Positions 1-64,000 of a stretch of 64,000 nucleotides of DNA are shown one piece after another. A program made the position numbers and the translations under genes. The notes beneath the pieces were generated by a model, which made no database searches, was not told the DNA's origin, and worked only from the letters and a program-made list of their open reading frames with translations. The stretch covers positions 10,247-74,246 of the forward strand of contig JBAZWO010000005.1 in the NCBI GenBank assembly GCA_041660305.1, written 5' to 3'. Within the stretch, counting starts at the first letter, position 1; every line of letters starts with the position of its first letter. The DNA is from Patescibacteria group bacterium. GTDB lineage: Bacteria > Patescibacteriota > Patescibacteriia > UBA9570.

Positions 1-375
1 TACTGGTTTAAGCATGGCGTAAGCTAACATTACCATAATACCACTGCCAACCATGTGCACAAAATTATCATAGCGAAAAATATTAGGCAGTAAATAAAAA
101 TCATACAGGTGTACAGTGCCAATATAATAATTTCCACCCAGCATATGTAACAAACCTAATAATGATAAAGAAATAAGTACGATGGGGTAAAAATGCAGGC
201 GTTTGTTGATGAATAAAATAACGCCAATAGATAAAGCCATCACGGCCGTGTAATACACAAATTCCACGTTGCCGCGTACTAAAGCGTTAATCGCGAAAAT
301 ACTTACATAAAACAAGGTAAAATATACGATAAATTTTTCTAATTTTTGCGTGCGCGGCGATAAAGGTTTAGTCAT
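1..375 (-). CDS. Integral membrane protein, N-terminal part (gene runs off window start)
   Basis: Not in ORF track. Reverse-strand ATG at 373-375 overlaps the stop of 372..1226 (ATGA). Open to position 1. Translation MTKPLSPRTQKLEKFIVYFTLFYVSIFAINALVRG... is a series of hydrophobic helices. Confidence 0.5.
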   Translation of the reverse strand, partial: MTKPLSPRTQKLEKFIVYFTLFYVSIFAINALVRGNVEFVYYTAVMALSIGVILFINKRLHFYPIVLISLSLLGLLHMLGGNYYIGTVHLYDFYLLPNIFRYDNFVHMVGSGIMVMLAYAMLKPV

Positions 376-1226
376 GGTTTTACGATAATAATTACTTTCT
401 GGCCATTATTAACATCACCATTATTCCAATCATGTGCCGCTTTGTAAAGAGTCTCATATTTATATTGATAGTTAGCGCCGCGTTTAGTGCCCGGATCGTT
501 GGTGATTATTTTGGTAGCGGTGTAGCCTTTAATAACCAACATATGATACACCGGTCCGGGCGCGGTGTAATAAGGGTTGCCAATTTGGCGGCCGGCGGCG
601 GGTAAAATAACCGGATAACCTTGAGCGAGGGCTTGTTTTATATCGTCTAACGTAAAATCATAAATTAATTCTGTTTTAAAACCGTAAAATTGTTCCAGCG
701 ATTTAGCGGTTTCTGCCGCCGTCATATCAATCGGATACTTTAAATCATTAGCATTATAATTCACCAATTCCAAAATAGCTTTATCGGCATCACTAGCGCC
801 ATTAATAGAACGATTTTGTAAAAATCGAGCGCTCATTAGCATGCTAGCTTCCTCACAGGCTTCTTGATACGGCAAATTCCAATTCGCATACGGTGCTTGC
901 ACGGTAAACGGCACGGCTAAATTAATTGAATCGGGGATAGACATATTCACGTTTATCTCAGATGTAGAGACGCGCTGCAGCGCGTCTCTACTGGCGTCGT
1001 TCACATTTTGGTTTGTATTAACATTTTCATTATTAGAAACAGTATTAGTATTAATATCTTGAAACGACTGTACAGATATTTCCGGCGGTACCGGTTCTTG
1101 ATCTTTTTGATTATACCAATCGCGTAATGTGCTACGATTTAGATAAGCTAATCCAGCACAAATTATTAATAAAATAATAATTACCAAAATAATTTTACGT
1201 AACTTTTTATTTAGGCGTTGTACCAT
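372..1226 (-). CDS. Membrane-anchored C39-like (papain-fold) peptidase family protein
   Basis: N-terminal TM helix IILVIIILLIICAGLAYL. Block VPFTVQAPYANWNLPYQEACEEASMLM resembles C39-like peptidase domains. Carries an in-frame GTAG palindrome (peptide ALQRVSTSE). Confidence 0.5.
   Translation of the reverse strand: MVQRLNKKLRKIILVIIILLIICAGLAYLNRSTLRDWYNQKDQEPVPPEISVQSFQDINTNTVSNNENVNTNQNVNDASRDALQRVSTSEINVNMSIPDSINLAVPFTVQAPYANWNLPYQEACEEASMLMSARFLQNRSINGASDADKAILELVNYNANDLKYPIDMTAAETAKSLEQFYGFKTELIYDFTLDDIKQALAQGYPVILPAAGRQIGNPYYTAPGPVYHMLVIKGYTATKIITNDPGTKRGANYQYKYETLYKAAHDWNNGDVNNGQKVIIIVKP
964..991. repeat. REP-like GTAG palindrome, copy 1 (intragenic)
   Basis: GTAGAGACGCGCTGCAGCGCGTCTCTAC, a perfect 28-nt palindrome inside CDS 372..1226; reading frame stays open. 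Confidence 0.85.
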
Positions 1227-2763
1227 AGTTTTTTGGCCATATTTTTTGTTTAATAATACTAGTTAAACTGGTTATTTCTGGCATGCGTAATAATAACGCC
1301 AAACCTAAATAGGTAACTGTTCCTACCATAACACCAATTCCCAAAGTGAACAACGTGCGTAAATGCAATTGATACACGCCCCAAATAGTTAAACTCATTA
1401 GGCCGCTAGCCAGCAAGCTTTTAGCAAAAGTAATTAATACAGTTTTATCTTGGCCGTATATTTTTTTACGTTTTAGCCAATAAAATAATAATACCACTTG
1501 AGTTAGCGCGGTTAACACAAAGCCGAGCGCCAAACCGGTTACGCCGATATATTTAGAAGCAATCCAGCAGGTAATAATATTAACCAGCATGGCTATTACG
1601 GCAATAATAACCGGTGCAACAGTGTTATGGCGCGCGTAAAATGCCCGCGCTAAAATGTGTAGCAAGCTTTCCAAGGGAATAGATATAGCGAACATGGTTA
1701 AAGTGATGCTGGTGGCCAGCACAGCCTCTTGGCTAAACGCGCCAGTACCAAGCAGGGTACCAATTAATGGTTGGGCTAACGCAATCATGGCTAAGCTAGC
1801 CGGTACGGTAAAAAAAATAATTTGGCGCATAGTCCAGTGTAATTTTTGTTGATATTCGATATTATTTTTATCGGCATAAGCTGTACTTAATACTGGAAAC
1901 GCGGCTGAAGCCAAAGCAATACCGAATAAGCTAACGGGCAAGCTTTGAAAATTACGCGCCAAGTTAAACACGGTAATACTGCCGCTGGTTAACAGCGAGC
2001 CGAACGCGTTATAAATCCACAAGTTAGCTTGCACGGTTAACAAACCAATAATTCTAGGTAGCATTAATTTAACGGTTTGGATAATAGCGGGGTCATGCCA
2101 ATCGGTTAACCACTGCCAGCGCCAACCGGTTTTAATTAATTCAATCAACCGAACGATCATGTGCAAACCAGCTCCAGCAATTACACCAGCTACTACACCT
2201 ATAATACCAAACCGTGGCGCTAAAAAAATAATACCCAGTACAATGCCCACGTTATAAAGCAGGGGAGAAATGGCATAGCTGACAAAACGTTGTAAACCTT
2301 GGAGTGTACTGCCAAATATAGTACTAATACTAAATAGTAACGGAGATAATAACATTAGGCGCGTAGTTTGAATTAATAACAAGCGTTGTTCAGCGTTAAA
2401 TCCCGGCGCTACCAAGTGCGTTAGTTGTGGCATAAATAACCAAGCTAATAATACTGCCGCCAACATTAACAAGCTTAATAAGTTCATTAATTTATTTACC
2501 ACGCGCCAACTAGCTTCCTTCCCTTGTTGTTGCCACAACTGCGTGAATACTGGAATAAATGCCGTGGTTAACGCGGCCGCTAATAAATTAATAATAATAT
2601 CCGGAATAATAAACGATGAATTAAACACATCCAAATCGGTGCCCGCGCCAAATTGGCCGGCTAATAAGCGATCGCGCCATAAACCTAAAATATAACTTAG
2701 CAAAGAAGCCATTCCTAAAATTCCAGCATTAATACCGAGTGAACGTTTGGTAATAACAGACAT
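1207..2763 (-). CDS. murJ: Lipid II flippase MurJ/MviN
   Basis: N-terminus LGMASLLSYILGLWRDRLLAGQFGAGTDLDVFNSSFIIPD plus about 14 TM helices, typical of MurJ. ATG at 2763 (MSVITKRSLG) preferred over the track start at 2805. Confidence 0.9.
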   Translation of the reverse strand: MSVITKRSLGINAGILGMASLLSYILGLWRDRLLAGQFGAGTDLDVFNSSFIIPDIIINLLAAALTTAFIPVFTQLWQQQGKEASWRVVNKLMNLLSLLMLAAVLLAWLFMPQLTHLVAPGFNAEQRLLLIQTTRLMLLSPLLFSISTIFGSTLQGLQRFVSYAISPLLYNVGIVLGIIFLAPRFGIIGVVAGVIAGAGLHMIVRLIELIKTGWRWQWLTDWHDPAIIQTVKLMLPRIIGLLTVQANLWIYNAFGSLLTSGSITVFNLARNFQSLPVSLFGIALASAAFPVLSTAYADKNNIEYQQKLHWTMRQIIFFTVPASLAMIALAQPLIGTLLGTGAFSQEAVLATSITLTMFAISIPLESLLHILARAFYARHNTVAPVIIAVIAMLVNIITCWIASKYIGVTGLALGFVLTALTQVVLLFYWLKRKKIYGQDKTVLITFAKSLLASGLMSLTIWGVYQLHLRTLFTLGIGVMVGTVTYLGLALLLRMPEITSLTSIIKQKIWPKNYGTTPK

Positions 2764-3078
2764 ATAATATAGTGGTATTGTAGAAGATAAGTGGGGGAAT
2801 GGCAAAAATTTTTCAATTTGACATATTTTTTAGCTGTGCTATTATTACCTCATAATACATCGAAGGGTATTCAAAAAATGAGTGCCCTTCATTTTTTTAT
2901 CGCTAAAATATCTTTTAGATTAATCAGATCAATAAAATTAACGCCAACAAGTTTTTTGATTTCTCGAGCAGTTCTTTTACCATGAGCAATGATTTTAACT
3001 AATTTATGATTAGCTAATAAATATGCCATTAATATTTTTTGTACCATAAATAATATTAGCGGCATCGACGAATACTTG

Positions 3079-3122
3079 AATCACAGATAATTCTGATAAA
3101 TTTCTGATGGCACAGATAATGC
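3079..3122. repeat. CACAGAT-type dispersed repeat, degenerate copy
   Basis: aatcacagataattctgataaatttctgatggcacagataat resembles the copies at 6367-6410 and 54844-54885. Confidence 0.5.
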
Positions 3123-3167
3123 AAATTAAATTAAGTAAAATTATCAGTATTCTTAGTGATCTTAAAT

Positions 3168-3196
3168 TTGATGTTATTAAAAAAATCTAGTATAAT
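3168..3196 (+). promoter_or_regulatory. Sigma70-type promoter giving a leaderless HEPN mRNA
   Basis: TTGATG, 17 nt, TATAAT. The -10 box ends 6 nt before the ATG at 3203 and there is no SD. Confidence 0.5.
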
Positions 3197-3202
3197 AAAC
3201 GC

Positions 3203-3613
3203 ATGATGAATACTAAACAAACACAAGACAGCATTGATTATTGGCGCAAAACTGCAGAGCATGATTATGATACTATGTGCGTTTTGTTTAAAACTAAACG
3301 CTATTCAGATTGTTTGTTTTTTGGACATATTATTTTAGAAAAGATTCTTAAAGCTCATGTAGTAAAAACTACTGGTCAGCAACCGCCTTATATTCATAAT
3401 CTTACTAAATTACATGAAGTGGCCGAGCTTAATTTAAACGAAAAACAGCTGGATTTTTTAGATGCAGTAAACGATTTTAATATTAGGGCTCGTTATCCGG
3501 AGCATAAATTAAAATTTTATCAACAATGTACTCTAAAATACACCCAGCCTTATTTTAAAAAAATCACAGAGTTATATCATGAATTATGTCAAAAATTGAA
3601 GCCAAAAAAATAG
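3203..3613 (+). CDS. HEPN domain protein (toxin of a HEPN/MNT pair)
   Basis: All-helical 136 aa with an R-x4-H type motif in NIRARYPEH. Overlaps the cognate minimal nucleotidyltransferase gene. Confidence 0.75.
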   Translation: MMNTKQTQDSIDYWRKTAEHDYDTMCVLFKTKRYSDCLFFGHIILEKILKAHVVKTTGQQPPYIHNLTKLHEVAELNLNEKQLDFLDAVNDFNIRARYPEHKLKFYQQCTLKYTQPYFKKITELYHELCQKLKPKK

Positions 3614-3900
3614 TCATTCAATATGCTCAGGCATTGCAAGCAGCCGATTATTCTTTTAGTGCTATTTATTTATTTGGTTCGCAAGTTAAAGGCACGGCCA
3701 ACAGTTGGAGTGATATTGATGTAGCTGTAGTATCAAATCGTTTACAACGTAATTATGATGCTAATCGTTTTGCTTTATGGAAAATAAGGCGGCAAGTTAA
3801 TCTTAACATAGAACCGCATGGTTTTACGGTTAAAGATTTTGCCAATAATGCTAATCCTATGGCTTATGAGATTCGTAAAACTGGTATTAGAGTAGTGTAA
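3586..3900 (+). CDS. Minimal nucleotidyltransferase (MNT antitoxin)
   Basis: Pol-beta NTase signature YLFGSQVKGTANSWSDIDVAVV. 28-nt overlap with the HEPN gene. Confidence 0.8.
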   Translation: MSKIEAKKIVIQYAQALQAADYSFSAIYLFGSQVKGTANSWSDIDVAVVSNRLQRNYDANRFALWKIRRQVNLNIEPHGFTVKDFANNANPMAYEIRKTGIRVV

Positions 3901-3954
3901 TTTTTTAGAGGATCAATTTGACAAATATTTAAAAATAACCTAGTCTGATAATAG

Positions 3955-4005
3955 ATCCTCGGCCGAAGCTCGCGAGAGCGACTTCAACCTGGCGGAGGAT
4001 TTTTT
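3955..4005 (+). terminator. Hairpin plus T5 terminator after the HEPN/MNT operon
   Basis: ATCCTCGGCC ... GGCGGAGGAT (one mismatch; inner TCGC-gaga-GCGA hairpin) followed by TTTTT. Confidence 0.45.
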
Positions 4006-4007
4006 GT

Positions 4008-4634
4008 TTATTCAAACATCTTTCCAATCCAGGAATCATCTCTATCGCTATTCCAATGTTTTGGGTTATTTAAAATGTAATTACGCACATTGTTTAATTC
4101 CGGTTCGTTACGGATAACATGATCGTAAAATCGGGATTGCCATTTAAAATCGTAATATTTTCTTTTTCGACATTCTCTGGTAACCATGCCTTTGAATTGA
4201 TTGATCATTGAACCTAATGAATGCGGTTGCCATTCTATATGATGACGCGGATTATGTGGACGTGGTCCCGTAGAGACGCCCTGCCAGGGCGTCTCTACCG
4301 TTTCATTGCAATGCGTTTCTACATTATTATGTTTCCCAATACATATTAAATGATCATGATTTTTGTTAATAATCAAAATCCCATGCACATGATCCGGCAT
4401 CACAATAAATTGATCCAATGTTACATATGGTCGTAATAATGCCGTACGATACCATTCATTATAAATAATTTTCCCAATGTTATTCACGCACATGATATTA
4501 TTTTTAATATATCCAAAACAGGCAAAACGTTTTTTGGCACAAATGGTAACAAAATACCTGCCAGATTTGGTATAATTATAATTTGGCAAACGCGTAGACA
4601 AAACGCGATATTTATCCAAAAATAAATCAAACAT
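4008..4634 (-). CDS. REP-associated tyrosine transposase (RAYT, IS200/Y1 HUH family)
   Basis: HUH motif MPDHVHGILII and C-terminal catalytic-Tyr region VRNYILNNPKHW. Single gene without IS ends. Contains GTAG palindrome copy 2 in frame (VETPWQGVST). Confidence 0.8.
   Translation of the reverse strand: MFDLFLDKYRVLSTRLPNYNYTKSGRYFVTICAKKRFACFGYIKNNIMCVNNIGKIIYNEWYRTALLRPYVTLDQFIVMPDHVHGILIINKNHDHLICIGKHNNVETHCNETVETPWQGVSTGPRPHNPRHHIEWQPHSLGSMINQFKGMVTRECRKRKYYDFKWQSRFYDHVIRNEPELNNVRNYILNNPKHWNSDRDDSWIGKMFE
4270..4298. repeat. REP-like GTAG palindrome, copy 2 (inside the RAYT gene)
   Basis: GTAGAGACGCCCTG-C-CAGGGCGTCTCTAC, 14-bp arms. Confidence 0.85.
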
Positions 4635-4706
4635 AAAAAGCGCTTATTAATAAAAATAGTGAGCGCTCAATAATTTAAATCTAGCAAATTTTATTAAGTT
4701 GGTCAA
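4635..4706 (-). promoter_or_regulatory. RAYT promoter plus conserved leader with TGAGCGCTCA palindrome
   Basis: Reverse strand: TTGACC (4706-4701), 17 nt, TAGATT (4683-4678), then TTATTGAGCGCTCACTAT (palindrome 4660-4669). The same leader occurs upstream of dprA. Confidence 0.45.
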
Positions 4707-4773
4707 AATAGCCATTTTTTTGCCCATGTTCATAACTAATACCTAATATTAGGTAAATGTTAATATTGTGTAC

Positions 4774-4801
4774 TTGACAAATAATAAAAAAGTGGTATAA
4801 T
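4774..4801 (+). promoter_or_regulatory. Near-consensus sigma70 promoter with extended -10
   Basis: TTGACA, 16 nt, TGgTATAAT. Confidence 0.6.
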
Positions 4802-4987
4802 GTTGGCACATTTGAAATGAAGTAACTGAAGGAAGTCTTGTTCATTACAACTAAATTTGGCAGGAAGTAGTAATACTGTGGGTGTTTTGCACACGGAATA
4901 AAAACGCATGATATATCCATATCATCGTGCTGTTTCACTCCGGGTGCATTAACCTTTCCGCAAATCCGCGGAAATGCACCCACCAAC

Positions 4988-5022
4988 AGTCGTTCAGCTG
5001 TGGCAAGCTGACGACTTTTTTT
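4988..5022 (+). terminator. Intrinsic terminator inside the 5' leader (attenuator or riboswitch expression platform)
   Basis: AGTCGTTCAGCT-gtggca-AGCTGACGACT followed by T7. It ends 5 nt before the SD AAAGGAG (5027-5033) of the 5040 CDS. Confidence 0.6.
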
Positions 5023-5039
5023 CAAGAAAGGAGCTTATA

Positions 5040-6185
5040 ATGAAGCTCAACGCCAATTCGATCGTTCGTGGTTTTTTCATGTCGCTGACTTTCCTTGCTT
5101 TGGCGGGGAATGAATCATGTCCTGGAGCCGATTCCGACATGGATGGCTATCAGGACGACGGAAATGGCGGAACTGACTGCGATGACGAGAACGCCTCTGT
5201 CTACCCTGGCGCCGTCGAGCTGTGTGATGGGCTGGACAATGACTGTGATTGGCAGGTGGATGAGGGGGTGGAATTGATCACTTTATATCCCGATGCCGAT
5301 GGCGACGGGTTTGGTGACATGTACACCACATGGACAGAGGAAGCCTGTGCCGTCCTCACCGGCTATGTCGCGGATCACACTGACTGCGATGACGCGGATG
5401 CCACCAGCTATCCCGGCGCTCCGGAGCTATGTGACGTGCTGGACAATGACTGCGACGGTTGGACCGACGAGCCGTCGGACAATGATGGCGACGGGTATAC
5501 TGGTAGCTGTAGCGGAAGCGGAGAGGACTGCAATGATGCAGATGCAGCGGTCAATCCGGAAGCGATCGAAACCTGCAATGGGGTAGACGATAACTGTGAC
5601 GGCTGGGTTGACTATGGAGTGATCGGCTACATGGATGCTGATCATGACGGGTATGGGGACGGCGATCCTATCCCGTCCGCAGTGAATTGCGGAAAACCGT
5701 TTACAGGAACCGGAAATTTCGTTTTTGTCGCGGGCGACTGCGATGACGAGTATCCTCACAGCTATCCTGGTGCCGCCGAGTTCGCCGATGGCAAGGACAA
5801 CGACTGTGATGGAGCGGTGGACGAAGACATGGACGTCGCGGACAACGACAACGACGGGCTTTCCGAAGCCCAGGGCGACTGTGTCGATACCAACTCGGCT
5901 GTTAATCCTGACGCGCAGGAAAGTTGTTACACCTATTTGGTGGATGATGATTGCGATGGTCGGGTTGATGTTGTTGATGTCTACGAAGACTTCGACAGTG
6001 ATCGCTGGGGTGGCCGGCCGCGCGGGTCAGTGGAATGCGAATACAGGTACACCGTCATATACCCTCTGGCCTCGGGGATACCTGGTGGCGACTGCAACGA
6101 CAACAACGCGGCTATCAATCCCGCGGCCACCGAAGTTGCCGATGGCAAGGACAACGACTGCGACGGCCTGATTGACGAGGAGTGA
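5040..6185 (+). CDS. Secreted Cys/Asp-rich repeat protein (MopE-type putative metal-binding motif repeats)
   Basis: Signal peptide MKLNANSIVRGFFMSLTFLALAG. Six units of DCDD-x5-PGA-x-E-x-CDG-x-DNDCDG-x-x-DE alternate with DxDxDG loops. Strong SD. 62% G+C in line 5401-5460. ATG 5040 preferred over track start 4974. Confidence 0.75.
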   Translation: MKLNANSIVRGFFMSLTFLALAGNESCPGADSDMDGYQDDGNGGTDCDDENASVYPGAVELCDGLDNDCDWQVDEGVELITLYPDADGDGFGDMYTTWTEEACAVLTGYVADHTDCDDADATSYPGAPELCDVLDNDCDGWTDEPSDNDGDGYTGSCSGSGEDCNDADAAVNPEAIETCNGVDDNCDGWVDYGVIGYMDADHDGYGDGDPIPSAVNCGKPFTGTGNFVFVAGDCDDEYPHSYPGAAEFADGKDNDCDGAVDEDMDVADNDNDGLSEAQGDCVDTNSAVNPDAQESCYTYLVDDDCDGRVDVVDVYEDFDSDRWGGRPRGSVECEYRYTVIYPLASGIPGGDCNDNNAAINPAATEVADGKDNDCDGLIDEE

Positions 6186-6366
6186 TTTTTTCCTGCCAAA
6201 TTTTCCGCTCTTTTTTCTTTATGGATGACCAATCTGCCGGCCTCAAGCCTGCGGAGCGGTTTCCAAATCTCGCCTCATGTACCTACCTTCTCGCGTAGCT
6301 CTACATCAGGCATTCTCAATATTCATCTTTTTTAAGCAAAGGTGAGTAGTGAGAATGAAAAAATAG

Positions 6367-6410
6367 AATCACAGATTACGCAGATAAAATTCATGATGTC
6401 ACAGATAAAT
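6367..6410. repeat. CACAGAT-type dispersed repeat
   Basis: aatcacagattacgcagataaaattcatgatgtcacagataaat, nearly identical to 54844-54885. Confidence 0.7.
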
Positions 6411-6587
6411 TAAATTAGTTAAATTTAATTAAATTTGTATTTATCTGCCTGCCCGCCGTACTCCGATTTAGGAGGCAGGCGGGTGTTATCAGCATTTAAT
6501 CAGTGACATCTGTGTTTCAATTGATTGACCTAGCTGATTGGAAATGTTACGATGCCTAAACTAATTAATCATTAATTTTTTATATTT

Positions 6588-6971
6588 ATGCAGCAAACGG
6601 ATCGCGATCCAAGCAATGCTGAATTATTATTAGCAATTCAAGGTTTTGCCAATAATAACGAGCAACGCTTGCAAAAAATTGAAACGGCTGTAGTGTTTCT
6701 TCAGGGTTTTGCTAATTATGTTCAAACGAACATGGTTACTAAAACAGAATTTAATGAGGTAAAGCAAGATGTAGAATCACTAAAACAAAAAGCAGACAAT
6801 ACAACCACTATTTTAGATGGTATTGCTAAGAATGTCAGTACTATTCAACAAGATCATGTAGCATCTATTGCTTGGCTCCAACGGCATGACGAAAATTTTA
6901 AAGCTCACGATAAAATTATCGGGCATAATTGTAATTTTGAACTAGCCGTTGGTTTATCGCAGGGAGTTTGA
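6588..6971 (+). CDS. Hypothetical coiled-coil protein
   Basis: 127-aa ORF of host-like composition. TTGACC, 17 nt, TACGAT promoter about 50 nt upstream. No recognisable domain. Confidence 0.4.
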   Translation: MQQTDRDPSNAELLLAIQGFANNNEQRLQKIETAVVFLQGFANYVQTNMVTKTEFNEVKQDVESLKQKADNTTTILDGIAKNVSTIQQDHVASIAWLQRHDENFKAHDKIIGHNCNFELAVGLSQGV

Positions 6972-7002
6972 GAATTGCCTTCACTGCCCATAATACGCTA
7001 AG

Positions 7003-8814
7003 ATGGAGGCGATGAACACGGCGGTAGAACAAATTAAACAGCGCTTGGATATTGTGGAATTACTCCAGGAATATTTGCGTTTAACAAAGGCGGGCACGAA
7101 CTGGAAGGCGAACTGCCCATTTCATCATGAAAAAACGCCTTCGTTTGTAGTAAGCCCCGATAAGCAAATTTGGCACTGTTTTGGCTGTGGTAAAGGGGGC
7201 GATGCGTTTACTTTTATTCAGGAAATGGAAGGAGTGGAATTTCCGGAAGCTTTGCGTTCACTAGCGCAACGCGCCAATATTACATTAGAGCAATACAAAC
7301 CAGAAGAACAAAATCATAAAACAGTATTATTGGATATTGTAAAACAAAGCCAGCTATTTTTTTCTAAAACGTTGCAGGAAGATTCGGCGGCTAAAATAGC
7401 GCGCGATTATTTACAGCAACGCGTTGTGTTACCGGCTACGCAGCAGCAATTTGGGCTAGGCTACAGTTTTAACGATTGGCGCAAATTATATCAGCACCTA
7501 CAACAAGTTGGTTATAAAGAAAATGATTTGGTAGCGGCCGGCCTGATTATTCAGGCGGAAGACAAACAATCGTACTACGATCGGTTCCGTGGCCGCTTAA
7601 TGTTTCCCATTTTCGATCATCATGGGGTAATGGTTGGTTTTACGGCACGGGTGCTAGAAGCGGATGCTACCGGCGGAAAATATGTTAATTCACCGCAATC
7701 TATTTTGTACGATAAATCTAGAATTATTTACGGTTTAAATTTTGCTAAGCAGATTATTAAAAAAGTAAACGCCACCATTGTAGTAGAGGGGAACATGGAT
7801 GTGATTACGGCGCATCAAGCGGGTTTTACGAACACGGTAGCCGTTTCTGGCACGGCATTTACCGAAGCACAAATTCAATTATTAAAACGCTATTCGCCTA
7901 ATTTGTTGCTAGCGTTCGATATGGATAAAGCCGGCTTGCAGGCGGCACAGCGTAGTATTGCCGTGGCGTTAAAATATGATATGAACGTAAAAGTAATTCA
8001 GTTGCCACCAGAATTTAAAGATCCAGATGAATGTATTAAAAAAGATCCGGCAATTTTTAGAACGGCCATTCGCGAAGCCAAGCATGTGCTTGATTTTTTC
8101 TTTGTCAGTATTACCAAACCATTAGATTTAACCCAAGCCGATCATAAAAAAAAGGCCGTGCAACAATTAATTCCGGTGTTGCGCATTATTAACGATCCGG
8201 TAGAGCGATCTCATTATGTGCAAAAGTTGGCTAATTTAGTGCAGGTAGATGAAACAATTATTCAAACTAAATTAAATACGGTAACAACAAAAAAACTAGC
8301 TAACACTAATTCAACAACAGCTAATACTATAGTGCCTGCCCAAGCGCTAGTTTTGCCAAAAAATCGTTCCGGCTTATTAGCCCAGCAAGTGCTAGCCATT
8401 ATTATTAGCCAGCCGGGCACTTGGGAATACGCCGTGCAATATTTACAGCCAGAATTTATTCAAGAGGCCAACTGGCAAGAGGTTTACAAACAAATGCTTA
8501 TTTATTATAATAACACCGGTGAATTTAATCTCACAGCTTATTTAACGGTTTATCCGCACCAGGCGGAGTTATTGCACTCCCTGGAGTTGTTGTATGCAGA
8601 TTTAACGGCTATTGCCGCGCCAGATGCAGTACAGCGAGAATTAATTCAAGGTATTAACGAGTTGCACAAACTAGATATTAAGCGGCGCTCACAACAGTTG
8701 GAGTGGCAATTAAAACAAGCCGAACAAGAACACGATACTGATTTGATTAATCAATTAATTAATACAGTTACTAATTTAAATAACGAACGTAGCCAGTTAT
8801 CTAAAGCACATTAG
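7003..8814 (+). CDS. dnaG: DNA primase DnaG
   Basis: CHC2 zinc finger CPFHHEKTPSFVVSPDKQIWHCFGCGKGGD and TOPRIM region VVEGNMDVI...FDMDKAG. Confidence 0.95.
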   Translation: MEAMNTAVEQIKQRLDIVELLQEYLRLTKAGTNWKANCPFHHEKTPSFVVSPDKQIWHCFGCGKGGDAFTFIQEMEGVEFPEALRSLAQRANITLEQYKPEEQNHKTVLLDIVKQSQLFFSKTLQEDSAAKIARDYLQQRVVLPATQQQFGLGYSFNDWRKLYQHLQQVGYKENDLVAAGLIIQAEDKQSYYDRFRGRLMFPIFDHHGVMVGFTARVLEADATGGKYVNSPQSILYDKSRIIYGLNFAKQIIKKVNATIVVEGNMDVITAHQAGFTNTVAVSGTAFTEAQIQLLKRYSPNLLLAFDMDKAGLQAAQRSIAVALKYDMNVKVIQLPPEFKDPDECIKKDPAIFRTAIREAKHVLDFFFVSITKPLDLTQADHKKKAVQQLIPVLRIINDPVERSHYVQKLANLVQVDETIIQTKLNTVTTKKLANTNSTTANTIVPAQALVLPKNRSGLLAQQVLAIIISQPGTWEYAVQYLQPEFIQEANWQEVYKQMLIYYNNTGEFNLTAYLTVYPHQAELLHSLELLYADLTAIAAPDAVQRELIQGINELHKLDIKRRSQQLEWQLKQAEQEHDTDLINQLINTVTNLNNERSQLSKAH

Positions 8815-8823
8815 CCTAGCCGT

Positions 8824-10125
8824 ATGCCCACTAAAAAACAGATCATGAAAAAAAAGACCAAGCCAGTAAAAGCAACCAAAACCAGCTCTGCTAAAAAAGC
8901 TACCAAACTGGCCAGTAAAAAACATCTGGCCAAGCCAAAAAGCGTTACAGCAGTTCATGTAAAAACAAAAGCGCCAATAGTAGCGAAACATATTCCGGCT
9001 TTAGTGCGCGAATTGCCAGAAAATTATATTAAAACTATTTTTCCGCAATTAGAAGCGGAGCGCTTAATTAAAAAAGGTGCTTCACGTAATTTTTTAACCG
9101 AAACTGAATTAATTTATATATTTGCTAACTTAGAAGATTATATTACTGATTTTGAGCAATGGTTGTTGCAGGTGGAAAAACGGGGTATTCAAATTGTAGA
9201 AACCGATGGTGGTATTCTAGGCTTAGATTTAAAAAAAGCCGGCATTTATGATGCTAATAAAGAAAAAGCCGGCAAAGCGGCCATGGATTTATCCGATATT
9301 TCCAGCGATTCCATTCAAATGTATTTGCGGGAAATTGGTAAAGTGCCGTTGTTAAACACCGAAGAGGAAGTGCGTTTAGCTAAATTAAAAGAAGCCGGTA
9401 ATTTAGAAGCCAAGCGCAAATTATTAGAAGCTAACTTGCGCTTAGTAGTTAGTATTGCCAAAAAATTTACTGGGCGTTCCTTATCATTATTAGATTTAAT
9501 TCAAGAGGGCAATATTGGGTTGCATCGGGCTGTAGAAAAATTTGATTATCGCAAAGGCTATAAATTTTCTACTTATGCCACTTGGTGGATTCGGCAAGCT
9601 ATTACCAGGTCATTAGCCGATCAATCGCGCACCATTCGTATTCCGGTGCACATGGTGGAAACTATTAATAAGTTTCAGCAAATTGAACGGGCTTTAGTGC
9701 AGATTTTAGGCCGTGAACCATTGCCGGAAGAAATTGCCGCCGAAATGGGCGAAGAAATCGGCAAGGTACTGAATATTATAAAAATTTCTCAAGAAACAGT
9801 TTCCCTAGAAACTTCGGTAGGAGATGATGAATCGGAAGATTCCACTTTAGGTGATTTTATTGAAGATCAAAAAACCATGTCGCCCGATCGCTCGGCTTCG
9901 TTGCAACTACTAAAAGATCATGTGATTGATATTATTAAAGATTTGCCACCACGCGAACAGAAAATTTTAGAAATGCGTTTTGGCTTAGTGGATGGGGTAG
10001 CCCATACTTTAGAAGAAGTTGGTCAAGAGTTTGGGGTAACTCGTGAACGGATTCGACAAATTGAAGCCAAGGCCTTAGATAAAATTCAGCAGCATGTGGG
10101 CATGAGAAAATTAAGGGATTATTAA
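8824..10125 (+). CDS. rpoD: RNA polymerase primary sigma factor (sigma-70 family)
   Basis: Region 2 [30 protein letters not shown] and region 4 [24 protein letters not shown]. Lys-rich N-terminal extension. Confidence 0.95.
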
Positions 10126-10128
10126 CAA

Positions 10129-10195
10129 CCTACCTCATCCCCGCCCTTCGGGCACCCCTTCTCCTCTGAGGAGAAGGGGAAGGGGGGTTGAGGTC
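10129..10195. repeat. G+C-rich nested-hairpin element (CCTCTCC/GGAGAGG family)
   Basis: cctacctcatcccc...cttctcctctgaggagaagg...ggggttgaggtcc, immediately after the rpoD stop. Confidence 0.8.
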
Positions 10196-10203
10196 CGAAT
10201 TGT

Positions 10204-11739
10204 ATGGCAATAATTAAACGTAAAATTTACTCTTTAAGTGGTCTAGCCTTACCGCCAGAAGCCACGGCTTATGGTTTAGCGCGCTACAGCCGATCAGCCG
10301 CCCCGGCTAAAGACACGTTCACTGAAATGTCTGAAAAAATTCTGAAAGGCAGTGAAGCCATGAAGAAATTTTTTGAAGTGTTTTATTTTCAGTATGGGCA
10401 TGCTTCAATTGCCGATTTGGCACATGTAGCCATGGCGCTAGAAAATATTTCTATGGTGGCGGCTATTGAAGTAGTAGACGAGCCGGTATGGGATGGGCAA
10501 GAACGCTCTACTCGTTACCAGAAATTTTCTTTAGAAGGGGTACACATTCCTACAGTAATTAAACATAAGCCGCAATTATTAAAATCGTTTCAAACAGCCA
10601 TTAAATACCAAATGGCAGAATACGAAACCCAATATAAAGAATTGCTTGAAGCCGTGCGCGTTGCTAATCCGTTACCAAATAACTATCCGGAAGGAGCTTA
10701 CAAAGCGGCCACACGCGCTCGGGCATTTGATATGACTAGATACATGTTACCACTCGGTTCGTATACCAGTGTTGGCCAAATTACTTCTGGCCGCACGTTG
10801 GAAAAAATGATTTCCCGGTTATTATCAAATGAATACAGCGAAGTACGCGAAGTAGCCGCGGATTTAAAAACTGCCTGCAATACCCCCAGCTTTAATCCGT
10901 TTACTAAAGAAATAAATACGTTATTAAAAGATATAACGAACGTTTCTACCAACGTGAAACGTTTAAAACGCATTTTAAAAACCACTGCACCAGTACCATC
11001 TTTAGTAAAATATACGGCTCCAATTAAATATTTAATTGAAACGAAAAAAGATTTACAGCAAGTAGCGCGAGAATATTTGAAAATTAAAAACATTGATTCC
11101 AGTAACGATGTAGTAGTCTATCAAAATCAAGAGCCATTGGTAGAGGCTGTTACCACATTATTATACGGCGTAACTCATTATTCTTACGGCCAAATTTCTC
11201 AACAAGTGAATAGTTGGAACCGTAAAAAATTGGCGGAAGTGTATGAAGTTGGCACCAAACGGCGCACCCGGCACGATGAATTATCTCGGGCACTTGATAC
11301 CCACAGCTTAACCTTTGATATTTTAATGGACATTGGCTCGTTTCGTGATATGCACCGTCACCGTCGCACGGTACAAGTGCGCCAAGATTATACTTATGAA
11401 CATGGCTATACCTGGCACCCGGAAATAGAACGGTACGGTAACTTGTATCCGTATCAAGTAGCTATGGATGCTATTTGTGCCACTGGTAAAAAACTAGACA
11501 AAATTAACCATGAAGCCGGGGTATACGCTATGCCGCTGGGTTGTAAAAATAGATTTTTGTTAAAAATGGGCTGGAATGAGCTGGATTATATTGGCAAATT
11601 ACGCACCGGCAAAGGCCGGCACTTATCCTATTGGAATATTGCTCTACGCATGGTAGAAGAAGCCAGTAAGCTTTGCCCAGAACGTACTAAACATATTCCT
11701 ACTACGCCGTTAGAACAGGATAGCGTTTATGAACGATAG
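10204..11739 (+). CDS. thyX: FAD-dependent thymidylate synthase ThyX, long (about 500 aa) form
   Basis: YGHASIADLAHV and the ThyX motif region FRDMHRHRRTVQ. About twice the length of minimal ThyX. Confidence 0.75.
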   Translation: MAIIKRKIYSLSGLALPPEATAYGLARYSRSAAPAKDTFTEMSEKILKGSEAMKKFFEVFYFQYGHASIADLAHVAMALENISMVAAIEVVDEPVWDGQERSTRYQKFSLEGVHIPTVIKHKPQLLKSFQTAIKYQMAEYETQYKELLEAVRVANPLPNNYPEGAYKAATRARAFDMTRYMLPLGSYTSVGQITSGRTLEKMISRLLSNEYSEVREVAADLKTACNTPSFNPFTKEINTLLKDITNVSTNVKRLKRILKTTAPVPSLVKYTAPIKYLIETKKDLQQVAREYLKIKNIDSSNDVVVYQNQEPLVEAVTTLLYGVTHYSYGQISQQVNSWNRKKLAEVYEVGTKRRTRHDELSRALDTHSLTFDILMDIGSFRDMHRHRRTVQVRQDYTYEHGYTWHPEIERYGNLYPYQVAMDAICATGKKLDKINHEAGVYAMPLGCKNRFLLKMGWNELDYIGKLRTGKGRHLSYWNIALRMVEEASKLCPERTKHIPTTPLEQDSVYER

Positions 11740-11806
11740 CCCCCTAACCCCCTAAAGGGGGAATTATTCCCTCCCGCCTTTAGGAGGGAGGGGTAGGGAG
11801 GGAGGC
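11739..11806. repeat. G+C-rich nested-hairpin element
   Basis: ccccctaaccccctaaaggggg ... ccctcccgcctttaggagggagggg, between convergent thyX and dus. Supplies the dus C-terminus (ASLPTPPS). Confidence 0.8.
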
Positions 11807-12817
11807 CTGTATTTCTCGTATAATTATCTCAACTTCTTCTAACGTATTCACCCTTACCAACTGTGCTCTATAATGTGCGGCATTAGGAATACCGCGAATG
11901 TACCAGCTTAAAATTTTTCTAATTTCATTGAAGGGATTGTAATTGGATTTTTTCTTTCTCTTTTTTTGTAGGAATCTTTTTTGTGGGAACGCGATATATC
12001 GCGTTCGTACGGATTGTTCCAATAATCGCGCATGTTCCAGCATAGTATTTAAAATTTCATCTTGTGTTGGTACATGGTAGATGCCAGTTTGCAGATAATC
12101 TTTAATTTGTTTTATTAACCAGGGTTTGCCAAAACTGCCTCTGGCTACCGCGATACCATCGCAACCAGTATAATCTAGGGTGGCTTTAGCGGCTTCGGGA
12201 GTGTGGCCGTTACCGGAGGCAATCACTAAAAAGGGAACTAGTGATTTAGCTTCTTTAATGCAATCTAAATCTGCCTGGCCTTCGTAAGGTTTTTCAAATG
12301 GGCGGCCGTGAATGGTAATAGCACTGAGTGGTAACTCGGAAATTACGTTACAAAAATCTCTTACGTGAGTAGTTTTGTAGCTTTTTCTAGTTTTTACAGA
12401 TACTGGAAATTCAGAACCAACGGCGGCAAGTACCGCTTGAATAATTTCTTTGCATAATCCCAAATCGCGCAACAAGCTACAGCCGCCGCCGCTTCTAGCC
12501 ACTTTCGGCGCCGGGCAACCAAAATTAATATCAACTCCGTCAAAACCTAATTGTTTAATGTGTTTAGCCGCTGCAAAAAAATAATCCGGTTTGGAACCAA
12601 ATAACTGCGCGATAATAGGGTGTTCATTAGCATCATAATCTAGTAGGCGAGCGGTTTTGCCTGTAGGGCAATGGTGAATGGCATCAATGGAAACAAATTC
12701 CGGAAACAGAATATCCGAAGCAAACCGTTTCATTATTAAACGATACGGTTTATCGGTTACGCCGCTCATCGGCGCCAGGTAAATGAGTGGTTTTGGTAAT
12801 TGTGTCCAAGGGTTCAT
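11780..12817 (-). CDS. dus: tRNA-dihydrouridine synthase
   Basis: LAPMSGVTDKPYRLIMKRF and INFGCPAPKVARSGGGCSLL (catalytic Cys loop). Confidence 0.9.
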   Translation of the reverse strand: MNPWTQLPKPLIYLAPMSGVTDKPYRLIMKRFASDILFPEFVSIDAIHHCPTGKTARLLDYDANEHPIIAQLFGSKPDYFFAAAKHIKQLGFDGVDINFGCPAPKVARSGGGCSLLRDLGLCKEIIQAVLAAVGSEFPVSVKTRKSYKTTHVRDFCNVISELPLSAITIHGRPFEKPYEGQADLDCIKEAKSLVPFLVIASGNGHTPEAAKATLDYTGCDGIAVARGSFGKPWLIKQIKDYLQTGIYHVPTQDEILNTMLEHARLLEQSVRTRYIAFPQKRFLQKKRKKKSNYNPFNEIRKILSWYIRGIPNAAHYRAQLVRVNTLEEVEIIIREIQASLPTPPS

Positions 12818-12822
12818 AATGG

Positions 12823-12922
12823 CCTACCTCACCCCCTACCCCCCTCTCCTCTGAGGAGAGGGGGAATAATGCGAACTTAATTCTCCCTTCTCCTTAGAGG
12901 AGAAGGGTTGGGGATGAGGTAG
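12823..12922. repeat. G+C-rich nested-hairpin element (double unit)
   Basis: cctacctcaccccctacccccctctcctctgaggagaggggg ... ctcccttctccttagaggagaagggttggggatgaggtag. Read through as the cysS C-terminal tail. Confidence 0.85.
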
Positions 12923-14311
12923 TATTTTTGGTCCATTAAGTGTATCTTCTATTTGATAACCCTTACTTTCAATTTTTCTTCGTAACATATCCGCTACCTC
13001 CCATTGTTTGGCGTCCCGTGCAATTTCGCGTTCTTCTACTAGTTGAGTAATTTCCGGCGGCACATTAGCGGCGGCACTAATCGCTTCGTGATAATAACCT
13101 TCTAAATGTAAACCTAATATTTTATCCATGGCAAATAACGTAGCTAATTTTTTTCCGCTATCTAAATGTGAGTGCAACATATTCCACATAACAGCCAACG
13201 CTTTGGGAGTATCTAAATCGTTATTTACTGCCATGGTAAAGCGTTCCATGGTTTCCGTATCAATTTCGGTAGCTTCATCGTATTCATAATCCACAATCAT
13301 GGCGCGTAAATTATTTAATGCGTTACTAGCGCCTGTTAATGCTTCGAACGTAAAATTTAATTTAGCGCGGTAATGCGCACCTAAACAAAAATAGCGATAG
13401 GCGAGCGGGTCATAACCTTTTTCTTTTAACAGGCTTATCGTTAAAAAATTGCCCTTGGATTTTCCCATGCGTTCAGCGTTGGTAAGCAAAAATTCACCAT
13501 GTAACCAATAATTAACCGTTACATGATGTAACGCACCTTCATTTTGGGCAATTTCATTAGTATGGTGTACTGGAACATGATCAATTCCACCGCAGTGAAT
13601 ATCAAAATGCTCGCCTAAGTATTTAATACTCATGGCCGAACATTCAATGTGCCAGCCAGGAAAACCTGTTTCCCACGGTGATTCCCATTCCATCAGCCGT
13701 TTAGGCTGCCCTGAGCTTGTCGAAGGGCTAAATTTCCATAAGGCAAAATCGGTAGCGTGTTTTTTTTCGCCGGTCTCAATGCGAGCACCGGCTTGCAAAC
13801 ATTTAATATCAAGTTTTGCTAGTTTACCGTAATCAGATAATTTACTAGTATCAAAATAAATCCCGTCACTAGTTTTATACGTAAAACCGTTTTGTTCTAG
13901 TTTTTTTATTAAATCAATTTGTTCTTTAATATGATCGGTAGCTTTGCACCAAATAGTCGGCGGCTGAATATTCAAATCGTGCAAATCTTGTTGGAACGCT
14001 TCCGTATAAAATTTAGCAATATCCCAAACTGATTTTTTTTCACGTTGAGCGCCTTGTTCCATTTTATCTTCGCCGCTATCGGCATCGTCAGTTAAGTGGC
14101 CAACATCGGTAATGTTCATAACATGGTTAACTGTATAACCAGCTAGTTCCAAAGTGCGCTTTAAAACATCTTCAAATAAATATGTGCGCAAATTTCCAAT
14201 ATGAGCATAATGATAAACCGTTGGCCCGCAAGTATATAAACCCACTTTATGTTCGTGGAGCGGTTTAAATAATTCCTTCTTACGAGTTAGAGTGTTGAAG
14301 AGATATAACAT
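12836..14311 (-). CDS. cysS: Cysteine--tRNA ligase
   Basis: HIGN ([12 protein letters not shown]), KMSKS variant RMGKSKGN, and PGWHIECS. The last roughly 27 aa are repeat-derived. Contains a 21-nt in-frame palindromic insert. Confidence 0.95.
13708..13728. repeat. 21-nt palindromic insert inside cysS
   Basis: GCCCTgagcttgtcgaAGGGC encodes STSSGQP between the conserved DFALWK and WESPW blocks. Confidence 0.6.
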
Positions 14312-14333
14312 AGTAATATTTTACACTATTTCT

Positions 14334-14356
14334 CGTGGATAAACCAGTTATCCACA
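14334..14356. promoter_or_regulatory. Inverted pair of DnaA-box-like 9-mers upstream of cysS
   Basis: CGTGGATAA-accag-TTATCCACA. The second half is the perfect E. coli-type DnaA box. Confidence 0.3.
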
Positions 14357-14384
14357 GATCTAGCCAAAAATATGATAAATCTAT

Positions 14385-14412
14385 TTGACGTTTTTTTTGA
14401 GCCAGTTATAAT
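14385..14412 (+). promoter_or_regulatory. Sigma70-type promoter of an orphan small transcript
   Basis: TTGACG, 16 nt, TATAAT. Confidence 0.5.
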
Positions 14413-14418
14413 GGCCAC

Positions 14419-14604
14419 AAAGCAAAGTTATGAATCACTCCCAAGCTCACAATTTTAGCCTCGTATCCGTGTTAAAACACACCCCACGTTGTTTTGTTAT
14501 TAATTATTATACACAACGCGGATTGAGACTAAACCCTGCCCACTAGCCTAAGTTAACCTGAAAACCAAAACAAGTCCCAATCCGCCAAACTAGGCGGATT
14601 TTTT
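14419..14604 (+). ncRNA. Candidate small RNA of about 185 nt, unknown family
   Basis: Bounded by the promoter above and the intrinsic terminator AATCCGCC-aaacta-GGCGGATT plus T4-5 (14579-14604). Only a 38-codon SD-less ORF inside. Confidence 0.35.
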
Positions 14605-14657
14605 CTACCTCTCCCTCTGTCCCTCCCCTATTAGGGGAGGGATGAAGGGTGGGGTAG
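14605..14657. repeat. G+C-rich nested-hairpin element
   Basis: ctacctctccctctgtccctcccctattaggggagggatgaagggtggggtag. Confidence 0.8.
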
Positions 14658-14740
14658 AACACTCCTCAACTAGCTCTTTACAACTAGGTAACGTAAGCAC
14701 TCACGTTTTTAAGCTTCGTTTTAATGTATTAAAACATGAA

Positions 14741-14828
14741 GCCGGGAATGGAAAAGATATTATCAACCGGTAGAGACGCCCCGCCGGGGCGTCTCTACAA
14801 AAACTATAATATCTGTTCCATTCCCGGC
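14741..14828. repeat. 88-nt composite hairpin tipped by REP-like GTAG palindrome copy 3 (14770-14798)
   Basis: GCCGGGAATGGAA / TTCCATTCCCGGC (13 bp), GATATTAT / ATAATATC (8 bp), then GTAGAGACGCCCCG-C-CGGGGCGTCTCTAC. Confidence 0.85.
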
Positions 14829-14888
14829 TCGTGGTATGAGCTGAGACTCCCCAGGCCGCCTCTGCGGCCGCTGTTAGAGGTGGTTAGT

Positions 14889-15104
14889 ATGCCAGGATTT
14901 GAACGAAGTACAGAAGCAAGGGCACGGAAGCTAGAGGATGTTTTTCCATGGAGGTCCAGCCAGATAGAGGGACTCCTGGACAGCTGCTCATCCGACGAGC
15001 AGTTAGTACGTGCTCTGGACAAGATCCAGGAAGAAGAGGACAGCGGGGCTCAAGAAAAGGGTGGGAGGGATCTTCGTCGCAGAAGCGATGAAGCTAGGCT
15101 GTAA
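14889..15104 (+). CDS. Small acidic hypothetical protein S1 (71 aa), G+C-rich, SD-led
   Basis: SD GAGGTGG (14877-14883) 5 nt before the ATG. 57% G+C in line 14941-15000. No homology recognised. Track ORF start 14736 lies inside the hairpin and is rejected. Confidence 0.35.
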   Translation: MPGFERSTEARARKLEDVFPWRSSQIEGLLDSCSSDEQLVRALDKIQEEEDSGAQEKGGRDLRRRSDEARL

Positions 15105-15209
15105 TAGGCCAGGAGGATGTGGAGGCAGGCTCCATGTGTGATGAGTGGTCGCAAGACTGTTCAACGCTGGGTATCCCGTCTTCATCTTTTCGCTTACGTT
15201 ACCCACCTT

Positions 15210-15240
15210 CTTCTGTTGATAATACACTTATCAACAGAAG
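15210..15240. other. Perfect 13-bp hairpin made of two DnaA-box-like half sites
   Basis: CTTCTGTTGATAA-tacac-TTATCAACAGAAG. Confidence 0.7.
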
Positions 15241-15380
15241 CTCGGTGGAGCAATTTGACACTTTTTTTACAAGCAGTACAATACTTTCACATGCAACATA
15301 CCCGCGTAATCATTAGCAACATTATTATTAGCCACCTGGTGGTTAGGTAGTTGTTGCACGCGAAATCTTGCAGCACTCTA

Positions 15381-15407
15381 GCCACCTTACCGGTGGCGTT
15401 TTTGTTT
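15381..15407 (+). terminator. Intrinsic terminator
   Basis: GCCACC-ttacc-GGTGGC followed by GTTTTTGTTT. Confidence 0.5.
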
Positions 15408-15424
15408 ATACAGGCTCTTTACAA

Positions 15425-15568
15425 TTCACCACTCTCGCTGTGTGTTGATTTGACCCTTCCCCCTGACCCCCTTCCCTGCAAGGCAGGGGGAAAATTAATT
15501 AATTATTCCCTCCCTCTTGCAGGAGGGAGGGTTAGGGTGGAAGGTCACTACACAGCGAGAGTGGTGAA
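15425..15568. repeat. 144-nt composite hairpin: 19-bp perfect outer inverted repeat around a G+C-rich nested-hairpin element
   Basis: TTCACCACTCTCGCTGTGT (15425-15443) pairs with ACACAGCGAGAGTGGTGAA (15550-15568). The interior matches the CCTCCC/GGGAGG family. Confidence 0.85.
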
Positions 15569-15595
15569 AAAAACGTTATCTTTTAGGAGGTCTCT

Positions 15596-15793
15596 ATGGA
15601 CACGGATTTGCAAAAAAAAATTAACGAATTATCTGGTAATTTTTTTGAGCTGAGGACTATGTCCTCAGCGTGTCTTCATGGTATTTCGCATGACGATGCT
15701 CGGTATACACCGAGCTATCGTGAATGTGCTGTAGCGGTAAAGGAGCTTAGGCTACAACTCGAAGCGCAGTCGATGGCCGATTGCCCCCTATAA
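15596..15793 (+). CDS. Small hypothetical protein S2 (65 aa), SD-led
   Basis: AGGAGG (15585-15590) 5 nt before the ATG. Followed by an 8-bp-closed hairpin, CAGGCACG...CGTGCCTG (15818-15856). No homology recognised. Confidence 0.45.
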   Translation: MDTDLQKKINELSGNFFELRTMSSACLHGISHDDARYTPSYRECAVAVKELRLQLEAQSMADCPL

Positions 15794-16003
15794 GGAGTCC
15801 GCTCGTTTTTTCGGAGACAGGCACGGGTATGATTTCACAATCATTACTCGTGCCTGCTCTCCACCCTCTTCTATTTCTTAACCAATTAGGCTAAATATTA
15901 CGTTATCATACTTTTCAACTGGCTTCATTTTTAATAATAATATAAAAGGAAAAGTAAGTTTTTGTTCTTTTCAAAATTAGCATCGATCTTTACATTATAT
16001 TCT

Positions 16004-16071
16004 CAGAGATTCGGGGTAAGAAAATAAGTTTATCATGCTTGATTAATTTATTTTGCTACCCCTAATCTCTG
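16004..16071. other. 68-nt hairpin upstream of S3
   Basis: CAGAGATTCGGGGTA pairs with TACCCCTAATCTCTG: 15-bp arms with one mismatch and a 38-nt AT-rich loop. Confidence 0.75.
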
Positions 16072-16122
16072 GAATTCACTAGAGAAGGGGTGATAATCTC
16101 CCGCATAGATAGGAGGCTAGAT

Positions 16123-16326
16123 ATGTGGGGAGGAAAAGATTTTTTGAAAAGCATTTCGGAAGAGGAAAGGGCCGTGCGGTATAATCGCACGGCCACGACC
16201 TCGGCCACGACCTCGGCCACGACCTCGGCCACGACCTCGGCCACGACCTCGGCCACGACCTCGGCCACGACCTCGGCCAAATCCGTTCCGGTGATCCCGT
16301 TGAGGGATCGATACCCAGGGATTTAG
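16123..16326 (+). CDS. Small repeat protein S3 (67 aa) with (ATTS)x7 core
   Basis: AGGAGG (16111-16116) 6 nt before the ATG. MWGGKDFLKSISEEERAVRYNRT-(ATTS)7-AKSVPVIPLRDRYPGI. A strong terminator follows. ATG 16123 preferred over GTG 16090. Confidence 0.5.
   Translation: MWGGKDFLKSISEEERAVRYNRTATTSATTSATTSATTSATTSATTSATTSAKSVPVIPLRDRYPGI
16191..16279. repeat. Perfect tandem repeat, 12 bp x 7.4
   Basis: GGCCACGACCTC repeated seven times without any mismatch, plus GGCCA. Preceded by the 9-bp hairpin GGCCGTGCG-gtataat-CGCACGGCC (16170-16194). Confidence 0.95.
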
Positions 16327-16329
16327 TTA

Positions 16330-16377
16330 GAGGACGAGTAGTTCGCTTAACGCGATGCTACTCGTCCTCATTTTTTT
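16330..16377 (+). terminator. Strong intrinsic terminator
   Basis: GAGGACGAGTAG ... CTACTCGTCCTC (12 bp), then A and T7. Confidence 0.8.
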
Positions 16378-16466
16378 AAAAAAAATAAACAGCACCATTT
16401 TTGGCCAAATACAGGTAATTATGTTAATCTTATAAATAATCAATTATTAATAAAAGCATTAATTTT

Positions 16467-16507
16467 CCCCCTCTCCTTTGAGGAGAGGGGGCTAGGGGGT
16501 GAGGTAG
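16467..16507. repeat. G+C-rich nested-hairpin element
   Basis: ccccctctcctttgaggagagggggctagggggtgaggtag. It abuts the ATG at 16509. Confidence 0.8.
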
Positions 16508-16508
16508 T

Positions 16509-19133
16509 ATGACCACAACACAATCATTTAAAAAATTACAACAACAATTACAGCGCCAATCTTATTTAGTGGCGGAGCATACGCAGCGAGCTCGTACCAT
16601 GATTATTTTGCCAGGTTTTTCATTGGATCCTCAGGAAATTGCTAAGTTAAAAGGCGCAGAATATTACGAAGAGCGGCTGCTTTATTTTATTGGGTATTTA
16701 CGAGATCCACAAACTAAGATTATTTTTGTAAGTTCTCGGCAAATTGATCCGGTAATTTTAGATTATTATTTTGATTTGTTTAGCAGTAATAAATCAGAGC
16801 GTAACAGCATGAAACAACATTGGCAGCATGTGTATGTGGGCAACGCCAAAACGCACCGGACGTTAACCGAAAAAGTATTACGGTCTCAGCGCTTATGTAA
16901 CCAAATTTTGCAACATATTACCGATAAAAAACTAGCCGTGATTCGGTGTTTTAATGTATCAGCTTCAGAAAAAGCACTGGCCGTAAAATTAAATATTCCA
17001 CTATTTGCTTCCGATCCAGATTTATTGGTATTGGGTTCAAAATCTGGTAGCCGAGCCATTTTTAAACAAGCTAAATTAGCTATACCAGTCGGCCGTGAAA
17101 ATATCTATAATTTTAATCAATTAATTTTGGCTATACAAAATATTAAAAAACAATATGCCAAAACTGAACAAGTTGTTTTAAAATATAATTATAGTTTTTC
17201 TGGAGTAGGCAATGCCATGTTAACAGTAAAAAAATGGCCGCGCGGCCAAGTAGCCACCGAGCAGTATATTAAAAAACATTTACGACCAAATGATAACACT
17301 GAAACGATTACAAATTATTTGGCCAAGTTTTTTCAGCTCGGCGGTATTGTAGAAGCTTGGTTAATAGGCGATGAAGTATTATCGCCTAGTGTACAAGTGC
17401 TGGTGTTGCCAAATAAAACCGTGGAATTGGTTTCAACTCACGAGCAAATTTTAGACGCAGTTACTAAACAGTTATATTTAGGAGCGCGTTTTCCAGCGCG
17501 TGATATTGTACACGCTGAAATATTGCGCCAGGCTAAGTTAATTGGCCAGCAAATGGCCAAACAAGAGGTGATTGGGCCATTTGGTATAGATTTTATTGCG
17601 GTAGAACAACATAAGCGGTGGCGGGCATTTCCAGTGGAAATTAATTTACGCAAAGGCGGTACCACGCATCCATTTCGAACAGTGCAGTTATTAAGTAATG
17701 GTCGGCAAGATGCTACCGGGCAATTATGTGATAAGCAAAAACAGCCGATTTATTATTGTGCGTATGATAATATTGTGTCTAATCAGTATAAAAAATTAGA
17801 GCCAGAACAATTAATTAAGTTAGTGCAGCATAGTGGCTTAGCCTACGATCCAGCTACCAATGTGGGAGTAACCTTGCATTTATTGGGGCCGTTAAAAAAA
17901 TATGGTAAATTTGGCGCTATTTGTATTGCGCACACAGCCACATCGGCTGAGCAGTTATTTTTGTTATTAAAACGAGCGGTGGATCGTTATGTGTTAGATC
18001 AATCAGTTTTAGAACAACAAACCAAAGTGGCTACGCTTTCTAAAGTAAATACTAATCGGCTAATTAAAAATTTTATTGAACTAGCTAAAATCGCTAGTCC
18101 ATCCGGTGAAGAACGGGTAATGGCCGAACGGATGCGCGAGCTATTAGTCCAAGCTGGGGCTAAGGTGCGCATCGATCAACGCGAAAACGTGATTGCTAAA
18201 ATAGATGGCACGGGAGCTTTTAGTGAGGCGGATCCTATTTTAATTTCCGCGCATTTAGATACCATTCATCCGGGTGTAAACATTCAACCGGTAGTGCGGG
18301 GTGATGTAATTATGAGTGACGGTACCACTATTTTAGGTGCTGATGATAAAGTAGCGCTCGCGTATATTGTAGAATTATTAAGAATTTTACAGGAACAAAA
18401 AATTACGCATCGACCGATAGAAATAATTTGTTCAGTGTGTGAAGAGCAATTTGCCCAAGGGGTAAAAGAGGTTGATTTTTCAAAAATAAAGGCACCGGTA
18501 GCGATTGTGTTAGATGGTGCTAGAATTGGTGAAATTGATGTATCTAGCCCATATATTGCCGATATTGTGGTGGAGGTAATTGGCAAAGCAGCCCATTCTG
18601 GTGTAGAGCCAGAGCGTGGAATTAGCGCCATTCAAATAGCGGCGCTAGCCATAGCAAAAATGAAATTAGGCAAAGTAGATGCCAGAACTACAGCTAATAT
18701 TGGTATTATTACCGGTGGAAAAAATCGTAACGTAATACCACCACAGGTTATTTTGGAAGGAGAAGTACGTGGTTTTTTAAAACAGCGTTTAGAAGAACAG
18801 CTAGAACACATGGAAAAAATGTTGCGCGATGCGGCGGAACATTTTGGTGGATTGTTATCGTTGCAAAACAAGCTTATTTTAGAAGGGTATCAAATTTCAG
18901 AACACGATCCAGATTTGTTGCGTCTAATGATGCTCATGAAACAAGTGCATATTCCAGCTAGATTACGGCAAACTAATGGCGCTTCAGATGCTAATATTAT
19001 GATGACGCGAGGTATTAAAGCGTTTGACATTGGTATTGGTGTACATCATCCTCATACTATCGAAGAACATGTGTATATTGCGGACATGGTAAAAATGGTA
19101 GAGCTGTTATTATTGCTGGTGACAAAAAAATAA
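16509..19133 (+). CDS. Fusion protein: N-terminal ATP-grasp-type carboxylate-amine/peptide ligase and C-terminal M20 (PepT-like) metallopeptidase
   Basis: The N-terminal ~500 aa (ILPGFSLDPQEIAKLKGAEYYEERLLYFIGYLRDPQTKIIFVSSRQIDPVILDYY) resembles, from memory, PGM1-related ATP-grasp ligases. The C-terminal ~370 aa carries SAHLDTIHPG, GADDKVALAYIVELL and HHPHTIEEHV, typical of M20 peptidases. Confidence 0.6.
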   Translation: MTTTQSFKKLQQQLQRQSYLVAEHTQRARTMIILPGFSLDPQEIAKLKGAEYYEERLLYFIGYLRDPQTKIIFVSSRQIDPVILDYYFDLFSSNKSERNSMKQHWQHVYVGNAKTHRTLTEKVLRSQRLCNQILQHITDKKLAVIRCFNVSASEKALAVKLNIPLFASDPDLLVLGSKSGSRAIFKQAKLAIPVGRENIYNFNQLILAIQNIKKQYAKTEQVVLKYNYSFSGVGNAMLTVKKWPRGQVATEQYIKKHLRPNDNTETITNYLAKFFQLGGIVEAWLIGDEVLSPSVQVLVLPNKTVELVSTHEQILDAVTKQLYLGARFPARDIVHAEILRQAKLIGQQMAKQEVIGPFGIDFIAVEQHKRWRAFPVEINLRKGGTTHPFRTVQLLSNGRQDATGQLCDKQKQPIYYCAYDNIVSNQYKKLEPEQLIKLVQHSGLAYDPATNVGVTLHLLGPLKKYGKFGAICIAHTATSAEQLFLLLKRAVDRYVLDQSVLEQQTKVATLSKVNTNRLIKNFIELAKIASPSGEERVMAERMRELLVQAGAKVRIDQRENVIAKIDGTGAFSEADPILISAHLDTIHPGVNIQPVVRGDVIMSDGTTILGADDKVALAYIVELLRILQEQKITHRPIEIICSVCEEQFAQGVKEVDFSKIKAPVAIVLDGARIGEIDVSSPYIADIVVEVIGKAAHSGVEPERGISAIQIAALAIAKMKLGKVDARTTANIGIITGGKNRNVIPPQVILEGEVRGFLKQRLEEQLEHMEKMLRDAAEHFGGLLSLQNKLILEGYQISEHDPDLLRLMMLMKQVHIPARLRQTNGASDANIMMTRGIKAFDIGIGVHHPHTIEEHVYIADMVKMVELLLLLVTKK

Positions 19134-19300
19134 TTGTGCTATAATGCTAGTAGCTCTATTATCTACGCTTAACCACTTTCGACAAGCCATTTTTCCCCGG
19201 GAGCTTTAATTACTGTGTGCCGTGGCATCCAGTTGCGAGCACCCACTTAATTTTAAGAGGGGAGTGGGTTACGACGTGGAGTGTAGAGCTAACTAATACC

Positions 19301-19326
19301 CCCTTTCTTTTTAAGAAAGGGATTTT
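19301..19326 (+). terminator. Intrinsic terminator (after 16509 CDS, or attenuator before fdx)
   Basis: CCCTTTCTT-ttt-AAGAAAGGG followed by ATTTT. Confidence 0.5.
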
Positions 19327-19375
19327 AGTGTAAGATGTATTAGTTAATTAAGTTGCTAATTTAATTTTATTGTTT

Positions 19376-19654
19376 ATGCCTAAAGTTACGTATTTATCCG
19401 ATAACAAAACGGTAGAAGTAGCTGTTGGAAAATCACTTAAAGAAATTGCCCATGAAAATGATTTATCCATTCCGTTTGGTTGTGAAAATGGCATTTGTGG
19501 AACGTGTATGGTTACGGTTAAGTCTGGTGCCGAAAATCTTTCACCAATCACCGAGCAAGAAAAAGAAACGTTGCAAACATTAGGTGGCAACGCTAATCAG
19601 CGTTTAACTTGCCAATGTAAAGTATTGGGCGATGTAACTTTCGATTTGGAATAA
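19376..19654 (+). CDS. fdx: [2Fe-2S] ferredoxin
   Basis: Cys cluster GCENGICGTCMV ... LTCQC. ATG 19376 preferred over TTG 19370. Confidence 0.8.
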   Translation: MPKVTYLSDNKTVEVAVGKSLKEIAHENDLSIPFGCENGICGTCMVTVKSGAENLSPITEQEKETLQTLGGNANQRLTCQCKVLGDVTFDLE

Positions 19655-19666
19655 GCAACCCCAACC

Positions 19667-20308
19667 ATGTTATTTCAATTACTGAATATTAATCCGTTAC
19701 TGATATTACCGTGGTTATTAGCGGTTATATTAGCCATTGGTTGGCACGAATTTGCACACGCGTTGGCCGCTTATTGGCAAGGTGATGATACAGCGCAGGC
19801 GTCTGGCCGGCTAACCATGAATCCATTGGCACATATCGATTGGCTAGGCTTGGTGTTGCTAGTTTTTATTGGATTTGGTTGGGGAAAACCAACGCCGTTT
19901 AATCCATATAATTTAAAATATAAAAAATGGGGCAGTGCTCTAGTAAGTGTGGCTGGACCGTTATCTAATTTAATCATGGTAGTGATAGCGTTAACGGCTT
20001 ATAAAATATTAGGTTTTTATGATATTATTAATTGGTTACAGGCCGGTAATTTATTAGAAATATTTTTAATGTTTGTGGTACAGTTAAATGTAATGTTATT
20101 TGTGTTTAATTTAATTCCTGTGCCGCCATTAGACGGATCTAAAATTTTATATACGTTTTTAGGCGCCAAACATCAGGCTACTATTCTAAAATTAGAGTTT
20201 TATGGACCCTGGATTTTATTAGGTATTTTATTAGTTGGGGAAAAGGCATTAAGCGCTATTATTGCACATATTTTAGTATTATTATACACTTTATTTGGTT
20301 TAATTTAA
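19667..20308 (+). CDS. Site-2 protease family (M50) membrane metalloprotease
   Basis: HEFAHALAA (HExxH) in a TM helix, downstream NLIPVPPLDGSK, multiple TM segments. Confidence 0.8.
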   Translation: MLFQLLNINPLLILPWLLAVILAIGWHEFAHALAAYWQGDDTAQASGRLTMNPLAHIDWLGLVLLVFIGFGWGKPTPFNPYNLKYKKWGSALVSVAGPLSNLIMVVIALTAYKILGFYDIINWLQAGNLLEIFLMFVVQLNVMLFVFNLIPVPPLDGSKILYTFLGAKHQATILKLEFYGPWILLGILLVGEKALSAIIAHILVLLYTLFGLI

Positions 20309-20327
20309 GCTTTAAATAATCTAAGTA

Positions 20328-20355
20328 TTGACACATTTTCTTAATTTGCTATAGT
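20328..20355 (+). promoter_or_regulatory. rpsL promoter (near-leaderless)
   Basis: TTGACA, 16 nt, TATAGT. The -10 box ends 11 nt before the ATG and there is no SD. Confidence 0.5.
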
Positions 20356-20366
20356 AAGCACCACTT

Positions 20367-20795
20367 ATGCCAACAATTCAACAGTTAATTCGAAAACCAC
20401 GCCGGAAAGTTTCTACTAAATCTAAAGTTCCAGCATTACTAACCAATTTTAATGCTTTAAAGCGTCGGCGCAAAGCCATGGCTAAAGGTAACCCATTAAA
20501 GCGTGGTGTATGCACTAAGGTAACTACTACTACTCCAAAAAAACCAAACTCAGCGTTGCGGAAAATTGCTCGGGTTCGTTTATCCAATGGTATGGAAGTT
20601 ACCGCTTATATTCCCGGTGAAGGCCATAATTTACAAGAACACTCCATTGTATTAATTCGGGGTGGTAGAGTACATGATTTGCCTGGTGTGCGTTATCATA
20701 TTGTACGCGGTGTATACGATACCGCCGGAGTAGAGGGGCGCAAAGTCGGCCGTTCAGTATACGGAGTTAAAAAAGATAAATCAGCTAAGAAATAA
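20367..20795 (+). CDS. rpsL: 30S ribosomal protein S12
   Basis: [14 protein letters not shown] ... [18 protein letters not shown]. Confidence 0.97.
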
Positions 20796-20797
20796 TT

Positions 20798-21271
20798 ATG
20801 AGAGGAAAACAAGCTAAAAAGCGTTCTATAGCGCCAGATCCACAATACAATAGCACCGCCGTGGCTAAATTTATTAATTATATTATGCACGGTGGTAAAA
20901 AAACCGTTGCGCAAAAAGTAGTGTACGGGGCTTTTGCTGTAATTGAGAAAAAAAATGGTGACAAAGGCGAAAAAGGGGTAGATGTATTTGATAAAGCTAT
21001 TCGTAATGTATCTCCATTAGTGGAAGTAAAAGCTCGCCGCATTGGTGGCGCCAATTATCAAGTGCCAATTGAAGTAAGAGGTGAACGTCGATTTAATTTA
21101 GCCTCTCGTTGGATTATTGGCGCGGCGCGGTCTCGTAAAGGCAAACCAATGGCGGAAAAGTTAGCGCAGGAGTTAATGGATGCTGCTCAAGAACAAGGTG
21201 ATGCCATTAAAAAGAAGCAAGACGTGCACCGCATGGCCGAATCCAACCGTGCTTTTGCGCATTTCGCTTAA
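20798..21271 (+). CDS. rpsG: 30S ribosomal protein S7
   Basis: DPQYNSTAVAKFINYIMHGGKKTVAQKVVY ... ANYQVPIEVRGERR. Confidence 0.97.
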   Translation: MRGKQAKKRSIAPDPQYNSTAVAKFINYIMHGGKKTVAQKVVYGAFAVIEKKNGDKGEKGVDVFDKAIRNVSPLVEVKARRIGGANYQVPIEVRGERRFNLASRWIIGAARSRKGKPMAEKLAQELMDAAQEQGDAIKKKQDVHRMAESNRAFAHFA

Positions 21272-21278
21272 ATAACAA

Positions 21279-21373
21279 CTTACCTCACCCCCTAGCCCCC
21301 TCTCCTCAAAGGAGAGGGGGAATTTTAATTTCTCCCTTCTCCTGTTTAGGAGAAGGGTCGGGGATGAGGTAGG
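21279..21373. repeat. G+C-rich nested-hairpin element (double unit)
   Basis: cttacctcaccccctagccccctctcctcaaaggagaggggg ... ctcccttctcctgtttaggagaagggtcggggatgaggtagg. Confidence 0.85.
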
Positions 21374-21444
21374 CATTTTGTTATTATGAAAATTACATGA
21401 AAAGTAATTTGGTGAATATTTTTAATTATTGTAAAATATAATAT

Positions 21445-22749
21445 ATGACTACAACAACAAAACAAACCATTCTTACTATTATCATTAGTTTAGTATCCAG
21501 TATATTAGTTAGTGGATTGCTCATTGGCGGGTTAGTATCAGCAATGCTATTAAAGCCAGATTTAGTAGCTTCATTGTTGAATAAATCAGGTAAAACCAGT
21601 GTTACAGAACAAACTACAAATAACAATACAACAAATTTAAGTAATCTAGCTTCGCAACAAGAAGCCATAGTAGTAGATGTGGTAAAAAAAACCAATCCAG
21701 CGGTAGTATCGATTATTGCTACACAAGACGTGCCAAAATTTGAGCCTTTATTAGAGCGTAATTATCGCTCACCATTACAGGATTTATTTGGCATTGATCC
21801 ATTTTTTGGCCAACAATATGATACAAAAGATGATACACAAACACCAAATACAAATAACAATACTAATACAGAACAGCAAGAAATTGGTGGTGGTTCAGGG
21901 TTTATCGTATCAGCCGATGGCTATATTGTTACTAATAAACACGTAGTGGATATTGCTAGCGATGCTGATTTTACGGTGTATACCAGTGATAAACAAAAGT
22001 ATCCGGCCAAAGTGGTGGCACGTGATCCTAGTAATGATATTGCCGTATTAAAAATTGAAACTACTAATTTACCGTTTTTAACCTTCGGTAATTCGGAACA
22101 GTTACAGGTTGGGCAAAGTGTTATTGCGATTGGTAACCCGTTATTAGAATTTAACAATTCAGTATCCGTTGGAGTAATTTCTGGTTTAGCGCGTTCTATT
22201 GAAGCCGGTGATAGCATGGGACAGACTACCGAACAATTAGAAAACGTAATTCAAACGGATGCGGCTATTAATCAAGGTAATTCCGGTGGGCCGCTACTGA
22301 ATTTAAAAGGGGAGGTGATTGGTATGAATTCGGCGGTAGCTGGTTCGCAAACAGCACAAAATATTGGGTTTGCCTTACCAGCTAATTTAATCAGTTCAGT
22401 TGTAGATTCGGTAAAAACCACCGGCACTATCGAGCGACCATATTTAGGGGTGCGTTATCTAGAAATTAACGATAGTGTGCAAGAAAAAAATCAGCTCAGC
22501 GTTAATTATGGAGTATTAGTAACTAGTTCAGCTAATGATGAATTAGCAGTGATTCCTGGTTCACCGGCTGATAAAGCCGGTATCCAAACCAATGATATTA
22601 TTTTAGAAATAGATGGTAAAAAATTAGATGAAAATACATCATTATCCTCATATATTAGCCAAAAAAACATTAGTGATAAAGTTACATTAAAAATCTTACA
22701 CAAAGGTGAGGAGAAAGATATTGAGGTAACGCTGGAAAAACGCCCATAG
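21445..22749 (+). CDS. htrA: HtrA/DegP-family serine protease with PDZ domain
   Basis: N-terminal TM helix, catalytic TDAAINQGNSGGPLLNLKGEVIGMNSA, C-terminal PDZ (GSPADKAGIQTNDIILEIDG). Confidence 0.9.
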   Translation: MTTTTKQTILTIIISLVSSILVSGLLIGGLVSAMLLKPDLVASLLNKSGKTSVTEQTTNNNTTNLSNLASQQEAIVVDVVKKTNPAVVSIIATQDVPKFEPLLERNYRSPLQDLFGIDPFFGQQYDTKDDTQTPNTNNNTNTEQQEIGGGSGFIVSADGYIVTNKHVVDIASDADFTVYTSDKQKYPAKVVARDPSNDIAVLKIETTNLPFLTFGNSEQLQVGQSVIAIGNPLLEFNNSVSVGVISGLARSIEAGDSMGQTTEQLENVIQTDAAINQGNSGGPLLNLKGEVIGMNSAVAGSQTAQNIGFALPANLISSVVDSVKTTGTIERPYLGVRYLEINDSVQEKNQLSVNYGVLVTSSANDELAVIPGSPADKAGIQTNDIILEIDGKKLDENTSLSSYISQKNISDKVTLKILHKGEEKDIEVTLEKRP

Positions 22750-22840
22750 TTTATTAATAGTTTTCCACATGATATTCCAAAAAATCCAATAATAGTGTAT
22801 AGTATTAACGAATCTACTTAATTATCTAACATATTTTGTT

Positions 22841-23125
22841 ATGGCCAAACCAATGACAAAGAGTCAGTTTCTAGCTTTATTAGCAGAAAAAACTGGTTTA
22901 AGTAAGAAAGAAGTAACTACGATGTGGGATGTACTCGTAGCTGCTGTGTACAAACACACGAAAGAAGACGGTGAAGTAACTTTACCAGGTGTTGGTAAAT
23001 TACAGAAAAAACATCGCGCTGCTCGTCAAGGACGCAATCCTGCTACTGGCGAAACCATTCAAATCCCAGCCAAAACAGTGTTAAAATTCCGTGTTTCCAA
23101 AGCCGCCAAAGACGCTATTCTCTAA
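22841..23125 (+). CDS. hup: HU/IHF-family DNA-binding protein
   Basis: 94 aa with GVGKLQKKHRAARQGRNPATGETIQIPAKTVLKFRVSK. Confidence 0.9.
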   Translation: MAKPMTKSQFLALLAEKTGLSKKEVTTMWDVLVAAVYKHTKEDGEVTLPGVGKLQKKHRAARQGRNPATGETIQIPAKTVLKFRVSKAAKDAIL

Positions 23126-23147
23126 AAGTTTTAGTGAATAAAAGAAC

Positions 23148-23184
23148 AAATCCTCTCTCTAGCATTTGCTGGGGCGAGGATTTT
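23148..23184 (+). terminator. Putative hup terminator
   Basis: AAATCCTC ... GAGGATTT stem with a T-rich tail. Confidence 0.4.
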
Positions 23185-23203
23185 GTGTTATAGATTATGC
23201 CAT

Positions 23204-23566
23204 ATGGCCATTAAACCACTAATAACATTAAGTAGTTTGTTAATTACAGTAAGCCTGTTAGGCGTTAGTTGTTTTAAAACACCTGTGGCTATTAAGATAC
23301 TTACACCAGCCGCTACAGATACTTGGATAGCCGGTGAACAAGGAGTAATTAAATGGTTCGGTGCTAACCAAGCCGCTTTGTTTTTGCACGATGCTGCCGG
23401 CACAACCGTAGCTACTATTCCTAATACTATTTACAATCTTAGCAATACCGTAGCCTTAAACTATCAAATACCAGCTAATCTAAAATCAGGCACCTACCAA
23501 TGGTGTGTTACTCCAACTGGCAGTATTCAGCAATACTGTGGAGCTAATTTTAAGATAGTAAACTAA
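23204..23566 (+). CDS. Small secreted hypothetical protein
   Basis: Signal-like MAIKPLITLSSLLITVSLLGVSCF. ATG 23204 preferred. Confidence 0.45.
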   Translation: MAIKPLITLSSLLITVSLLGVSCFKTPVAIKILTPAATDTWIAGEQGVIKWFGANQAALFLHDAAGTTVATIPNTIYNLSNTVALNYQIPANLKSGTYQWCVTPTGSIQQYCGANFKIVN

Positions 23567-23571
23567 TACAT

Positions 23572-23668
23572 AACCCACCGGCTTACCTGCCCGCCGTACT
23601 CCGTCTAAGGAGGCAGGCGGGAAGCCGGGGGTTAATATTACTAACCCCTGGGTTTATCCCAGTGGGTT
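23572..23668. repeat. AACCC(C/A)CCGG...GGGTT hairpin family, composite copy
   Basis: aacccaccggctt-acctgcccgccgtactccgtctaaggaggcaggcggg-aagccgggggtt plus aacccctgggtttatcccagtgggtt. Confidence 0.8.
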
Positions 23669-23676
23669 TTGAGGTA

Positions 23677-24420
23677 CTAATTTGAATTTGTATTGGTATT
23701 AGTATCAACTTCGCCTACGGTAACTTCTCCAGAGCCGTTTTCTGGCAGATCAAACATCACGTTAGCGGTTTTGATAAGCTGGGCGTCTACGCTCTGTTTT
23801 TGGCAAGCACTCAAGCTGTTATAAGCTTCATTTACGGTAATTAATGGGCCAGCAGAAGTATAACGTACCTCTTTTAATTTTACGCTGCTGGGCACGGCAT
23901 TAGAATAACCAGTTTCTTCAGCTTTTGGCCCATGCATATCTTCCAGCATAATTTGGCCATAAGGATCAGCTTCGTTAGGGGTAAGCTCTCGTTTTACCGC
24001 TGCGACTTCACCACAATCGGCACCGGTAGGCTGAAAATATAGCGAAACAGTTTTCATGTTACTATTAGTGTTTGAATTGTTGTTCGTATTACTATCTGGC
24101 TCCACTAAGCCAGTATCTGTATTAGTGTTTTTATTGCTGTTGTTAGTATTATCGTTAGCGTTAGAATTAGTGTTAGTATTAGCGGTATTAATATTACCGT
24201 TTACATTAGCAATATTCGTTAAATTAGTATTGGCTAAATTACTATTATTTAGCGTAGCGCTGTTAGTTTGGTTAATTAAATTGGTGTTAGTAGTATCAGT
24301 TGGTGTAGCTGGGTTAATGAGTAAATACACAAACCAGCCGATTAAACCAACTAAAACAGCCACTACTAGGGCTAAAATGCCATAAAGCACTTTAAGTTGA
24401 GATGAGTTTGTTTGGTTCAT
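23677..24420 (-). CDS. Membrane-anchored GerMN-domain-like protein with Asn/Thr-rich linker
   Basis: TM helix, long N/T low-complexity linker, C-terminal VSLYFQP...CGEVAAVKREL pattern resembling GerMN. Confidence 0.45.
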   Translation of the reverse strand: MNQTNSSQLKVLYGILALVVAVLVGLIGWFVYLLINPATPTDTTNTNLINQTNSATLNNSNLANTNLTNIANVNGNINTANTNTNSNANDNTNNSNKNTNTDTGLVEPDSNTNNNSNTNSNMKTVSLYFQPTGADCGEVAAVKRELTPNEADPYGQIMLEDMHGPKAEETGYSNAVPSSVKLKEVRYTSAGPLITVNEAYNSLSACQKQSVDAQLIKTANVMFDLPENGSGEVTVGEVDTNTNTNSN

Positions 24421-24536
24421 ATACGCCTAGTATATCATATTCTACATTGACAAGCTATGATGATCTTGTAACATAAAGAATACTTTTAGAATACTCTAAA
24501 ACATTCAATAATTAATTATTTAAAATACAGCTTATT

Positions 24537-24986
24537 ATGTTTCAACGTTTCATTGGTGGTGGGCTAATACTGGTTATCAGTATAATTCTTTTTAGTGGTT
24601 GTGGTACAAGCACTAATAACACTAATAATATTAGTAACAGTACAGAAAGTAATAATAGTAATGTTAATGTAAACAGCGCAACTATTTCGGTTCAAGTGGT
24701 TTTATCAGATGGCGATAATCAATCTAGTTATTCGGTTTTAGTAAAACCAGCTAGTAGTGTGGATAGTGTAATGCAACAGGTCAGTAAAGAATATCAATTT
24801 AGTTATCGTACTCAAGAAAGTACTAGTGCCGGAAAATATGTAGAAGAAATTAACGGCCAGGCGTCTGATACCGCGGCAAATAAATTTTGGTTGTATGATA
24901 TTAATGGTACGCCAGCTACTACTGGTGTAGCTGATACTATAGTAAAAGCAAACGACGTAATTACTTGGAAATACCAAGCGTTTTAA
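24537..24986 (+). CDS. DUF4430-like secreted protein
   Basis: Lipoprotein-like signal ILFSGCGT. C-terminal GKYVEEINGQ...NKFWLYDINGTPATTGVADTIVKANDVITWKY. Confidence 0.5.
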   Translation: MFQRFIGGGLILVISIILFSGCGTSTNNTNNISNSTESNNSNVNVNSATISVQVVLSDGDNQSSYSVLVKPASSVDSVMQQVSKEYQFSYRTQESTSAGKYVEEINGQASDTAANKFWLYDINGTPATTGVADTIVKANDVITWKYQAF

Positions 24987-25015
24987 TATTAAATTATTAA
25001 TTATTTTTTAAATTT

Positions 25016-25594
25016 ATGAACCACATTATAAAAGACTTTTCACATTTAATTGGAAACTTACCAGGCTTTTCCAGCAAACTAGTAGAAGCGCATTTAGGTT
25101 TATATGCCGGCTATGTAAAAAAGCTCAATGAAATTGAGGAGAAATTAAAAACCGCTGATCCAAAAGATAGTAATTATAGTTACGGCACGTTTTCAGAACT
25201 AAAGCGCCGTGAAGCGGTGGCTTTTAATGGAGCTTATTTGCACCAGCTTTATTTTGAGAATCTTACCACCAAGCCTACGATCATTACTCCAGAATTAACC
25301 CAGCAGTTAACCGCTGCCTTTGGTTCTTACGAGGCTTTTTTGGACAATCTAAAAGGTTCGGCCACGTCTACACCGGGTTGGGTGGTGCTTACTAAAAACA
25401 AGATCGATGGCTTATTGCACACTTATTTGGTATATGAGCATCATGTAAACATTCCTGTGCATAACGAAATTATTCTAGCACTCGATTGCTGGGAACACGC
25501 CTTTGCGCTAGATTATGGCACCGATAAACCCACTTACGTAAATAGCTTTATTAAAGCCATTAATTGGAACGTAGTAACACAGCGGGCTAAATAA
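25016..25594 (+). CDS. Fe/Mn superoxide dismutase family protein
   Basis: C-terminal ligand motif LDCWEHAFALDYG and NGAYLHQLYF. The N-terminal His pair is atypical. Confidence 0.75.
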   Translation: MNHIIKDFSHLIGNLPGFSSKLVEAHLGLYAGYVKKLNEIEEKLKTADPKDSNYSYGTFSELKRREAVAFNGAYLHQLYFENLTTKPTIITPELTQQLTAAFGSYEAFLDNLKGSATSTPGWVVLTKNKIDGLLHTYLVYEHHVNIPVHNEIILALDCWEHAFALDYGTDKPTYVNSFIKAINWNVVTQRAK

Positions 25595-25614
25595 ATATCA
25601 ACGTAATTATATAG

Positions 25615-25700
25615 TGGTGCCGGGGGAGGGAATCGAACCCTCACGGAGAAACTCCGCACGATTTTGAGTCGTGTGCGTCTACCAATTCCGCCACTCCGGC
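25615..25700 (-). tRNA. tRNA-Leu (anticodon CAA), CCA encoded
   Basis: Reverse complement GCCGGAGTGGCGGAATTGGTAGACGCACACGACTCAAAATCGTGCGGAGTTTCTCCGTGAGGGTTCGATTCCCTCCCCCGGCACCA. Cloverleaf with long variable arm and anticodon loop CT-CAA-AA. Confidence 0.9.
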
Positions 25701-25862
25701 CTACGTCCCGAATAACTCGGGACTCCGGCCGACAAGCCGGCCTTTTGACCAGTTATTATCGGCTGATGTGTAATTGATAATAAATATAATTAAGGAAGAT
25801 GTCAAACATACAGTGATTCTAGCATTTGAATATCAGCTTTTAATACTGTATACTACTCCAAT

Positions 25863-26618
25863 ATGGCCAAAGTGTATGCGTTTGTGAATCAGAAAGGAGG
25901 AGTTGGTAAAACTACTTCGGCGATTAATGTAGCTAGTTTTTTGGCCTTAGATGGTTTTCGAGTTTTGTTAGTGGATAGTGATCCACAGGCTAATTCTACT
26001 AGTGGCATTGGTATTGATCCACGTAAATTGGAAAAAGGCGTGTACGATGTAATTATTGGGCAACAAGCCATGGCGGATACGTTATTTCAATCGCCGGTGG
26101 AGCGTTTACATATTGTACCGGCTACTATTGCCTTGGCTGGCGCTTCGGTGGAATTAGTGAACGTAGAGCGCCGCGAGTATCGGCTACAACAAGCCATTCA
26201 AACTGTGTTGCCGTATTACGATTATATTATTATCGATTGCCCACCGTCATTGGAATTATTAACTGTAAATGCGTTAGTAGCTACGCATGAAGTGATTATA
26301 CCCGTGCAATGCGAGTATTATGCGCTAGAAGGTTTAACTCAATTACTTAATACCATTAAGCTTATTCAAGAAAATTTACACCCTAAATTAACGGTAAAAG
26401 GTGTAGTATTAACCATGTTTGATAAACGTAATAAACTTTCCCAAGAAATTGTGAATGAAATTAAGAAAAATTTGCCGCATAAAATTTTTAATACCATTAT
26501 TCCACGTAATGTAAAATTAGCTGAAGCGCCTTCGTATGGAAAACCGATTGTATTTTATGATAGCTGGTCTAAAGGCAGCCGAGCTTATCGGCAATTAACC
26601 GATGAAATCAAACAATAA
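25863..26618 (+). CDS. parA: Chromosome partitioning ATPase ParA/Soj
   Basis: Deviant Walker A NQKGGVGKTT; adjacent to parB. Confidence 0.93.
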   Translation: MAKVYAFVNQKGGVGKTTSAINVASFLALDGFRVLLVDSDPQANSTSGIGIDPRKLEKGVYDVIIGQQAMADTLFQSPVERLHIVPATIALAGASVELVNVERREYRLQQAIQTVLPYYDYIIIDCPPSLELLTVNALVATHEVIIPVQCEYYALEGLTQLLNTIKLIQENLHPKLTVKGVVLTMFDKRNKLSQEIVNEIKKNLPHKIFNTIIPRNVKLAEAPSYGKPIVFYDSWSKGSRAYRQLTDEIKQ

Positions 26619-26657
26619 AATTAAATAAAATAATATAAACGTGTTATAATATAAAAT

Positions 26658-27569
26658 ATGGCATTAGGTAGAGGACTAGCATCATTAATCCCATCAAAAT
26701 CTGCTAAGCAACCAGCGGATCATTCGGCTGTGCAAATAACCAAACCGGATTCAGACGTAGTCGGTTTGGAGGTAAAACAAATCCCAGTAGCGCATATTAT
26801 TGCCAATCCTTATCAACCACGTAAGCAATTTTCGCACCATGAGCTAGAAGATTTAATCGGTTCTATTAAACAGCATGGTATTTTACAGCCGTTGTTGGTA
26901 GTGAACAGTGAGCAGGAAACTGGTAAGTATCAATTAATTGCTGGTGAACGACGTTGGCGCGCGGCGCGTATTGCCGGATTAACTACCGTGCCAGTAATAG
27001 TGCGAGCAGCTAAAGAGCTAGAGCAATTAGAGCTAGCTCTAATTGAAAATATTCAACGAGCTGAATTATCACCGATAGAAAAAGCTAAAGGTTACAAACA
27101 ATTAATGGATGAATTTAGTTTGAATCAAGAAGAGGGGGCGCGTAAATTAGGCATTTCGCGTTCTACGTTTGCTAATACAGCTCGGTTATTGGAATTACCA
27201 GAAGAAATTCAACAAGCATTAATAGACAAAACAATTACTGAGGGACACGCCAAAATATTATTAGGGTTACCTTCTGCGGTTGAACAAAGTAAACATTTTA
27301 AACATATTGTAGCCGAACGCTGGTCGGTTCGTACTCTGGAGTTAGCGGTTCATGGCAAAACCAAACATCAGCATGTAGTAAGACATGTAAATGTTGGTTT
27401 ACCGCCGCATGTGCATGCTTGGCAAAATGTTTTAGCGCTGGACTTAGCCACTAAAGTAAAAATTAAATCCAAAGCTACCGGTGGAGTAATTGAAATACAT
27501 TATTATTCTGCTGAAGAATTAGGGCAGTTGGTGAAGAAAATTACTAAATTTTCTGCCGCAGCAAACTAA
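26658..27569 (+). CDS. parB: Chromosome partitioning protein ParB/Spo0J
   Basis: ParB box LIAGERRWRAARIAG and HTH GARKLGISRSTFANTARLL. Confidence 0.93.
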   Translation: MALGRGLASLIPSKSAKQPADHSAVQITKPDSDVVGLEVKQIPVAHIIANPYQPRKQFSHHELEDLIGSIKQHGILQPLLVVNSEQETGKYQLIAGERRWRAARIAGLTTVPVIVRAAKELEQLELALIENIQRAELSPIEKAKGYKQLMDEFSLNQEEGARKLGISRSTFANTARLLELPEEIQQALIDKTITEGHAKILLGLPSAVEQSKHFKHIVAERWSVRTLELAVHGKTKHQHVVRHVNVGLPPHVHAWQNVLALDLATKVKIKSKATGGVIEIHYYSAEELGQLVKKITKFSAAAN

Positions 27570-29013
27570 GCCTATCCTGAAACCGTTTACGATTTAGAGT
27601 ATTATGAATGTGACGTTTAGCGCTGCTGGTTTTTACAAAGTTCATCCAATCTGGATTAGGTAGTTTACGGTTTTTATCAATCATGATTTCTACTACATCA
27701 CCTGATTTTAACATAGTATCTAATGTAGTAAGTTGGCCATTTATTTTAGCACCGGTGCATTTATTACCTAAATCGGTATGAATATGATAAGCAAAATCAA
27801 TTGGCGTAGCGTCTTCTGGTAGATCAATTACATCTCCTTCCGGTGTAAAAATAAAAATGCGATTTTGAAACACGTCGATTTTTAACGATTCTAAGTATTG
27901 CGTGCTGTCACGAATTTCTTTTTGTAATTTAGCTAGCTGGTTAATCCAGGCCAAATGTTCCGGTAATTTTTTACTATGCACACCTTCTTTGTAATGCCAA
28001 TGGGCGGCGATACCGTATTCAGCGGCTTCGTGCATTTCCGGGGTGCGAATTTGAATTTCGGCGATATCGTGGTTAGGAGTGAAGACAGTGGTATGTAATG
28101 ATTGGTAGCCGTTTGGTTTGGGCTGGGCAATATAATCCTTAATCCGGCCTTTTAATGGGGTGCATTTAGTATGAACAATGCCAAGCGTTTCGTAACAACG
28201 AGAGATATTTTGCACAATAACACGCAGAGCAATTAAATCATAAATTTTACTTACATCACGATCGTGGCGCAATAATTTTTTATATAAACTAAATAAGCGT
28301 TTGGCACGACCATGCACAGAAATGTAGGGGATGTTATGATCTTGTAATAATTTTTCTATGTTGGTTTTTAATTCCACCATGGTTTTTTCTTTTTGATGCA
28401 ACGTTACATCGATGGTTTCCATTAACCATTTATATTCTTTAGGATAAACATAAGGGAAAGCCAAATCTTCCAATTGGCCTTTTAAATCACCCATACCTAA
28501 GCGGTTAGCAATCGGTGCGTAAATTTCTAGTGATTCTAAAGCGATTCTATACTGTTTATCTAGTGGTAACACTGACAATGTTTCTAAATTATGAATACGA
28601 TCGGCCAGTTTAATCATAATTACGCGAATGTCTTTGGCCATGGCCATGAACATTTTGCGCAGATTTTCAATGTAGCGCTCAATACCGCGATATTTTAATT
28701 TAGTTAACTTAGTAATGCCTTCTACTAAAAACGCGATTTCTGAACCAAAGTCTTTTTTAATATCCTTCAAAGTAAAGCTAGTATCTTCTGGTACATCGTG
28801 TAATAAGCCGGCGGCAATAGTAGCATCATCTAACCGTAATTGAGCTAGCTTGTAAGCCGTGGCCTTAGGGTGCTCAAAATAAGCCTCGCCCGATTTACGC
28901 ATCTGCCCTTCATGCGCAATTTCCGCGTAATCATAAACCCGGCTCAACAAATCCATGTTAGCATCGGGGTTCTGTTCTTTAATAAAATCCATCAACTCCT
29001 GCTTTTTCATCAC
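27544..29013 (-). CDS. rel: Bifunctional (p)ppGpp synthetase/hydrolase, Rel/SpoT homologue
   Basis: HD hydrolase (GLLHDVPEDT), RelA_SpoT synthetase (GYQSLHTTV), TGS domain. The 3' end overlaps parB by 26 nt. Confidence 0.9.
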   Translation of the reverse strand: MMKKQELMDFIKEQNPDANMDLLSRVYDYAEIAHEGQMRKSGEAYFEHPKATAYKLAQLRLDDATIAAGLLHDVPEDTSFTLKDIKKDFGSEIAFLVEGITKLTKLKYRGIERYIENLRKMFMAMAKDIRVIMIKLADRIHNLETLSVLPLDKQYRIALESLEIYAPIANRLGMGDLKGQLEDLAFPYVYPKEYKWLMETIDVTLHQKEKTMVELKTNIEKLLQDHNIPYISVHGRAKRLFSLYKKLLRHDRDVSKIYDLIALRVIVQNISRCYETLGIVHTKCTPLKGRIKDYIAQPKPNGYQSLHTTVFTPNHDIAEIQIRTPEMHEAAEYGIAAHWHYKEGVHSKKLPEHLAWINQLAKLQKEIRDSTQYLESLKIDVFQNRIFIFTPEGDVIDLPEDATPIDFAYHIHTDLGNKCTGAKINGQLTTLDTMLKSGDVVEIMIDKNRKLPNPDWMNFVKTSSAKRHIHNTLNRKRFQDRLSLLRQKI

Positions 29014-29082
29014 TTCAGCATACTGAATTTAACTAGAAAATTCAAGTTTATGGACGTGAATCTCGATATTCGCTACCTGATT

Positions 29083-29169
29083 GTTAACCCACCGGTACCA
29101 GCCTCGCCGGCTAGGCGGGTAAAACCGGGGGTTAACATCACTAACACCCGGGTTTATCCCGGTGTGTTA
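29083..29169. repeat. AACCC...GGGTT hairpin family, composite copy
   Basis: ttaacccaccggtaccagcctcgccggctaggcgggtaaaaccgggggttaa plus aacacccgggtttatcccggtgtgtt. Confidence 0.8.
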
Positions 29170-29251
29170 GTATCGGAATTCCGTTTATGGACAAAATCAT
29201 AAAAATATGCTAATATGCAAAAAGATTAATTTTTAAATAAACAAATTTTTT

Positions 29252-29524
29252 ATGAGTGAAGTAAATGAAAGAAAAACACCAGAACAATATAAAGCAGAGA
29301 ATTTTCAACAAGACTTAGATTCTTATAATACTGAGTTAGCAGGTAGGGCGCTAGAAAAAAATGTTAGTACTATTGTTATTATTAAAGAACAGTCACAAGC
29401 TAATAAGGATAGAGGAGAAGTACTAAGATTACAAAAAAACGGAGCGTATTTAAACGAAACAGAATTTATGGCAGATGCACTAGGTTTAACAGCTGCTAAG
29501 ATGAGAGCAACACAAGAGCTTTAG
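29252..29524 (+). CDS. Hypothetical protein (90 aa)
   Basis: Host-like composition; no domain recognised. Confidence 0.35.
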   Translation: MSEVNERKTPEQYKAENFQQDLDSYNTELAGRALEKNVSTIVIIKEQSQANKDRGEVLRLQKNGAYLNETEFMADALGLTAAKMRATQEL

Positions 29525-29526
29525 AT

Positions 29527-32151
29527 TTACTTCAATTTTTTCTCAACTAACGTAATAGCTTCAGCTAGCGTAAGGCTTTGTGGGTCGGTACCTTTGGGTA
29601 CACTAACGTTCTTTTTTCCGACTTTAAGATAATGTCCATATTTACCAGTGCAGAGCTGGATTTTATCTTTGGTAGCTGGATATTCACCGATAATTTTTAA
29701 GACACTGCTTTTAGAGCGGTTACCGCGGCCTAATTTTGGCGTGTCTAAGAAGGTGCAGGCTTGTTCAAAAGTTAGCTCTAATAAATTATAATCTTTATTT
29801 AGGCTTCTAGTTTCAATGCCACAGCGAATATACGGACCGAATCTACCGTTATCGGCCACAATATTTTCGCCTGATTTTGGATACACGCCAATCACTTTAG
29901 GCAAATTCAATAACTGTAAAGCAGTTTCCAATGTAACGTCAGCTGGTTTCATGCCGCGCAGTAACCCTTTCATTTTCGGTTTAATTATTTTTGGTTTTTT
30001 GGTTTTTTTTGTTGACTTTTTTTTCTCAGGAGAATCCTGCGTAGTCTCGGTATCGCGAGACGAAGCAGATCCTAATTGTACATACGGCCCAAAGCGTCCT
30101 TCCAAAACGTACACAGCTTTGCCGGTAACCGGATCTTTGCCTAGTTCAGTTGGACCGGCTTGATGTTTTTCAATAAACTCCAAAGCGGCAGCAACGGTTA
30201 ATTCATCGGGCGGAAGATCGGTAGGAATGCTGGCGGTTTTGGATTCTTCACCATTAGTAATATGTTCTACAAATGGTCCAAATCTACCAACCCGCACGTT
30301 CACGGCTTTGTCATCAGGCGCGGTACCGATTGGAATAGTACATACTTGGCGAGGGTCGATTTCGGTTTTTACTAATTCATGTAAACCGGGTAACTCTGGC
30401 AAATCACCAAAATAAAATTGTTGTAAATAAGGCAAGTGTTTTTTCGTGCCGGCAGCAATAGCATCCAAATCTTCTTCCATACTGGCCGTGTATTTGGCGT
30501 CTACCAAATTACTAAAATGACTGCGTAATAAATTAGTCACTGCAAAGGCAACGAATCTTGGAATTAACGCGCCGTGTTCTTTGTGAATATAGCCACGGCG
30601 TTGAATAGTATCAATAATGGTGGCGTAAGTACTAGGGCGACCAATACCTTTTGTTTCTAATTCTTTCACTAAAGCAGCTTCGGTAAAGCGTGCCGGTGGT
30701 TGGGTAGTATGAGGATTAGCTGATAATGTAGTAGCGATTACGGTATCGTTAGTGTTTAAATTCGGTAACGTTTTATCACGTTCACTTAAATCGGCTTCCG
30801 GATCATCGGAGCCTTCTACGTAAACGCGTAAATAACCGGGGAATTTAATCACGCGGCCGCTAGCTTGAAACAGCGCCTTGCTTTGTTCTAACTTTACGGT
30901 AGTTTGTAACATTTGGGCATCGGCCATTTGCGAGGCAATGGTGCGTTTCCAAATTAATTCGTATAACCGGAGTTGATCACTGTCTAAATTGTTTTTTAAT
31001 TCTTCTGGAGTGGCCATGCTAGTACCAGCCGGACGAATGGCCTCGTGCGCTTCTTGGGCTAACTTATTTTTGCTTTTGTAGATACGAGGGGAGGCCGGTA
31101 CATAATCGGCACCGTATAATTGTTCAATGCGTGCGCGAGCAGCCGATATGGCTTGTTGCGATAACTGAATGGAATCGGTACGCATGTAGGTAATCATACC
31201 TTGTTCGTATAAGCGCTGGGCTAGACGCATGGTTTGGCTGGCCGATAAACCTAATTTACGGCCAGCTTCTTGTTGTAAGGTACTGGTAATAAACGGAGCA
31301 TAAGGCCGAGAGGTAATGGGTTTTTGTTGAACATCGGTAACTTGCCAGGAACTGTGTTGCCATTGTTTAACTAATTCAGCGGCATTGGTTTCGTTTAATA
31401 CGGTTACTTTATCTGCCAAATGATTTAATAACTTTCCCGTAGCACTATCAAAATCTTTACCGGCAGCAATTTTTTTGCTAGCATTACTAACCAGTCTAGC
31501 TTCAAATGTTTCATTAGTGGCAGTGGTAAACGTACCAAGTACATCATAATAATTACTGGTATGAAAATTGATGCGCTGTTGTTCGCGTTCCACAATTAAG
31601 CTGACGGCGGCGCTTTGTACGCGGCCAGCCGATAATTTTGGCGCCACTTTTCTCCATAATACAGGGGATACCTCGTAGCCGTATAATCTATCTAAAATGC
31701 GTCGCGTTTCTTGAGCTTCTACTAAGTGCATATCTAATTCGCGCGGGTTTTCTAACGCAGCCGTAATAGCTTCTTTAGTAATTTCATGAAATACCATGCG
31801 GTAAACCGGTATAGTTGGTTTTAACACCTCCAATAAATGCCAGCTAATCGCTTCTCCTTCACGGTCTTCGTCGCTCGCTAGATACAGAGCGTCTGCGTCT
31901 TTTAATAGTTGTTTTAGTTTAGCGACCTGCTTTTTTTTATCATTCGGAATTACATAGAGGGGAGCAAAGTTTTCTGTAACATTTACTCCTAGACGCGCCC
32001 AGCTATTTTTTTTGTAGGCCGCTGGAATATCTTCAGCCGATTGCGGTAAATCGCGAATATGACCAAAACTAGATTCTACCGCATAGTCTTTAGGTAAAAA
32101 TCGTTTTATGGTTTTAGCTTTAGTTGGGCTTTCTACAATAACTAATTTCAT
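29527..32151 (-). CDS. topA: DNA topoisomerase I
   Basis: TOPRIM start MKLVIVESPTKAKTIKRFL, catalytic region MITYMRTDS, C-terminal repeats GRFGPY. Confidence 0.97.
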   Translation of the reverse strand: MKLVIVESPTKAKTIKRFLPKDYAVESSFGHIRDLPQSAEDIPAAYKKNSWARLGVNVTENFAPLYVIPNDKKKQVAKLKQLLKDADALYLASDEDREGEAISWHLLEVLKPTIPVYRMVFHEITKEAITAALENPRELDMHLVEAQETRRILDRLYGYEVSPVLWRKVAPKLSAGRVQSAAVSLIVEREQQRINFHTSNYYDVLGTFTTATNETFEARLVSNASKKIAAGKDFDSATGKLLNHLADKVTVLNETNAAELVKQWQHSSWQVTDVQQKPITSRPYAPFITSTLQQEAGRKLGLSASQTMRLAQRLYEQGMITYMRTDSIQLSQQAISAARARIEQLYGADYVPASPRIYKSKNKLAQEAHEAIRPAGTSMATPEELKNNLDSDQLRLYELIWKRTIASQMADAQMLQTTVKLEQSKALFQASGRVIKFPGYLRVYVEGSDDPEADLSERDKTLPNLNTNDTVIATTLSANPHTTQPPARFTEAALVKELETKGIGRPSTYATIIDTIQRRGYIHKEHGALIPRFVAFAVTNLLRSHFSNLVDAKYTASMEEDLDAIAAGTKKHLPYLQQFYFGDLPELPGLHELVKTEIDPRQVCTIPIGTAPDDKAVNVRVGRFGPFVEHITNGEESKTASIPTDLPPDELTVAAALEFIEKHQAGPTELGKDPVTGKAVYVLEGRFGPYVQLGSASSRDTETTQDSPEKKKSTKKTKKPKIIKPKMKGLLRGMKPADVTLETALQLLNLPKVIGVYPKSGENIVADNGRFGPYIRCGIETRSLNKDYNLLELTFEQACTFLDTPKLGRGNRSKSSVLKIIGEYPATKDKIQLCTGKYGHYLKVGKKNVSVPKGTDPQSLTLAEAITLVEKKLK

Positions 32152-33010
32152 AAGTGTAATCCATGTTTCTTCGTACTATTCCTTGTATTTCCAAATCTGT
32201 CAAGTTTTCGGCAACCTGTTCGGCCGAAAACGGCAGTATATCAGCTAGTTGTTCTGCACTTAATGGCGTGGCTTCTAGCTCATGAATAATACGTTGTTGA
32301 TTAGAGGATAAAGTAGTAGGCAAGGCAAATGGCAGTGTGCCGGAATTAAGCGTGGCTAAATTTAATTCTTCTAAAATATCAGGCGCTTGTTCTACTAATT
32401 TAGCCCCTTGTTTAATAAGTTGGTGCGTGCCGGCCGATCGAGTACTAAACACCGAGCCAGGTACGGCAAATACTTCCCGGTTCATTTCCAGGGCATAGCG
32501 TGCCGTGCCTAATGCCCCAGATTTTAAGCGCGCTTCTATTACCAATGTGCCTAAACTAATGCCAGCGATAATGCGGTTTCGGGCTGGAAAATAATAGCGG
32601 CGCGCTACCGTGTTTGGCGGATATTCAGAAATAAGCAGGCCGTTATTATCTATGATACGTTTGGCTAATTGCTGGTGTTCACTAGGAAAAATATAGCGCG
32701 ATGCCAAACCATTGGCTAACACGGCAATGGTATAACCACCTGAATCGAGTGCGGTACGATGGGCAATCGCGTCAATACCCGTGGCTAAACCGCTCACAAT
32801 TACTAAGCCGGCCGGTACTAAACCACTCACTAATTGTTCACAACTAGTCTGGCCGTAATTAGTCATATTTCGGCTACCTACCACAGCCACGCTTGGTTGA
32901 TTAAGCAGGGCTATATTGCCTAAGGCGTATAATTGTTCTGGTACTTGAGCAATGGATTTTAATAATAATGGAAACGCCGCTTCATTAGGCGTTAGTTGAA
33001 TAATGTTCAT
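32120..33010 (-). CDS. dprA: DNA-processing protein DprA
   Basis: VAVVGSRNMTNYG ... VIVSGLATGIDAIAHR ... RNRIIAG. Overlaps topA. Confidence 0.9.
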   Translation of the reverse strand: MNIIQLTPNEAAFPLLLKSIAQVPEQLYALGNIALLNQPSVAVVGSRNMTNYGQTSCEQLVSGLVPAGLVIVSGLATGIDAIAHRTALDSGGYTIAVLANGLASRYIFPSEHQQLAKRIIDNNGLLISEYPPNTVARRYYFPARNRIIAGISLGTLVIEARLKSGALGTARYALEMNREVFAVPGSVFSTRSAGTHQLIKQGAKLVEQAPDILEELNLATLNSGTLPFALPTTLSSNQQRIIHELEATPLSAEQLADILPFSAEQVAENLTDLEIQGIVRRNMDYTYEISYCRKPN

Positions 33011-33089
33011 GAAATAAAAAACGCTACTAAATTAAAAGATAGTGAGCGCTCAATAAAACTAGTATAGCAGTTTTGCGGATTGTAGGCAA
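33011..33089 (-). promoter_or_regulatory. dprA-topA promoter plus conserved leader with TGAGCGCTCA palindrome
   Basis: Reverse strand: TTGCCT (33089-33084), 17 nt, TATACT (33066-33061), then TTATTGAGCGCTCACTAT (palindrome 33042-33051). It overlaps the divergent mscS promoter (TTGCGG, 17 nt, TATAGT; 33073-33101). Confidence 0.45.
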
Positions 33090-33108
33090 ATTTGCTATAG
33101 TTTAGCTT

Positions 33109-33870
33109 ATGAATTGGAGGTTAATAATTATTGCTGGCAGTACGTTGCTGTTGTACTATGTGTTCAGCTTTTTTGGTAAGCGTGCTTGGATAACGTTTTT
33201 ATCTAAAGAGCAGAGCGTGTTAACTAGAGCAACCAAAGTGGCCGGTGATTTTACGCAGCGTATTGAAACCATTAGCTCGGTATTAAACAAAACCGTTAAA
33301 ACAGTAATTATATTAATTGGCGCGGCCATGATTTTATCGGAAATAGGTATTAATATTGGCCCTATTTTGGCTGGTGCTGGCATTGTGGGGGTGGCCTTGG
33401 GTTTTGGTGCGCAATCTTTAGTGAAAGATATTTTAGGGGGCGTGTTTGTGATTACAGAACATCAATATGTAAAAGGGGATGTGGTTAAATTGGGAGATGT
33501 TATAGGCACGGTTACGCACTTATCATTGCGAACAGCTGTGTTGCGTGATAGCGATGGGGTAGAGCACTTTGTGCCACATGGTTCGGTAACCCAAGTAGCA
33601 AATTATACTAAGCAATGGGTAAAAATTAATTTAATGGTACCGTTTAGTTGTAATAATTCTGTAGAACAAGTGCAACAAGTATTAACTGATGTTGTTAAAC
33701 AATTTTCTATAACACCACTAACAGTATTAGGTATTGAACGATTTGAAGATAATAAAATGATTTTTCATATTGATGGGGAAGTGCGCGCGGCCGAACAATG
33801 GCGTGTGCTGCGCGAATTACGTTGGCGCATTAAATTAGCCTGTGAACAAAATAAATTAATTCTAGCCTAA
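33109..33870 (+). CDS. Small-conductance mechanosensitive channel (MscS family)
   Basis: Pore helix GPILAGAGIVGVALGFGAQSLVKDILGG followed by a beta-domain. Confidence 0.85.
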   Translation: MNWRLIIIAGSTLLLYYVFSFFGKRAWITFLSKEQSVLTRATKVAGDFTQRIETISSVLNKTVKTVIILIGAAMILSEIGINIGPILAGAGIVGVALGFGAQSLVKDILGGVFVITEHQYVKGDVVKLGDVIGTVTHLSLRTAVLRDSDGVEHFVPHGSVTQVANYTKQWVKINLMVPFSCNNSVEQVQQVLTDVVKQFSITPLTVLGIERFEDNKMIFHIDGEVRAAEQWRVLRELRWRIKLACEQNKLILA

Positions 33871-34892
33871 TGACCGAGCAAGACGGTACACTTTCAAAAA
33901 TTACCGTTGGGTTAATAGCTATTGTAGCGTTAGCCGCAGTGTTGTTGCGTTGGTTGTATCCCATGAACCAGACAACTACTAATCTAGCGGCTACGCTTAC
34001 GCCACAACCTTTAACAGGTACCGTATTAACACCAGCTCATACCAATCAGTTAACGGCCGCATTTCAGCCAGCTTTATTATTAAGTGAACAAGCTACTGGT
34101 TTAGTGGTGCAAAACCAAGCTAATTTGGAATGGCGTGCTGCTAATCAGCCGGCGCAATCATTAGTGCAGCAACTGAATTTACCACAGCAGGTTATGCAGG
34201 CGCCTTGGTTATTTAGTAATGCCGAGCAACGTGTTGTAATATTACGGCGCCAAGCCGAGCAGCAACAATATTATCAAGTAATGATCTTTTCCAGCACCTG
34301 GCAGTCGCAACAGCAATTTAATTTACCAGCGGTAACACAACAACCAAGTCAGGTAGACATGGCGTTAATTAATAATAATTTATTAATTGCGGAACAAACC
34401 AATAACGCAATAACGTTAAGTAAAGTGAACCTGCAAGGTCAGTTGCAGAATCAGGTAATGATGAAAAAACAATTATTAAATTTAGGTCAGCTTATTAGAG
34501 TTATCAATAATGCCGATAGTTCAGTATTTGTTTTTTCACAGGTTAATAACCAGTTATTTATTACCAAAATTAATACAGATAATTTAGAGCAAGTATTACA
34601 AGTAAAGATTAAGTTGCCAGATAGCACCTTACAGATTACCGATATTACTAAACTGAATAATTATTTTGTCTGTTTAGCCCAACTAGCTAACACTCCCAAC
34701 AGCTGGATGTTATTACCATTCAGCACCGATTTCCAAAATTATTTTACACCTGTCTCGCTTAAACAAATTAACGCTTCTGCAACTACTCAACCACGCTTAT
34801 ACAGCGCCGCCAAAAGCTTAGCCGTTATTTACTCCGGTGCCGCGCCAACAGAGTATCATGTGGATACGTATTTGACAGAGAGTTTATTTTGA
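33870..34892 (+). CDS. Gln-rich membrane-anchored hypothetical protein
   Basis: One TM helix (ITVGLIAIVALAAVLL), Q-rich. Start overlaps the mscS stop. Confidence 0.45.
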   Translation: MTEQDGTLSKITVGLIAIVALAAVLLRWLYPMNQTTTNLAATLTPQPLTGTVLTPAHTNQLTAAFQPALLLSEQATGLVVQNQANLEWRAANQPAQSLVQQLNLPQQVMQAPWLFSNAEQRVVILRRQAEQQQYYQVMIFSSTWQSQQQFNLPAVTQQPSQVDMALINNNLLIAEQTNNAITLSKVNLQGQLQNQVMMKKQLLNLGQLIRVINNADSSVFVFSQVNNQLFITKINTDNLEQVLQVKIKLPDSTLQITDITKLNNYFVCLAQLANTPNSWMLLPFSTDFQNYFTPVSLKQINASATTQPRLYSAAKSLAVIYSGAAPTEYHVDTYLTESLF

Positions 34893-34956
34893 TATATTAT
34901 TATCTCAGATGGTAAGTCAGATGATCAATTAAGGATCGCTCGAATCCCGAGCAAAA

Positions 34957-34992
34957 AAATAAATGGCCAAATTATTGGTCATTTATTTTTTT
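34957..34992 (+). terminator. Intrinsic terminator
   Basis: AAATAAATGGCCAA-atta-TTGGTCATTTATTT (14 bp including one G-T pair) running into a T-run. Confidence 0.6.
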
Positions 34993-35006
34993 AAAAAATA
35001 AATATC

Positions 35007-35115
35007 CGTATCTAACAGGGTGGACACGAGGGGCGAAATCGGGCGGTCCCGACATCTGACTTACCATTTAGATGCTTGGGGTTCAACTCCCCTTCGCTCC
35101 ACCCTGTTAGATACG
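35007..35115. repeat. 18-bp perfect inverted repeat bracketing the tmRNA-like element
   Basis: CGTATCTAACAGGGTGGA (35007-35024) pairs with TCCACCCTGTTAGATACG (35098-35115). Confidence 0.9.
35030..35103 (+). ncRNA. tmRNA-like RNA with only the tRNA-like domain (mini-ssrA, or ssrA deletion remnant)
   Basis: The acceptor GGGGCGA/TCGCTCC includes a G3:U70 pair. GGTCCCGACA matches the GGAUUCGACN box at the tmRNA 5' end. T-arm GGGG-TTCAACT-CCCC, then discriminator A and CC. The middle is only a 7-bp stem with the 8-nt loop CTTACCAT. Confidence 0.5.
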
Positions 35116-35147
35116 CATGATAATAAATAAAATTAATTTATAATTTT

Positions 35148-35318
35148 ATGATTAAAACAGCATTAAATTTGCTAAAAAATACGCATAAGAAAATCTTAAA
35201 AACAACCACAACTGATCATTCTGGAAAAGCTACTTTGTTAGCGTTAAGCAAAATGAACATTACTGGTGGTCCAAAAGATTTGTCGCAAAATCTGGATAAA
35301 TATTTATATAAAAATTAG
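35148..35318 (+). CDS. Putative VapB-like antitoxin (56 aa)
   Basis: Below the ORF-track cutoff. Ends 3 nt before the PIN gene. MIKTALNLLKNTHKKILKTTTTDHSGKATLLALSKMNITGGPKDLSQNLDKYLYKN. Confidence 0.4.
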   Translation: MIKTALNLLKNTHKKILKTTTTDHSGKATLLALSKMNITGGPKDLSQNLDKYLYKN

Positions 35319-35321
35319 GCT

Positions 35322-35729
35322 ATGAAAGTATTTATTGATGCCGATGCTTTAATTGCTATTATGAAGCATGACGACATAAATCATGATAAGGCGTTCAAGT
35401 GTTTGGAAAAGTTAGTGCAGCAAGAGGTTATTTTTTTAACCTCTAATTATGTGTTTGCTGAAGTGGTTACAGTATTGAGTCAGCGCGTTAGCCAAGCTAG
35501 TGCTAAACAATTTATCAACATCATGCGTTCAACAGATTCACCTTTTATTGTTCGTTGGGTTGATGAAATTATAGCAGATGAAGCGGTGACTATTTTTGAA
35601 CAACAAACATCTAAAAATGTTAGTTTTGTAGATTGTGTAAATATGGCGTTGGTAAAAATAGACAACATTGATCAAATTTTTAGCTTTGATTCGGTGTATA
35701 AAAAAAATAAATTTGTGATGGTTGGATAA
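35322..35729 (+). CDS. PIN-domain ribonuclease (VapC-like toxin)
   Basis: MKVFIDADALIAI (first acidic residue), later FVDCVN acidic positions; 135 aa. Confidence 0.75.
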   Translation: MKVFIDADALIAIMKHDDINHDKAFKCLEKLVQQEVIFLTSNYVFAEVVTVLSQRVSQASAKQFINIMRSTDSPFIVRWVDEIIADEAVTIFEQQTSKNVSFVDCVNMALVKIDNIDQIFSFDSVYKKNKFVMVG

Positions 35730-35778
35730 CTGCGTTTCAACCACCGACAAATTGTCGATAATTGAAATTAGTCATGGT

Positions 35779-36642
35779 TCAATCTTTAGCATAACGATTT
35801 ATTTCGGAATTAAGAAATATTTCAATGTGTTGGATAAAGTCTTCGTTTAGTGTGGTTCCATAATGAGCAGCTTTTTGTTTACATAACTTAATCAGGAGTT
35901 TTATACAAATCGCATAACTTGTTGCGATATTAAAATTACCAGACAGTGGAAATATTTTATCCAGTAGTTCGTTTTCATTATTGCTCAGTTTTTTGTACAA
36001 GGCAGATGATTCCTTGGCGGAAATTTTTTTCTGCAAAGTATTTTCTTTCCAGCCAAAATATTTTTCATATAGTAAAACCATTACGATATCACTGATTCCT
36101 TTCCAGCGTCTGTACATATCGCGATCTTTTCTAAAAAGACATTTCGTAAAACGTGGCACAGAAAATAAAATATCAGCCAGCTGATTTTTCACGCTATTTT
36201 CTTTAATTATTTTTAGTTTAGAATTAGTTTTAGTAGAAGGTTGAGCATTTTTGTAAACAGTGATAAAAGGACCGAATCCAGCAGATATTTTGGTTGCGAT
36301 ATTATCAGTGATCGAAAAATCTATTTTTTGATAAGATGAAAAATCTTTTAGCATAATCATCTGGGACAGATTGTTTTCAGTGCTATCAAGCAGATGTAAT
36401 CCAATTACTGGAGAAATAGCATTGAATATTTGCAAATATTTTGCTTGGGTTTTTGCTAAATCATTTGAACAGACGATCATATCAATATCAGAGTACTCGT
36501 CGGATTTGTTATCAACTTCCTTTCCGAAGAAAAAAATTGAAAAAATTTCCGCTTCTTTGGCAAACGAATCGATAACAAGATTTCTTAATTCTTCACGTGT
36601 TTTAAATTTTTGCATGTTAATTTTAGTAAAATCATTATCCAC
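35779..36642 (-). CDS. Nucleotidyltransferase-domain protein (KNTase/ANT(6)/Lnu-like architecture)
   Basis: Pol-beta NTase motif FFFGKEVDNKSDEYSDIDMIVCSN plus a ~200-aa helical C-terminal domain. Confidence 0.5.
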   Translation of the reverse strand: MDNDFTKINMQKFKTREELRNLVIDSFAKEAEIFSIFFFGKEVDNKSDEYSDIDMIVCSNDLAKTQAKYLQIFNAISPVIGLHLLDSTENNLSQMIMLKDFSSYQKIDFSITDNIATKISAGFGPFITVYKNAQPSTKTNSKLKIIKENSVKNQLADILFSVPRFTKCLFRKDRDMYRRWKGISDIVMVLLYEKYFGWKENTLQKKISAKESSALYKKLSNNENELLDKIFPLSGNFNIATSYAICIKLLIKLCKQKAAHYGTTLNEDFIQHIEIFLNSEINRYAKD

Positions 36643-36643
36643 A

Positions 36644-37477
36644 TTACTGGCTTATGGTTGTTTTCTTTGCCAGATAATTGGTTTTAGAAACTATAGGCCG
36701 TTTCAGTTCTTTTTCGAGAGCCTTTCTAGCATTACCGGCTACTCGGCCGCCTCTGTTGGCATCTTGTTTTAATTTTGGGACGCCTTTAGATTGTTCTTGA
36801 CGATGAATTTCAGTAGTAGATTTTTCTCCCAGCATGGTAAAAATCAATTCAAAATCATCCATATGATCTCGTAGATTTTCTCGTTTTAGGCTTTTAAGTT
36901 TTTTATATTCATTTGGTGTTACGCCAAACGTAGCTTTAGATATTTCAGCGGTCAAAATTTCATAATCTTTTTCTTCTTGAGCACCTCGTTGTTGCCATTC
37001 ATTCGTTAATTCTTCACGAATCGCAATGCCGCGTATTCTTTTTTCTATCCAAGCATCGCTATAGCCTTTGGCTTTATATAAAGCCCGGGTACGTTTAGTA
37101 GATAATTCAGGATCTTCTATTTCCTGTACTCGTTCATAACCAACTTTGGCTAGCCAGCGTTTAAATGGTTCCGCTTTTGGAGAAGGAATGGATTGAATAA
37201 TTCGAAAAATACCTTCGGTATTGGCACAATCGGTTAAATATTTTTTACCATCTAAACTAACTAATTTCAGTTGTCGACAAATTGTCGATAACTGAATTTT
37301 TTCCTCTTCATTTACTCGAATTTTCATTTTATACCAATAATCATTAGCATTTATACTGTTTGTTAGTGCTTCAATCACATCTACTACCGAAAACCACCAT
37401 TCGTTCTGAAATAGGGTTTTACGGATAGTTTTGCCTTTAAATATGGCAAGATGTGTAACTTGGCTAATATTAGGCAT
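36644..37477 (-). CDS. Bro-N-domain (phage antirepressor-like) DNA-binding protein
   Basis: N-terminal FKGKTIRKTLFQNEWWFSVVDVIEALT. C-terminal WIEKRIRGIAIREELTNEW...ENLRDHMDDFELIF pattern, common in BRO-family proteins. Confidence 0.6.
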   Translation of the reverse strand: MPNISQVTHLAIFKGKTIRKTLFQNEWWFSVVDVIEALTNSINANDYWYKMKIRVNEEEKIQLSTICRQLKLVSLDGKKYLTDCANTEGIFRIIQSIPSPKAEPFKRWLAKVGYERVQEIEDPELSTKRTRALYKAKGYSDAWIEKRIRGIAIREELTNEWQQRGAQEEKDYEILTAEISKATFGVTPNEYKKLKSLKRENLRDHMDDFELIFTMLGEKSTTEIHRQEQSKGVPKLKQDANRGGRVAGNARKALEKELKRPIVSKTNYLAKKTTISQ

Positions 37478-37626
37478 AGTGTTTTTTTTATGTTACCTAA
37501 CCATGATTTTACCGGCCTTTTTTGAAAAGGCTACAGAAAAAGCATGATCGTGTTAATTAGTGAGGTTATTTTAGCAGTACAAAACAAAATGAACAATTAC
37601 GCTTACACGCTGAGTGATTTAAATTT

Positions 37627-37902
37627 TCAATTAAAATTAGTATTGGCAAGACGATTCAAATATGATTCCGCATCTTTTAAATTATCAAAATTTTCAACTT
37701 CATAATCAATACCATCTCTCTCATTTTGCATTCTCTTTCTTTGAGTGTTAACAACAGAATAAGAATTTTCTCTATATTTTACTATATTAAACCAATGTCC
37801 TTCTTTTTCTATAAACTTTGTTTTGATAATTTGGTGCATATTAAATTTTATTTCACTAGTGCATATACGAACCTTAGTATTGTCCAATCCAGTAATGAGC
37901 AT
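37627..37902 (-). CDS. Hypothetical protein (91 aa)
   Basis: ORF only; very AT-rich. Confidence 0.3.
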   Translation of the reverse strand: MLITGLDNTKVRICTSEIKFNMHQIIKTKFIEKEGHWFNIVKYRENSYSVVNTQRKRMQNERDGIDYEVENFDNLKDAESYLNRLANTNFN

Positions 37903-38030
37903 GAACTAAGGAGTCATTCTAGGAGTGGTATTCTGATTAATTAAGTAAAGGGAGCGTAAGTTGCAAATTAACTTCAAATTTTGTAAATATGCTTAGTAAG
38001 TTGAACGCTTTTATAGTATGGCTAATATAT

Positions 38031-38095
38031 CAAAAATAATCAATCATTTCACGGTACTCTAGATATTAACCCCCGGGTTTATCCCGGTGGGTTAA
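38031..38095. repeat. 65-bp direct repeat, left copy (includes an AACCCCCGGG hairpin)
   Basis: caaaaataatcaatcatttcacggtactctagatattaacccccgggtttatcccggtgggtta differs at 3 positions from 39234-39298. A second partial hairpin lies at 38117-38140. Confidence 0.9.
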
Positions 38096-38156
38096 TTAAG
38101 GCAACTATTAGACAAAGGCAGGTTTATGCCGGTGGGTTAAATAAGGTAGTTATTGA

Positions 38157-38717
38157 TTAGACAAATTTAAGAACTTCATAATCTCTGATTAAAATGGTTT
38201 GTTGAGTAGTGTAGGTTAATCCTTTATTGGGTTGATTTTCAAAACCAATATAAATGCAATTAACGTGTCTTTTTTTAATTTCTTGTACGGCAGGTTGTAA
38301 ATCAGAATCGGAGCTAGCTAATAAAATATTTTTTACTACTTGGTCACAAGCAAAACTAACCATATCAACAGCAATTTTTACATCAACACCTTTTTCTTTA
38401 AAAACTAATGCACCATTTTCCATGTGCCCACGTACTCGGCCACTAAGAGTTACTGAAAAACCAGTTTTTTCTAAGTGAGTTTTTAGTAAACGTTGTTCTT
38501 CAATTAGTTGTTTAGATTTATTTTTAGTTCTCGGATCTTCTTTGATTTTGGCAAAGTAAAAAATCTTATGATCAATGTGTAAATCTGATAATATAGCTTG
38601 AAATAGACTGTTGAAGTTGTAAGTATGCCATGTTGGACGAGATTTTTTATGGGTTTTAAAAACAGCTGCAATTTTAGCTTTGAAATTTTCTCCATCAATT
38701 AATAAAACAGTTTTCAT
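38157..38717 (-). CDS. NYN-domain (LabA-like) putative RNase
   Basis: MKTVLLIDGENF ... LASSDSDLQPAVQEIKK. ATG 38717 preferred. Confidence 0.7.
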   Translation of the reverse strand: MKTVLLIDGENFKAKIAAVFKTHKKSRPTWHTYNFNSLFQAILSDLHIDHKIFYFAKIKEDPRTKNKSKQLIEEQRLLKTHLEKTGFSVTLSGRVRGHMENGALVFKEKGVDVKIAVDMVSFACDQVVKNILLASSDSDLQPAVQEIKKRHVNCIYIGFENQPNKGLTYTTQQTILIRDYEVLKFV

Positions 38718-38743
38718 TCGTAACATTATATAATAATTTAACT

Positions 38744-38776
38744 AAAAACCCCAGCGGACCTTTCGGCTGGCTGGGG
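38744..38776 (-). terminator. Intrinsic terminator after the CMD gene
   Basis: Reverse strand: CCCCAGC-cagccgaaaggtcc-GCTGGGG followed by TTTTT. Confidence 0.65.
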
Positions 38777-38841
38777 CGTTTATAAAGGCATTATCGCTTA
38801 TTTTTTATGTAAAGTCAAGCGTTTTTGTGGATAACTAAAAT

Positions 38842-39180
38842 TTAATCAATAATTTTAAGTTCTTTTAAAATACTGAAGGCATATCTAGCATTGGGATAGG
38901 TAATTGAGCCACCACCAATAACACCAATTTTTATTGCCTCTATCATTTCATCTTTATTGACGCCAGTACTTATACATCCCTGAATATGATACAAAATGCA
39001 TTCATCACATTTTGATAATACTGAAATGGCCAAGCCCATTAATTCTTTATATTTTTTTGGAATAGCTCCTGAACTGTAGGTTTTATCATCAAGATTGCCA
39101 AATTCTTTAAAAAAATCATCATTATTTTCCATTAAATTGTTTAATATTTTTCTTTGTTGGTTCAAGTTATTGATATCCAT
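38842..39180 (-). CDS. Carboxymuconolactone decarboxylase/AhpD-like family protein
   Basis: 112 aa with LSKCDECILYHIQGCISTGVNKDEMIEAIKIGVIGGGS. Confidence 0.7.
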   Translation of the reverse strand: MDINNLNQQRKILNNLMENNDDFFKEFGNLDDKTYSSGAIPKKYKELMGLAISVLSKCDECILYHIQGCISTGVNKDEMIEAIKIGVIGGGSITYPNARYAFSILKELKIID

Positions 39181-39233
39181 AATATAAAATTAAAAATAAA
39201 TTATATATCACGCTTTTATTATCCCTAATCCAC

Positions 39234-39298
39234 CAAAAATAATCAATCATTTTACAGTATTCTAGATATTAACCCCCGGGTTTATCCCGGTGGGTTAT
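39234..39298. repeat. 65-bp direct repeat, right copy
   Basis: caaaaataatcaatcattttacagtattctagatattaacccccgggtttatcccggtgggtta. Confidence 0.9.
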
Positions 39299-39387
39299 CA
39301 AAAGGAAGTCTGTTCAAGCTGGTAGATTATCAAACTAAGCTGTATTTATCAGTGCGGTCAGCATTTTATCAGAGTATTATCAGTGAT

Positions 39388-39540
39388 TCAATTCGTTGCC
39401 TCCCTCAATTGTTGCACGGCATATGGTATTAATCGTTTAGTTTTTTTATGTTTGGCAATTAAGCGATTGAGTTGGGCTTTGGAAATATGAGTCACTCGCT
39501 TAATATAACTTCGCACGATACTTCGGTCTTTCTTTTTCTT
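39388..39540 (-). pseudogene. Start-less fragment resembling the N-terminal HTH of a DDE integrase/transposase
   Basis: Reverse frame KKKKDRSIVRSYIKRVTHISKAQLNRLIAKHKKTKRLIPYAVQQLREATN* lies directly after a TAA with no ATG. The resemblance to transposase HTH regions is from memory only. Confidence 0.3.
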
Positions 39541-39575
39541 TTAACGATGGTTAAATAAACATTTTACTATATTTA

Positions 39576-39604
39576 TTGCAAAAAACATAAAATTTTGTTA
39601 TAAT
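39576..39604 (+). promoter_or_regulatory. Promoter of the glycan locus
   Basis: TTGCAA, 17 nt, TGtTATAAT (extended -10). Confidence 0.55.
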
Positions 39605-39641
39605 ATAAGTTAATTACAACTATATTTTTTTGTTTAATATC

Positions 39642-40310
39642 ATGAACAATGGGCGAAATTTAACTGATTTTAAGATTAAAGAAGATGGGTATTATTCGCA
39701 ATTTCGTTCGGAAATGTTAGCGTTTATGCCTAGTAATACCAAAACATTACTTGATATAGGTTGTAGCGAGGGGTTGTTTGGTGCGGCTGCTAAAGAGCAA
39801 TTGAATGTTAACACAGTGTGGGGTGTTGATATCGACGAACAATCATGTAGCCAGGCGCGTCAGCACTTGGATAATGTTTTATGTGGCGACATCACTCAAT
39901 TAATAAGCAAATTACCAGAGGCTTATTTTGATTGTATTTCTTGTAACGATATTTTAGAACATTTAGTGGATCCGTTTACATTATTACTTAAACTCAAGAA
40001 AAAATTGAGTCCGCAAGGAGTAATTATTTGTTCAGTGCCGAACGTGCGTTATTTTTTTATCTTGAAAGAATTATTATTACATAAGCAGTGGCGTTATACA
40101 GATGCGGGCATTTTAGATAAAACGCATTTGCGTTTTTTTACCAAGAACAGTTTAAAAAATATGTTTGAAACATTAGGTTATTCGGTATTAACCATACAAG
40201 GGATTAATCCTATTACACCCTGGAAGTTTATTTGGTTAAAATTATTATCATTTGGCTATCTAGCTGATACACAATATTTACAATTTGCTTGTGTGGCCAA
40301 ACCAATATGA
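39642..40310 (+). CDS. Class I SAM-dependent methyltransferase
   Basis: Motif I LLDIGCSEGLFG. ATG 39642 preferred over TTG 39630. Confidence 0.8.
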   Translation: MNNGRNLTDFKIKEDGYYSQFRSEMLAFMPSNTKTLLDIGCSEGLFGAAAKEQLNVNTVWGVDIDEQSCSQARQHLDNVLCGDITQLISKLPEAYFDCISCNDILEHLVDPFTLLLKLKKKLSPQGVIICSVPNVRYFFILKELLLHKQWRYTDAGILDKTHLRFFTKNSLKNMFETLGYSVLTIQGINPITPWKFIWLKLLSFGYLADTQYLQFACVAKPI

Positions 40311-41758
40311 GCGTTGCTACATCTAAAACATCTACGATTGTTTATTTCATCATGGCAGCTTTTTATTTAAGTGTTTTTATTTTAGCTAATACGGTTATTG
40401 GTTTTAATATTTATTTGTATTTATTTTGTTTAGTGGGAGCTGGAGTGTTTATTTATCTCAAACCAGTAGTGGGTTTGTATTTAATTGTATTTTTAACCAT
40501 GATCTTTGAACGGTTTTTTACGCTTACTCCAATTATCGTTAATCGCGCAACCTATAAATTTTATCCACTGGATTTATTATTATTAATCACGTTAGCTATT
40601 GTGTTTATTAAAAAACCATTAGCGGCGCGTTGGTTACCGCTGTATCAAGCTAATAAAAAACTATTTTGGAGTTTGGGCATATTTTTTTTAATATTATTAG
40701 CTAATCTAATACGCGCAGTAGTAGTGCAGGGAGATTTAGATAACGCTATTAGTGTAGTGAAGAATTATATGTTTTATAGTTTGGTTTATTTAATTACTAT
40801 TCAGCTTATTAATACGGCTACGCGCTATCAAGAATTATTGCAAGTTATGCTTCTGGCTACGCTGGTTATTTTAGTGATTTTTTTGTTCGGTTTAATTACT
40901 GGCCAAGGAGTGCTAACACAATTCATTCCGTTGTCAACTTATGGTACGCGTTATCTAGGAGGTAGCCATAGTTTTTATATTACGATTATTATTATATTGC
41001 TGTTTAGTCATTTAGTTTACGAACAACGCATGGTAAAAAGTTGGCCATTATTTTTACATGGTTTAGTATTATTATTTTGTTTATTAGCACTAGTATTATC
41101 ATTATTACGTCATTTATGGCTAGGAGTATTTTTAGGGCTGTTTTTTATGGCGTTAGTTTATCCAGTTAAGCAAAAAATAAAACTAGGAAAAATTTTAGGC
41201 ACGGTAGCCTTAGTAGCGTTATTAGGTTTTGGCAGTTTAGTGGTAGTAAATAAATGGCAACAAGCCACTGGTTTAGCTACTAGCGATGTATTAAGTAGTT
41301 TAACCATTCGCGCTCAATCCATTATACAGTTTAATTTTACCGATGAAAGCGCGGTGTGGCGTACGGAAAGTTGGAAAGCGGCACTCCAAATTTGGACAAA
41401 ACAGCCAGTGTTTGGCCTAGGTATTGTAAATAAAATAACGGTTGAATTATTTGGTTGGCAAAGTGAAATTTTACCGCGCGATTTACACAACGATTTTGTG
41501 GCCATATTATTACAAACTGGTATCATCGGGTTGCTGGCTTGGTGGTGGTTTATTCTGGAGATTAGCAAATGGTTTGTACAGCAGTTTCGTCAGGTTTCTA
41601 TTAGTGAAAAAAAACAGTTAATTGAAATTACGGCCATCATAGGGTTGTTTTTATTTAGTGCTAATTTTGGTACGTATTTTGATATTAATTTATTAGTAAT
41701 TTTTTTCTGGTTATTTTTAGGCTTACAACATAATTACTCAAGTATTACCAAAGCTTAA
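40307..41758 (+). CDS. O-antigen ligase/Wzy-like polymerase family membrane protein
   Basis: At least 10 TM helices and the loop RDLHNDFVAILLQTGIIGLLAW. ATGA overlap with the upstream stop. Confidence 0.7.
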   Translation: MSVATSKTSTIVYFIMAAFYLSVFILANTVIGFNIYLYLFCLVGAGVFIYLKPVVGLYLIVFLTMIFERFFTLTPIIVNRATYKFYPLDLLLLITLAIVFIKKPLAARWLPLYQANKKLFWSLGIFFLILLANLIRAVVVQGDLDNAISVVKNYMFYSLVYLITIQLINTATRYQELLQVMLLATLVILVIFLFGLITGQGVLTQFIPLSTYGTRYLGGSHSFYITIIIILLFSHLVYEQRMVKSWPLFLHGLVLLFCLLALVLSLLRHLWLGVFLGLFFMALVYPVKQKIKLGKILGTVALVALLGFGSLVVVNKWQQATGLATSDVLSSLTIRAQSIIQFNFTDESAVWRTESWKAALQIWTKQPVFGLGIVNKITVELFGWQSEILPRDLHNDFVAILLQTGIIGLLAWWWFILEISKWFVQQFRQVSISEKKQLIEITAIIGLFLFSANFGTYFDINLLVIFFWLFLGLQHNYSSITKA

Positions 41759-41797
41759 TTAATTGTAGATTTGTTAAAAACATGTCATAATTTTATT

Positions 41798-42646
41798 ATG
41801 TTAAAACAGTGGTTTTTTTATGGCCTTGGCTTAGCTGTTTTATTGATTAATAAAATTAGATACAGTTTATTAGGTTATCAAAGACCGCGTGATTTTCCAA
41901 GCACAGCTATTAATCAGGCAATTACCTACGATGTTTCGGTGGTAAATAATTGGTTAAACACTTTAACAGAGTATGCTGGTGTTGGTGTAGTTAATAAAAC
42001 AGTATTAGAACTTGGGCCAGGGGCAGATTTAGGCGTAGCATTAATTCTTTTAAGCAAAGGCTCTAAAAAATATAGTGCCGTGGACGTTAATAATTTAAAT
42101 AAAAATGTGCCAGCAATATTTTATGAAAAATTATTAGCTCAGCTAGGCAAACCAGAATTAAGCAGTGCGTTACAAAATAAAAATAAAATTAATTATATTT
42201 GGGATAGTAATTTTAATTTAGCACAATTATCTAGCACAGATTGTGATATTGTTGTTAGTCAAGCGGCTTTTGAGCATTTTACTAATCCTGAACAAGCTTT
42301 AACACATTTAAGCCGGGTGGTGAAATCCGGAGCAATGTTAATTGCTGAAATTGATTTGCAAACACATACCCGTTGGTTGCGTACGCAAGATCCATTAAAT
42401 ATTTATCGTTATTCAGAAACTGTATATAAATGGGGTTATTTTTCTGGTTTACCTAACCGGGTACGTCCGTTAGCTTATGAAAAAGTTTTAGAGCAAAACG
42501 GTTGGACAAACATACGTGTAATACCGAAAAATACAACTAACCAAGCCGAGCTACAGCGTTATCAAGCTTTGTTAGCTAAGCCATTTCGTAATAAAGCCGC
42601 ACAAATGGAAATATTAAGTTTTGTTTTGTGTGCTACTAAAAAATAG
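41798..42646 (+). CDS. SAM-dependent methyltransferase
   Basis: VLELGPGADLGVALILL motif I. ATG 41798 preferred. Confidence 0.65.
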   Translation: MLKQWFFYGLGLAVLLINKIRYSLLGYQRPRDFPSTAINQAITYDVSVVNNWLNTLTEYAGVGVVNKTVLELGPGADLGVALILLSKGSKKYSAVDVNNLNKNVPAIFYEKLLAQLGKPELSSALQNKNKINYIWDSNFNLAQLSSTDCDIVVSQAAFEHFTNPEQALTHLSRVVKSGAMLIAEIDLQTHTRWLRTQDPLNIYRYSETVYKWGYFSGLPNRVRPLAYEKVLEQNGWTNIRVIPKNTTNQAELQRYQALLAKPFRNKAAQMEILSFVLCATKK

Positions 42647-42664
42647 CTAAGGCTAAATTATTCT

Positions 42665-43408
42665 ATGATTTCTGTTATTATAGTTAGCTACAACACCAAG
42701 GATTTTTTACAGAAATGTTTAGAATCGTTACAAAAACAGCAACAAGTTGATTATGAAATAATGGTGGTGGATAATAATTCTTCTGATAATTCTGTTGCTA
42801 TGGTACGGGCTAATTTTCCCCAGGTTAAATTAATCGCTAATATGAATAATGGCGGCTTTGCTAAAGCAGTTAATCAAGGTATTCAGCAAGCGGTAGGTGA
42901 TTACATATTGTTAGTTAATCCAGATATGATTGTGCCGCCAGAGGCTTTGTTTAACATGCAAACCATTTTACAACAGCAGGCTGACATTGCCTTATTAGGC
43001 GCTAGGTTAACGTATCCTAATGGCCAGACGCAAGCTTCCGTGGGCAATTTTCCGGCTTGGCTACCAAACTTAGCTACCAAACTAAAATTAAGTAAAATAT
43101 TCCATTATGGGCGATATTATAAACCAAGCTATAATAAACTAACTAAAGTAGATTGGGTTTCAGGTGGGTTTCTTATGTTCAGTAAAAAATTAATTGATAA
43201 AATTGGTTGGTGGGATGAAAAATATTTTCTGTATTTAGAAGACGTTGATTTTTGTAAACGAGCTGCTCAAGCTGGTTTGGCCGCGGCTTTTACACCGGCA
43301 GTAAGTGTATTACATTATCATATGCAGTCTACCAAGAAAAAACCACAGTTAGCTAATGAGGCAGAAAAAAACAGTCAGGCTTATTACCGTTTGAAGTATA
43401 AAACATGA
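42665..43408 (+). CDS. Glycosyltransferase family 2
   Basis: ISVIIVSYNTKDFLQKCLESL ... MVVDNNSSDNS. Confidence 0.85.
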   Translation: MISVIIVSYNTKDFLQKCLESLQKQQQVDYEIMVVDNNSSDNSVAMVRANFPQVKLIANMNNGGFAKAVNQGIQQAVGDYILLVNPDMIVPPEALFNMQTILQQQADIALLGARLTYPNGQTQASVGNFPAWLPNLATKLKLSKIFHYGRYYKPSYNKLTKVDWVSGGFLMFSKKLIDKIGWWDEKYFLYLEDVDFCKRAAQAGLAAAFTPAVSVLHYHMQSTKKKPQLANEAEKNSQAYYRLKYKT

Positions 43409-44586
43409 AAATATTAAATATCAATAAATATTATTACATCAAGGGAGGAGCGGAGCGTTATTATTTTGCTTTAACTGAGTTGTTAATGGAACACGGTCAT
43501 CAGGTGATACCTTTTTCTCAAAAACATGATAATAATATGGTCACGGCTTATGCTGATTATTTTCCAGAAACAAAATATCGTTTTTTTTCATCGCCAGCAG
43601 TGGCTGCTAAACTAGAGCAGTTAATTAAAAAAGAGCAACCAGATATTGCTCACGTGCATTTACTGTATCATCATTTAACGCCAGCGGTTTTAACAGTGTT
43701 AAAACGTTATCGTATTCCAGTGGTCATGACGGTGCATGATTATAAATTAATCTGCCCAAATTATTTGTTGTTTACCCAAGGCAAACCATGTATACGTTGT
43801 AAACGTTATAATTATTATCAATGTGTCATCCATCGTTGTATCAAAAATTCATATGCCAAATCAAGTCTGGTGGCACTGGAAATGTATTGGCATAAATTTT
43901 GGAAAAGTTATGAAAATAACATTAATGTGTTTATCGTGCCATCTGAATTTGTCAAGAATAAATTAATAGAATTTGGTTTACCAGCTAATAAAATAAAGCA
44001 GATTGCTCATTTTATAGATTTAAACAATAAACAGCCAGTGTACCAGCCGGGTGAGTATTTACTGTATTTTGGTAGGTTGTCTGCAGAGAAAGGGGTTGAC
44101 AAAATACTAGAAGTTCTTTATAATAGCGCGTTGAGAATAAAGTTTAAAATTGCTGGTAACGGGCCATATTTGCCAGTTTTACAAAAACTGGTTAAACAAT
44201 ATTCTCTACAAAACCAAGTGGAATTTTTAGGTCACCTTGATACTAATCAATTGCAGCAGGCTATTCAACAGGCGCGCTTAACCATCGTACCATCTATGGT
44301 TTGGGAAACATTTGGTTTAGCAGCACTAGAATCGTTTGCTTACGGGAAAACAGCCTTAGTGAGTGGTCAAGGAGGTTTGGCCGAGGTGGTGATACATAAT
44401 CAAACGGGAATTATTTATCAGCCGAGTCAATTAGCGGAAGAACTTAATAACATTTGGGTAGATGAAAAAAAGATAATTTCTTTAGGGAAAAATGCTAGGC
44501 TATATGTGGAAAAAAATTATAACAAACAACAGCACTATGAGAAGGTTATGTCTGTGTATCATGCTTTGCTGCGGGTTAATTCCTAA
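43405..44586 (+). CDS. Glycosyltransferase family 4 (GT-B)
   Basis: C-terminal WETFGLAALESFAYGKTALVSGQGGLAEVV. Confidence 0.85.
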   Translation: MKILNINKYYYIKGGAERYYFALTELLMEHGHQVIPFSQKHDNNMVTAYADYFPETKYRFFSSPAVAAKLEQLIKKEQPDIAHVHLLYHHLTPAVLTVLKRYRIPVVMTVHDYKLICPNYLLFTQGKPCIRCKRYNYYQCVIHRCIKNSYAKSSLVALEMYWHKFWKSYENNINVFIVPSEFVKNKLIEFGLPANKIKQIAHFIDLNNKQPVYQPGEYLLYFGRLSAEKGVDKILEVLYNSALRIKFKIAGNGPYLPVLQKLVKQYSLQNQVEFLGHLDTNQLQQAIQQARLTIVPSMVWETFGLAALESFAYGKTALVSGQGGLAEVVIHNQTGIIYQPSQLAEELNNIWVDEKKIISLGKNARLYVEKNYNKQQHYEKVMSVYHALLRVNS

Positions 44587-46558
44587 AGCGCCAAGTTTAG
44601 CGGTTAGTGATCAAGTGGTTAATTTGTCTGATATTAATTATCCACGTTTAGCCAATCTTTATTTAAAAGCCCCCATTACAGATGCTGAAGTAGAACAGTT
44701 GGCTAAGTGGGATGTGTTGGTTTTTGGTATGCAACTACAAGACAGTTCAGCTGAACAAATAAGAGCGCTTCGCAAACTTAATCCAGATGTAATAATTTTA
44801 GCTTATGTAGCAGCTCAAGAATTTCCGGTTAGCCGGCTTGATGAGATTGAAAGCCAGAGCGGTCCATGGCATAAATTATACAGTGGTATTCAACCGGAGT
44901 GGTGGCTATATACATCAACCGGTGAAAGATTTTCCTCTTGGCCAGGAAATTATTCATTGAACATGGCTTCTGCTTGGAATACCTATCTACCAACTTTTAT
45001 GCAAAATGAAGTAATGTCCACTGGTCTGTGGGACGGTATTTATTATGATAATGTTTGGGAAACGGTTTCTTGGGTTGGAAATGGAGATATGGACATGAAT
45101 CGAGATGGTGTGCAAGATAGTGTTACCAGTTTAGACGAAGCTTGGTATAACGGCATGGTGACTATGTTAAAAACATCTCGTCAATTAGTTGGAAAAAATA
45201 AATTTTTGCTTGGCAACGGCGGCAGTGGATATAAGAAATATTTAAATGGTAGAATGTTTGAAAGTTTTCCAAATGTTTGGTTAGGAGCATGGGATAATAA
45301 TTTTGAGCTTTATAATGATTTTCAAAATAAAGGTTATGTACCGGCGTTAATCATGATTAATGGAGATACTAATAATAGTGGCAATGACAAAGATTATCAG
45401 GATATGCGTTTTGCAATTACTAGTACATTATTAAATGATGGGTTTTTTAGTTATGATTGGGGAACGAACGATCATTCTCAGCTCTGGTGGTACGATGAAT
45501 ACGATGCTGCCTTAGGCCAGTCACAGGAACGAGCTTATAATATACTGGATAAAGCTAATCCAACCAAAATTCAAGCGGGCGTGTGGCGGCGCAACTTCGA
45601 GCGGGGAATTGTATTATTAAATTCCACCGACAAAGAGCAAAAAGTTTTATTAGAAGATGGCTTCGAGAAGATATTAGGCACACAAGATACTAATACGAAT
45701 AATGGCAAGGTGGTTGGTAGTGTAACTATTCCCGCTCATGATGGTATTATTTTGCGTGGTCGTATTACTCAAGTGGTAAACGCGCCGTTCGTAAACGGTA
45801 CTTATGCCAAAGTGTTCGATGGTGCCGGCAACATTAAGCGTAATAGTTTTTTTTCGTATAATTCTAATTACGTGGGCAGTACTACCATTCAAAAAATACC
45901 GGATGCGAATATTACGGTAGTGAGTGATAATACCTATATTACCGTATATAAAAACAATAAACAGATTGCACGGTTTGCACCATATGGCACCAAATATAAT
46001 AGTGGTGTAAATATCGCTGTTGGGCAGTTGTCTCTTAAAAATAAAAAATATAATATTGTAGTAGGAGCGCAACGGGGCACTCAACCGGTAAAGCTATTTT
46101 CACTGAAAGGTAAACCATTAAATAAAGGTAGTTATCCGTTTGGCAATAGTTTTTCGGGTGGTATTAACGTAGCCATTGGTAATGTGCAACGTAAAACCAA
46201 AGCAGCCGAAATTATTGTGGCGCCGGCTAGTAATTACGCACCAGAAGTACGTATCCTTACCAAAAAAATGAAATTATTATCTAAAAAAATCATGGCCTAT
46301 AATGCTTCGATGCGTTCTGGTATTAGCGTAGCGGCGGGGGATGTAGATAATAACGGCAAAGTGGAAATTATCACCGTGCCTGGTACAGGTGGCGTGCCGT
46401 ATGTTAAAGTATTTAATAGCCGTGGTAAATTATTACGGCCAGGTTATTATGCCTTCAGTAAATCCGATCGCAGCGGCAGCAAAGTAACGGCCAGCGATAT
46501 TGATGGTGATAATGTGGCCGATGTAGTAGTTATGTCGTTTAATATTTTTAATCAATGA
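44537..46558 (+). CDS. Secreted glycoside-hydrolase-like (GHL-type TIM barrel) protein with C-terminal FG-GAP-like repeats
   Basis: Signal MRRLCLCIMLCCGLIPKAPSLA. The N-terminal half resembles hypothetical glycosyl hydrolase families. C-terminal GDVDNNGKVEII and SDIDGDNVADVVV. Confidence 0.5.
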   Translation: MRRLCLCIMLCCGLIPKAPSLAVSDQVVNLSDINYPRLANLYLKAPITDAEVEQLAKWDVLVFGMQLQDSSAEQIRALRKLNPDVIILAYVAAQEFPVSRLDEIESQSGPWHKLYSGIQPEWWLYTSTGERFSSWPGNYSLNMASAWNTYLPTFMQNEVMSTGLWDGIYYDNVWETVSWVGNGDMDMNRDGVQDSVTSLDEAWYNGMVTMLKTSRQLVGKNKFLLGNGGSGYKKYLNGRMFESFPNVWLGAWDNNFELYNDFQNKGYVPALIMINGDTNNSGNDKDYQDMRFAITSTLLNDGFFSYDWGTNDHSQLWWYDEYDAALGQSQERAYNILDKANPTKIQAGVWRRNFERGIVLLNSTDKEQKVLLEDGFEKILGTQDTNTNNGKVVGSVTIPAHDGIILRGRITQVVNAPFVNGTYAKVFDGAGNIKRNSFFSYNSNYVGSTTIQKIPDANITVVSDNTYITVYKNNKQIARFAPYGTKYNSGVNIAVGQLSLKNKKYNIVVGAQRGTQPVKLFSLKGKPLNKGSYPFGNSFSGGINVAIGNVQRKTKAAEIIVAPASNYAPEVRILTKKMKLLSKKIMAYNASMRSGISVAAGDVDNNGKVEIITVPGTGGVPYVKVFNSRGKLLRPGYYAFSKSDRSGSKVTASDIDGDNVADVVVMSFNIFNQ

Positions 46559-46663
46559 GCTACCTCTCCCCCTAACCCCCTCTCCTAATAGGAGAGGGGG
46601 AATAATCTAATTGCATTACTCCCTTTCCCCTGGTTAGGGGAAAGGGCTGGGGATAGAGGTAGG
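46559..46663. repeat. G+C-rich nested-hairpin element (double unit)
   Basis: ctacctctccccctaaccccctctcctaataggagaggggg ... ctccctttcccctggttaggggaaagggctggggatagaggtagg. Confidence 0.85.
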
Positions 46664-46695
46664 ACGTTTAGGGGGCTAGGAATCGAGATCGAAAT

Positions 46696-48405
46696 ATGAC
46701 TTTTTTTCATCACACAAAGCGAATCTCAAAACATGTTGGTAAAAAAACCGTGCATTTTTTGTTTCCATATGTGTGGCATTATGTAACCGATACGTACAAA
46801 GATAAACTACATCATTTAATAATAGATTCATTATTATCATTAGTGTTATTGTGTGTGATAATTATAAATTTGGTGTTAGGGTATCAGTTTTATGTGTTCA
46901 TGATTCCACCAGAGGTAACGGTTACGTTGCAGGCGCCAGCCGCTACGTTAAGTGGCGCGCCGGTTACCGTTACGCTTAATTATCAAAATGTTACCAAGCC
47001 CATAAATCAGTTAACGTTTAATTTACAGGCGCCAGCCGGGTTTGTTATAGATGTAAAACAACCGGTGGTAGTGCAACAATTAGCAGCCCAACAAGTAGGG
47101 GAATTGCCTTATACGGGAACGCTTACCGGAACCGTTGGGGATAGTGAGAGCTTTTTAGTTATTTATCAATATCAATATTTTGGCCGAACGTATTATGGTT
47201 TTGCCAGAGCAAGCACTAAATTAGCTGGCTCTAATTTTGAAGTGGTAGCACAGGCGCCAGACACCATTCTTTATAACGAACCAGTGGATTGGAAAGTAGA
47301 TTATACCAATAGTTCTGATTGGCCGCGCTATGATACTTGTTTGCAACTTACTTTTCCGAATACATTTAATATTGAATCTAGCACCAAAAAGATTAATCAG
47401 AAAAAACGGATTCGTCTAAAACATATTCCAGCGCGCGGTAGTGGTTCCATTACTATTCATGGTAATTTTAAACATACCATTGGTGAAGGCGAACAGTTAC
47501 TAGATGTAGTAGCTCTAGATAACTGTAATGATGGCGATTACAAACAAGTGGCTCTAACTAATCCGGTTACAGTATTAACGCCTCGGTTTACGTTAACTAC
47601 CGGTGGTACCGGAGTGGTAAACGTTGGTCAGGCGGCTCGTTATGTAAATACGTATAAAAATACCGGTGATGCTACGTTAACCAACGTAACTATTATTACT
47701 AAGTTAACTAATTTTGTTGGACATTATAGCAGCATTGTAGCTAGTGATGGAAAAGTATCTGGCGATATCATTACTTGGGTAGATCCTAGTATTGCTCCAG
47801 GAGAAACACATCAGCGTAGTTTTACGGTTTATACGAACCCTAATCTGCGTAAAAAAAATGTAGCCATGTCTTATACTAGTTCAGCTACAGCTATGATCGA
47901 TGATGTTGGGGTAGCTACTTATGTGCCAGCGGTAAGTTACAATATTAAATTTAATTCTACACTTAATTTTACGGCTAGTTATCGTTATTCTAGCACTACC
48001 GGTGAGCAGTTTGGTTATGGGCCATATCCTTTAGAAGCCGATAATATTACGGCACTGCGGGTGTTTTGGGAAATTAAAGATTTTACCAACGATTTAACGA
48101 ATGTTACTATTCAAGCTACGTTGCCCGGCCAAGTGGAATGGACAGGGTTATCATCCGTTACGTCTGGTTCTGATATTTCTTATAATCCAGCTACGCGAGT
48201 AGTTACTTGGCATACTAGCCGTGTACCTAGTTTTTCCACGGCGCAAGGGGCTAGTTTTGAAGTCCGGATCCGGCCAAACTCAGCCCAAATCGGCAAAATT
48301 ATTAATATTACCAACGAAACCAGCTTTTCAGCGCGTGATGGTTTTACAGCCACCCTGCTAAAACGACAGGTAGGGGCGTTGAGAGTAAGGGATAAAATTA
48401 GATAG
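46696..48405 (+). CDS. Membrane-anchored surface protein with DUF11-like Ig-fold repeats
   Basis: TM helix near the N-terminus. Repeats such as YVNTYKNTGDATLTNVTIITKL. Confidence 0.5.
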   Translation: MTFFHHTKRISKHVGKKTVHFLFPYVWHYVTDTYKDKLHHLIIDSLLSLVLLCVIIINLVLGYQFYVFMIPPEVTVTLQAPAATLSGAPVTVTLNYQNVTKPINQLTFNLQAPAGFVIDVKQPVVVQQLAAQQVGELPYTGTLTGTVGDSESFLVIYQYQYFGRTYYGFARASTKLAGSNFEVVAQAPDTILYNEPVDWKVDYTNSSDWPRYDTCLQLTFPNTFNIESSTKKINQKKRIRLKHIPARGSGSITIHGNFKHTIGEGEQLLDVVALDNCNDGDYKQVALTNPVTVLTPRFTLTTGGTGVVNVGQAARYVNTYKNTGDATLTNVTIITKLTNFVGHYSSIVASDGKVSGDIITWVDPSIAPGETHQRSFTVYTNPNLRKKNVAMSYTSSATAMIDDVGVATYVPAVSYNIKFNSTLNFTASYRYSSTTGEQFGYGPYPLEADNITALRVFWEIKDFTNDLTNVTIQATLPGQVEWTGLSSVTSGSDISYNPATRVVTWHTSRVPSFSTAQGASFEVRIRPNSAQIGKIINITNETSFSARDGFTATLLKRQVGALRVRDKIR

Positions 48406-48408
48406 GAA

Positions 48409-48492
48409 CCTACCTCTCCCTCTTTCCCTCCCCTATTAGGGGAGGGATGTCCGCCTGCCTGCCGGACAGGCAGGAAGGACAGGGATAGGTAG
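48409..48492. repeat. G+C-rich nested-hairpin element
   Basis: cctacctctccctctttccctcccctattaggggaggg ... ccgcctgcctgccggacaggcaggaagg ... agggataggtag. Confidence 0.85.
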
Positions 48493-48579
48493 TATTTTTT
48501 AGCTAAAATAAGCTATTTTTTTTGTTTTAGGCGGATTTGGTATTGACAAAAACCAAAATCTGTGATAAGGTGCGCGGTT

Positions 48580-49770
48580 ATGAAAATAGCAATGATTGGT
48601 CAAAAAGGCATTCCGGTAACTCAAGGTGGAGGCGTGGAAAAACACGTTCAAGAGTTAGCGCTGCGTTTGGCAAATACACATGAAATATTGGTATATACTC
48701 GCCCAGCTTATACCGCTAAAACACTAGCTCATTATCATAATGTTCGTTTGATTAGCTTACCTACTATTAATACCAAGCATTTTGATGCTATTACCCATAC
48801 ATTTATTTCTATTATTCATGCTACGTTAAAGGCCAAAGTAGATGTTGTGCATATTCATTCGGTAGGGCCGGCGTTATTAGCTTGGTTGCCTAGAATACTA
48901 CACCCGAAAACTCGGGTAGTAGTAACTTTTCACTCCATGGATCGCCAACATCAAAAATGGGGTTGGTTGGCTCGAGTAATGCTACATTTAGGTGAATATA
49001 TGGCCATGAAGTTTGCTCATGAAGTAATTACTGTATCTAAAGCGTTGCAATCTTATACTTATGAATCGTATCGTAAAATTACTACGTATATTCCTAACGG
49101 TATCTCGGAAACTACACATCAACCAGCTAAATTAATTACTAGTCAATTTGGTTTACATCCGGAGCAATATATTTTATCAGTGTCTCGTTTAGTGCGGCAC
49201 AAGGGCATTCATCACTTAATTAATGCTTATGAACAATTGTCTACGGATAAAAAATTAGTGATTGTAGGCGGTAGTGCTCATACCGATAATTATGTAAAAG
49301 AATTACGAGTATTAGCTAAACAGAATTACAATATTATTTTCACTGGCAATCAAATGGGCGCTATTTTGGAAGAGTTATTTTCTAACGCATATTTGTATGT
49401 GTTACCATCTGAATCTGAAGGCTTATCATTAGCTTTATTGGAAGCTGCGGCTTATGGTAAAGCCGTGTTAGCAGCTGATATTCCAGCGAATGAAGACATT
49501 CTAAAATATTGTGGAGTAAGTTTTAAAAATGCCAATATAGCCGATTTGAAACAGCAATTAACTTATTTATTAGCTAATCCAAATAAGGTTAAACAGTTAG
49601 GAGCACAAGCCCAACAACATGTGTTAGAAAATTATCACTGGAAAGATATTGTAGCGCAAACTAATATAATTTATCGCAAAGTATATCAAACAATTAAGCA
49701 GCCAGCTTTAGAATTGTTTCAACCCACCGGCTTAAAGCCGGGGGTTTCCATCCAAAAAACTGTCAGCTAA
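48580..49770 (+). CDS. Glycosyltransferase family 4
   Basis: MKIAMIGQKGIP ... SESEGLSLALLEAAAYGKAVLAADIPAN. The C-terminal FQPTGLKPGVS is repeat-derived. Confidence 0.85.
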   Translation: MKIAMIGQKGIPVTQGGGVEKHVQELALRLANTHEILVYTRPAYTAKTLAHYHNVRLISLPTINTKHFDAITHTFISIIHATLKAKVDVVHIHSVGPALLAWLPRILHPKTRVVVTFHSMDRQHQKWGWLARVMLHLGEYMAMKFAHEVITVSKALQSYTYESYRKITTYIPNGISETTHQPAKLITSQFGLHPEQYILSVSRLVRHKGIHHLINAYEQLSTDKKLVIVGGSAHTDNYVKELRVLAKQNYNIIFTGNQMGAILEELFSNAYLYVLPSESEGLSLALLEAAAYGKAVLAADIPANEDILKYCGVSFKNANIADLKQQLTYLLANPNKVKQLGAQAQQHVLENYHWKDIVAQTNIIYRKVYQTIKQPALELFQPTGLKPGVSIQKTVS

Positions 49771-49824
49771 CCCCTGGGTTTACCCGCCTAGCCGGCGAGG
49801 CTGGTCCCAGTGGGTTAGCTGACA
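49721..49824. repeat. AACCC...GGGTT hairpin family, composite copy
   Basis: aacccaccggcttaaagccgggggtt plus ctgtcagctaacccctgggtttacccgcctagccggcgaggctggtcccagtgggttagctgacag. Confidence 0.8.
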
Positions 49825-49851
49825 GAGCTGATTATATAGTATACTGTGTAC

Positions 49852-50562
49852 ATGACCCAGCTTTCTATTGTGATACCGGCTTATAACGAAGAACGGCGTA
49901 TTAGACCAATGTTAACGGATTATTTAGCTTTTTTTCAATCAGCTGACGTGGAGTTAATAGTAGTATTAAATGGTTGTACTGATCGGACTTTAGAGATTGT
50001 ACAAGAATTTCAAAAACAATATCCTACTAAATTACGGTATTTAAATTTAGAGCAGGCTCTGGGTAAAGGTGGCGCTGTTAAAGCTGGCCTGTTAGCCGCC
50101 ACAGGCAATTGGCGTGGTTTTGTAGATGCGGATGCGTCTACTGCTCCGGCCGAACTTAATCGGTTGTGGCAGTTATTAAAGCCAAGCCATTACGATGGAG
50201 TAATTGCTTCACGGTGGTTGCCGGGAGCCCAAGTGTGGCGTAGTTCATGGTTACGTAAATTTGCCAGTTGGTTATTTGTCTGGTTAGTGCGGCGGCGTTT
50301 TCATATGCCGTTTTTTGATACGCAATGTGGCGCTAAAATATTTACCACAACATTAGTAGAAGCCATTATGCCAAATTTATCCGTTATCAATATGGCGTTT
50401 GATGTAGAATTGCTCTATAATGCAACTAAGCAGGGATATCGGTTTTTGGAAGTACCAACGGTATGGGTAGATAAAACTAGCTCCACATTATTTCGGTCAC
50501 CGTTTGGTTTTATTAAAAATAGCTATCAAATTTTTAAAACAATATTAACCATTAAACGTTAA
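49852..50562 (+). CDS. GT2 polyprenol-phosphate glycosyltransferase (DPG/DPM-synthase-like)
   Basis: LSIVIPAYNEERRI ... FVDADAS ... FDTQCGAKIF. Confidence 0.8.
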   Translation: MTQLSIVIPAYNEERRIRPMLTDYLAFFQSADVELIVVLNGCTDRTLEIVQEFQKQYPTKLRYLNLEQALGKGGAVKAGLLAATGNWRGFVDADASTAPAELNRLWQLLKPSHYDGVIASRWLPGAQVWRSSWLRKFASWLFVWLVRRRFHMPFFDTQCGAKIFTTTLVEAIMPNLSVINMAFDVELLYNATKQGYRFLEVPTVWVDKTSSTLFRSPFGFIKNSYQIFKTILTIKR

Positions 50563-50577
50563 CAACAAGTATTATTT

Positions 50578-51603
50578 ATGGCCCGGACAACTATCTTTGA
50601 TAAAAAAAATGTATTAGTTATTGGGGGAGCTGGGTTTATTGGCTCGCATTTGTGTGATGAGCTAGTAAAACACAATAAAGTAATTTGTATTGATAATTTT
50701 ATTTCCGGACAAGTGCAAAATATTGAACATTTATTAGGTAATCCTAATTTTGTGTTTATTAAGCACGATGCCAATGAAGCGTTTGATTTAACGCAATTTA
50801 TTGAACTAGAAAATTTTCAGGTGCAATTTCAAGGCGTGCAAGAAATTTACAATTTAGCTTCACCTACTAGTAAGCATGATTATGAAAAAAACATGTTTAC
50901 TACATTGTTGGCGAATTCATATTGTGTACGTAATACCATAGAAATTGCGCGGCAGTATCAGGCAAAATATTTATTTGCGTCATCTTCGGCTGTATATGGT
51001 AATTTATTGGAAGGGCAGACGTTGTTTGCGGAAGATTATTGGGGTTTTGTGGATCATGTGGGGCCACGCAGTTGTTATAACGAAGGTAAGCGGTTTGCGG
51101 AAAGTTTTGTGTTTAGTTTTGGTAAACAATTTAATTTAGATGTAAAGGTGACGCGGATTTTTAATACTTATGGGCCGCGGATGGCCTTTAACAGTGGGCG
51201 CATGTTACCAGATTTTATCTTAGCGGCTTCTGAAGGCCGAGATTTATTAATCTATGGTGATGGTTCGGAAATTGATACGTATTGTTATGTAAAAGATGTG
51301 GTAGACGGGTTATTAAAATTAATGAGTTATAAAATTGCCGGGCCGGTAAATTTAGGTAGTCCGGAACAATGTAAAATGGTGGATATTGCCCAAAAAGTAA
51401 TTCAGTATACTGACTCTCGCTCGCAAATTAAATTTACCAATGAAATACCAGATTTAAATAAACCGGGTGTAGCGGATATTCGCAAAGCTAAACAGCGTAT
51501 TGGTTGGTTTCCAGTGGTGGCCTTAGATACTGGCTTAAAACAAACGGTAGCGGATATGTTAGGCAGTAGGGTGTTGACGTATGCCAGTGTGAACGCGGAT
51601 TGA
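50578..51603 (+). CDS. uxs: UDP-glucuronate decarboxylase (UDP-xylose synthase)-like SDR
   Basis: VLVIGGAGFIGSHLCDELV and CYNEGKRFAES (the YxxxK region typical of UXS). Confidence 0.75.
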   Translation: MARTTIFDKKNVLVIGGAGFIGSHLCDELVKHNKVICIDNFISGQVQNIEHLLGNPNFVFIKHDANEAFDLTQFIELENFQVQFQGVQEIYNLASPTSKHDYEKNMFTTLLANSYCVRNTIEIARQYQAKYLFASSSAVYGNLLEGQTLFAEDYWGFVDHVGPRSCYNEGKRFAESFVFSFGKQFNLDVKVTRIFNTYGPRMAFNSGRMLPDFILAASEGRDLLIYGDGSEIDTYCYVKDVVDGLLKLMSYKIAGPVNLGSPEQCKMVDIAQKVIQYTDSRSQIKFTNEIPDLNKPGVADIRKAKQRIGWFPVVALDTGLKQTVADMLGSRVLTYASVNAD

Positions 51604-51638
51604 CATTTTCCTTCTACTTCAGTACAATTCTTATCATT

Positions 51639-52934
51639 ATGGCATTAAATATCATCGTAGTAGGCACTGGTTATGTAGGGCTGGTAACTGGAGCTTGTTT
51701 GGCGGATGCCGGGCACAATATTACTTGTGTAGACATTGATCAGACTAAAATTAAGCGTTTACAAGATGGTAATATTCCCATTTTTGAGCCTGGTTTGGAG
51801 CAAATTGTAAAACATAATGTAGAAGCTAAACGGTTAACATTTACTACCGATTTAATTTCGGCACTACCAAAGGCCGAGGTGATATTTATTGCGGTAGGTA
51901 CGCCGGCGTTACCGGATGGCCGAGCTAATTTAGAATATGTGTATACGGCCGCTGAAACGATTGGGCAACATCTGAATCATTATGTGGTGGTGGTAGATAA
52001 ATCTACAGTGCCAGTAGGGACAGCATTGGCAGTGGAGCAAATTATTAAAAAGAATTACACCGGTGAATTTGCTGTAGCATCTTGTCCGGAATTTTTACGG
52101 GAAGGTAACGCGGTAGATGATTTTTTTGCACCAGATCGCATTGTAATTGGCGTACGAAACCAACGGGCGGCCGATGTGTTATTGGAAGTGTTCAAACCGA
52201 TTCAAGGGCAGAAGTTGGTAACGGCGATTGAATCGGCTGAATTAATTAAATACGCCTCCAACGCTTTTTTGGCCACTAAAATTTCGTTTATTAATGAGAT
52301 TGCCCAAATTTGTGAACGCACCGGTGCCGATATTGAAGAAGTATCCTATGGTGTAGGTTTGGATCGTAGAATTGGCCCTAATTTTTTGAAAGCCGGAATT
52401 GGTTGGGGGGGCTCTTGTTTTCCTAAGGATGTAGTAGCCTTGGATCAAATGGCCGGCGATGGTGGCTATGATTTTAAATTATTAAAAGGAGTAATTTCTG
52501 TAAACCAGGAACAACGAGCTCATTTTGTGAATAAAATTAAAAATCATTTTAATAATAATTTACAACGCCAAACACTTGCTGTACTTGGTTTAGCGTTTAA
52601 AGATAATACCGATGATATTCGTGAATCCGCGGCCATAGATATTGTACAGCAATTAGTGACAGCTGGTGCCATAGTGAATGTATTTGATTACAAAGCCTTG
52701 ACTAATAGTAAAATGGTATTAAAAAATACAGTTAAATATTGTACTAGTCCCGAAGAAGCGGTTAAAGGAGCTCAAGCGGTGTTAGTGTTAACTGAATGGA
52801 AAGAATTTAAAGCGCTAGATTGGCGAACGTTAAAACAAACATTAGCACAGCCGGTAATATTTGATGGACGTAATTTATTAAAACCAGCTACGATGTGCGA
52901 GTTAGGTTTTGATTATCATTCCATTGGGCGTTAG
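51639..52934 (+). CDS. ugd: UDP-glucose 6-dehydrogenase
   Basis: IIVVGTGYVGLVTG and catalytic GWGGSCFPKD. ATG 51639 preferred. Confidence 0.92.
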   Translation: MALNIIVVGTGYVGLVTGACLADAGHNITCVDIDQTKIKRLQDGNIPIFEPGLEQIVKHNVEAKRLTFTTDLISALPKAEVIFIAVGTPALPDGRANLEYVYTAAETIGQHLNHYVVVVDKSTVPVGTALAVEQIIKKNYTGEFAVASCPEFLREGNAVDDFFAPDRIVIGVRNQRAADVLLEVFKPIQGQKLVTAIESAELIKYASNAFLATKISFINEIAQICERTGADIEEVSYGVGLDRRIGPNFLKAGIGWGGSCFPKDVVALDQMAGDGGYDFKLLKGVISVNQEQRAHFVNKIKNHFNNNLQRQTLAVLGLAFKDNTDDIRESAAIDIVQQLVTAGAIVNVFDYKALTNSKMVLKNTVKYCTSPEEAVKGAQAVLVLTEWKEFKALDWRTLKQTLAQPVIFDGRNLLKPATMCELGFDYHSIGR

Positions 52935-52944
52935 CCGGTAACCT

Positions 52945-53916
52945 ATGAAATTAATTGTCACTATTCCGTGTTATAACGAAGAGCAAAATATTGCAGCAGT
53001 AATTAAAGAAATTCCGCGTAATATTATTGGTGTTGATCAAGTAGAGGTATTAATCATTAACGATGGCTCTACAGATAATACAGTAATTACCGCCAAACAA
53101 GCCGGAGCGGATTATATTATTTCTCATAAACGCAATATTGGTTTAGCGCGGTCGTTTCAACAAGCCTTGTGGGAAGCTGTTAGTAGAGGAGCTGATATTA
53201 TTGTTAATACCGATGGTGATAATCACTACGATCAATCTAAAATTAGCGAGCTGATTCAGCCGATTTTACAACAACAAGCCGATATTGTAATTGGTTCACG
53301 CCAAGATTTGCAAACTAAAAATCGCTGGCTAAATCGCTTTGGCAGTTTTGTAATGACAAAATGGGCCGGCTTGCCAAAATATGATGTATCTACCGGTTTT
53401 CGAGCTTATAATAAAGAAGCTGCCTTGCGCTTAGGAGTGTATTCTACGCATACTTATGTGCACACTACGTTATTATCCGCTCAAGATATTGGTTTAACCA
53501 CTGTGGAATTACAGATTGCGGATCGGCCAGTAGAGCGGCCATCACGGTTAATTAAAAATGTACCACAGCATATTTGGCTGGCTGGTTGGAATATTGTACG
53601 CAATATTATTATTTTTCATCCATTACGGTTTTTTGGCTCGATTGGTATTTTTTTAGCGCTGGCTGGTGCATTACCGGTGTTACGGTTTTTCTATTTTTAT
53701 TTTATTACTGGCGATGGTAATGGTCATTTACAATCTTTGATTATCGGTACTATGTTGGTGTTGTTAGGGTATATTAATTTAGTATTGGGTTTATTAGGCT
53801 CATCCATTGGCTGGCACCGTAAAGTAACGGAAGAAACGTTGTATCGAGTTAAGAAAATGGAACTTGCGCTACCTCACCCCCAACCCCTCTCCTCAAAGGA
53901 GAGGGGAGGAATTTAG
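52945..53916 (+). CDS. Glycosyltransferase family 2 with C-terminal TM helices
   Basis: IVTIPCYNEEQNI ... NTDGDNHYD. The C-terminal LPHPQPLSSKERGGI is repeat-derived. Confidence 0.85.
   Translation: MKLIVTIPCYNEEQNIAAVIKEIPRNIIGVDQVEVLIINDGSTDNTVITAKQAGADYIISHKRNIGLARSFQQALWEAVSRGADIIVNTDGDNHYDQSKISELIQPILQQQADIVIGSRQDLQTKNRWLNRFGSFVMTKWAGLPKYDVSTGFRAYNKEAALRLGVYSTHTYVHTTLLSAQDIGLTTVELQIADRPVERPSRLIKNVPQHIWLAGWNIVRNIIIFHPLRFFGSIGIFLALAGALPVLRFFYFYFITGDGNGHLQSLIIGTMLVLLGYINLVLGLLGSSIGWHRKVTEETLYRVKKMELALPHPQPLSSKERGGI
53869..53910. repeat. G+C-rich nested-hairpin element
   Basis: ctacctcacccccaacccctctcctcaaaggagaggggagg, translated as the C-terminus of 52945..53916. Confidence 0.8.
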
Positions 53917-53925
53917 CATTGATTT

Positions 53926-54975
53926 ATGCGTATTTTGTTTATTACCAGAAAATACCCACCAAGCATTGGGGGAATGGAGCGGTATAGCGCAGATTTTTAT
54001 GTTACGTTTAAAGATCAGTGTACATTGTTAGCGTTAAAAAAACGTGCACAAGTTAATTTAATTTGGTGGTTGCCGTATGCTTTAATTAAAGGGATATGGT
54101 TGGCACGCAATGTAGAAGTGATCCATTTAGGCGATGGGGTATTGGCCTGGTTAGGAGTTTTACTACATTGGTTTACCGGCAAACCAATTTCTATTACATT
54201 ACACGGTTTAGATGTTACTTATAAAAAATATGGTTATCAGAAATTAATCTGGTCAGCGTTAAAACAATATCAGGCGATAATTTGTGTGAGCGAATATACC
54301 AGACATTTTGTAGAGACGCATTGCAATGCGTCTCTACAAAATATACACGTAATACCAAACGGTGTTCCGTTAAACAATTTGGTGGCACCTAAAACATTTA
54401 GCGCTCATGAAAAAACCAATCAAATCACCTTATTAACCGTAGGGCGCTTAGTACCACGTAAAGGCGTAGCTTGGTTTATTGAACAGGTATTTGTGCATTT
54501 AGATAAACAATATCATTATGTAATAATTGGTTCTGGTGTAGAATATAATTCTATTCAAGAAATAATTACACAAAAAAAATTAGGTGAACGCGTCCAGTTA
54601 TTAGGACGGGTAAATGATGAGGTTCTGCATGATTGTTATGCTCAAGCTGATCTGTTAATTATGCCAAATATTAAAGTGGATAATAATCCGGAAGGGTTCG
54701 GTATTGTAGCCTTGGAAGCAGGTGCTTGTGGCTTGCCAGTGCTAGCAGCTGACCTAGAAGGAATTAGAGCTGCCGTGATTGACGGACAGACCGGTTTTTT
54801 GGTAAAATCAGGCAGTCCTGAGGCTTGGAAACAGGCTATTGAAACACAGATTACACAGATAAAATTCATGATGTCACAGATGAATGAAAAATCAATAAAG
54901 CAGGCTGTGCAAGATAAATATTCTTGGGATGTTTTAAAGGAGCAATACCTTAACATATTTAATACGCTCATGTAA
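53926..54975 (+). CDS. Glycosyltransferase family 4
   Basis: MRILFITRKYPPSIGGMERY ... NPEGFGIVALEAGACGLPVLAADLEG. Carries two in-frame repeat inserts. Confidence 0.85.
   Translation: MRILFITRKYPPSIGGMERYSADFYVTFKDQCTLLALKKRAQVNLIWWLPYALIKGIWLARNVEVIHLGDGVLAWLGVLLHWFTGKPISITLHGLDVTYKKYGYQKLIWSALKQYQAIICVSEYTRHFVETHCNASLQNIHVIPNGVPLNNLVAPKTFSAHEKTNQITLLTVGRLVPRKGVAWFIEQVFVHLDKQYHYVIIGSGVEYNSIQEIITQKKLGERVQLLGRVNDEVLHDCYAQADLLIMPNIKVDNNPEGFGIVALEAGACGLPVLAADLEGIRAAVIDGQTGFLVKSGSPEAWKQAIETQITQIKFMMSQMNEKSIKQAVQDKYSWDVLKEQYLNIFNTLM
54310..54337. repeat. REP-like GTAG palindrome, copy 4 (intragenic)
   Basis: GTAGAGACGCATTGCAATGCGTCTCTAC, a perfect 28-nt palindrome encoding VETHCNASLQ. Confidence 0.85.
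54844..54885. repeat. CACAGAT-type dispersed repeat (intragenic)
   Basis: acacagattacacagataaaattcatgatgtcacagatgaat encodes TQITQIKFMMSQMN. Confidence 0.7.
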
Positions 54976-55027
54976 CCCACTGGGCTAAACCCAGGGGTTA
55001 CAACCCCCGGCTTTAGGCCGGTGGGTT
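54974..55027. repeat. AACCC...GGGTT hairpin family, double copy
   Basis: aacccactgggctaaacccaggggtt plus caacccccggctttaggccggtgggttg. Overlaps the GT4 stop codon. Confidence 0.8.
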
Positions 55028-55028
55028 G

Positions 55029-55280
55029 ATGAAAAGACGCCTTATGGCTCAACTTCAATTAAACGACAAATTATATGCGCAACTAGAAAACATTGTTAAA
55101 GACAGTAAAGAATTTAACGATGTAGCTAGTTATGTAAGTTATATTTTGGAGCAAGTAGTGCAAAAGAAATTACAGCAAGGCGCTACTACCAAAACGCCAA
55201 CTGATACTACCGGTAATTATTCCAAAGCTGATGAGGATAAAATTCGTGAGCGCTTAAAAAATTTAGGCTATCTGGATTAA
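55029..55280 (+). CDS. CopG/ribbon-helix-helix-like small regulator
   Basis: 84 aa with QLQLNDKLYAQLENIV (beta strand then helix) and a C-terminal RLKNLGYLD tail. Confidence 0.45.
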   Translation: MKRRLMAQLQLNDKLYAQLENIVKDSKEFNDVASYVSYILEQVVQKKLQQGATTKTPTDTTGNYSKADEDKIRERLKNLGYLD

Positions 55281-55290
55281 TTATAAAATT

Positions 55291-56439
55291 ATGAGCTTAC
55301 CGCCGCATGGCAATGTGTTAGTGAACAGAGTATTAACTGAACAAGATGCCCAGCGTTGGCGCGCTAAAATAAATACGCTCCAGCAAATTGTTATTAATGA
55401 AGAATTAGTAAAAGATGTAAAAAATATCGCGCGCGGTGTGTATAGTCCGCTGACTGGTTTTATGGGGCAGGCGGATTTTGAGCGTGTGGTTCAAGAAATG
55501 AAATTAGCCGATGGTACGGTTTGGCCAATTCCGTTTGTACTAGACGTAGAAAAAAGTACCGCTAATAACATTACCATTGGTGAACCAGTAGCACTGATGA
55601 ATGAAGCGAAGGAACCGGTAGCTATATTAACCGTGCGTGATAAATATATGTTTACTGCTAGCACAGTAGCGGAACATGTGTTTGCCACGAATGATTCGGC
55701 ACATCCTGGTGTAGCCATGATTTATGCCATGAAGCCATGTTTGTTAGGTGGTGAAATTGAATTAATTGATAATACTAAAGAACCGTTTAACGACATGAAT
55801 TTGGATCCGCAAGAAACCAGGTTATTATTTAAAGCCAAAGGCTGGCATACGGTAGTTGGTTTTCAAACCAGGAACGCTCCGCATCGAGCGCATGAGTATT
55901 TACAACGTATTGGTTTAGAGGTTACGGACGGTTTATTTATTAATCCGGTAATTGGTAAAAAGAAAACCGGTGATTTTACGGATGAGGCGATTTTAAAATC
56001 GTATCAATATATGGTTACTAAAGTGTTTCCACGTAATCGGGCAGTACTATCTATTTTACCGTTACAAATGCGTTATGCCGGCCCACGTGAAGCGGTGTTA
56101 CACGCGATTATTCGGAAAAACTTTGGTTGCACGCATTTTATTGTGGGGCGCGATCATGCCGGCGTAGGCAAGTATTATGGTACGTATGCCGGCCAAGAAA
56201 TTTTTGATACGCTGCCCGATTTAGGCATTACCATTTTAAAACTGGAAAACAGTTTTTTCTGTAAGCAATGCGAAACAGTAGCCACGGCTAAAACTTGTGC
56301 GCATAATGATGAGCAACGAACCGGACCATCCGGTACATTGATTCGCAAAATGTTACAGGCTGGTGAAACAGTGCCACCAGAAATTATGCGGCCAGAGATC
56401 TCAAAACTATTAATTGAACACGGTAATATTTTTGTTTAG
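55291..56439 (+). CDS. sat: Sulfate adenylyltransferase (ATP sulfurylase)
   Basis: GFQTRNAPHRAHEYL and HFIVGRDHAGVG. Confidence 0.93.
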   Translation: MSLPPHGNVLVNRVLTEQDAQRWRAKINTLQQIVINEELVKDVKNIARGVYSPLTGFMGQADFERVVQEMKLADGTVWPIPFVLDVEKSTANNITIGEPVALMNEAKEPVAILTVRDKYMFTASTVAEHVFATNDSAHPGVAMIYAMKPCLLGGEIELIDNTKEPFNDMNLDPQETRLLFKAKGWHTVVGFQTRNAPHRAHEYLQRIGLEVTDGLFINPVIGKKKTGDFTDEAILKSYQYMVTKVFPRNRAVLSILPLQMRYAGPREAVLHAIIRKNFGCTHFIVGRDHAGVGKYYGTYAGQEIFDTLPDLGITILKLENSFFCKQCETVATAKTCAHNDEQRTGPSGTLIRKMLQAGETVPPEIMRPEISKLLIEHGNIFV

Positions 56440-56475
56440 GCTCGTGAGGACACTCACCCTCTTTATTTTTTAATT

Positions 56476-57477
56476 ATGGCAATATTTTCCAATTTGCAAG
56501 TCAATTTAAAAAAAGGAGTAATTATTCATCATTGGGATACTGATGGTTTGGTATCCGCGGCGTTATTATTAAATTATTTTCAACAGCAGTATCCTGAAAA
56601 AAAAGTAGAGTTATTTACACCGGTATTTGGTAACTATTATTTAACAACAGAACAATACGATTATCTACAGCAGCAAGGTTATCAATTTGTAATTACTTGC
56701 GATATTAATTTTCCCGCAGAAACGATTACACAATTAGCCAAATTATTTCCCGAACAGATATATGTAATTGATCATCACCGGAAAACAGATTATTCTGGAG
56801 CACAGTATTTTCATGAGAACATTCCAGCTTGCGCGGCGTTAATTACTAAATTATTAAATTTATCTAATAATTTATTAATGGTGTTAGGTTTGGTGGGGGA
56901 TAAAGAAGAACTTATTCAGGCAGACAAAATTTATTATCCCATAGTGCAAGAAGTAATGGCTGATTATAATTTAACATTTACTCAATTATTAGAGTTACGC
57001 CGTTTAATTGATAGTAATTATATTACCAATGATTATGTCGGTATGTTAGAAACGATTGCGTTATTACAAACTGATCCACTAAGCTTACTAAATGACGTGC
57101 GGTTACAGGAGCATCTGGTAACCATTAATGCTGAAATACAACATTTAATCAATAAATCAGTGGAGCAGCTTAGCGCGAAAGTAAAATTATTAGTAGTGGA
57201 TACCCAGTTACAAGTATTGTCACAAGTTACCCGCCATTTATCACGGCAGTATCCAGCTGATATTATATTTACTTATCAAGTTACCGCTGCACAGGTGAAT
57301 TGTTATGTGCGGCGCAGGAATTCAACCGTAGCTGTGAGTAGTTTAATTGATTGGGCGCATGATTTAAATTTAAATGCGGGCGGCAAGCCAGAAGTAGTTG
57401 GCATTATTGTGCCATTAGCGCACTGGGCTACCATACTACCAAAATTACAAGCTAAATTATTAACCTTAACAGCCTAA
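56476..57477 (+). CDS. DHH-family phosphoesterase (NrnA-like; candidate pAp phosphatase)
   Basis: IIHHWDTDGLVSAALL (DxD) and YVIDHHRK (DHH). Located between sat and cysC. Confidence 0.6.
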   Translation: MAIFSNLQVNLKKGVIIHHWDTDGLVSAALLLNYFQQQYPEKKVELFTPVFGNYYLTTEQYDYLQQQGYQFVITCDINFPAETITQLAKLFPEQIYVIDHHRKTDYSGAQYFHENIPACAALITKLLNLSNNLLMVLGLVGDKEELIQADKIYYPIVQEVMADYNLTFTQLLELRRLIDSNYITNDYVGMLETIALLQTDPLSLLNDVRLQEHLVTINAEIQHLINKSVEQLSAKVKLLVVDTQLQVLSQVTRHLSRQYPADIIFTYQVTAAQVNCYVRRRNSTVAVSSLIDWAHDLNLNAGGKPEVVGIIVPLAHWATILPKLQAKLLTLTA

Positions 57478-57486
57478 CTATATAGT

Positions 57487-58101
57487 ATGATTACACAACC
57501 AGCTACCAATATTACTTGGCATCATGGTAGAATTACGCGACAGAATCGCGAACAATTATTAAAACAAACGGCCCAAGTGTTGTGGTTCACTGGCTTATCT
57601 GGTTCAGGGAAATCAACTTTATCTGTAGCTCTTGAAGAACGGTTATTTGCTGAAGGTAAATTAGTGTATCGATTGGATGGTGATAATATTCGCCATGGGT
57701 TAAATAAAAATTTAGGGTTTTCTCCGCCAGAGCGCACTGAAAACATTCGGAGAATTGGTGAAGTAGCTAAATTATTTGTAGATAGCGGCGTAATCGTATT
57801 AACCGCGTTTGTATCGCCGTATCAAGCCGATCGTGATTTAGTGCGCGCATTATTTGCGTCGGGCGAATTTATTGAAATCTATACCAAGTGTTCATTAGCT
57901 GGTTGTGAACAACGTGATACGAAAGGCTTGTATGCTAAAGCCAAAGCCGGACAAATAAAAGACTTTACCGGTATTTCTGCACCTTATGAAGCGCCAGAGC
58001 ATTCGGAAATAGTGATTGATACAGAAAAATTATCAATTAATGAATCAGTTGATCTGATTATTAAACAGCTAGGCTCGTCAGAGACTCACCCTCAAGCATG
58101 A
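57487..58101 (+). CDS. cysC: Adenylylsulfate (APS) kinase
   Basis: [32 protein letters not shown]. Confidence 0.93.
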
Positions 58102-59849
58102 AAAAAAACCAGTCTAACAAACCTCTTGTTCAACTTAACCCCCGGGTTTATCCCGGTGGGTTAAGTAAAAGGTGGCTAATTTTTGATATTAGTGTTGTTC
58201 TATTATTAAGTATTATTTTCGGCTGGCTGTATGGCAGCGCGCATGCTTGGGGAGCGTGGAGTGATGATGCGCCGGGCTACATTTATACGGCTGGGCAGTT
58301 TTTTAAACACGAGCCATTAGTAACACAGAGTTCGTTAGTACAAAGTGCACTAACGTTTTTTGGTAATGAACCTTGGGCGCGGTTAGCGGCTCCTACGCAT
58401 CATGAAATTATCTCACCCAGTGGTTGGATAGCATCTCGTTATCCCATTGGTTTAGGGGCGTTAATGTATCTAGCGGGGCTTATTAGCGGCTTGATGGATT
58501 CATTTTATGTGGTAGTACCAGCCTTGGCCGTGTTAGCCATAATATTTACTTATTTATTAAGTATAAAATTATTTTTAGTATCACCAATTTATCAACGCCT
58601 AATTGGTTTAATAGCAGCAGTTACGTTAGGATTTACAGAATTATATTCAAGTTACGCGGTATCGCAACCCATGCGTGAAATTCCAGCGTTAACATTTTTT
58701 TTATTAGCTTTACTACTGATTGTTTATACATTACAAGCTAAGCTAAATAAATATTTAAGTAGTATAATATTATTGTTAGCGGGCGCTAGTTATGGTTATA
58801 GTATAAATATTCGTGAAACTTTTTTTATATTATTCCCGGTTATTATTTTGTTGTTATATTATTTTAAACCAGCTTGGCAGCAAATTAAAAAACCATTACT
58901 AATCTTATGTCTTGGCATAGTTGTAGCTGGATTATTATCAATCTGGAATTCTGGCTGGATTACGTTGTATAAAGAAAAATTTAAAGCCAAAGATATTACC
59001 AGTGTAGCCATTACTTCTAATTTTGATCATATTGAATCTTTAAGCGTACAAAATTTATATGACAACGAAGGTAAGTATAAGCGTGGAGTGGGAGGAGTAT
59101 TACAATATATTGATGTGTTGCAAACGGAATTCGCGTTTTGGCCATTATTTTTGTTCATGGCGGTAATTGGTTTACTAGTCTTGTGGAACAAACAACGTAA
59201 ATTAGCGTACCTGTTTATTAGTTGGTTTGGGTTAATCTTTTTATTATTTAGCGCTTGGATTAATCCGTATGCGCGTTATATTTTGCCATTATTTCCGGTA
59301 GTAACATTGTTGGCCGGGTATGGTGTGGTAATTAGTTTAATTTGGCTAAAAGAAAAATTAAAATTAACGCACTGGATGTATGTTGGTGTTATTGTGTTAA
59401 TGATTGGTTCGTTATTTATTACGTTACAGCCGTTAATATTAGCTAGAATACAGCATGTACAGAATCAAGCACTAGTAAATAAAGCTATATCTAAGCAAGA
59501 TTTGCAAACATTGAAACAATTAGGCGTAGCAATTAAACAAGATACACCAAACAATAAACCGCCGTTATTATTAATGATCGGCGATTGGCAATCAGGCATA
59601 GCTGAAATGATTATGACACACGATTCGTTGCCGGTGATTCGTTATCCGCGAAAAGCAGCGGAGCAGCCGCCAGTAAACAACATGGTTGGTTGGTTAACAC
59701 AATTAAGTGAACAATACCAGCTTTATTTATGGTATGATGATTCGGCCAGCAATACAGAGCAGCAATTACGGGCACAGTTAACATTAGAAGAGTTAACACA
59801 ATATGATTTTAGTTTTCAGCAGAAAGTTGTAATTTACAAAATAAAATAA
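58098..59849 (+). CDS. GT-C fold (ArnT/PMT-like) membrane glycosyltransferase
   Basis: About 12 TM helices with a C-terminal soluble domain. N-terminal residues [11 protein letters not shown] come from an AACCCCCGGG hairpin element. Confidence 0.45.
58135..58164. repeat. AACCCCCGGG hairpin element (intragenic)
   Basis: ttaacccccgggtttatcccggtgggttaa lies inside codons 13-23 of 58098..59849. Confidence 0.8.
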
Positions 59850-59854
59850 TTTTT

Positions 59855-60598
59855 ATGTCTTTACCTAGTCATCCAAACGACGTAGTTCAGTATCAACAGC
59901 CACATGATAGTGTGTTTAGCCGGTTAATTTATCGCAAGATTTCTAAATATTTAACGTATTACATGTTAAAATATATTCCTGGTATTGCGGCGCCAGATGT
60001 GACGATTATTTCGTTTGTAGTGGGTTTGGTAGGTGTAGTGGGGTTAATGTATCCAAACTGGTGGGCACGCATATTGGCGTTTGTGTTTATTCAGTTATCG
60101 TTTGCGTTTGATTGTTCCGATGGAGAAATTGCCCGTATGACCGGGCGGGGGAGTAAATTTGGGATTTGGTTTGATAGTATTTCCGATCGCACCAAAGAAA
60201 TATTATGGTTTTTAGCGATTAGTATACAAATTTATCGCTTTGCCCCAATGGCCAATTGGCCGGCTGGGAAAAGTTGGCAAGCGTTGTTTACCGGCCAACT
60301 TGGCCATAATCCCTGGATTATTTACTTAGCCTTATTAACCGGCGTGAGCGTGTTACTAGTGGCCTATTTACGCGAGGCCAAAAAGAGTATCTTTTTAGAA
60401 CAACGTAAGCCGGAGGTTGTTTTAAAATATGGGTTACATATTGGTACTGTAGACGTGATTATCTTTTTATTATCCTTTGGTGCGTTATTACATTTAGAAT
60501 ATTATGTGCTGTGGATTATTTTGTTACCAACCCCGTTACTACTCATTAAACAAATAGTAAGCACGTATCGACAGTCGGAGAAGCCGAAAAGAGTTTAA
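59855..60598 (+). CDS. CDP-alcohol phosphatidyltransferase family protein
   Basis: Motif DCSDGEIARMTGRGSKFGIWFDSISDR (D-G-x2-A-R-x8-G-x3-D-x3-D). Confidence 0.85.
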   Translation: MSLPSHPNDVVQYQQPHDSVFSRLIYRKISKYLTYYMLKYIPGIAAPDVTIISFVVGLVGVVGLMYPNWWARILAFVFIQLSFAFDCSDGEIARMTGRGSKFGIWFDSISDRTKEILWFLAISIQIYRFAPMANWPAGKSWQALFTGQLGHNPWIIYLALLTGVSVLLVAYLREAKKSIFLEQRKPEVVLKYGLHIGTVDVIIFLLSFGALLHLEYYVLWIILLPTPLLLIKQIVSTYRQSEKPKRV

Positions 60599-61620
60599 GT
60601 GAATAGTAATAATATAATGTAAATAAAAATAATTAGCATGAACCATGGCAGTTGTTCATTGATAATTTTTTTTATAAATCGTTTGCGATAATAATTCAAT
60701 AATACCAAACTGGAACTGAACAACAACAAAACTACTAAAGTGAGCTCTCCATAAATTATTACAGTTTGTGAACAGTTATAGTTGTGTAATAGTGCTCTAA
60801 TAGAACAAATTAAACCACTTAGTATAGAACGTGGTAAAATAAATAATTTAACATGATAAAAATATAAAATATAGCTAACAATAACATATATTAAACAACT
60901 GCTGCCAAGGTAAGTTGTTGGTAACATAGAATCATTTTTTATTTTTAATAAATGTTTTTCTTCTTGTTTAATAAGGCCTATAACTAACCAAATACATAGT
61001 CCCATGATGATTATTATAAACATGGGAATAATTAGTTCAGTTACTAATACTAAATTCCATGGTTTTATAATCTGCCAGTGATCAAAATAGGCGTTTAGTA
61101 ATATTTTACCGATAGTACGAAGTGTTAAGAGGCTCGGTAAACCTAATATTGATACATAAATAATTAAGCGCTGTTTTGATTGGTGCAGCCATTGATATAA
61201 ACTCGGTAACACCAACAGAAAAAATAACAAAAAGATTACAGCAGTTATTGGTATTGCTAACCACGAAATTGTAAATAAAGGATATTTTGGATTATCTCCT
61301 ATAGTATTGCCGGCTACTATACTAATAATGATTGGTAAAAATTTAAATATTACAGTTGTAAAAAGAGTAATTAATATTAACGTAATAATATTAATGTAGG
61401 GAGATTGTTGTTTTAACATAGTGTTGTATTCACGAGCAATTACTTTCGGATCGCCTAGTGTTTGAATAGCTTGTTGCGTGGCTTGTTCCGGTTGTATTCC
61501 TTCCCAGGCTAAATCTAAAACAGCATCTTCAATATGAGCGGCTAATTCTTCTTGCAGGCGTTCACTATATTTAGAATGATTAAGATTACGAGATAATGTT
61601 TCAAAAAAGGTAGATTTCAT
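60595..61620 (-). CDS. Polytopic membrane protein co-transcribed with PadR
   Basis: Soluble N-terminal ~70 aa (HIEDAVLDL...GDPKVIAREY), then about 7 TM helices. 4-nt overlap with padR. Confidence 0.45.
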   Translation of the reverse strand: MKSTFFETLSRNLNHSKYSERLQEELAAHIEDAVLDLAWEGIQPEQATQQAIQTLGDPKVIAREYNTMLKQQSPYINIITLILITLFTTVIFKFLPIIISIVAGNTIGDNPKYPLFTISWLAIPITAVIFLLFFLLVLPSLYQWLHQSKQRLIIYVSILGLPSLLTLRTIGKILLNAYFDHWQIIKPWNLVLVTELIIPMFIIIIMGLCIWLVIGLIKQEEKHLLKIKNDSMLPTTYLGSSCLIYVIVSYILYFYHVKLFILPRSILSGLICSIRALLHNYNCSQTVIIYGELTLVVLLLFSSSLVLLNYYRKRFIKKIINEQLPWFMLIIFIYIILLLFT

Positions 61621-61952
61621 ATAGCTAAATGCAATACTTGTTTTATGCCTTTTAGCAAAATGCCTAATTCAGTAGTACGTTCTAGTAATAATTTTTTACC
61701 TTTATTAGTAATGTGATAATAGCGGCGATCTTTACCATTTGGAGCTGGTTTAACTTGACTAGTTACTAAGTTCTTAAATTCTAAGCGATACAGCAGAGGA
61801 TAGAGCGTGCCTTCTTGTAGTTCAAAAATATTTTGACTGGTTTGAGCAATGGCTCTGGTTAGTTGATAGCCATAAGCCTCACCGTGCTCGTGTAATGTTT
61901 GTAGTACAATAATTTCGGCTACGCCTTTTATGATTTCTTTAGAGAATTGCAT
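61617..61952 (-). CDS. PadR-family transcriptional regulator
   Basis: GYQLTRAIAQTSQNIFELQEGTLYPLLYRLEFKNLV. Confidence 0.88.
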   Translation of the reverse strand: MQFSKEIIKGVAEIIVLQTLHEHGEAYGYQLTRAIAQTSQNIFELQEGTLYPLLYRLEFKNLVTSQVKPAPNGKDRRYYHITNKGKKLLLERTTELGILLKGIKQVLHLAI

Positions 61953-62067
61953 ATAAAATAAGTAATTGGTAATTAGTAGTTAGTTGCTATATACTATTTA
62001 CCACATAGTATAAAACAAAACAAGTAACCTTATGCACAGGTTAGGTTGAAGCTATAATTATAGAGCA

Positions 62068-62646
62068 CTATTTGCTCTTATTTAATTGATTTATGTCGTC
62101 AATTGTAAAGCCTAAATCCTTAAAAATAAGATTACGTAGGTAAATAGCGCCAACAAATAATACTTCATCCATATTGGCTCCAACGGAAAAGGCGCCGTTT
62201 TTTAATTGATCGGTTAATTCTGGAAAATGTTTAAGCAGATTTTGCATAACGTCATTAATCGCTTGTTCGGTATCATACGCATTAGTTAAATGCTGATCTT
62301 TTATCAGTTGCAATAATTGACCTTGATGTTGTTCTACGATTTCTTTAATCCCGCTTTCATGCAAAATAGTTTTACCGCGTTCATTTAGTTGACGTGGTGA
62401 ACCAACTGGAGCCAACTGGTCTTGCCATAAAGTGTCTACACGATCTTCCAAAATAACAAAACGGGCTTCTAAAGCGGCAAAACGCTCCCGCACATTTTTT
62501 AAATCCGGTTTTACCTCTTCATCCAGGGTTTTTTTAATGCCACGCACTTCGTTGCGCAATGAACCCCAGGCCATGCCTAAACCAATTAAAATAACAGCTA
62601 CTCCGAGCAGTGATTGTAGAGCGTTAATTTCAATATTGGCTAGCAT
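62068..62646 (-). CDS. Hypothetical membrane-anchored coiled-coil protein
   Basis: One N-terminal TM helix, then a coiled coil. No domain recognised. Confidence 0.4.
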   Translation of the reverse strand: MLANIEINALQSLLGVAVILIGLGMAWGSLRNEVRGIKKTLDEEVKPDLKNVRERFAALEARFVILEDRVDTLWQDQLAPVGSPRQLNERGKTILHESGIKEIVEQHQGQLLQLIKDQHLTNAYDTEQAINDVMQNLLKHFPELTDQLKNGAFSVGANMDEVLFVGAIYLRNLIFKDLGFTIDDINQLNKSK

Positions 62647-62680
62647 ATTTAAATTATATGATTTTTATTTATTTTGTCAA

Positions 62681-63007
62681 TTATAGCAAAAATAACTTTT
62701 TTATGACCCGTTGAACATCATATAAATCTTTTTTTGTTATATTACCCAGCGTTCCAATAATTGTAGATTTTTCTTTGGTATATATTTTATGAATTCGCGC
62801 TATGGATGGAAATAGTAACTTGGCTTTTTTCCAATCAGTTAAATTAACGTCGTATGAACTAGTACGAATTTTACTAGTAATAACTGCAAGAATGCAATCG
62901 TTGTCACCAGTGTCAACTAACACAAGAGCTGGTCGTTGTTTGGCGCCATCATCACCGGTAAAAGGAAACGAAGTTAACACTACGTCGCCGCAACTAAAAG
63001 TTTTCAT
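62681..63007 (-). CDS. PemK/MazF-family toxin
   Basis: GDVVLTSFPFTGDDGAKQRPALVL; 108 aa. Confidence 0.75.
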   Translation of the reverse strand: MKTFSCGDVVLTSFPFTGDDGAKQRPALVLVDTGDNDCILAVITSKIRTSSYDVNLTDWKKAKLLFPSIARIHKIYTKEKSTIIGTLGNITKKDLYDVQRVIKKLFLL

Positions 63008-63273
63008 AGTTGTATTGTATTGTAGGCAGCGTCTTTATCATTGTATTGCGAGAGCATAGCTTTAGAACCGGCTTGCTCCCAGGCTTCAGCTTCTGTGTGT
63101 TTTGTGTGACGCTCTCTAACTTCAATAGGTTTAATTAGTACCCCGTTTGCCGTATCAAGTGTTACGGACATAAAATCACCAATGTTTACTCGCAGAGCTT
63201 TGCGAATTAGTGCTGGGATAGTAACTTGATAATTTCCGGTAACACGAACCATGGACATTGCATTTTCTTTCAT
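63004..63273 (-). CDS. AbrB/MazE/SpoVT-family antitoxin
   Basis: VTGNYQVTIPALIRKALRVNIGDFMSV. 4-nt overlap with the toxin gene. Confidence 0.75.
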   Translation of the reverse strand: MKENAMSMVRVTGNYQVTIPALIRKALRVNIGDFMSVTLDTANGVLIKPIEVRERHTKHTEAEAWEQAGSKAMLSQYNDKDAAYNTIQL

Positions 63274-63318
63274 ATAAATATAATATATTACTAATCTAGT
63301 ATATTCATAATATATAAA

Positions 63319-64000
63319 TTAAATGTTAATGTCAACTCTCACCAACCCTCTTACTGAATTACAAATATAAACTTTATCAGCTTCTTTTAAGTCTTGTTTA
63401 GTAAGGATTTTTTCGGTAACGTTGTGAGTGTTCATGAAATAAGCGCGGTAGATGCCAGGCAATAAGCCACAGGCAACCGGGGGAGTAAAATATTTATTAT
63501 TTTTTTTGATAATAATATTATGAATAGATCCTTCAGTGATTTCATTATTTTTATTACAAAATAACACATCAGTATAACCTAGCTTAGAATATTTTTTATA
63601 CTCTTTATTATATAAAGCCCGGTTGGTAGTTTTATGATATAAAAATATATTTGTTGGGTCGGTTTTATGTTTGGAAAAAATAACCTTGCCAATTGGTTTT
63701 TGTTTGGTAGAGACGTTGCATGCAACGTCTCTACCGGTAATCGTTACATGACCTGTTTGATCTAATAATATTCTTATTTTATATGGTTGGTTCTTGGATA
63801 AATGCCGTTTGGCATATTGGTGTAATTGTTTTTTTAAAGCCGGTAAAGAAAATTGATAAGAAAAATATTTAGCGGAATTTTTTAAACGCTGTAAGTGTTC
63901 ATTTAATAACCCATAATCATTTTTCCATAAGATAGTTTCAATTAATTGAAATGGTTTTTGGGTGTGTGTTAAAAATTTCGCTTTTAACAAGCATTCTTGA
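63319..64000 (-). CDS. Class IV aminotransferase fold protein (aminodeoxychorismate lyase-like); 5' end may lie beyond the window
   Basis: EITEGSIHNIIIKKNNKYFTPPVACGLLPGIYRAYF. The frame stays open upstream of TTG 63990 to the window edge. Carries GTAG palindrome copy 5. Confidence 0.65.
   Translation of the reverse strand, partial: QECLLKAKFLTHTQKPFQLIETILWKNDYGLLNEHLQRLKNSAKYFSYQFSLPALKKQLHQYAKRHLSKNQPYKIRILLDQTGHVTITGRDVACNVSTKQKPIGKVIFSKHKTDPTNIFLYHKTTNRALYNKEYKKYSKLGYTDVLFCNKNNEITEGSIHNIIIKKNNKYFTPPVACGLLPGIYRAYFMNTHNVTEKILTKQDLKEADKVYICNSVRGLVRVDINI
63707..63734. repeat. REP-like GTAG palindrome, copy 5 (intragenic)
   Basis: GTAGAGACGTTGCATGCAACGTCTCTAC, a perfect 28-nt palindrome encoding DVACNVST on the reverse strand. 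Confidence 0.85.

Follow-up and report, generated by a model that had tools for sequence, protein, structure and literature searches.

A probable subclass 2.4 RAYT and in-frame double-foot REP palindromes in a Patescibacteria genome

The closest described relatives of the system presented here are the TnpA-REP proteins (RAYTs) of subclass 2.4, defined by Quentin et al. 2018 (BMC Genomics 19:475; PMC6006769) and equivalent to RAYT group 4 of Bertels et al. 2017. These proteins of approximately 194 aa, found in Cyanobacteria, Bacteroidetes and various phyla, are recognised by the motif strings NH[IFV]H, WQ and YIxNNP (PMC6006769). Their REPs are of a long "double foot" type, with a 5' GT[AG]G and a 3' C[TC]AC; the examples given under 2.4 in Table S1 of the same study include GTAGAGACGCACGGCCGTGCGTCTCTAC (CaggA01) and GTAGAGACGTTGCATGCAACGTCTCTAC (CyspE01). 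In the "large majority" of cases, though not in all, REPs flank the tnpA-REP gene within about 1 kb (REPtron). A feature unique to subclass 2.4 is the presence of in-frame REPs within the tnpA-REP genes themselves, between the HUH motif and the tyrosine, and the HUH-Tyr distance is 88 aa in this subclass versus 58-67 aa in most others (PMC6006769). For group 4, 17 classes and a scarcity of flanking 16-mers (about 14 per replicon) have been reported (PMC5581495).

Other systems share some of these features. E. coli TnpA-REP (Ton-Hoang 2012; Messing 2012; PDB 4ER8) is a monomeric Y1 enzyme of the HUH fold that reads a hairpin with a GTAG foot and is encoded by a single-copy gene without tnpB. 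It belongs to subclass 2.2 (DHLH/WE/YIHYNP) and lacks an insertion domain, and its REPs have one foot and bulged stems and occur extragenically, in hundreds, within BIMEs that flank the gene. Intragenic REPs tagged with GTAG or CGTC have been described in several species (Di Nocera et al. 2013; PMC3733652). Like the Rickettsia palindromic elements (RPEs), they are short palindromes lying in frame in the loops or linkers of known genes; they frequently occur as dimers, which lengthen the protein by 20-30 aa, and RPE-1 exceeds them in length.

The DNA analysed here (the window, 64 kb in its full length) comes from a MAG of the Patescibacteria (CPR), a group unnamed in the text of PMC6006769. Its RAYT gene (4008-4634, minus strand) was studied by means of the ORF, an alignment of homologues, an AlphaFold model and Foldseek. 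The protein, of 208 aa, is identical to the one recorded as "MAG: transposase [Patescibacteria group bacterium]" at NCBI and as "REP element-mobilizing transposase RayT" at JGI. It carries the motifs HVHGIL and YILNNP, and across 35 aligned homologues residues H82, H84, Y186 and N190 do not vary. Residues W165, Q166, D171, H172 and R175 are spaced as are W94, Q95, E100, H101 and R104 of E. coli TnpA-REP (named in PMC6006769), and this WQ...DH..R stretch, which corresponds to the GTAG-reading residues of the E. coli enzyme, is conserved among the 35 homologues. The WQ pair (W165, Q166) and YILNNP are subclass 2.4 strings. The HUH string is DHVH, with D in place of the N of NH[IFV]H; both PNH.H and PDHVH are found among 94 RAYT homologues.

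In the AlphaFold model, a core with pLDDT >90 is interrupted by a disordered loop of low pLDDT (approximately residues 97-139). The top Foldseek match is 4er8_A (E. coli TnpA-REP with a REP hairpin), followed by structures of the IS608 and ISDra2 TnpA proteins of the IS200/IS605 type, with which the enzyme would share, judging from the model, the HUH/Tyr fold and the recognition of single-stranded hairpins. From alignment and model, the ORF is predicted to encode an intact HUH/Tyr Y1 enzyme, in which the catalytic and the putative GTAG-reading residues are present. The protein scores below the cut-offs of both NCBIfam REP_Tyr_transpos (NF047646; E = 4e-13, 49.4 bits, cut-off 80) and Pfam Y1_Tnp (PF01797; 18.8 bits, cut-off 23) because the REP-derived loop splits the domain; both models align to its C-terminal half only, and PF01797 is present in many of the homologues.

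No other Y1-type ORF occurs in the 64-kb window, in agreement with the initial annotation, which had named this gene as its only HUH-Tyr transposase. There is no tnpB-like partner beside the gene, which is bordered by a HEPN/nucleotidyltransferase pair and a MopE-like gene, and its flanks contain no left or right subterminal hairpins of the IS200/IS605 kind. Also unlike IS200/IS605 elements, the gene is present as a single copy in about 70 kb and gives no sign of being a mobile unit. A search within 1 kb of the gene found no flanking REPs, neither full units nor half sites with one mismatch; the nearest copy lies 3 kb away, at 964. The only REP units at this gene are internal.

The initial annotation had reported five palindromes in the window, three of them perfect, four in frame in recognisable genes, and had read them together with the enzyme as a REP/RAYT pair. 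An exact search for GTAGAGACG-N(6-14)-CGTCTCTAC located five copies, all of the form GTAGAGACG-N10/11-CGTCTCTAC, at 964-991, 4270-4298, 14770-14798, 54310-54337 and 63707-63734, where dinucleotide shuffles give an expectation of 0.00. The count of three perfect palindromes is correct (28 nt each; the other two, of 29 nt, have one unpaired central base) but understates the regularity of the family: a scan of all perfect hairpins showed that every copy pairs perfectly over 14 bp, with at most one base left in the loop. In all five the outer 9 bp (GTAGAGACG/CGTCTCTAC) are constant, and the inner 5 bp are always paired and different in each copy. No copy is therefore an obvious recent duplicate of another. 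All have the double-foot form, with GTAG at the 5' end and CTAC at the 3' end, and as single-stranded DNA they fold with -14 to -17 kcal/mol (z = -5 to -10). They are GC-rich, and the genome has 38% GC; in the copy at 54310 the local complementarity reaches 19 bp. A second assembly (L121) that extends 6 kb past the window start holds no further copy (another, L122, covers the window only), which gives five copies in about 70 kb. This low number is consistent with group 4.

The copy in the RAYT gene (4270-4298, 29 nt) encodes VETPWQGVST and lies within the disordered loop that follows the HUH strand and precedes the next helix. It is adjoined by a half-decayed second unit (4299-4322; inner part CATTGCAATG, arm CGTTTCTAC), which encodes VETHCNET and has GTAGAAACG at 4314-4322, with one mismatch. 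The full and the decayed unit both lie in the disordered loop of this RAYT, with the reading frame kept. Such a tandem of a fresh and a decayed unit suggests repeated events.

The remaining copies occupy three further genes and one intergenic region. The copy at 964-991 falls within a C39-like peptidase gene (372-1226, minus strand; Pfam Peptidase_C39_2, E = 1.8e-9, above cut-off), in the part for its unconserved N-terminal linker, where it contributes to the peptide RDALQRVSTSE; around 60 surrounding residues are unconserved among orthologues. The copy at 54310-54337 lies in a GT4 glycosyltransferase gene (53926-54975, plus strand) and encodes VETHCNASLQ, residues 129-138. The copy at 63707-63734, encoding RDVACNVST, is placed in a variable loop of a class-IV aminotransferase-like gene (63319-63990, minus strand; PF01063 in its homologues), with a net gain of 3 to 5 aa. 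Domain and homologue evidence thus bears out the four genes named in the initial annotation, and all the peptides and motifs that it quoted (HVHGIL and YxxxNP included) are present in them. In the GT4 the segment is modelled with pLDDT >90 as a helix end plus a loop. Solved GT4 and aminotransferase structures are too distant in sequence for placing indels by alignment. The intergenic copy (14770-14798) is situated in 2.2 kb that contain no convincing gene; identical 29-mers occur in a Chloroflexaceae (L012) and a Dehalococcoidia (L030) genome. Searched against Rfam, the window (and, at a relaxed threshold, 14300-16520) returned just a tRNA and sub-threshold matches to generic hairpins (miRNA models), and the literature on the bare 9-mer arm yielded primer and vector noise only.

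A preference of the palindromes for coding DNA, which had also been proposed, is not supported by the counts. The window is 88.6% coding, and at least four of five copies would fall within ORFs by chance with P = 0.90. Elsewhere, 60 of 130 listed copies lie in stop-to-stop ORFs of at least 100 aa, a strong depletion relative to about 85% coding DNA (P ~1e-24). The arm contains TAG in one frame, which leaves two of three frames open in either orientation, as the element is its own reverse complement. That the host ORFs stay open is explained by this availability of frames and by purifying selection, not by preference.

Palindromes of this family, searched for in one genome per species, were found in at least 120 stretches (at least 130 copies). 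Their hosts, among the matches listed, include Bacteroidota, Cyanobacteria, Chloroflexota, Desulfuromonadota, Acidobacteriota, Omnitrophota, Zixibacteria, Ignavibacteriales, Rhodothermales, Planctomycetaceae, Binatia, Spirochaetales, Methylococcales, Patescibacteria and Gracilibacteria. The same arms are present in more than 12 phyla, and also in viral contigs (at least 150 copies in IMG/VR, without a RAYT in the listed stretches). Of the 130 listed genomic copies, RAYT ORFs account for 5 and other stop-to-stop ORFs of at least 100 aa for 55, and the remaining 70 are in short ORFs or none. Several of the long ORFs encode real domain proteins, for example an ABC transporter (with the palindrome between domains), a pullulanase-type enzyme and a leucine-rich-repeat protein, whose C-terminal secretion sorting domain holds the palindrome. 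An all-against-all blastn of the 120 listed stretches revealed no orthologous palindrome sites; two of the stretches (L102 and L111) have flanking genes in common and carry their palindromes at different places. At the flanks of the copies, T is favoured at -1 and A at +1.

The inner bases of these elements co-vary strongly as base pairs. Among 135 copies (the 130 listed and the five of the window), inner complementarity is perfect in 94 and broken by one mismatch in 28, the expected number of perfect cases being 0.13. In 58 distinct 28-mers, all five inner pairs have changed on both sides; cells changed on both sides number 133 versus 41 in shuffles, none of 500 shuffles is as high, and no slid register comes close. 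This covariation is not an effect of ascertainment, because the search pattern fixed the outer arms only. The palindromes are DNA elements and not conserved peptides, as they are found in two frames, in proteins that are unrelated and also between genes, with covariation in the hairpin.

The association of the palindromes with the enzyme gene extends to other lineages. Peptides of the form VET....SL(Q) or RD....R(LY/VST), which are the two stop-free readings of the palindrome, occur in RAYT homologues of Patescibacteria, Bacteroidota, Cyanobacteria and others. They are found in this same variable loop behind the HUH motif, at times repeated or placed in other loops. Tandem REP-derived units in this post-HUH loop are typical both of the RAYT homologues and of the family described in PMC6006769. 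A strict pattern for the REP peptide matches 31 of 94 RAYT homologues; among homologues of the other three host proteins of the window it matches 3 of 390 (Fisher P = 3e-21). The enrichment in RAYT 2.4 genes over other gene families is approximately 63-fold. Among the matches listed, the palindrome lies inside the RAYT-like ORF or at its 5' edge in all six genome stretches that hold a RAYT. Conversely, a RAYT is present in 6 of the 120 palindrome-holding genome stretches listed (of about 2-15 kb, which makes the count weak evidence) and in none of the 120 viral ones (likewise short, and likewise weak evidence). The median HUH-Tyr distance is 80 aa in homologues without a REP-type peptide and 86 aa in those with one, and reaches 113 aa in the single homologue with two. 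REP units inside RAYT genes add length.

The locus very probably represents a subclass 2.4 / group 4 type RAYT (REP-associated tyrosine transposase), a domesticated single-strand-DNA transposase, accompanied by cognate double-foot REPs, and the REP/RAYT pair of the initial annotation stands on the fold, the invariant residues and the published REP list: the 28-mer at 63707 matches GTAGAGACGTTGCATGCAACGTCTCTAC (CyspE01) in every base. The likeness to subclass 2.4 further includes WQ, YIxNNP and a length of about 200 aa, an insertion of REP repeats between strand beta3 (HUH) and helix C, the GTAG/CTAC feet, in-frame REPs in the tnpA-REP gene, few copies and a patchy spread over many phyla. The locus differs from that subclass in its Patescibacteria host, in DHVH instead of NH[IFV]H, in the lack of flanking REPs within 1 kb and in having four of its five copies in genes of a compact genome. 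Besides the DHVH string and the lack of flanking REPs, the reading is weakened by the sub-threshold Pfam and NCBIfam scores, by the different inner stem of each window copy and, to a small degree, by the scarcity of RAYTs in the short palindrome-holding stretches listed. The E. coli enzyme is its closest structure and has the same W/Q/H/R positions. REPs are described as predominantly extragenic; four of the five window copies are in ORFs. As with the elements of Di Nocera et al. 2013, the window units are GTAG-tagged palindromes of 20-40 bp repeated above chance expectation. They differ in being single units of 28-29 nt, about nine codons, which lengthen their hosts little or not at all; Rickettsia palindromic elements are longer and add tens of residues, and the host proteins here have gained a net 0 to 5 aa.

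To our knowledge, site-specific binding, cleavage and rejoining of single-stranded DNA at REPs are known only for the E. coli enzyme of subclass 2.2. From this enzyme we infer binding, cleavage and a mode of spread for the present system. Either strand of a REP, when single-stranded, would form a 14-bp hairpin with a GTAG foot, so that the two feet may offer the same substrate on both strands. The outer 9 bp would be the part that confers recognition and specificity, while the inner 5 bp may vary freely if they remain paired. A monomeric HUH/Tyr enzyme would bind this hairpin and read the GTAG foot through W-Q...D-H..R, and by cutting and rejoining single-stranded DNA it could disperse or exchange REPs at low copy number. 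Copies would survive only where they are harmless, which in this gene-dense genome means between genes or, in either stop-free frame, within linkers and loops of proteins. Those in the RAYT gene itself, tolerated in the disordered loop, may keep enzyme and substrate physically linked, which would fit the identical arms across phyla.

Three other readings have to be weighed against this one. The recurrence of the peptides in RAYT homologues of several phyla could mean that VET..SLQ and RD..RVST are selected protein motifs, with the palindromy a by-product. The chance of this is vanishingly small, and the idea is already effectively refuted by frame usage and covariation: long ORFs read this DNA in two frames (17 versus 13), and it also occurs in non-coding DNA; the peptides are found in unrelated proteins at unconserved positions and, in the RAYT, in a disordered loop, and the inner bases follow base pairs, not codons. 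It is very improbable that the palindromes belong to the host and have nothing to do with the RAYT, for instance as the site of another factor, a restriction-type site or an RNA hairpin, and that their presence in RAYT genes is incidental. Most listed genome stretches and all listed viral stretches lack a RAYT nearby, the arms hold inverted CGTCTC sites (CGTCTC/GAGACG), and the hairpins would form in mRNA too; against this stand the enrichment in RAYT 2.4 genes, the association with subclass 2.4 published independently (PMC6006769), the GTAG foot shared with biochemically characterised REPs, and the unrelated, non-orthologous sites. Intrinsic terminators are ruled out, as no T-run follows the hairpins. 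An unlikely but more serious candidate is a fossil system, in which the RAYT moves nothing here and old REPs are kept palindromic by intrastrand (quasi-palindrome) templated correction. The different inner stem of each window copy, the low density and the absence of REPs around the RAYT gene would all agree with it, as would orthologous GT4 copies that persist over about 30% protein divergence with their arms gathering mutations. The apparently intact catalytic and GTAG-reading residues argue against a fossil, as do the repeated events suggested by the tandem units, and five perfect GC-rich 14-bp stems in a genome of 38% GC point to recent origin or active maintenance.

Within the reading of a subclass 2.4 type RAYT with cognate REPs, the manner in which copies enter coding DNA deserves separate consideration, and the GT4 genes are informative in this respect. 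The initial annotation had assumed an insert of about 10 aa in the host proteins; in the GT4 proteins, residues encoded by the REP take the place of resident ones, with a net change of 0 to +4 aa. The segment from CVSxxT to VIPNG spans 16 aa, compared with a mode of 15 among 68 homologues and 12 in the nearest one, which amounts to one codon more than most orthologues and 4 aa (12 nt) more than the nearest. Where the window gene has GTA GAG ACG CAT, that nearest orthologue has GTA CGA CAG CAT. In two further Patescibacteria lineages this syntenic GT4 also contains REPs, placed in the interdomain linker and at a different point in each lineage: the linker measures 18-19 aa with a REP in P0127/P0136 versus 17-19 in REP-less sisters, and 18-19 aa with a REP in P0132/P0131/P0142 versus 18 in sisters. 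P0127 and the REP-less P0140 share 15 identical upstream bases (GATATAAATAAATTT), followed by exactly 27 nt that differ, a REP in the former and a (TCAATTT)x3-like sequence in the latter. REP-less linkers were also considered as decayed REPs and this was rejected, 7 of 27 bases matching by eye, which is about the random level. At orthologous sites the REPs themselves change: P0127 and P0136 have wholly different inner stems (CAAAATTTTG and AAGCATGCTG), the foot of P0136 being altered on both sides, from GTAG/CTAC to GCAG/CTGC, and P0132 (CGATTAATCG) differs from P0131/P0142 (CGATATATCG) by a compensatory central change. A search of JGI metagenomes found no REP-less GT4 relative above 60-70% identity, and no true empty site was seen.

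Simple insertion would not predict that REPs take up GT4 codons without a change in length, and this counts against the best explanation as set out above. A length-neutral swap of a 27-30-nt segment, either by a RAYT that cuts at both feet or by short-patch conversion between REPs, is a tentative alternative that we consider improbable on balance. It would account for three independent GT4 acquisitions with a change of at most one codon relative to most orthologues, for the confinement of the P0127/P0140 difference to exactly 27 nt, for the turnover of inner stems and feet at orthologous sites, and for the position of the window REP arm over a similar native sequence of the nearest orthologue. 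The lengthening of the HUH-Tyr distance by REP units in RAYT genes and the net gain in the aminotransferase-like protein speak against it; moreover, the same picture would arise if linker length were selected and each insertion were offset by a deletion, and the nearest REP-less relatives are just 60-70% identical. We are quite doubtful of the general form of this idea, in which REPs in coding DNA are exchanged and not added, a foot-bounded cassette of about 27-30 nt displacing an equal length of resident sequence and, later, the inner stems of resident REPs. If true, it would imply a RAYT swap by cutting at both feet, or an obligate short-patch conversion, a mode undescribed for HUH transposases, and it would explain in-frame perfect palindromes with identical arms and different cores in compact genomes.

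The arrangement of REPs within genes alongside a RAYT was implied to be novel, and it is already published, for subclass 2.4 down to the exact sequence family (PMC6006769) and for intragenic REPs in general (PMC3733652). The new part is the host lineage: the published RAYT class 2.4 / group 4 with in-frame double-foot REPs now extends to a Patescibacteria genome, a finding that by itself opens no new question. The arms shared by many phyla and viral contigs, the strong covariation of the inner 5 bp, the length-neutral occupation of the GT4 and the turnover of inner stems possibly go beyond published accounts and, if confirmed, bear on how REPs spread and persist. The result is also of practical use in annotation, since the 28-mers yield spurious peptides of the VETHCNASLQ / GRDAPPGRLY kind. 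They break assemblies as well: one Logan contig terminates inside two of them.

In glycosyltransferase (GT4) orthologues of other Patescibacteria, the REPs residing within the gene at the orthologous sites display compensatory evolution (L125:1553-1580 and the GT4 loci L127/L128, L123 and L126). One such case is represented by CGATTAATCG versus CGATATATCG, while in another GTAG...CTAC is opposed to GCAG...CTGC and the inner stem is wholly different. GT4 sisters lacking the REP carry in its place a (TCAATTT)x3-like segment of the same length. In the GT4 copy of the window, base pairing runs 5 bp past the feet (ATTTT...AAAAT), forming a 19-bp stem (54305-54342). Extension by at least 4 bp past the feet was found in 9 of 135 copies (130 from other genomes and the five of the window), compared with approximately 0.5 expected by chance according to our estimate (135/256).

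The same organism is represented in an independent assembly by the Logan contig SRR18595301_587823, which corresponds to positions 54313-63733 of the window and whose ends fall exactly within the palindromes at 54310 and 63707; de Bruijn assemblies are broken by these perfect palindromes.

Palindromes of the same family are also present in at least 120 stretches of IMG/VR viral contigs. Among the matches listed, these comprise at least 150 copies, of which at least 53 are perfect and at least 84 lie in ORFs of at least 100 aa; no RAYT ORF was found in these listed stretches. REPs may be acquired or carried by phages.

The window also contains a second, commoner palindrome family, composed of 12 hairpins of the form CCCCCTCTCC-loop-GGAGAGGGGG with the tails CTACCTCACCCCCTA / TTGGGGATGAGGTAG (hairpins or units at 10155-10179, 12820-12925, 14620-14642, 15508-15531, 16467-16491, 21276-21375, 46556-46665, 48425-48447 and 53884-53906). 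REPIN/MITE-like units of about 100 nt, each made up of two hairpins inverted relative to one another and bounded by the termini CTAC...GTAG, are found at three positions. The majority of the hairpins lie directly downstream of stop codons, and some encode C-terminal residues (e.g. the CysRS C-terminus ...SPSPQRRGG). Three hairpins of this family, together with one GTAGAGACG REP, reside in a 2.2-kb region that lacks long ORFs (14311-16509), which also includes a tandem repeat of about eight copies of (GGCCACGACCTC) at ~16190-16285, and in which an Rfam search revealed nothing but sub-threshold generic hairpin matches.

The RAYT gene is directly adjoined by a HEPN/nucleotidyltransferase (MNT-type) gene pair (3203-3900), and on its other side lies a gene for a MopE-like Cys/Asp-rich repeat protein (4974-6185). 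A MazE/PemK pair is located at ~62.7-63.3 kb of the window.

Follow-up and report, generated by a model that had tools for sequence, protein, structure and literature searches.

A structured, terminator-containing leader without detected homologues precedes an apparently imported gene for a putative surface protein in a Patescibacterium

The window analysed here, a 64,000-nucleotide stretch of a metagenome-assembled contig (G+C 0.381), belongs to a Kerfeldbacteria-like Patescibacterium. In the region 5' of dnaG it carries a complete gene of higher G+C content (0.564) for a 381-aa repeat protein, preceded by a promoter, a structured leader of ~232 nt, an intrinsic terminator and a ribosome-binding site. 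The start codon is placed at 5040 by JGI and at 4974 by NCBI, and the positions below refer to the former. The features of the locus are collected in Table 1.

Table 1. Features of the locus, with positions in the window
Feature	Position	Strand	Basis or remark
Perfect 14-bp palindrome ACCTAATATTAGGT	4741-4754		read from sequence; centre ~61 bp 5' of the putative transcription start
Sigma-70-type promoter, extended -10 (TTGACA-16 nt-TGgTATAAT)	4774-4801	+	12/12 consensus match plus TG
Predicted 5' hairpin of the leader	4812-4850	+	MFE and centroid folds of 4808-4987
Left arm AAATTTGGCAGGAA of a perfect 14-nt inverted repeat	4853-4866	+	repeat pair I6; predicted unpaired in leader folds
Y-shaped three-way junction (Y-domain)	4878-4983	+	predicted fold; P1, P2, P3
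Intrinsic terminator: 11-bp stem, one bulged U, loop GUGGCA, U7 tract	4988-5022	+	terminator scan
Shine-Dalgarno AAAGGAG	5027-5033	+	read from sequence; 6 nt before the start codon
CDS, 381-aa secreted-type protein	5040-6185	+	signal-like N-terminus; six DxDxDG loops alternating with six MopE (PF11617) motifs
Right arm TTCCTGCCAAATTT of the 14-nt inverted repeat	6190-6203	+	5 nt past the stop codon
G+C-rich (0.55) non-coding structured 3' flank	6221-6305	+	composition; fold z = -4.3

The product contains 74 Asp and 21 Cys residues, and its DxDxDG-type loops (at residues 31, 85, 147, 199, 268 and 317) alternate strictly with the MopE motifs (at residues 46, 115, 163, 233, 280 and 351). Pfam assigned six stretches to PF11617 (E 5e-57; 190.1 bits against a cutoff of 27), placing the protein, by a score above the gathering threshold and a repeated motif, among the MopE-motif repeat proteins, as the first-pass annotation had read from the sequence. 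Proteins with this 'putative metal-binding motif', also called 'MopE-related', are abundant in Myxococcota and in many uncultured bacteria. NCBI already names the product as one of this type (MFA5995804.1). With other PF11617 repeat proteins it shares the same ~60-residue repeat (DxDGDGYG ... C..P.GYV ... DCDD..A...PGA.E.CDG.DNDCDG..DE.) and a signal-like N-terminus, but it is shorter (381 aa against ~500-660 aa), two of its six motifs are without the first Cys of CDG (ADGKDNDCDG), and its gene, foreign in codon usage, lies in an A+T-rich Patescibacteria genome. At E<=1e-3 the search returned 6137 relatives, the best of them 44% identical in a local BLASTP alignment and the other listed matches 32-49%, with up to ~52% in the MAFFT alignment. 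Read by eye, the N-terminus consists of MKLNANSIVR, a hydrophobic GFFMSLTFLALA and then G. The Pfam match and the repeat consensus of the family agree with the earlier description of a secreted-looking Cys/Asp repeat protein, and the product would probably be secreted.

That the protein binds metal had also been proposed, and here the comparison was less favourable: the proposal has as its only basis a 30-residue motif, and PF11617 covers a small part of MopE only and is not specific for the MopE/CorA copper proteins (PMC6189053). With Methylococcus capsulatus MopE the product has in common the short C.DG.DN.CDG motif that named PF11617, but neither full-length similarity nor any sign of the His/His/kynurenine copper site was found, and a search of PDB sequences, MopE* entries included, gave no match at E<=0.01. 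The DxDxDG loops interleaved with disulfide-forming cysteines also recall the Ca2+ repeats of thrombospondin type-3 and teneurin type, and similar motifs are known from teneurins and gametolysins (PMC3278476); unlike those repeats, the product has no Pfam TSP_3 match at E<=0.01, and its AlphaFold2 model (pLDDT 76.7, pTM 0.38, most of residues 1-27 with pLDDT < 50) has no significant Foldseek neighbour in the PDB (best E = 1.4). Judged by these motifs, the product may bind calcium. It would probably be a disulfide-rich protein stabilised by Ca2+ or another metal, with a role at the surface or in adhesion as the most plausible one.

The gene is compositionally foreign. Its GC3 is 0.619, against 0.314±0.047 in 43 host genes (z = 6.5), and lies 13.7 sd above the value expected for the same product written in host codons (0.317±0.022). 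Amino-acid composition can be rejected as the source of the G+C excess, since it explains a rise from 0.38 to 0.457 only while 0.564 is observed. The codon-usage comparison proposed in the first-pass annotation thus bears out its view of a gene distinct from its host, although the G+C content of ~62% given there for the CDS is too high. The 3' flank at 6221-6305, where six-frame translation gives no ORF, departs from the host in the same direction, and the foreign DNA probably ends here on the right; repeat elements of the host reappear from ~6370, among them repeats at 6370-6406 and 6448-6483 that have copies at 54845 and 23586. On the left, G+C steps from ~0.26-0.35 (4635-4877) to 0.47 (4878-4983) and 0.43 (4984-5039), and the rise at 4878 suggests that the left edge may lie near 4853-4878. 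Composition beyond what the amino acids require, in the GC3 and in the 3' flank, is that of an acquired gene or islet. MopE homologues are found mostly on high-G+C contigs (median 0.61 in 80 metagenome loci), and no donor lineage could be identified among the listed protein matches, which come from several phyla with 44% as the best identity. The gene is thus apparently imported, and a high-G+C donor as claimed earlier fits both its GC3 and the G+C of its homologues; a recent one-off transfer is not certain, since a relative of the host also carries a G+C-enriched MopE-type gene.

This relative (L002), termed the nearest and 65% identical in DnaG, has its MopE-type gene directly upstream of dnaG, with a GC3 of 0.53 against 0.38. 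The gene is cut by the contig end, and a protein search for its remainder found nothing. No MopE-type gene lies upstream of dnaG in two other relatives (L085 and L086, DnaG 68% identical) or in 79 further loci. The region 5' of dnaG differs among the closest relatives of the host. Composition shifts abruptly on either side of a 1.4-kb segment of this metagenome-assembled contig, which could also arise if mis-assembly had joined a G+C-rich gene to a Patescibacteria contig, a danger that the first-pass annotation had itself pointed out. However, both junctions are 100% identical in the 89-kb JGI/NCBI contig, in a 19.8-kb ENA MEGAHIT contig (L167, covering 3503-9548 of the window) and in a Logan contig (L001, covering 4609-6644), the independent MAG of the nearest relative has a MopE-type gene beside dnaG, and the parts from the promoter through leader and RBS to the CDS fit together coherently as one unit. 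We therefore reject a chimera, to which we leave a negligible probability.

The promoter matches the sigma-70 consensus at all twelve positions of the -35 and -10 hexamers, with 16 nt between them and the TG of an extended -10, as had been noticed before. Over the whole window and both strands ~0.11 such perfect sites are expected by chance and three were found, one of them intragenic. Transcription would start at ~4808, and a scan of the plus strand from 4802 to 5040 revealed no further promoter-like site. The leader is predicted to be strongly structured, with folding z-scores against shuffled sequences of -4.6 for the whole leader and -6.3 for a 116-nt core; the opposite strand folds nearly as well (z = -4.1). 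Its central element is the Y-domain (-44 kcal/mol; frequency of the MFE structure in the ensemble 13%), formed by helix P1 (4878-85/4976-83, pair probability 0.83-0.99), a long arm P2 (4888-4948) with an apical hairpin at 4902-4930, and P3 (4955-61/4968-74, probability 0.69-1.0). The leader of about 230 nt with several stems that the first-pass annotation described is therefore present, but the hairpin it quoted at 4952-4984 sits at 4942-4981 and holds only in part: the inner stem TTTCCGC/GCGGAAA (4955-61/4968-74) is strongly predicted (~1), whereas the outer stem GGGTGCA/TGCACCC has a probability of ~0.01, because both of its strands pair with upstream sequence in the three-way junction. Short ORFs of 2, 7 and 14 codons, read by eye, are the only candidates for leader peptides and have neither Asp/Cys runs nor convincing SDs, which argues against attenuation by a leader peptide. 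A minus-strand ORF of 114 aa across the leader has no family match. REP elements were rejected as components of the leader, whose sequence shows no relation to the REP family of the window (GTAGAGACG...CGTCTCTAC).

Five nucleotides beyond the Y-domain begins the terminator, a G+C-rich hairpin (stem 4988-5016, -15.8 kcal/mol, pair probability 0.5-1.0) that runs into seven T (5016-5022). It is followed by CAAG, the Shine-Dalgarno sequence, 6 nt and the ATG, so that 17 nt separate it from the start codon and 4 nt, rather than the 5 nt first counted, from the SD. This distance leaves no space for a separate promoter, and since 4802-5040 is also free of promoter-like sites the MopE gene would be transcribable only through the terminator, which would then act as a transcription attenuator. 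Attenuation of some kind is thus a fair inference from the layout, and to this extent the earlier proposal of riboswitch or attenuator control stands; its riboswitch half is unproven. The arrangement of promoter, long leader, terminator and RBS has no other comparable gene in the window. One other start-codon-proximal terminator in the window looks like the terminator of the upstream gene. Nor is a terminator before the RBS a trait of the MopE family: a crude scan flagged two of 54 homologue loci, L089 and L103, of which L089 was inspected and turned out to rest on a wrongly called start codon.

Terminator-based riboswitches and attenuators of the PyrR/LicT type resemble the locus in their strong promoter, long structured leader and multi-helix junction right before a terminator and an RBS, with a gene that has no other promoter. 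In contrast to them, the leader yielded no Rfam match, no homologues and hence no covariation, and no overlap or mutual exclusion between structured domain and terminator could be found. We compared it with the 4227 models of Rfam 15, as had been suggested, and the whole window gave no leader match at the gathering score; at E<=10 with lax filters, 4600-6500 and 4795-5045 gave chance-level hits only, the best (17.6 bits) to a snoRNA model, which places the leader in no known class of riboswitch or cis-regulatory RNA of Rfam 15. Searches with nhmmer and blastn found no homologous leader. A covariance model (R1) had no match in 1.30 Mb of related Patescibacteria loci, and R1 and nhmmer found no leader around 80 MopE homologue loci (0.39 Mb) or in three further loci (L082-L084), the covariance-model search space being ~1.7 Mb in total. 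A synteny search of 80 dnaG loci of GTDB Patescibacteria and two Logan relatives, a phage collection and a pattern scan of viral contigs likewise gave no leader, and a plasmid collection gave one 68-nt match inside the CDS repeat and none in the leader. The available copies of the locus show no differences from one another (100% identity). Since no homologous leader was found in the ~1.7 Mb, the covariation check also proposed earlier offers no comparative support for the fold.

The terminator and the Y-domain fold independently, and no antiterminator of comparable energy was found. When the 3' arm of the terminator was forced to be unpaired, the energy went from -70.7 to -59.2 kcal/mol with the Y-domain unchanged and no new helix using it, and the freed 5' arm finds a trivial partner only. 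A weak pairing of 5-7 bp between 4826-4833 and 4988-4997 appeared in a single co-transcriptional snapshot. The first-pass claim of a ligand-gated riboswitch therefore receives no support, from Rfam, from homologous leaders or from a terminator/antiterminator pair overlapping a sensor domain.

The reading that we prefer, to which we would assign a probability of about 0.4, is that of a foreign accessory gene lying in a variable region 5' of dnaG and transcribed from the near-perfect promoter through the structured leader, with the terminator attenuating its expression. By default, most transcripts would end at ~5022 and yield an RNA of ~215 nt, and the protein would be made only from read-through. 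The Y-domain would be the likeliest site at which a protein or small ligand tunes this read-through. We would describe the locus as an apparently imported gene for a putative surface protein, headed by an orphan leader that contains a terminator.

Nothing need be sensed if the promoter serves a stand-alone small RNA of ~215 nt (4808-5022) and constitutive, unregulated leak-through is the only source of MopE expression. This would account for a very strong promoter and a strong terminator that bound a compact, very stable fold, and for a Y-domain thermodynamically independent of the terminator, as in small RNAs with a terminator of their own; other promoter-to-terminator units without an ORF occur in the window, at 14385-14605 and 15255-15403. 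On the other hand, only 4 nt separate the terminator from a strong SD, the gene that starts 17 nt after it is complete and lacks its own promoter, and the RNA has no second copy, no homologue and no match to an Rfam sRNA, so that we hold this explanation to be somewhat unlikely. We also consider it unlikely, and the more plainly so, that structured segment and terminator alike came in with the gene as passenger DNA from the donor (its leader, or the 3' end and terminator of a gene upstream there) and are now functionless, with the gene poorly expressed or silenced by the terminator. The G+C step at 4878, the likewise G+C-rich non-coding 3' flank, and the failure to find conservation or an antiterminator are all consistent with it. 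But in A+T-rich genomes a structured RNA is enriched in G+C in any event, and base composition therefore cannot decide the matter; the leader, moreover, holds no coding remnant (the 114-aa ORF lies on the minus strand, and those of the plus strand are short). A perfect extended -10 promoter stands exactly in front of it, and the ORF is undamaged: its six repeats are regular and its N-terminus is signal-like.

The remaining explanations involve the perfect 14-nt inverted repeat that brackets the CDS (shuffle p ~3e-4), of which a third copy with 12/14 matches lies at 4555-4568. Its arms might bound a cassette that is mobile or invertible, with the gene inserted or flippable (phase variation) and the leader structure secondary. 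Consistent with this, the left arm lies where G+C begins to rise, a RAYT-like transposase gene adjoins, and the region is variable among relatives. Yet no target-site duplication was found, G+C-rich DNA extends 100 nt past the right arm, 2500-9000 contains no serine or tyrosine recombinase and no matching IS, the motif occurs nowhere else in the window apart from the 12/14 copy, and all three assemblies show a single orientation. RAYT/HUH enzymes, moreover, act on REP hairpins and not on repeats of this kind. A cassette is thus very improbable. Base-pairing between 5' and 3' UTRs occurs in bacterial mRNAs, for instance icaR of Staphylococcus aureus, and the repeat is alike in matching an unpaired leader segment to a complementary 14-nt sequence after the stop; in contrast to icaR-type pairing or cassette repeats, it does not cover the RBS of the MopE gene and comes with no recombinase, target duplication or second orientation. 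Such a pairing, closing the mRNA, might assist if the Y-domain and terminator were a new orphan class of riboswitch or factor-dependent antiterminator in Patescibacteria that switches on an acquired Ca2+- or metal-binding surface protein, which we regard as improbable.

Patescibacteria live attached to other microbes, and to our knowledge very little is known of their gene regulation and surface proteins. If attenuation holds, the locus would be a concrete case in these bacteria of an imported surface factor under attenuation control, and if the leader senses something it would add a class of regulatory RNA; as a single unconserved instance its value lies in offering a candidate to be tested in vitro or by metatranscriptomics, and it does not amount to a discovery. 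For Patescibacteria, the discussion of riboswitches has until now concerned their possible use as tools for engineering and not a role as native regulators (PMC11665869). Upstream of the promoter, the palindrome at 4741-4754, present in a single copy in the window and belonging to inverted repeat I10, is by its sequence a candidate operator or activator site.

The coding sequence of the MopE-motif gene (5040-6185, forward strand) is preceded by a leader of about 232 nt, taking the transcription start near 4808. Sequence reading of 4500-6500 and consensus scans recovered the promoter described in the first-pass annotation, with its extended -10, and likewise the terminator standing just before the ribosome-binding site. 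Perfect promoter sites are expected about 0.11 times on both strands at the window's base composition, against three found, one of which, at 44096, is intragenic; such a match is unusual, yet no proof of activity. Downstream of 4802 and as far as ATG 5040, the consensus scan found no further promoter-like site on the forward strand. Upstream of the promoter, the perfect palindrome could be an operator, in which case regulation would act at initiation and not in the leader. No comparable succession of promoter, long leader, terminator and RBS was found at other genes of the window, where the sole other terminator near a start codon seems to belong to the gene upstream; from a scan of 54 homologue loci, this layout does not look like a feature of MopE genes elsewhere.

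Features of the MopE-motif locus and its surroundings
Feature	Position	Strand	Details
murJ	1207-2805	-	
HEPN/MNT pair	3203-3900		HEPN gene (136 aa) overlaps MNT/nucleotidyltransferase gene (104 aa)
RAYT-like tyrosine transposase gene	4008-4634	-	sub-cutoff match to NF047646 (E 4e-13)
Perfect 14-bp palindrome ACCTAATATTAGGT	4741-4754		about 61 bp upstream of inferred start
Promoter TTGACA-16 nt-TGgTATAAT	4774-4801	+	extended -10; 12/12 consensus match
Predicted 5' hairpin	4812-4850	+	followed by unpaired linker, before junction
Inverted repeat, left arm AAATTTGGCAGGAA	4853-4866		perfect, 14 nt; in unpaired leader linker
P1	4878-85/4976-83	+	pair probabilities 0.83-0.99
P2	4888-4948	+	long interrupted arm; apical hairpin 4902-4930
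P3	4955-61/4968-74	+	pair probabilities up to 1.0
Intrinsic terminator	4988-5022	+	11-bp stem 4988-5016, one bulged U, loop GUGGCA, -15.8 kcal/mol; T7 5016-5022
Shine-Dalgarno AAAGGAG	5027-5033	+	after terminator and CAAG; 6 nt to ATG 5040
PF11617 motifs (six)	starting at residues 46, 115, 163, 233, 280, 351		
DxDxDG-type loops (six)	residues 31, 85, 147, 199, 268, 317		
Inverted repeat, right arm	6190-6203		perfect, 14 nt; 5 nt past stop codon
G+C-rich 3' flank	6221-6305		non-coding; G+C 0.55
37-nt dispersed host repeat	6370-6406; 54845-54881		97% identical copy
G+C-rich hairpin host repeat CCTGCCCGCC...GGAGGCAGGCGGG	6448-6483; 23586-23621		92% identical copy
DnaG gene	7003-8814		with its neighbours, places the window in Patescibacteria

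Folding energy is -72 kcal/mol for the whole leader (z = -4.6) and -44 kcal/mol for its 116-nt core (4872-4987; z = -6.3), whose minimum-free-energy structure accounts for 13% of the ensemble. The core is predicted to form a Y-shaped three-way junction (4878-4983, the Y-domain), whose P1 helix lies 4 nt from the terminator. The hairpin GGGTGCA...TGCACCC noted at first pass is present, at 4942-4981 rather than 4952-4984, and its outer stem has a pair probability of only about 0.01 because P1 and P2 take up both its strands. Folding of the minus strand comes close to this (z = -4.1), but promoter, U-tract and RBS settle the orientation as plus.

The first-pass annotation had proposed a ligand-gated leader, and tests of Rfam membership, conservation, switch logic and leader-peptide control identified no sensor. 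Rfam 15 gave no leader match at gathering score over the whole window, and only chance-level matches at E<=10, down to 251 nt with the laxest filters. Searches by nhmmer, by blastn with the leader and by R1, the covariance model of the Y-domain, retrieved only the leader itself from 1.30 Mb of related Patescibacteria loci and 0.39 Mb around 80 MopE homologues; no match to the leader was found in phage, plasmid and viral collections. Since every copy of the locus is identical, the leader offers no variation for the proposed covariation analysis. Neither co-transcriptional snapshots nor a fold in which the terminator's 3' arm was kept unpaired altered the Y-domain or revealed an alternative helix of similar strength; the snapshots gave only a transient, weak pairing (5-7 bp) between 4826-4833 and the terminator 5' arm. 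Leader-peptide control was rejected, as sequence reading shows only ORFs of 2, 7 and 14 codons with no runs of Asp or Cys. In these searches the leader is a single, unconserved instance outside any known family.

The product was already named 'putative metal-binding motif-containing protein' by NCBI (MFA5995804.1), from an ATG at 4974 (403 aa), whereas JGI starts at 5040 (381 aa). We prefer 5040, judging from its strong Shine-Dalgarno sequence, a signal-like N-terminus (MKLNANSIVR followed by GFFMSLTFLALA/G) and the position of ATG 4974, which falls within the P3 hairpin. Pfam and the repeat map agree with the proposed six MopE-type units: PF11617 (Cu-binding_MopE, 'putative metal-binding motif') matches six times (E 5e-57), in strict alternation with the six loops, and 74 of the 381 residues are Asp and 21 Cys. 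Alignment with 31 relatives gives a family unit of about 60 residues, DxDGDGYG...C..P.GYV...DCDD..A...PGA.E.CDG.DNDCDG..DE. The family is very large, and the protein is an unremarkable new addition to it: there are 6137 relatives at E<=1e-3, from Cyanobacteria, Pseudomonadota, Bacteroidota, Myxococcota and Patescibacteria, none of them close (best relative 44% identical by BLASTP local alignment; listed matches span 32%-49%). The best-sized relatives are in an ENA contig (L082, 6001-11131, 43% G+C), where at least eight MopE-motif genes stand in tandem beside M4 peptidase, Ig-like and reelin-subrepeat genes. Only a short stretch of MopE, and not one specific to it, is covered by PF11617 (PMC6189053), and teneurins and gametolysins carry Cys/Asp motifs similar to those of our product (PMC3278476). 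A MopE/CorA copper protein was rejected, there being no PDB sequence match and no significant PDB neighbour of the AlphaFold2 model (pLDDT 76.7, pTM 0.38). From its sequence, the most reasonable description would be a Ca2+-stabilised, disulfide-rich extracellular repeat protein.

G+C content of the coding sequence is raised with respect to the host, as first noted, at 56.4% (window, 0.381) and not about 62%, a figure that happens to match its GC3. That GC3, 0.619, compares with 0.314±0.047 (range 0.175-0.401; z = 6.5) in the 43 other window ORFs of at least 150 aa; the same protein in host codon usage would have a G+C of 0.457 and a GC3 of 0.317±0.022. Amino-acid content accounts for less than half of this excess in G+C, the remainder coming from the choice among synonymous codons: GAC makes up 44/74 against 33/258 in the host and CTG 6/15 against 33/570, while CCA is absent. 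Codon usage is thus foreign-like, and composition fits import from a higher-G+C donor (the best 80 metagenome MopE loci have a median G+C of 0.61), although no donor can be named. Host repeats return at about 6370, marking the return to host-type DNA.

The best GTDB DnaG matches are 65% identical (L002, a MAG, the nearest GTDB relative) and about 50% identical (Candidatus Kerfeldbacteria). All genes of the murJ-dnaG interval are accessory-type, including a 127-aa ORF with no assigned function, and two relatives with 68% DnaG identity carry other genes upstream of dnaG (PIN, DUF2283, others); the region is therefore variable. A caveat to import comes from L002, which has the 3'-terminal part of a MopE-motif gene (1-310; 35.9 bits to PF11617, cutoff 27) immediately before dnaG and in the same orientation. 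The GC3 of this fragment is 0.53 and that of the L002 dnaG 0.38; the contig ends within the MopE-motif gene, short of the leader. Either the acquisition predates the split from L002, the gene staying G+C-rich, or genes of this kind have entered the site more than once; near dnaG, the remaining 81 loci show no MopE motif.

Our leading reading, which we hold tentatively at a probability of roughly 0.4, is that a surface-protein gene would have been imported and would be expressed through a terminator-containing attenuator leader, with the Y-domain as candidate control point. The architecture fits attenuation because the MopE-motif gene must be read through a strong terminator. It is rather doubtful that the leader is a stand-alone sRNA from which transcription leaks, unregulated, into the gene, and unlikely that it is functionless passenger DNA brought from the donor.

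The perfect 14-nt inverted repeat flanking the gene, of a length that arises in about 3/10,000 trials with dinucleotide-shuffled leader against 3' flank, could reflect UTR-UTR pairing or mark the ends of a cassette or inverton; a third copy (12/14) lies at 4555-4568. Delimitation by these repeats is nonetheless improbable, as we found no target duplication and, in the surveyed neighbourhood, no suitable recombinase, G+C-rich DNA runs on beyond the right arm, and the orientation is the same in every assembly. A chimeric assembly, raised at first pass, is scarcely credible: a Logan contig (L001, window 4609-6644) and an ENA MEGAHIT contig (L167, 3503-9548) are both 100% identical across the join, ruling out an artefact there. 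Two Logan contigs from different runs, L168 (SRR6484324) and L169 (SRR18595301), start at 6635, and L001 ends at 6644, which suggests an assembly-graph branch (repeat or strain variant) at 6635-6644, within the 127-aa ORF that follows the islet.

Further observations concern the neighbourhood. The HEPN/MNT pair resembles a type VII toxin-antitoxin module (MntA-type match E 2e-11, below family cutoff) and adjoins the RAYT-like gene (RAYT, REP-associated tyrosine transposase). The REP-like palindrome GTAGAGACG-N8-11-CGTCTCTAC occurs five times (964-991, 4270-4298, 14770-14798, 54310-54337, 63707-63734), one copy within the RAYT-like ORF. Patescibacteria-type dnaG contigs titled 'uncultured Gammaproteobacteria bacterium' (L002, two other GTDB loci, L003 and L006, and about 20 further loci) look like a submission labelling problem. 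The 2.2 kb at 14311-16509, without a convincing ORF, contain G+C-rich segments, long G/C-rich palindromes (14608-14656, 15455-15545, 16464-16505) and near-consensus promoters at 14385 and 15255 with terminator-like hairpins after them (14579-14605 and 15381-15403, respectively); Rfam returned only chance matches to hairpin (miRNA) models there. At 16190-16285, a 12-nt unit, GGCCACGACCTC, forms a perfect tandem repeat of about eight copies in non-coding DNA.

Follow-up and report, generated by a model that had tools for sequence, protein, structure and literature searches.

What does the interval between cysS and the gene for an ATP-grasp/M20 fusion protein contain? This interval (14312-16508) lies in the window, the whole 64,000-nt stretch of DNA analysed here. 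The deposited annotation places only a single 122-aa hypothetical protein between the two genes. The G+C content is 45% in the interval and 47.5% in positions 14741-16377, against 38% in the whole window. Local peaks in 200-nt windows reach 54-61%, and the 12-nt repeat unit of the small ORF S3 reaches 75%. The original prediction, made from the letters of the window, described such a G+C shift together with a set of hairpins, Shine-Dalgarno (SD) sites, ORFs and terminators, and all of these are present (Table 1). It also raised the possibility of an assembly chimera. An ENA assembly and two Logan assemblies, made from other samples, carry the region with 100% identity, the sole difference being an S3 repeat that is 60 nt (five 12-nt units) shorter in the ENA contig. 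The source samples are ERZ27249449, SRR18595301 and SRR6484324. A chimera is ruled out because the region is identical across three independent assemblies. There is perhaps an even chance that the interval is a composite accessory region in front of the gene for the ATP-grasp (PGM1-like)/M20 fusion, at a hot spot where this lineage gathers foreign small-protein genes behind attenuators.

Table 1. Features of the interval between cysS and the ATP-grasp/M20 gene, in window coordinates.
Feature	Position	Strand	Remarks
Unit A promoter-like site	14385-14412	+	TTGACG-16-TATAAT, 11/12
Unit A leader ORF	14430-14546	+	38 aa, MNHSQAHNFSLVSVLKHTPRCFVINYYTQRGLRLNPAH
Unit A intrinsic terminator	14579-14606	+	
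PLS element, monomer	14603-14659		C-rich/G-rich palindrome; 97.5% identical to 48410-48449
Motif CTCTTTACAA	14674-14683	+	again at 15415; variant TCTTTACA at 15987
Left arm of inverted repeat around S1 cassette	14687-14698	+	GGTAACGTAAGC; 12 bp, perfect
Hairpin 1	14740-14829	+	-59.9 kcal/mol, z -12.0 (14741-14828)
S1	14889-15104	+	71 aa, orphan; SD GAGGTGG (14877-14883)
Right arm of inverted repeat around S1 cassette	15192-15214	+	GCTTACGTTACC, then CCACCTTCTTC motif
Hairpin after S1 cassette	15210-15240	+	13 bp, perfect; z -8.2
Unit B promoter-like site	15255-15282	+	TTGACA-16-TACAAT, 11/12; conserved in L006
Unit B leader ORF	15291-15350	+	19 aa, MQHTRVIISNIIISHLVVR
Unit B terminator	15378-15403	+	stem 15381-15397, then T-run
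Hairpin 2	15425-15568	+	-97.9 kcal/mol, z -12.2; closing inverted repeat 19 bp, perfect
S2	15596-15793	+	65 aa; SD AGGAGG (15585-15590)
Module 2 closing hairpin	15813-15869	+	z -9.6 (about 15813-15862); then CTCCACCCTCTTC
Hairpin 3	16004-16071	+	A+T-rich, unique within window; -32.6 kcal/mol, z -7.9
S3	16123-16326	+	67 aa; SD AGGAGG (16111-16116)
Intrinsic terminator after S3	16330-16377	+	strong, then T7; z -7.9 (16330-16369)
Half PLS element	16463-16507		abuts ATG of ATP-grasp/M20 gene (GGGGGTGAGGTAGTATG)

Two units of the interval, A (14385-14606) and B (15255-15403), were overlooked in the original prediction. That prediction described three units of one architecture and assigned the terminator at 15381-15407 to S1, while it is actually part of unit B. 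In unit A, the 5' arm of the terminator has a possible partner in the 3' part of the leader, GCGGATTG (14518-14525). Likewise, the 5' arm of the unit B terminator, CTAGCCACC, can instead pair with GGTGGTTAG (15340-15348) as an antiterminator. We infer that both units are ribosome-mediated, leader-peptide transcription attenuators. In each of them the antiterminator arm would be the 3' end of the leader ORF, and its partner arm would overlap the terminator stem. A ribosome at the stop codon would cover the leader arm and the terminator would form. A ribosome stalled earlier would leave the leader arm free, and RNA polymerase would read through. The likely stall sites in unit B are Ile/Val-rich codons. 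Ile accounts for 5 of the 19 residues of leader B (P=0.013), and Ile, Leu and Val together for 9 (P=0.03). Enrichment of these three residues is marginal in the other B leaders and is not seen in the unit A peptides.

Constrained folding in silico reproduces the switch: the antiterminator forms under a stalled-ribosome mask and the terminator under a terminating-ribosome mask. Unit B behaves in this way in the window and in the relatives L007 and L008, and unit A in the window, L007 and L012. The simulated stalled state of unit B in L006 retains the terminator, an ambiguous outcome that counts against attenuation. In L007 and L008 the leader peptides are hydrophobic and might instead be small membrane peptides. 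Positional counterparts of unit A with the same switch logic are found in L007 and L012, and L008 has an ORF and a terminator at this position. Unit B shares 82% identity with that of L006, compared with 65% (nucleotides) and 61% (amino acids) for the ATP-grasp gene beside it. The leader peptide of unit B is conserved between the two, and three of the four nucleotide differences are synonymous. Scans of viral and metagenome contigs with the leader-B pattern returned only chance matches in unrelated coding sequence.

The ATG of leader B is only 8 nt downstream of the -10 box, so the unit B mRNA is probably leaderless. This spacing agrees with the host pattern, in which a -10 box (≥5/6 matches) ends 3-14 nt before the start codon in 36% of genes, compared with 12% of random positions. 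Read-through transcripts would enter cassettes composed of hairpin, SD site and ORF, with S1 behind unit A, and S2 and S3 behind unit B. The strong terminator after S3 means that this transcript does not simply end with the ATP-grasp gene.

The units resemble the attenuators of enterobacterial amino-acid operons (trp, his, leu, ilvGMEDA and pheA) in the short ORF before an intrinsic terminator, the alternative antiterminator that would be set by ribosome position, and the runs of Ile/Val codons in leader B. They differ in that no Rfam leader family scores above the gathering threshold, the mRNA is apparently leaderless, and the units of L007 and L008 have three segments instead of four. Besides, orphan mini-genes and not a biosynthetic operon lie downstream. 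The motif CTCTTTACAA or its variant lies upstream of a long hairpin at each of its three sites, and the motif is also seen 3' of the attenuator terminators in L006, L007 and L012. As GYTCTTTACA it was considered as a sigma-70 -35 box and rejected, since inspection revealed no consistent -10 partner. Consistent complementarity between the conserved 5'-UTR motif of the GGATTCCCC type and a 3' element was looked for and not found.

The ORFs S1, S2 and S3 are preceded by SD sites at 5-6 nt from the ATG. AGGAGG is rare, with 10 copies in 64 kb, and 4 of these are in the interval. SD cores are lacking in 43 of the 46 host ORFs in the window, although SD sites may be undercounted here by the longest-ORF rule used to choose host start codons. 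As internal cistrons, S1-S3 would rely on the SD site for translation. The SD site of S1 can be sequestered by CCGCCTCT (14856-14863). The GC3 values of S1 (0.50) and S2 (0.42) are only modestly above the host value of 0.31. S3 holds 7.5 copies of the 12-nt repeat (16190-16279), which encodes TTSA, and the five units by which the assemblies differ are in frame.

S2 has a counterpart at the same position in L010, with 41% identity over 41 aa (E 3e-6 to 8e-8) and no match at the nucleotide level. It is predicted to form a helix-loop-helix (pLDDT 72). Among 5.8 billion proteins, S1 and S2 match only themselves. A full HMMER search with S2 through 1.84 billion representatives yielded multi-repeat proteins only, whose summed scores were judged to be chance; one of the matches, P0137, has the RYTPxYRE motif in common with S2. 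S1-S3 and 10 cassette ORFs of the relatives gave nothing significant against Pfam, PHROGs and NCBIfam. A match of S3 to MUCL1 was rejected as low complexity. The best explanation is that S1-S3 are real, fast-evolving small proteins of foreign composition, with translation suggested by their SD sites.

The three modules are not equal, which the original prediction did not notice. Module 2, consisting of S2 and two stem-loops, is conserved in the nearest relatives, and modules 1 and 3 are lineage-specific. The closing hairpin of module 2 is kept in L010 and L011 with compensatory changes. Module 2 is best explained as an older, conserved unit, to which S1 and S3 would have been added later.

Similar arrays are present in the relatives. 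In 8 of 10, same-strand, SD-led, G+C-rich orphan ORFs lie directly upstream of the ATP-grasp/M20 orthologue; L020 has no such ORFs and L019 only a weak candidate. The identity of flanking genes among the array-bearing lineages is as low as 46-61%. Cassette ORFs of the relatives show the pattern GC1>GC2<<GC3, and their GC3 of 0.75-0.91 exceeds the 0.22-0.45 of host genes. An SD site at the correct spacing is seen in about 15 of them, in addition to S1-S3. Cassette content varies among the nearest relatives, as L006 and L010 differ from the window. Paralogous pairs occur inside arrays (c2/c3 of L008 and c1/c2 of L012), and an all-against-all BLASTP of 18 cassette ORFs found three related pairs and no common motif. 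These facts suggest that new small genes have landed repeatedly at the locus upstream of the ATP-grasp/M20 gene. A donor of the G+C-rich ORFs was looked for with 10 cassette proteins of the relatives, and none was found: the collection contains five of these proteins, all of them singletons at 90% identity, and lacks the other five. It is therefore the composition that points to a foreign origin. A metagenome scan with the ATP-grasp protein gave no matches.

With z-scores from -8 to -12, the long hairpins 1-3 fold far better than shuffled sequences. Hairpins 1 and 2 have cores that are copies of dispersed palindromic repeats of two kinds, one REP-like and the other about 100 nt long and MITE-like, an origin that the original prediction missed. 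The apex of hairpin 1 (14770-14798) is a REP-like palindrome, GTAGAGACGCC..GGCGTCTCTAC, while the outer arms are unrepeated elsewhere within the window. The design recurs in L008 (about 7040-7120) and L012 (about 5815-5895), again in hairpins that stand before cassettes. The palindrome has two other copies in the 64 kb, at 966-989 and 4272-4296, and is also found in L008, in L012 and in a Manganitrophus plasmid. This plasmid palindrome was the only result of phage, plasmid and PDB searches with the region, c1 of L008 and c3 of L012.

Hairpin 2 consists of a conserved outer stem (15425-15448 with 15545-15568) around a dimeric PLS element of about 100 nt (15451-15547). Correia/NEMIS elements of Neisseria and RPE of Rickettsia are likewise about 100 nt long, have terminal inverted repeats, form a long hairpin in the transcript and adjoin start codons. 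RNase III processing and promoter activity are known for Correia elements. The PLS element also resembles these families in that it can extend coding regions, here the C-terminus of cysS; the likeness described is one of form. The stem-loops between cistrons would probably act as transcript insulators, that is, as terminators, 3' stabilisers or RNase processing sites, built partly from two selfish palindromic repeat families.

A RAYT-like (Y1) ORF is encoded at 4008-4634 on the minus strand. It matches NF047646 with E 4e-13 and 49 bits, below the cut-off of 80, and Pfam Y1_Tnp with E 0.002. A short G+C-rich palindrome, dispersed and tipping longer hairpins, together with such a gene in the same window, recalls REP/REPIN-RAYT systems (PMC3116915, PMC3337134). 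In contrast to those systems, there are only three copies in 64 kb, the RAYT match is below the cut-off, one palindrome interrupts the RAYT-like ORF instead of lying beside it, and only the apex of hairpin 1 recurs in the window, not its outer arms.

Do the cassettes move as discrete units? The S1 cassette lies within a 12-bp inverted repeat, and seven cassettes are bounded by inverted repeats of the form GGnAACGnnA...TnnCGTTnCC. These repeats covary cassette by cassette: 8 of 12 pairs are changed on both sides with no G-U pair, a level that none of 500 shuffles reached, although the test has an ascertainment bias because the repeats were picked by eye. The boundary 17-mer TTACGTTACCCACCTTC is identical in the window and L012. 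It is possible, if rather unlikely, that the interval is an integron-like platform, in which each unit of hairpin, SD site and ORF is a mobile cassette bounded by its own inverted repeat and inserted or excised by site-specific or hairpin-dependent recombination. This would extend the reading as an attenuator-gated hot spot without excluding it. The covarying repeats and the shared boundary fit such a platform, as do the co-strand orphan ORFs of deviant G+C with imperfect palindromes between them at the same locus despite the divergence of the flanking genes, the variable content in L006 and L010, and the presence of the Y1 gene and REP-like hairpins. However, the genes called in the 6-10 kb around the arrays include no integrase, recombinase or transposase family, and on inspection neither the hairpin ends nor the flanking repeats fit the attC R''/R' cores RYYYAAC and GTTRRRY. 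No cassette is seen twice or in a second context. The flanking repeat is absent from S2 and S3, and 17-mer boundary scans of viral and metagenome contigs gave chance matches in unrelated coding sequence.

Integron arrays and CALINs share with this locus the co-oriented, mostly orphan or promoterless small ORFs, the deviant composition, the imperfect palindromes and the variable content. The tyrosine recombinase IntI with attI and Pc next to the array is expected of an integron and is unneeded for a CALIN, a cluster of attC sites lacking an integrase; here IntI and attI are not found either (called genes within 6-10 kb), nor are attC cores. Moreover, covarying repeats flank each ORF here instead of one site following it, the cassettes bring their own SD sites and some terminators, and the array lies between attenuators and a housekeeping-type gene. 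The claim of a foreign or mobile array of small-protein cassettes, the better of the two alternatives in the original prediction, is partly supported. In its favour are SD sites absent from host genes, a G+C shift with a codon-phase pattern of coding type, the S2 homologue in a relative and analogous arrays in most relatives. Mobility itself is an inference; neither a recombinase nor an attC-type site nor a second copy in the genome turned up. It can be speculated, as an unlikely proposal, that this Patescibacteria-labelled lineage has an integrase-free cassette-capture platform. Small genes would arrive with G+C-rich codon usage and canonical SD sites, both foreign to the A+T-rich host without SD sites, each framed by a covarying inverted repeat and a repeat-derived hairpin, and would be placed behind ribosome-stalling sensors in front of one conserved gene. 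In a bolder form of the idea, the cassettes might have been taken from, or tuned to, a G+C-rich partner of these presumed episymbionts.

The other alternative in the original prediction was structured RNAs with embedded micro-ORFs. If so, the non-coding RNAs would be the functional products and the ORFs incidental frames in G+C-rich sequence. The stem-loops of module 2 are indeed more conserved than its ORF, with 77-100% nucleotide identity against 41% amino-acid identity for S2. S1 and S3 are orphans, ORFs overlap on both strands in the S1 region, and the fold z-scores are very strong. Most of this hairpin signal is, however, supplied by palindromes of repeat elements. Every ORF is preceded by a correctly spaced SD site where AGGAGG is rare, the codon-phase G+C is of coding type, and S2 and its L010 counterpart are alike at the protein level only. 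No Rfam family reaches the gathering threshold in the region; the matches above it are just a tRNA gene in another part of the window and a second one in L014. Up to E 10, the region matches only spurious or generic miRNA-hairpin models and, weakly, Phe_leader and Trp_leader. MIR5380 and other high-scoring miRNA matches reflect long hairpins only. Neither the region nor the arrays of the relatives contain a tRNA or tmRNA, and the T-arm-like GGTTCGATTCCCC in L007 is not a tRNA. Structured RNA as the main reading is very unlikely.

The small ORFs might instead encode precursor or carrier peptides, extended by the PGM1-like ATP-grasp ligase and trimmed by the fused M20 peptidase, as in a RiPP or amino-group-carrier system. 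Such ORFs consistently adjoin the fusion gene across relatives. The ATP-grasp half matches PGM1_C and BesA-type ligases, and the M20 half bears a remote resemblance to [LysW]-lysine hydrolase (E 6e-8, well short of the cut-off). PGM1, which joins a ribosomal core peptide to an amino acid, offers a precedent (PMC8939145). As in the pheganomycin system (PMC8939145), a PGM1-family ligase has small ribosomal peptides, here predicted ORFs, as its neighbours. In contrast to that system, the ligase here carries a fused M20 peptidase and is found among housekeeping genes. The ORFs range from 36 to 213 aa, are mostly unrelated, and have no shared leader, core or C-terminal motif; unlike RiPP/graspetide precursors, the 18 cassette ORFs have no leader or core motif in common. 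Their foreign composition is unexpected in a co-evolving substrate, L020 has none and L019 only the weak candidate, and the strong terminator separates S3 from the enzyme gene. A substrate role is highly improbable. That the interval is a set of decaying gene remnants and selfish repeats with no current function is scarcely credible, since the orphan ORFs and the abundance of REP-like and MITE-like repeats are set against intact SD sites, start codons and terminators, conservation of unit B and the module 2 stem-loops well above the neighbouring gene, and the same organisation in most relatives.

Standard annotation leaves this 2.2-kb region almost empty, and such regions are therefore being overlooked. 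Should the attenuators prove real, they would be candidates for ribosome-mediated attenuation on apparently leaderless mRNAs, in an uncultured and little-studied lineage with mostly SD-less genes in the window. If the locus is truly a recurrent landing pad, it would be a compact and testable case of how reduced genomes gain and express new small proteins. The incoming mini-genes would be G+C-rich and SD-led, and the locus would also show the recruitment of selfish palindromic repeats as parts of transcripts.

The interval between cysS and the ATP-grasp/M20 fusion gene (14312–16508) had been described as a G+C-shifted gene desert with three same-strand modules, each comprising a hairpin, a Shine-Dalgarno (SD) sequence and a small ORF (S1 to S3). 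Based on the sequence, the ORF list, a repeat finder and folding, every one of these elements is present where it had been placed. GAGGTGG or AGGAGG lies 5–6 nt upstream of the ATG in S1, S2 and S3. The G+C shift also holds, with 45–47.5% in the interval against 38% in the window, and local peaks of 54–61%. In the deposited annotation, labelled "Patescibacteria group bacterium", the sole gene call here is a 122-aa hypothetical protein. An assembly artefact, such as the chimera considered at the outset, is ruled out by 100% identity of the region in an ENA contig and in two Logan contigs from other samples, except for the S3 repeat number. The 12-nt tandem repeat of S3 (CGGCCACGACCT, encoding TTSA; 16190–16279) has 7.5 copies in the window and 2.5 in the independent assembly (L001 5742–5771), the ENA contig having five in-frame copies fewer. 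This difference is either a real contraction/expansion or a short-read collapse. While the observation is confirmed, its interpretation as a foreign array of small-protein cassettes or a set of structured RNAs is supported only in part.

Features of the interval and dispersed repeats, with window positions
Feature	Position	Folding (kcal/mol)	z	Remark
Hairpin 1	14741–14828	-59.9	-12.0	
Hairpin 2	15425–15568	-97.9	-12.2	stem closed by 19-bp perfect repeat
Hairpin 3	16004–16071	-32.6	-7.9	
13-bp hairpin	15210–15240		-8.2	
Closing hairpin of module 2	~15813–15862		-9.6	
Terminator after S3	16330–16377		-7.9	
Inverted-repeat arms, S1 cassette	14687–14698; 15192–15203			GGTAACGTAAGC; GCTTACGTTACC
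Motif (A)GYTCTTTACA	14674; 15415; 15987			5' of all three hairpins
REP-like palindrome GTAGAGACGCS...SGCGTCTCTAC	966; 4272 (4272–4296); 14770–14798			three copies in window; last is tip of hairpin 1
PLS monomer	14603–14659			
PLS full dimer	15451–15547			occupies inside of hairpin 2
PLS half copy	~16463–16508			adjoins start codon of ATP-grasp/M20 gene (16509)
PLS copies by other genes	10155–10203; 11770–11800; 12840–12907; 46576–46695; 53884–53925			

The original prediction did not include two attenuators, which a promoter scan revealed. The scan gives two 11/12 matches, at 14385–14412 (unit A) and 15255–15282 (unit B), each followed by a short ORF and then an intrinsic terminator. The terminator once assigned to module 1 is actually that of unit B. 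The unit B stretch (15254–15424) is 82% identical to the region upstream of the orthologous gene in the related locus L006; the ATP-grasp/M20 gene itself shows 65% nucleotide and 61% amino-acid identity. The leader ORF of unit B has 19 codons (MQHTRVIISNIIISHLVVR) and differs from that of L006 at four nucleotides, three of them synonymous. The final codons of this ORF (GGTGGTTAG) are able to base-pair with the unit B terminator through its 5' arm, CTAGCCACC. In constrained folding, masking the first 44 nt, which simulates a stalled ribosome, allows the antiterminator to form, and masking through the stop codon allows the terminator to form. The same switch is seen with the non-homologous Ile/Leu/Val-rich leaders of L007 and L008, and the unit A switch is reproduced in the window, L007 and L012. 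In L006 the unit B switch is less clear-cut, with the terminator retained in the simulated stalled state. Based on these foldings in the window and relatives, both units are treated as putative ribosome-mediated attenuators. The Ile enrichment of leader B is modest (P=0.013), and the leader of unit A shows no such amino-acid enrichment. Unit B could sense branched-chain amino acids, or alternatively translation stress in general.

The comparison set consists of ten loci with 46–61% identity in the ATP-grasp/M20 gene; the collections searched contain no close relatives, the best being 61% identical. In eight of them, same-strand ORFs of 36–213 aa with AGGAGG-type SDs and raised G+C are located within 0.4–3.4 kb upstream of this gene. 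L019 is a weak case, and the upstream region of L020 contains no cassette ORFs. Those of L007, L008, L012 and L013 show GC1>GC2<<GC3, with GC3 of 0.75–0.91 versus 0.22–0.45 in the neighbouring gene; judged by composition, such a pattern marks true coding sequence out of a high-G+C background. Some adjacent cassette ORFs are paralogues (c2/c3 in L008, c1/c2 in L012). The relatives' ORFs match no Pfam or NCBIfam family. In an exact-sequence look-up of ten of their proteins, five were singletons at 90% identity and five were absent from the collection. Phage, plasmid and PDB searches with two (L008 c1 and L012 c3) gave no match, and neither these searches nor the look-ups found a donor.

Comparison with the nearest relatives (L006, L010 and L011) shows that module 2 alone is kept. 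L006 and L010 both have the hairpin 2 outer stem, in which one change is compensatory. The closing hairpin occurs in L010, at 77% identity and with compensatory changes, and in L011. L006 has neither module 1 nor module 3, and L010 has no module 3, indicating that these two modules are lineage-specific additions. Their style matches cassettes elsewhere. The upstream regions of L007, L008, L012, L013, L019 and L020 were compared for the left neighbour of the array. In most relatives, an operon for aromatic amino-acid biosynthesis (aro, pheA, tyrA, chorismate mutase) lies on one side of the array and the ATP-grasp/M20 gene on the other. The left neighbour in the window is the divergent cysS, indicating a rearranged left flank.

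A perfect 12-bp inverted repeat frames the S1 cassette. This repeat recurs at corresponding positions in cassettes of L007, L008 and L012, where the two arms co-vary. Both sides are changed in 8 of 12 pairs and 92.8% of cells are paired, a level reached by none of 500 shuffles (slid controls, 34–52%), although this statistic is biased upward because the repeats were located by eye. Each arm pairs with the opposite end of its own cassette, not with the adjacent one. CCACCTYT follows the right arm, and the window and L012 share an identical 17-mer spanning that boundary. The arms contain no G-U pairs, which hints at DNA-level symmetry. The S2 and S3 cassettes lack the flanking repeat. The motif (A)GYTCTTTACA recurs in relatives shortly after attenuator terminators and just before cassette hairpins (L006 610; L007 8613, 9331; L012 5757, 7356), with no consistent -10 partner. 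A tRNA T-arm-like sequence (GGGTTCGATTCCCC) is seen within an apparently ORF-poor cassette frame (L007 8825–8856), where ARAGORN called no tRNA; the 5' regions of other cassettes have weaker versions (GGATTCCCC, GACTCCCC) at this position. A dedicated recombination mechanism might install the cassettes. It would fit the way arrays recur at a single locus, the covarying repeat frames and the turnover between relatives, but no recombinase family is among the genes called within 6–10 kb of the arrays, attC cores are absent, and no cassette was found in a second copy.

Two dispersed palindromic repeat families are found across the window: REP-like palindromes and PLS (named here), a C-rich/G-rich element with a monomer of ~45 nt, a dimer of ~100 nt and at least 12 copies. 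The REP-like palindrome also tips hairpins upstream of cassettes in L008 and L012, and is present in a Manganitrophus plasmid. The ORF 4008–4634(-) matches NCBIfam REP_Tyr_transpos (REP-associated tyrosine transposases; E 4e-13, 49 bits, below the cut-off of 80) and weakly matches Pfam Y1_Tnp. This RAYT-like Y1 transposase ORF contains a REP-like copy within its own reading frame. Since the tip of hairpin 1 and the interior of hairpin 2 are repeat copies, much of the strong hairpin signal originates in selfish repeats embedded within other stems. PLS copies stop just upstream of the start codons of thyX-like 10204, Dus 11780–12817(-), ATP-grasp 16509 and the genes at 46696 and 53926, where they contribute a GAGG-type purine tract, and PLS copies encode the C-terminal 25–30 residues of CysS. 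PLS may serve as a ribosome-binding site that can be moved between genes, or as an extension of coding sequence. Long A+T-rich palindromes (window 6380–6520 and L011 60–175; CACAGAT.../...ATCTGTG; CACTGATGCCACTGATAA...) have the appearance of a third family of repeats in these genomes, again MITE-like.

With host start codons set by the longest-ORF rule, a caveat for both counts, 43 of 46 large window ORFs have no SD core 3–11 nt upstream of the start, and a -10 box (at least 5/6 matches) ends 3–14 nt upstream in 36% of host genes versus 12% of random positions. SD-less starts include 12836–14311(-), 20367, 21445, 26658 and 33109, and a TATAAT-like box is near many starts. Many host mRNAs thus look leaderless or SD-less, which suggests largely leaderless or SD-less translation initiation. 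The ATG of leader B, 8 nt downstream of its own -10 box, agrees with this pattern. Against this background, the perfect AGGAGG of S2, S3 and the MopE-repeat gene is conspicuous; of the window's ten AGGAGG copies, four fall within the interval.

The MopE-repeat gene (5041–6185, 56% G+C, with an SD) encodes a secreted protein and lies in a second G+C-rich island (4775–6300). Upstream of it are a strong promoter-like site (4775–4802), a structured leader whose hairpins are of the GGGTGCATT...AATGCACCC type, also seen in an L012 cassette, and an intrinsic terminator (~4985–5020); CCTACCTTCTC follows the gene. The leader could act as an attenuator or a riboswitch, and the island could represent the same cassette style at another locus. 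More G+C-rich islands are near the ATP-grasp gene in L007 (14301–17101), L012 (12301–14901), L013 (5501–6651) and L014 (16751–17451), with ORFs of no Pfam family. That of L012 terminates in ATTACGTTCCTCGCCCTCTCC, similar to the cassette 3' boundary.

S1 and S2 match only themselves among 5.8 billion proteins, and S1, S2 and S3 match no family in protein family libraries. A homologue of S2 (41% identity over 41 aa, E 3e-6 to 8e-8) is at the same position in L010, flanked by the hairpin 2 outer stem and the closing hairpin. It is detected by tblastx and not by blastn, as expected for coding sequence. AlphaFold from the single sequence gives S2 a helix-loop-helix (pLDDT 72). Codon-phase G+C (0.64/0.46/0.50 in S1, 0.53/0.39/0.42 in S2) has a coding shape, with GC3 above the host value of 0.31. 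S3 is dominated by its own 12-nt repeat, and the copy-number difference between assemblies stays in frame. S2 is very probably a real gene and S1 probably so, while S3 is uncertain. It is conceivable that the small ORFs are substrates of a PGM1-like ligase, given the precedent of PGM1, which ligates a ribosomal peptide (PMC8939145), but the lack of any motif common to the ORFs leaves this unsupported. The SD sites, the codon phase and conservation exceeding that of the neighbouring gene speak against non-coding RNA products and against an interval of junk.

The most economical reading, with all functional steps inferred from sequence, combines an attenuator leader region, recurrent small-gene acquisition and repeat-derived stems. 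A conserved regulatory leader region with two ribosome-sensing attenuators, upstream of a conserved enzyme gene, would repeatedly receive small, foreign, SD-led genes, and selfish palindromes would have been turned into stems separating them. Each component belongs to a known class: leader-peptide attenuators, REP/RAYT-like and MITE-like repeats, and orphan genes gained by horizontal transfer. Without known prior description is their apparent combination, high-G+C, SD-led mini-genes in covarying repeat frames behind attenuators, at one conserved locus in an SD-less, A+T-rich lineage.
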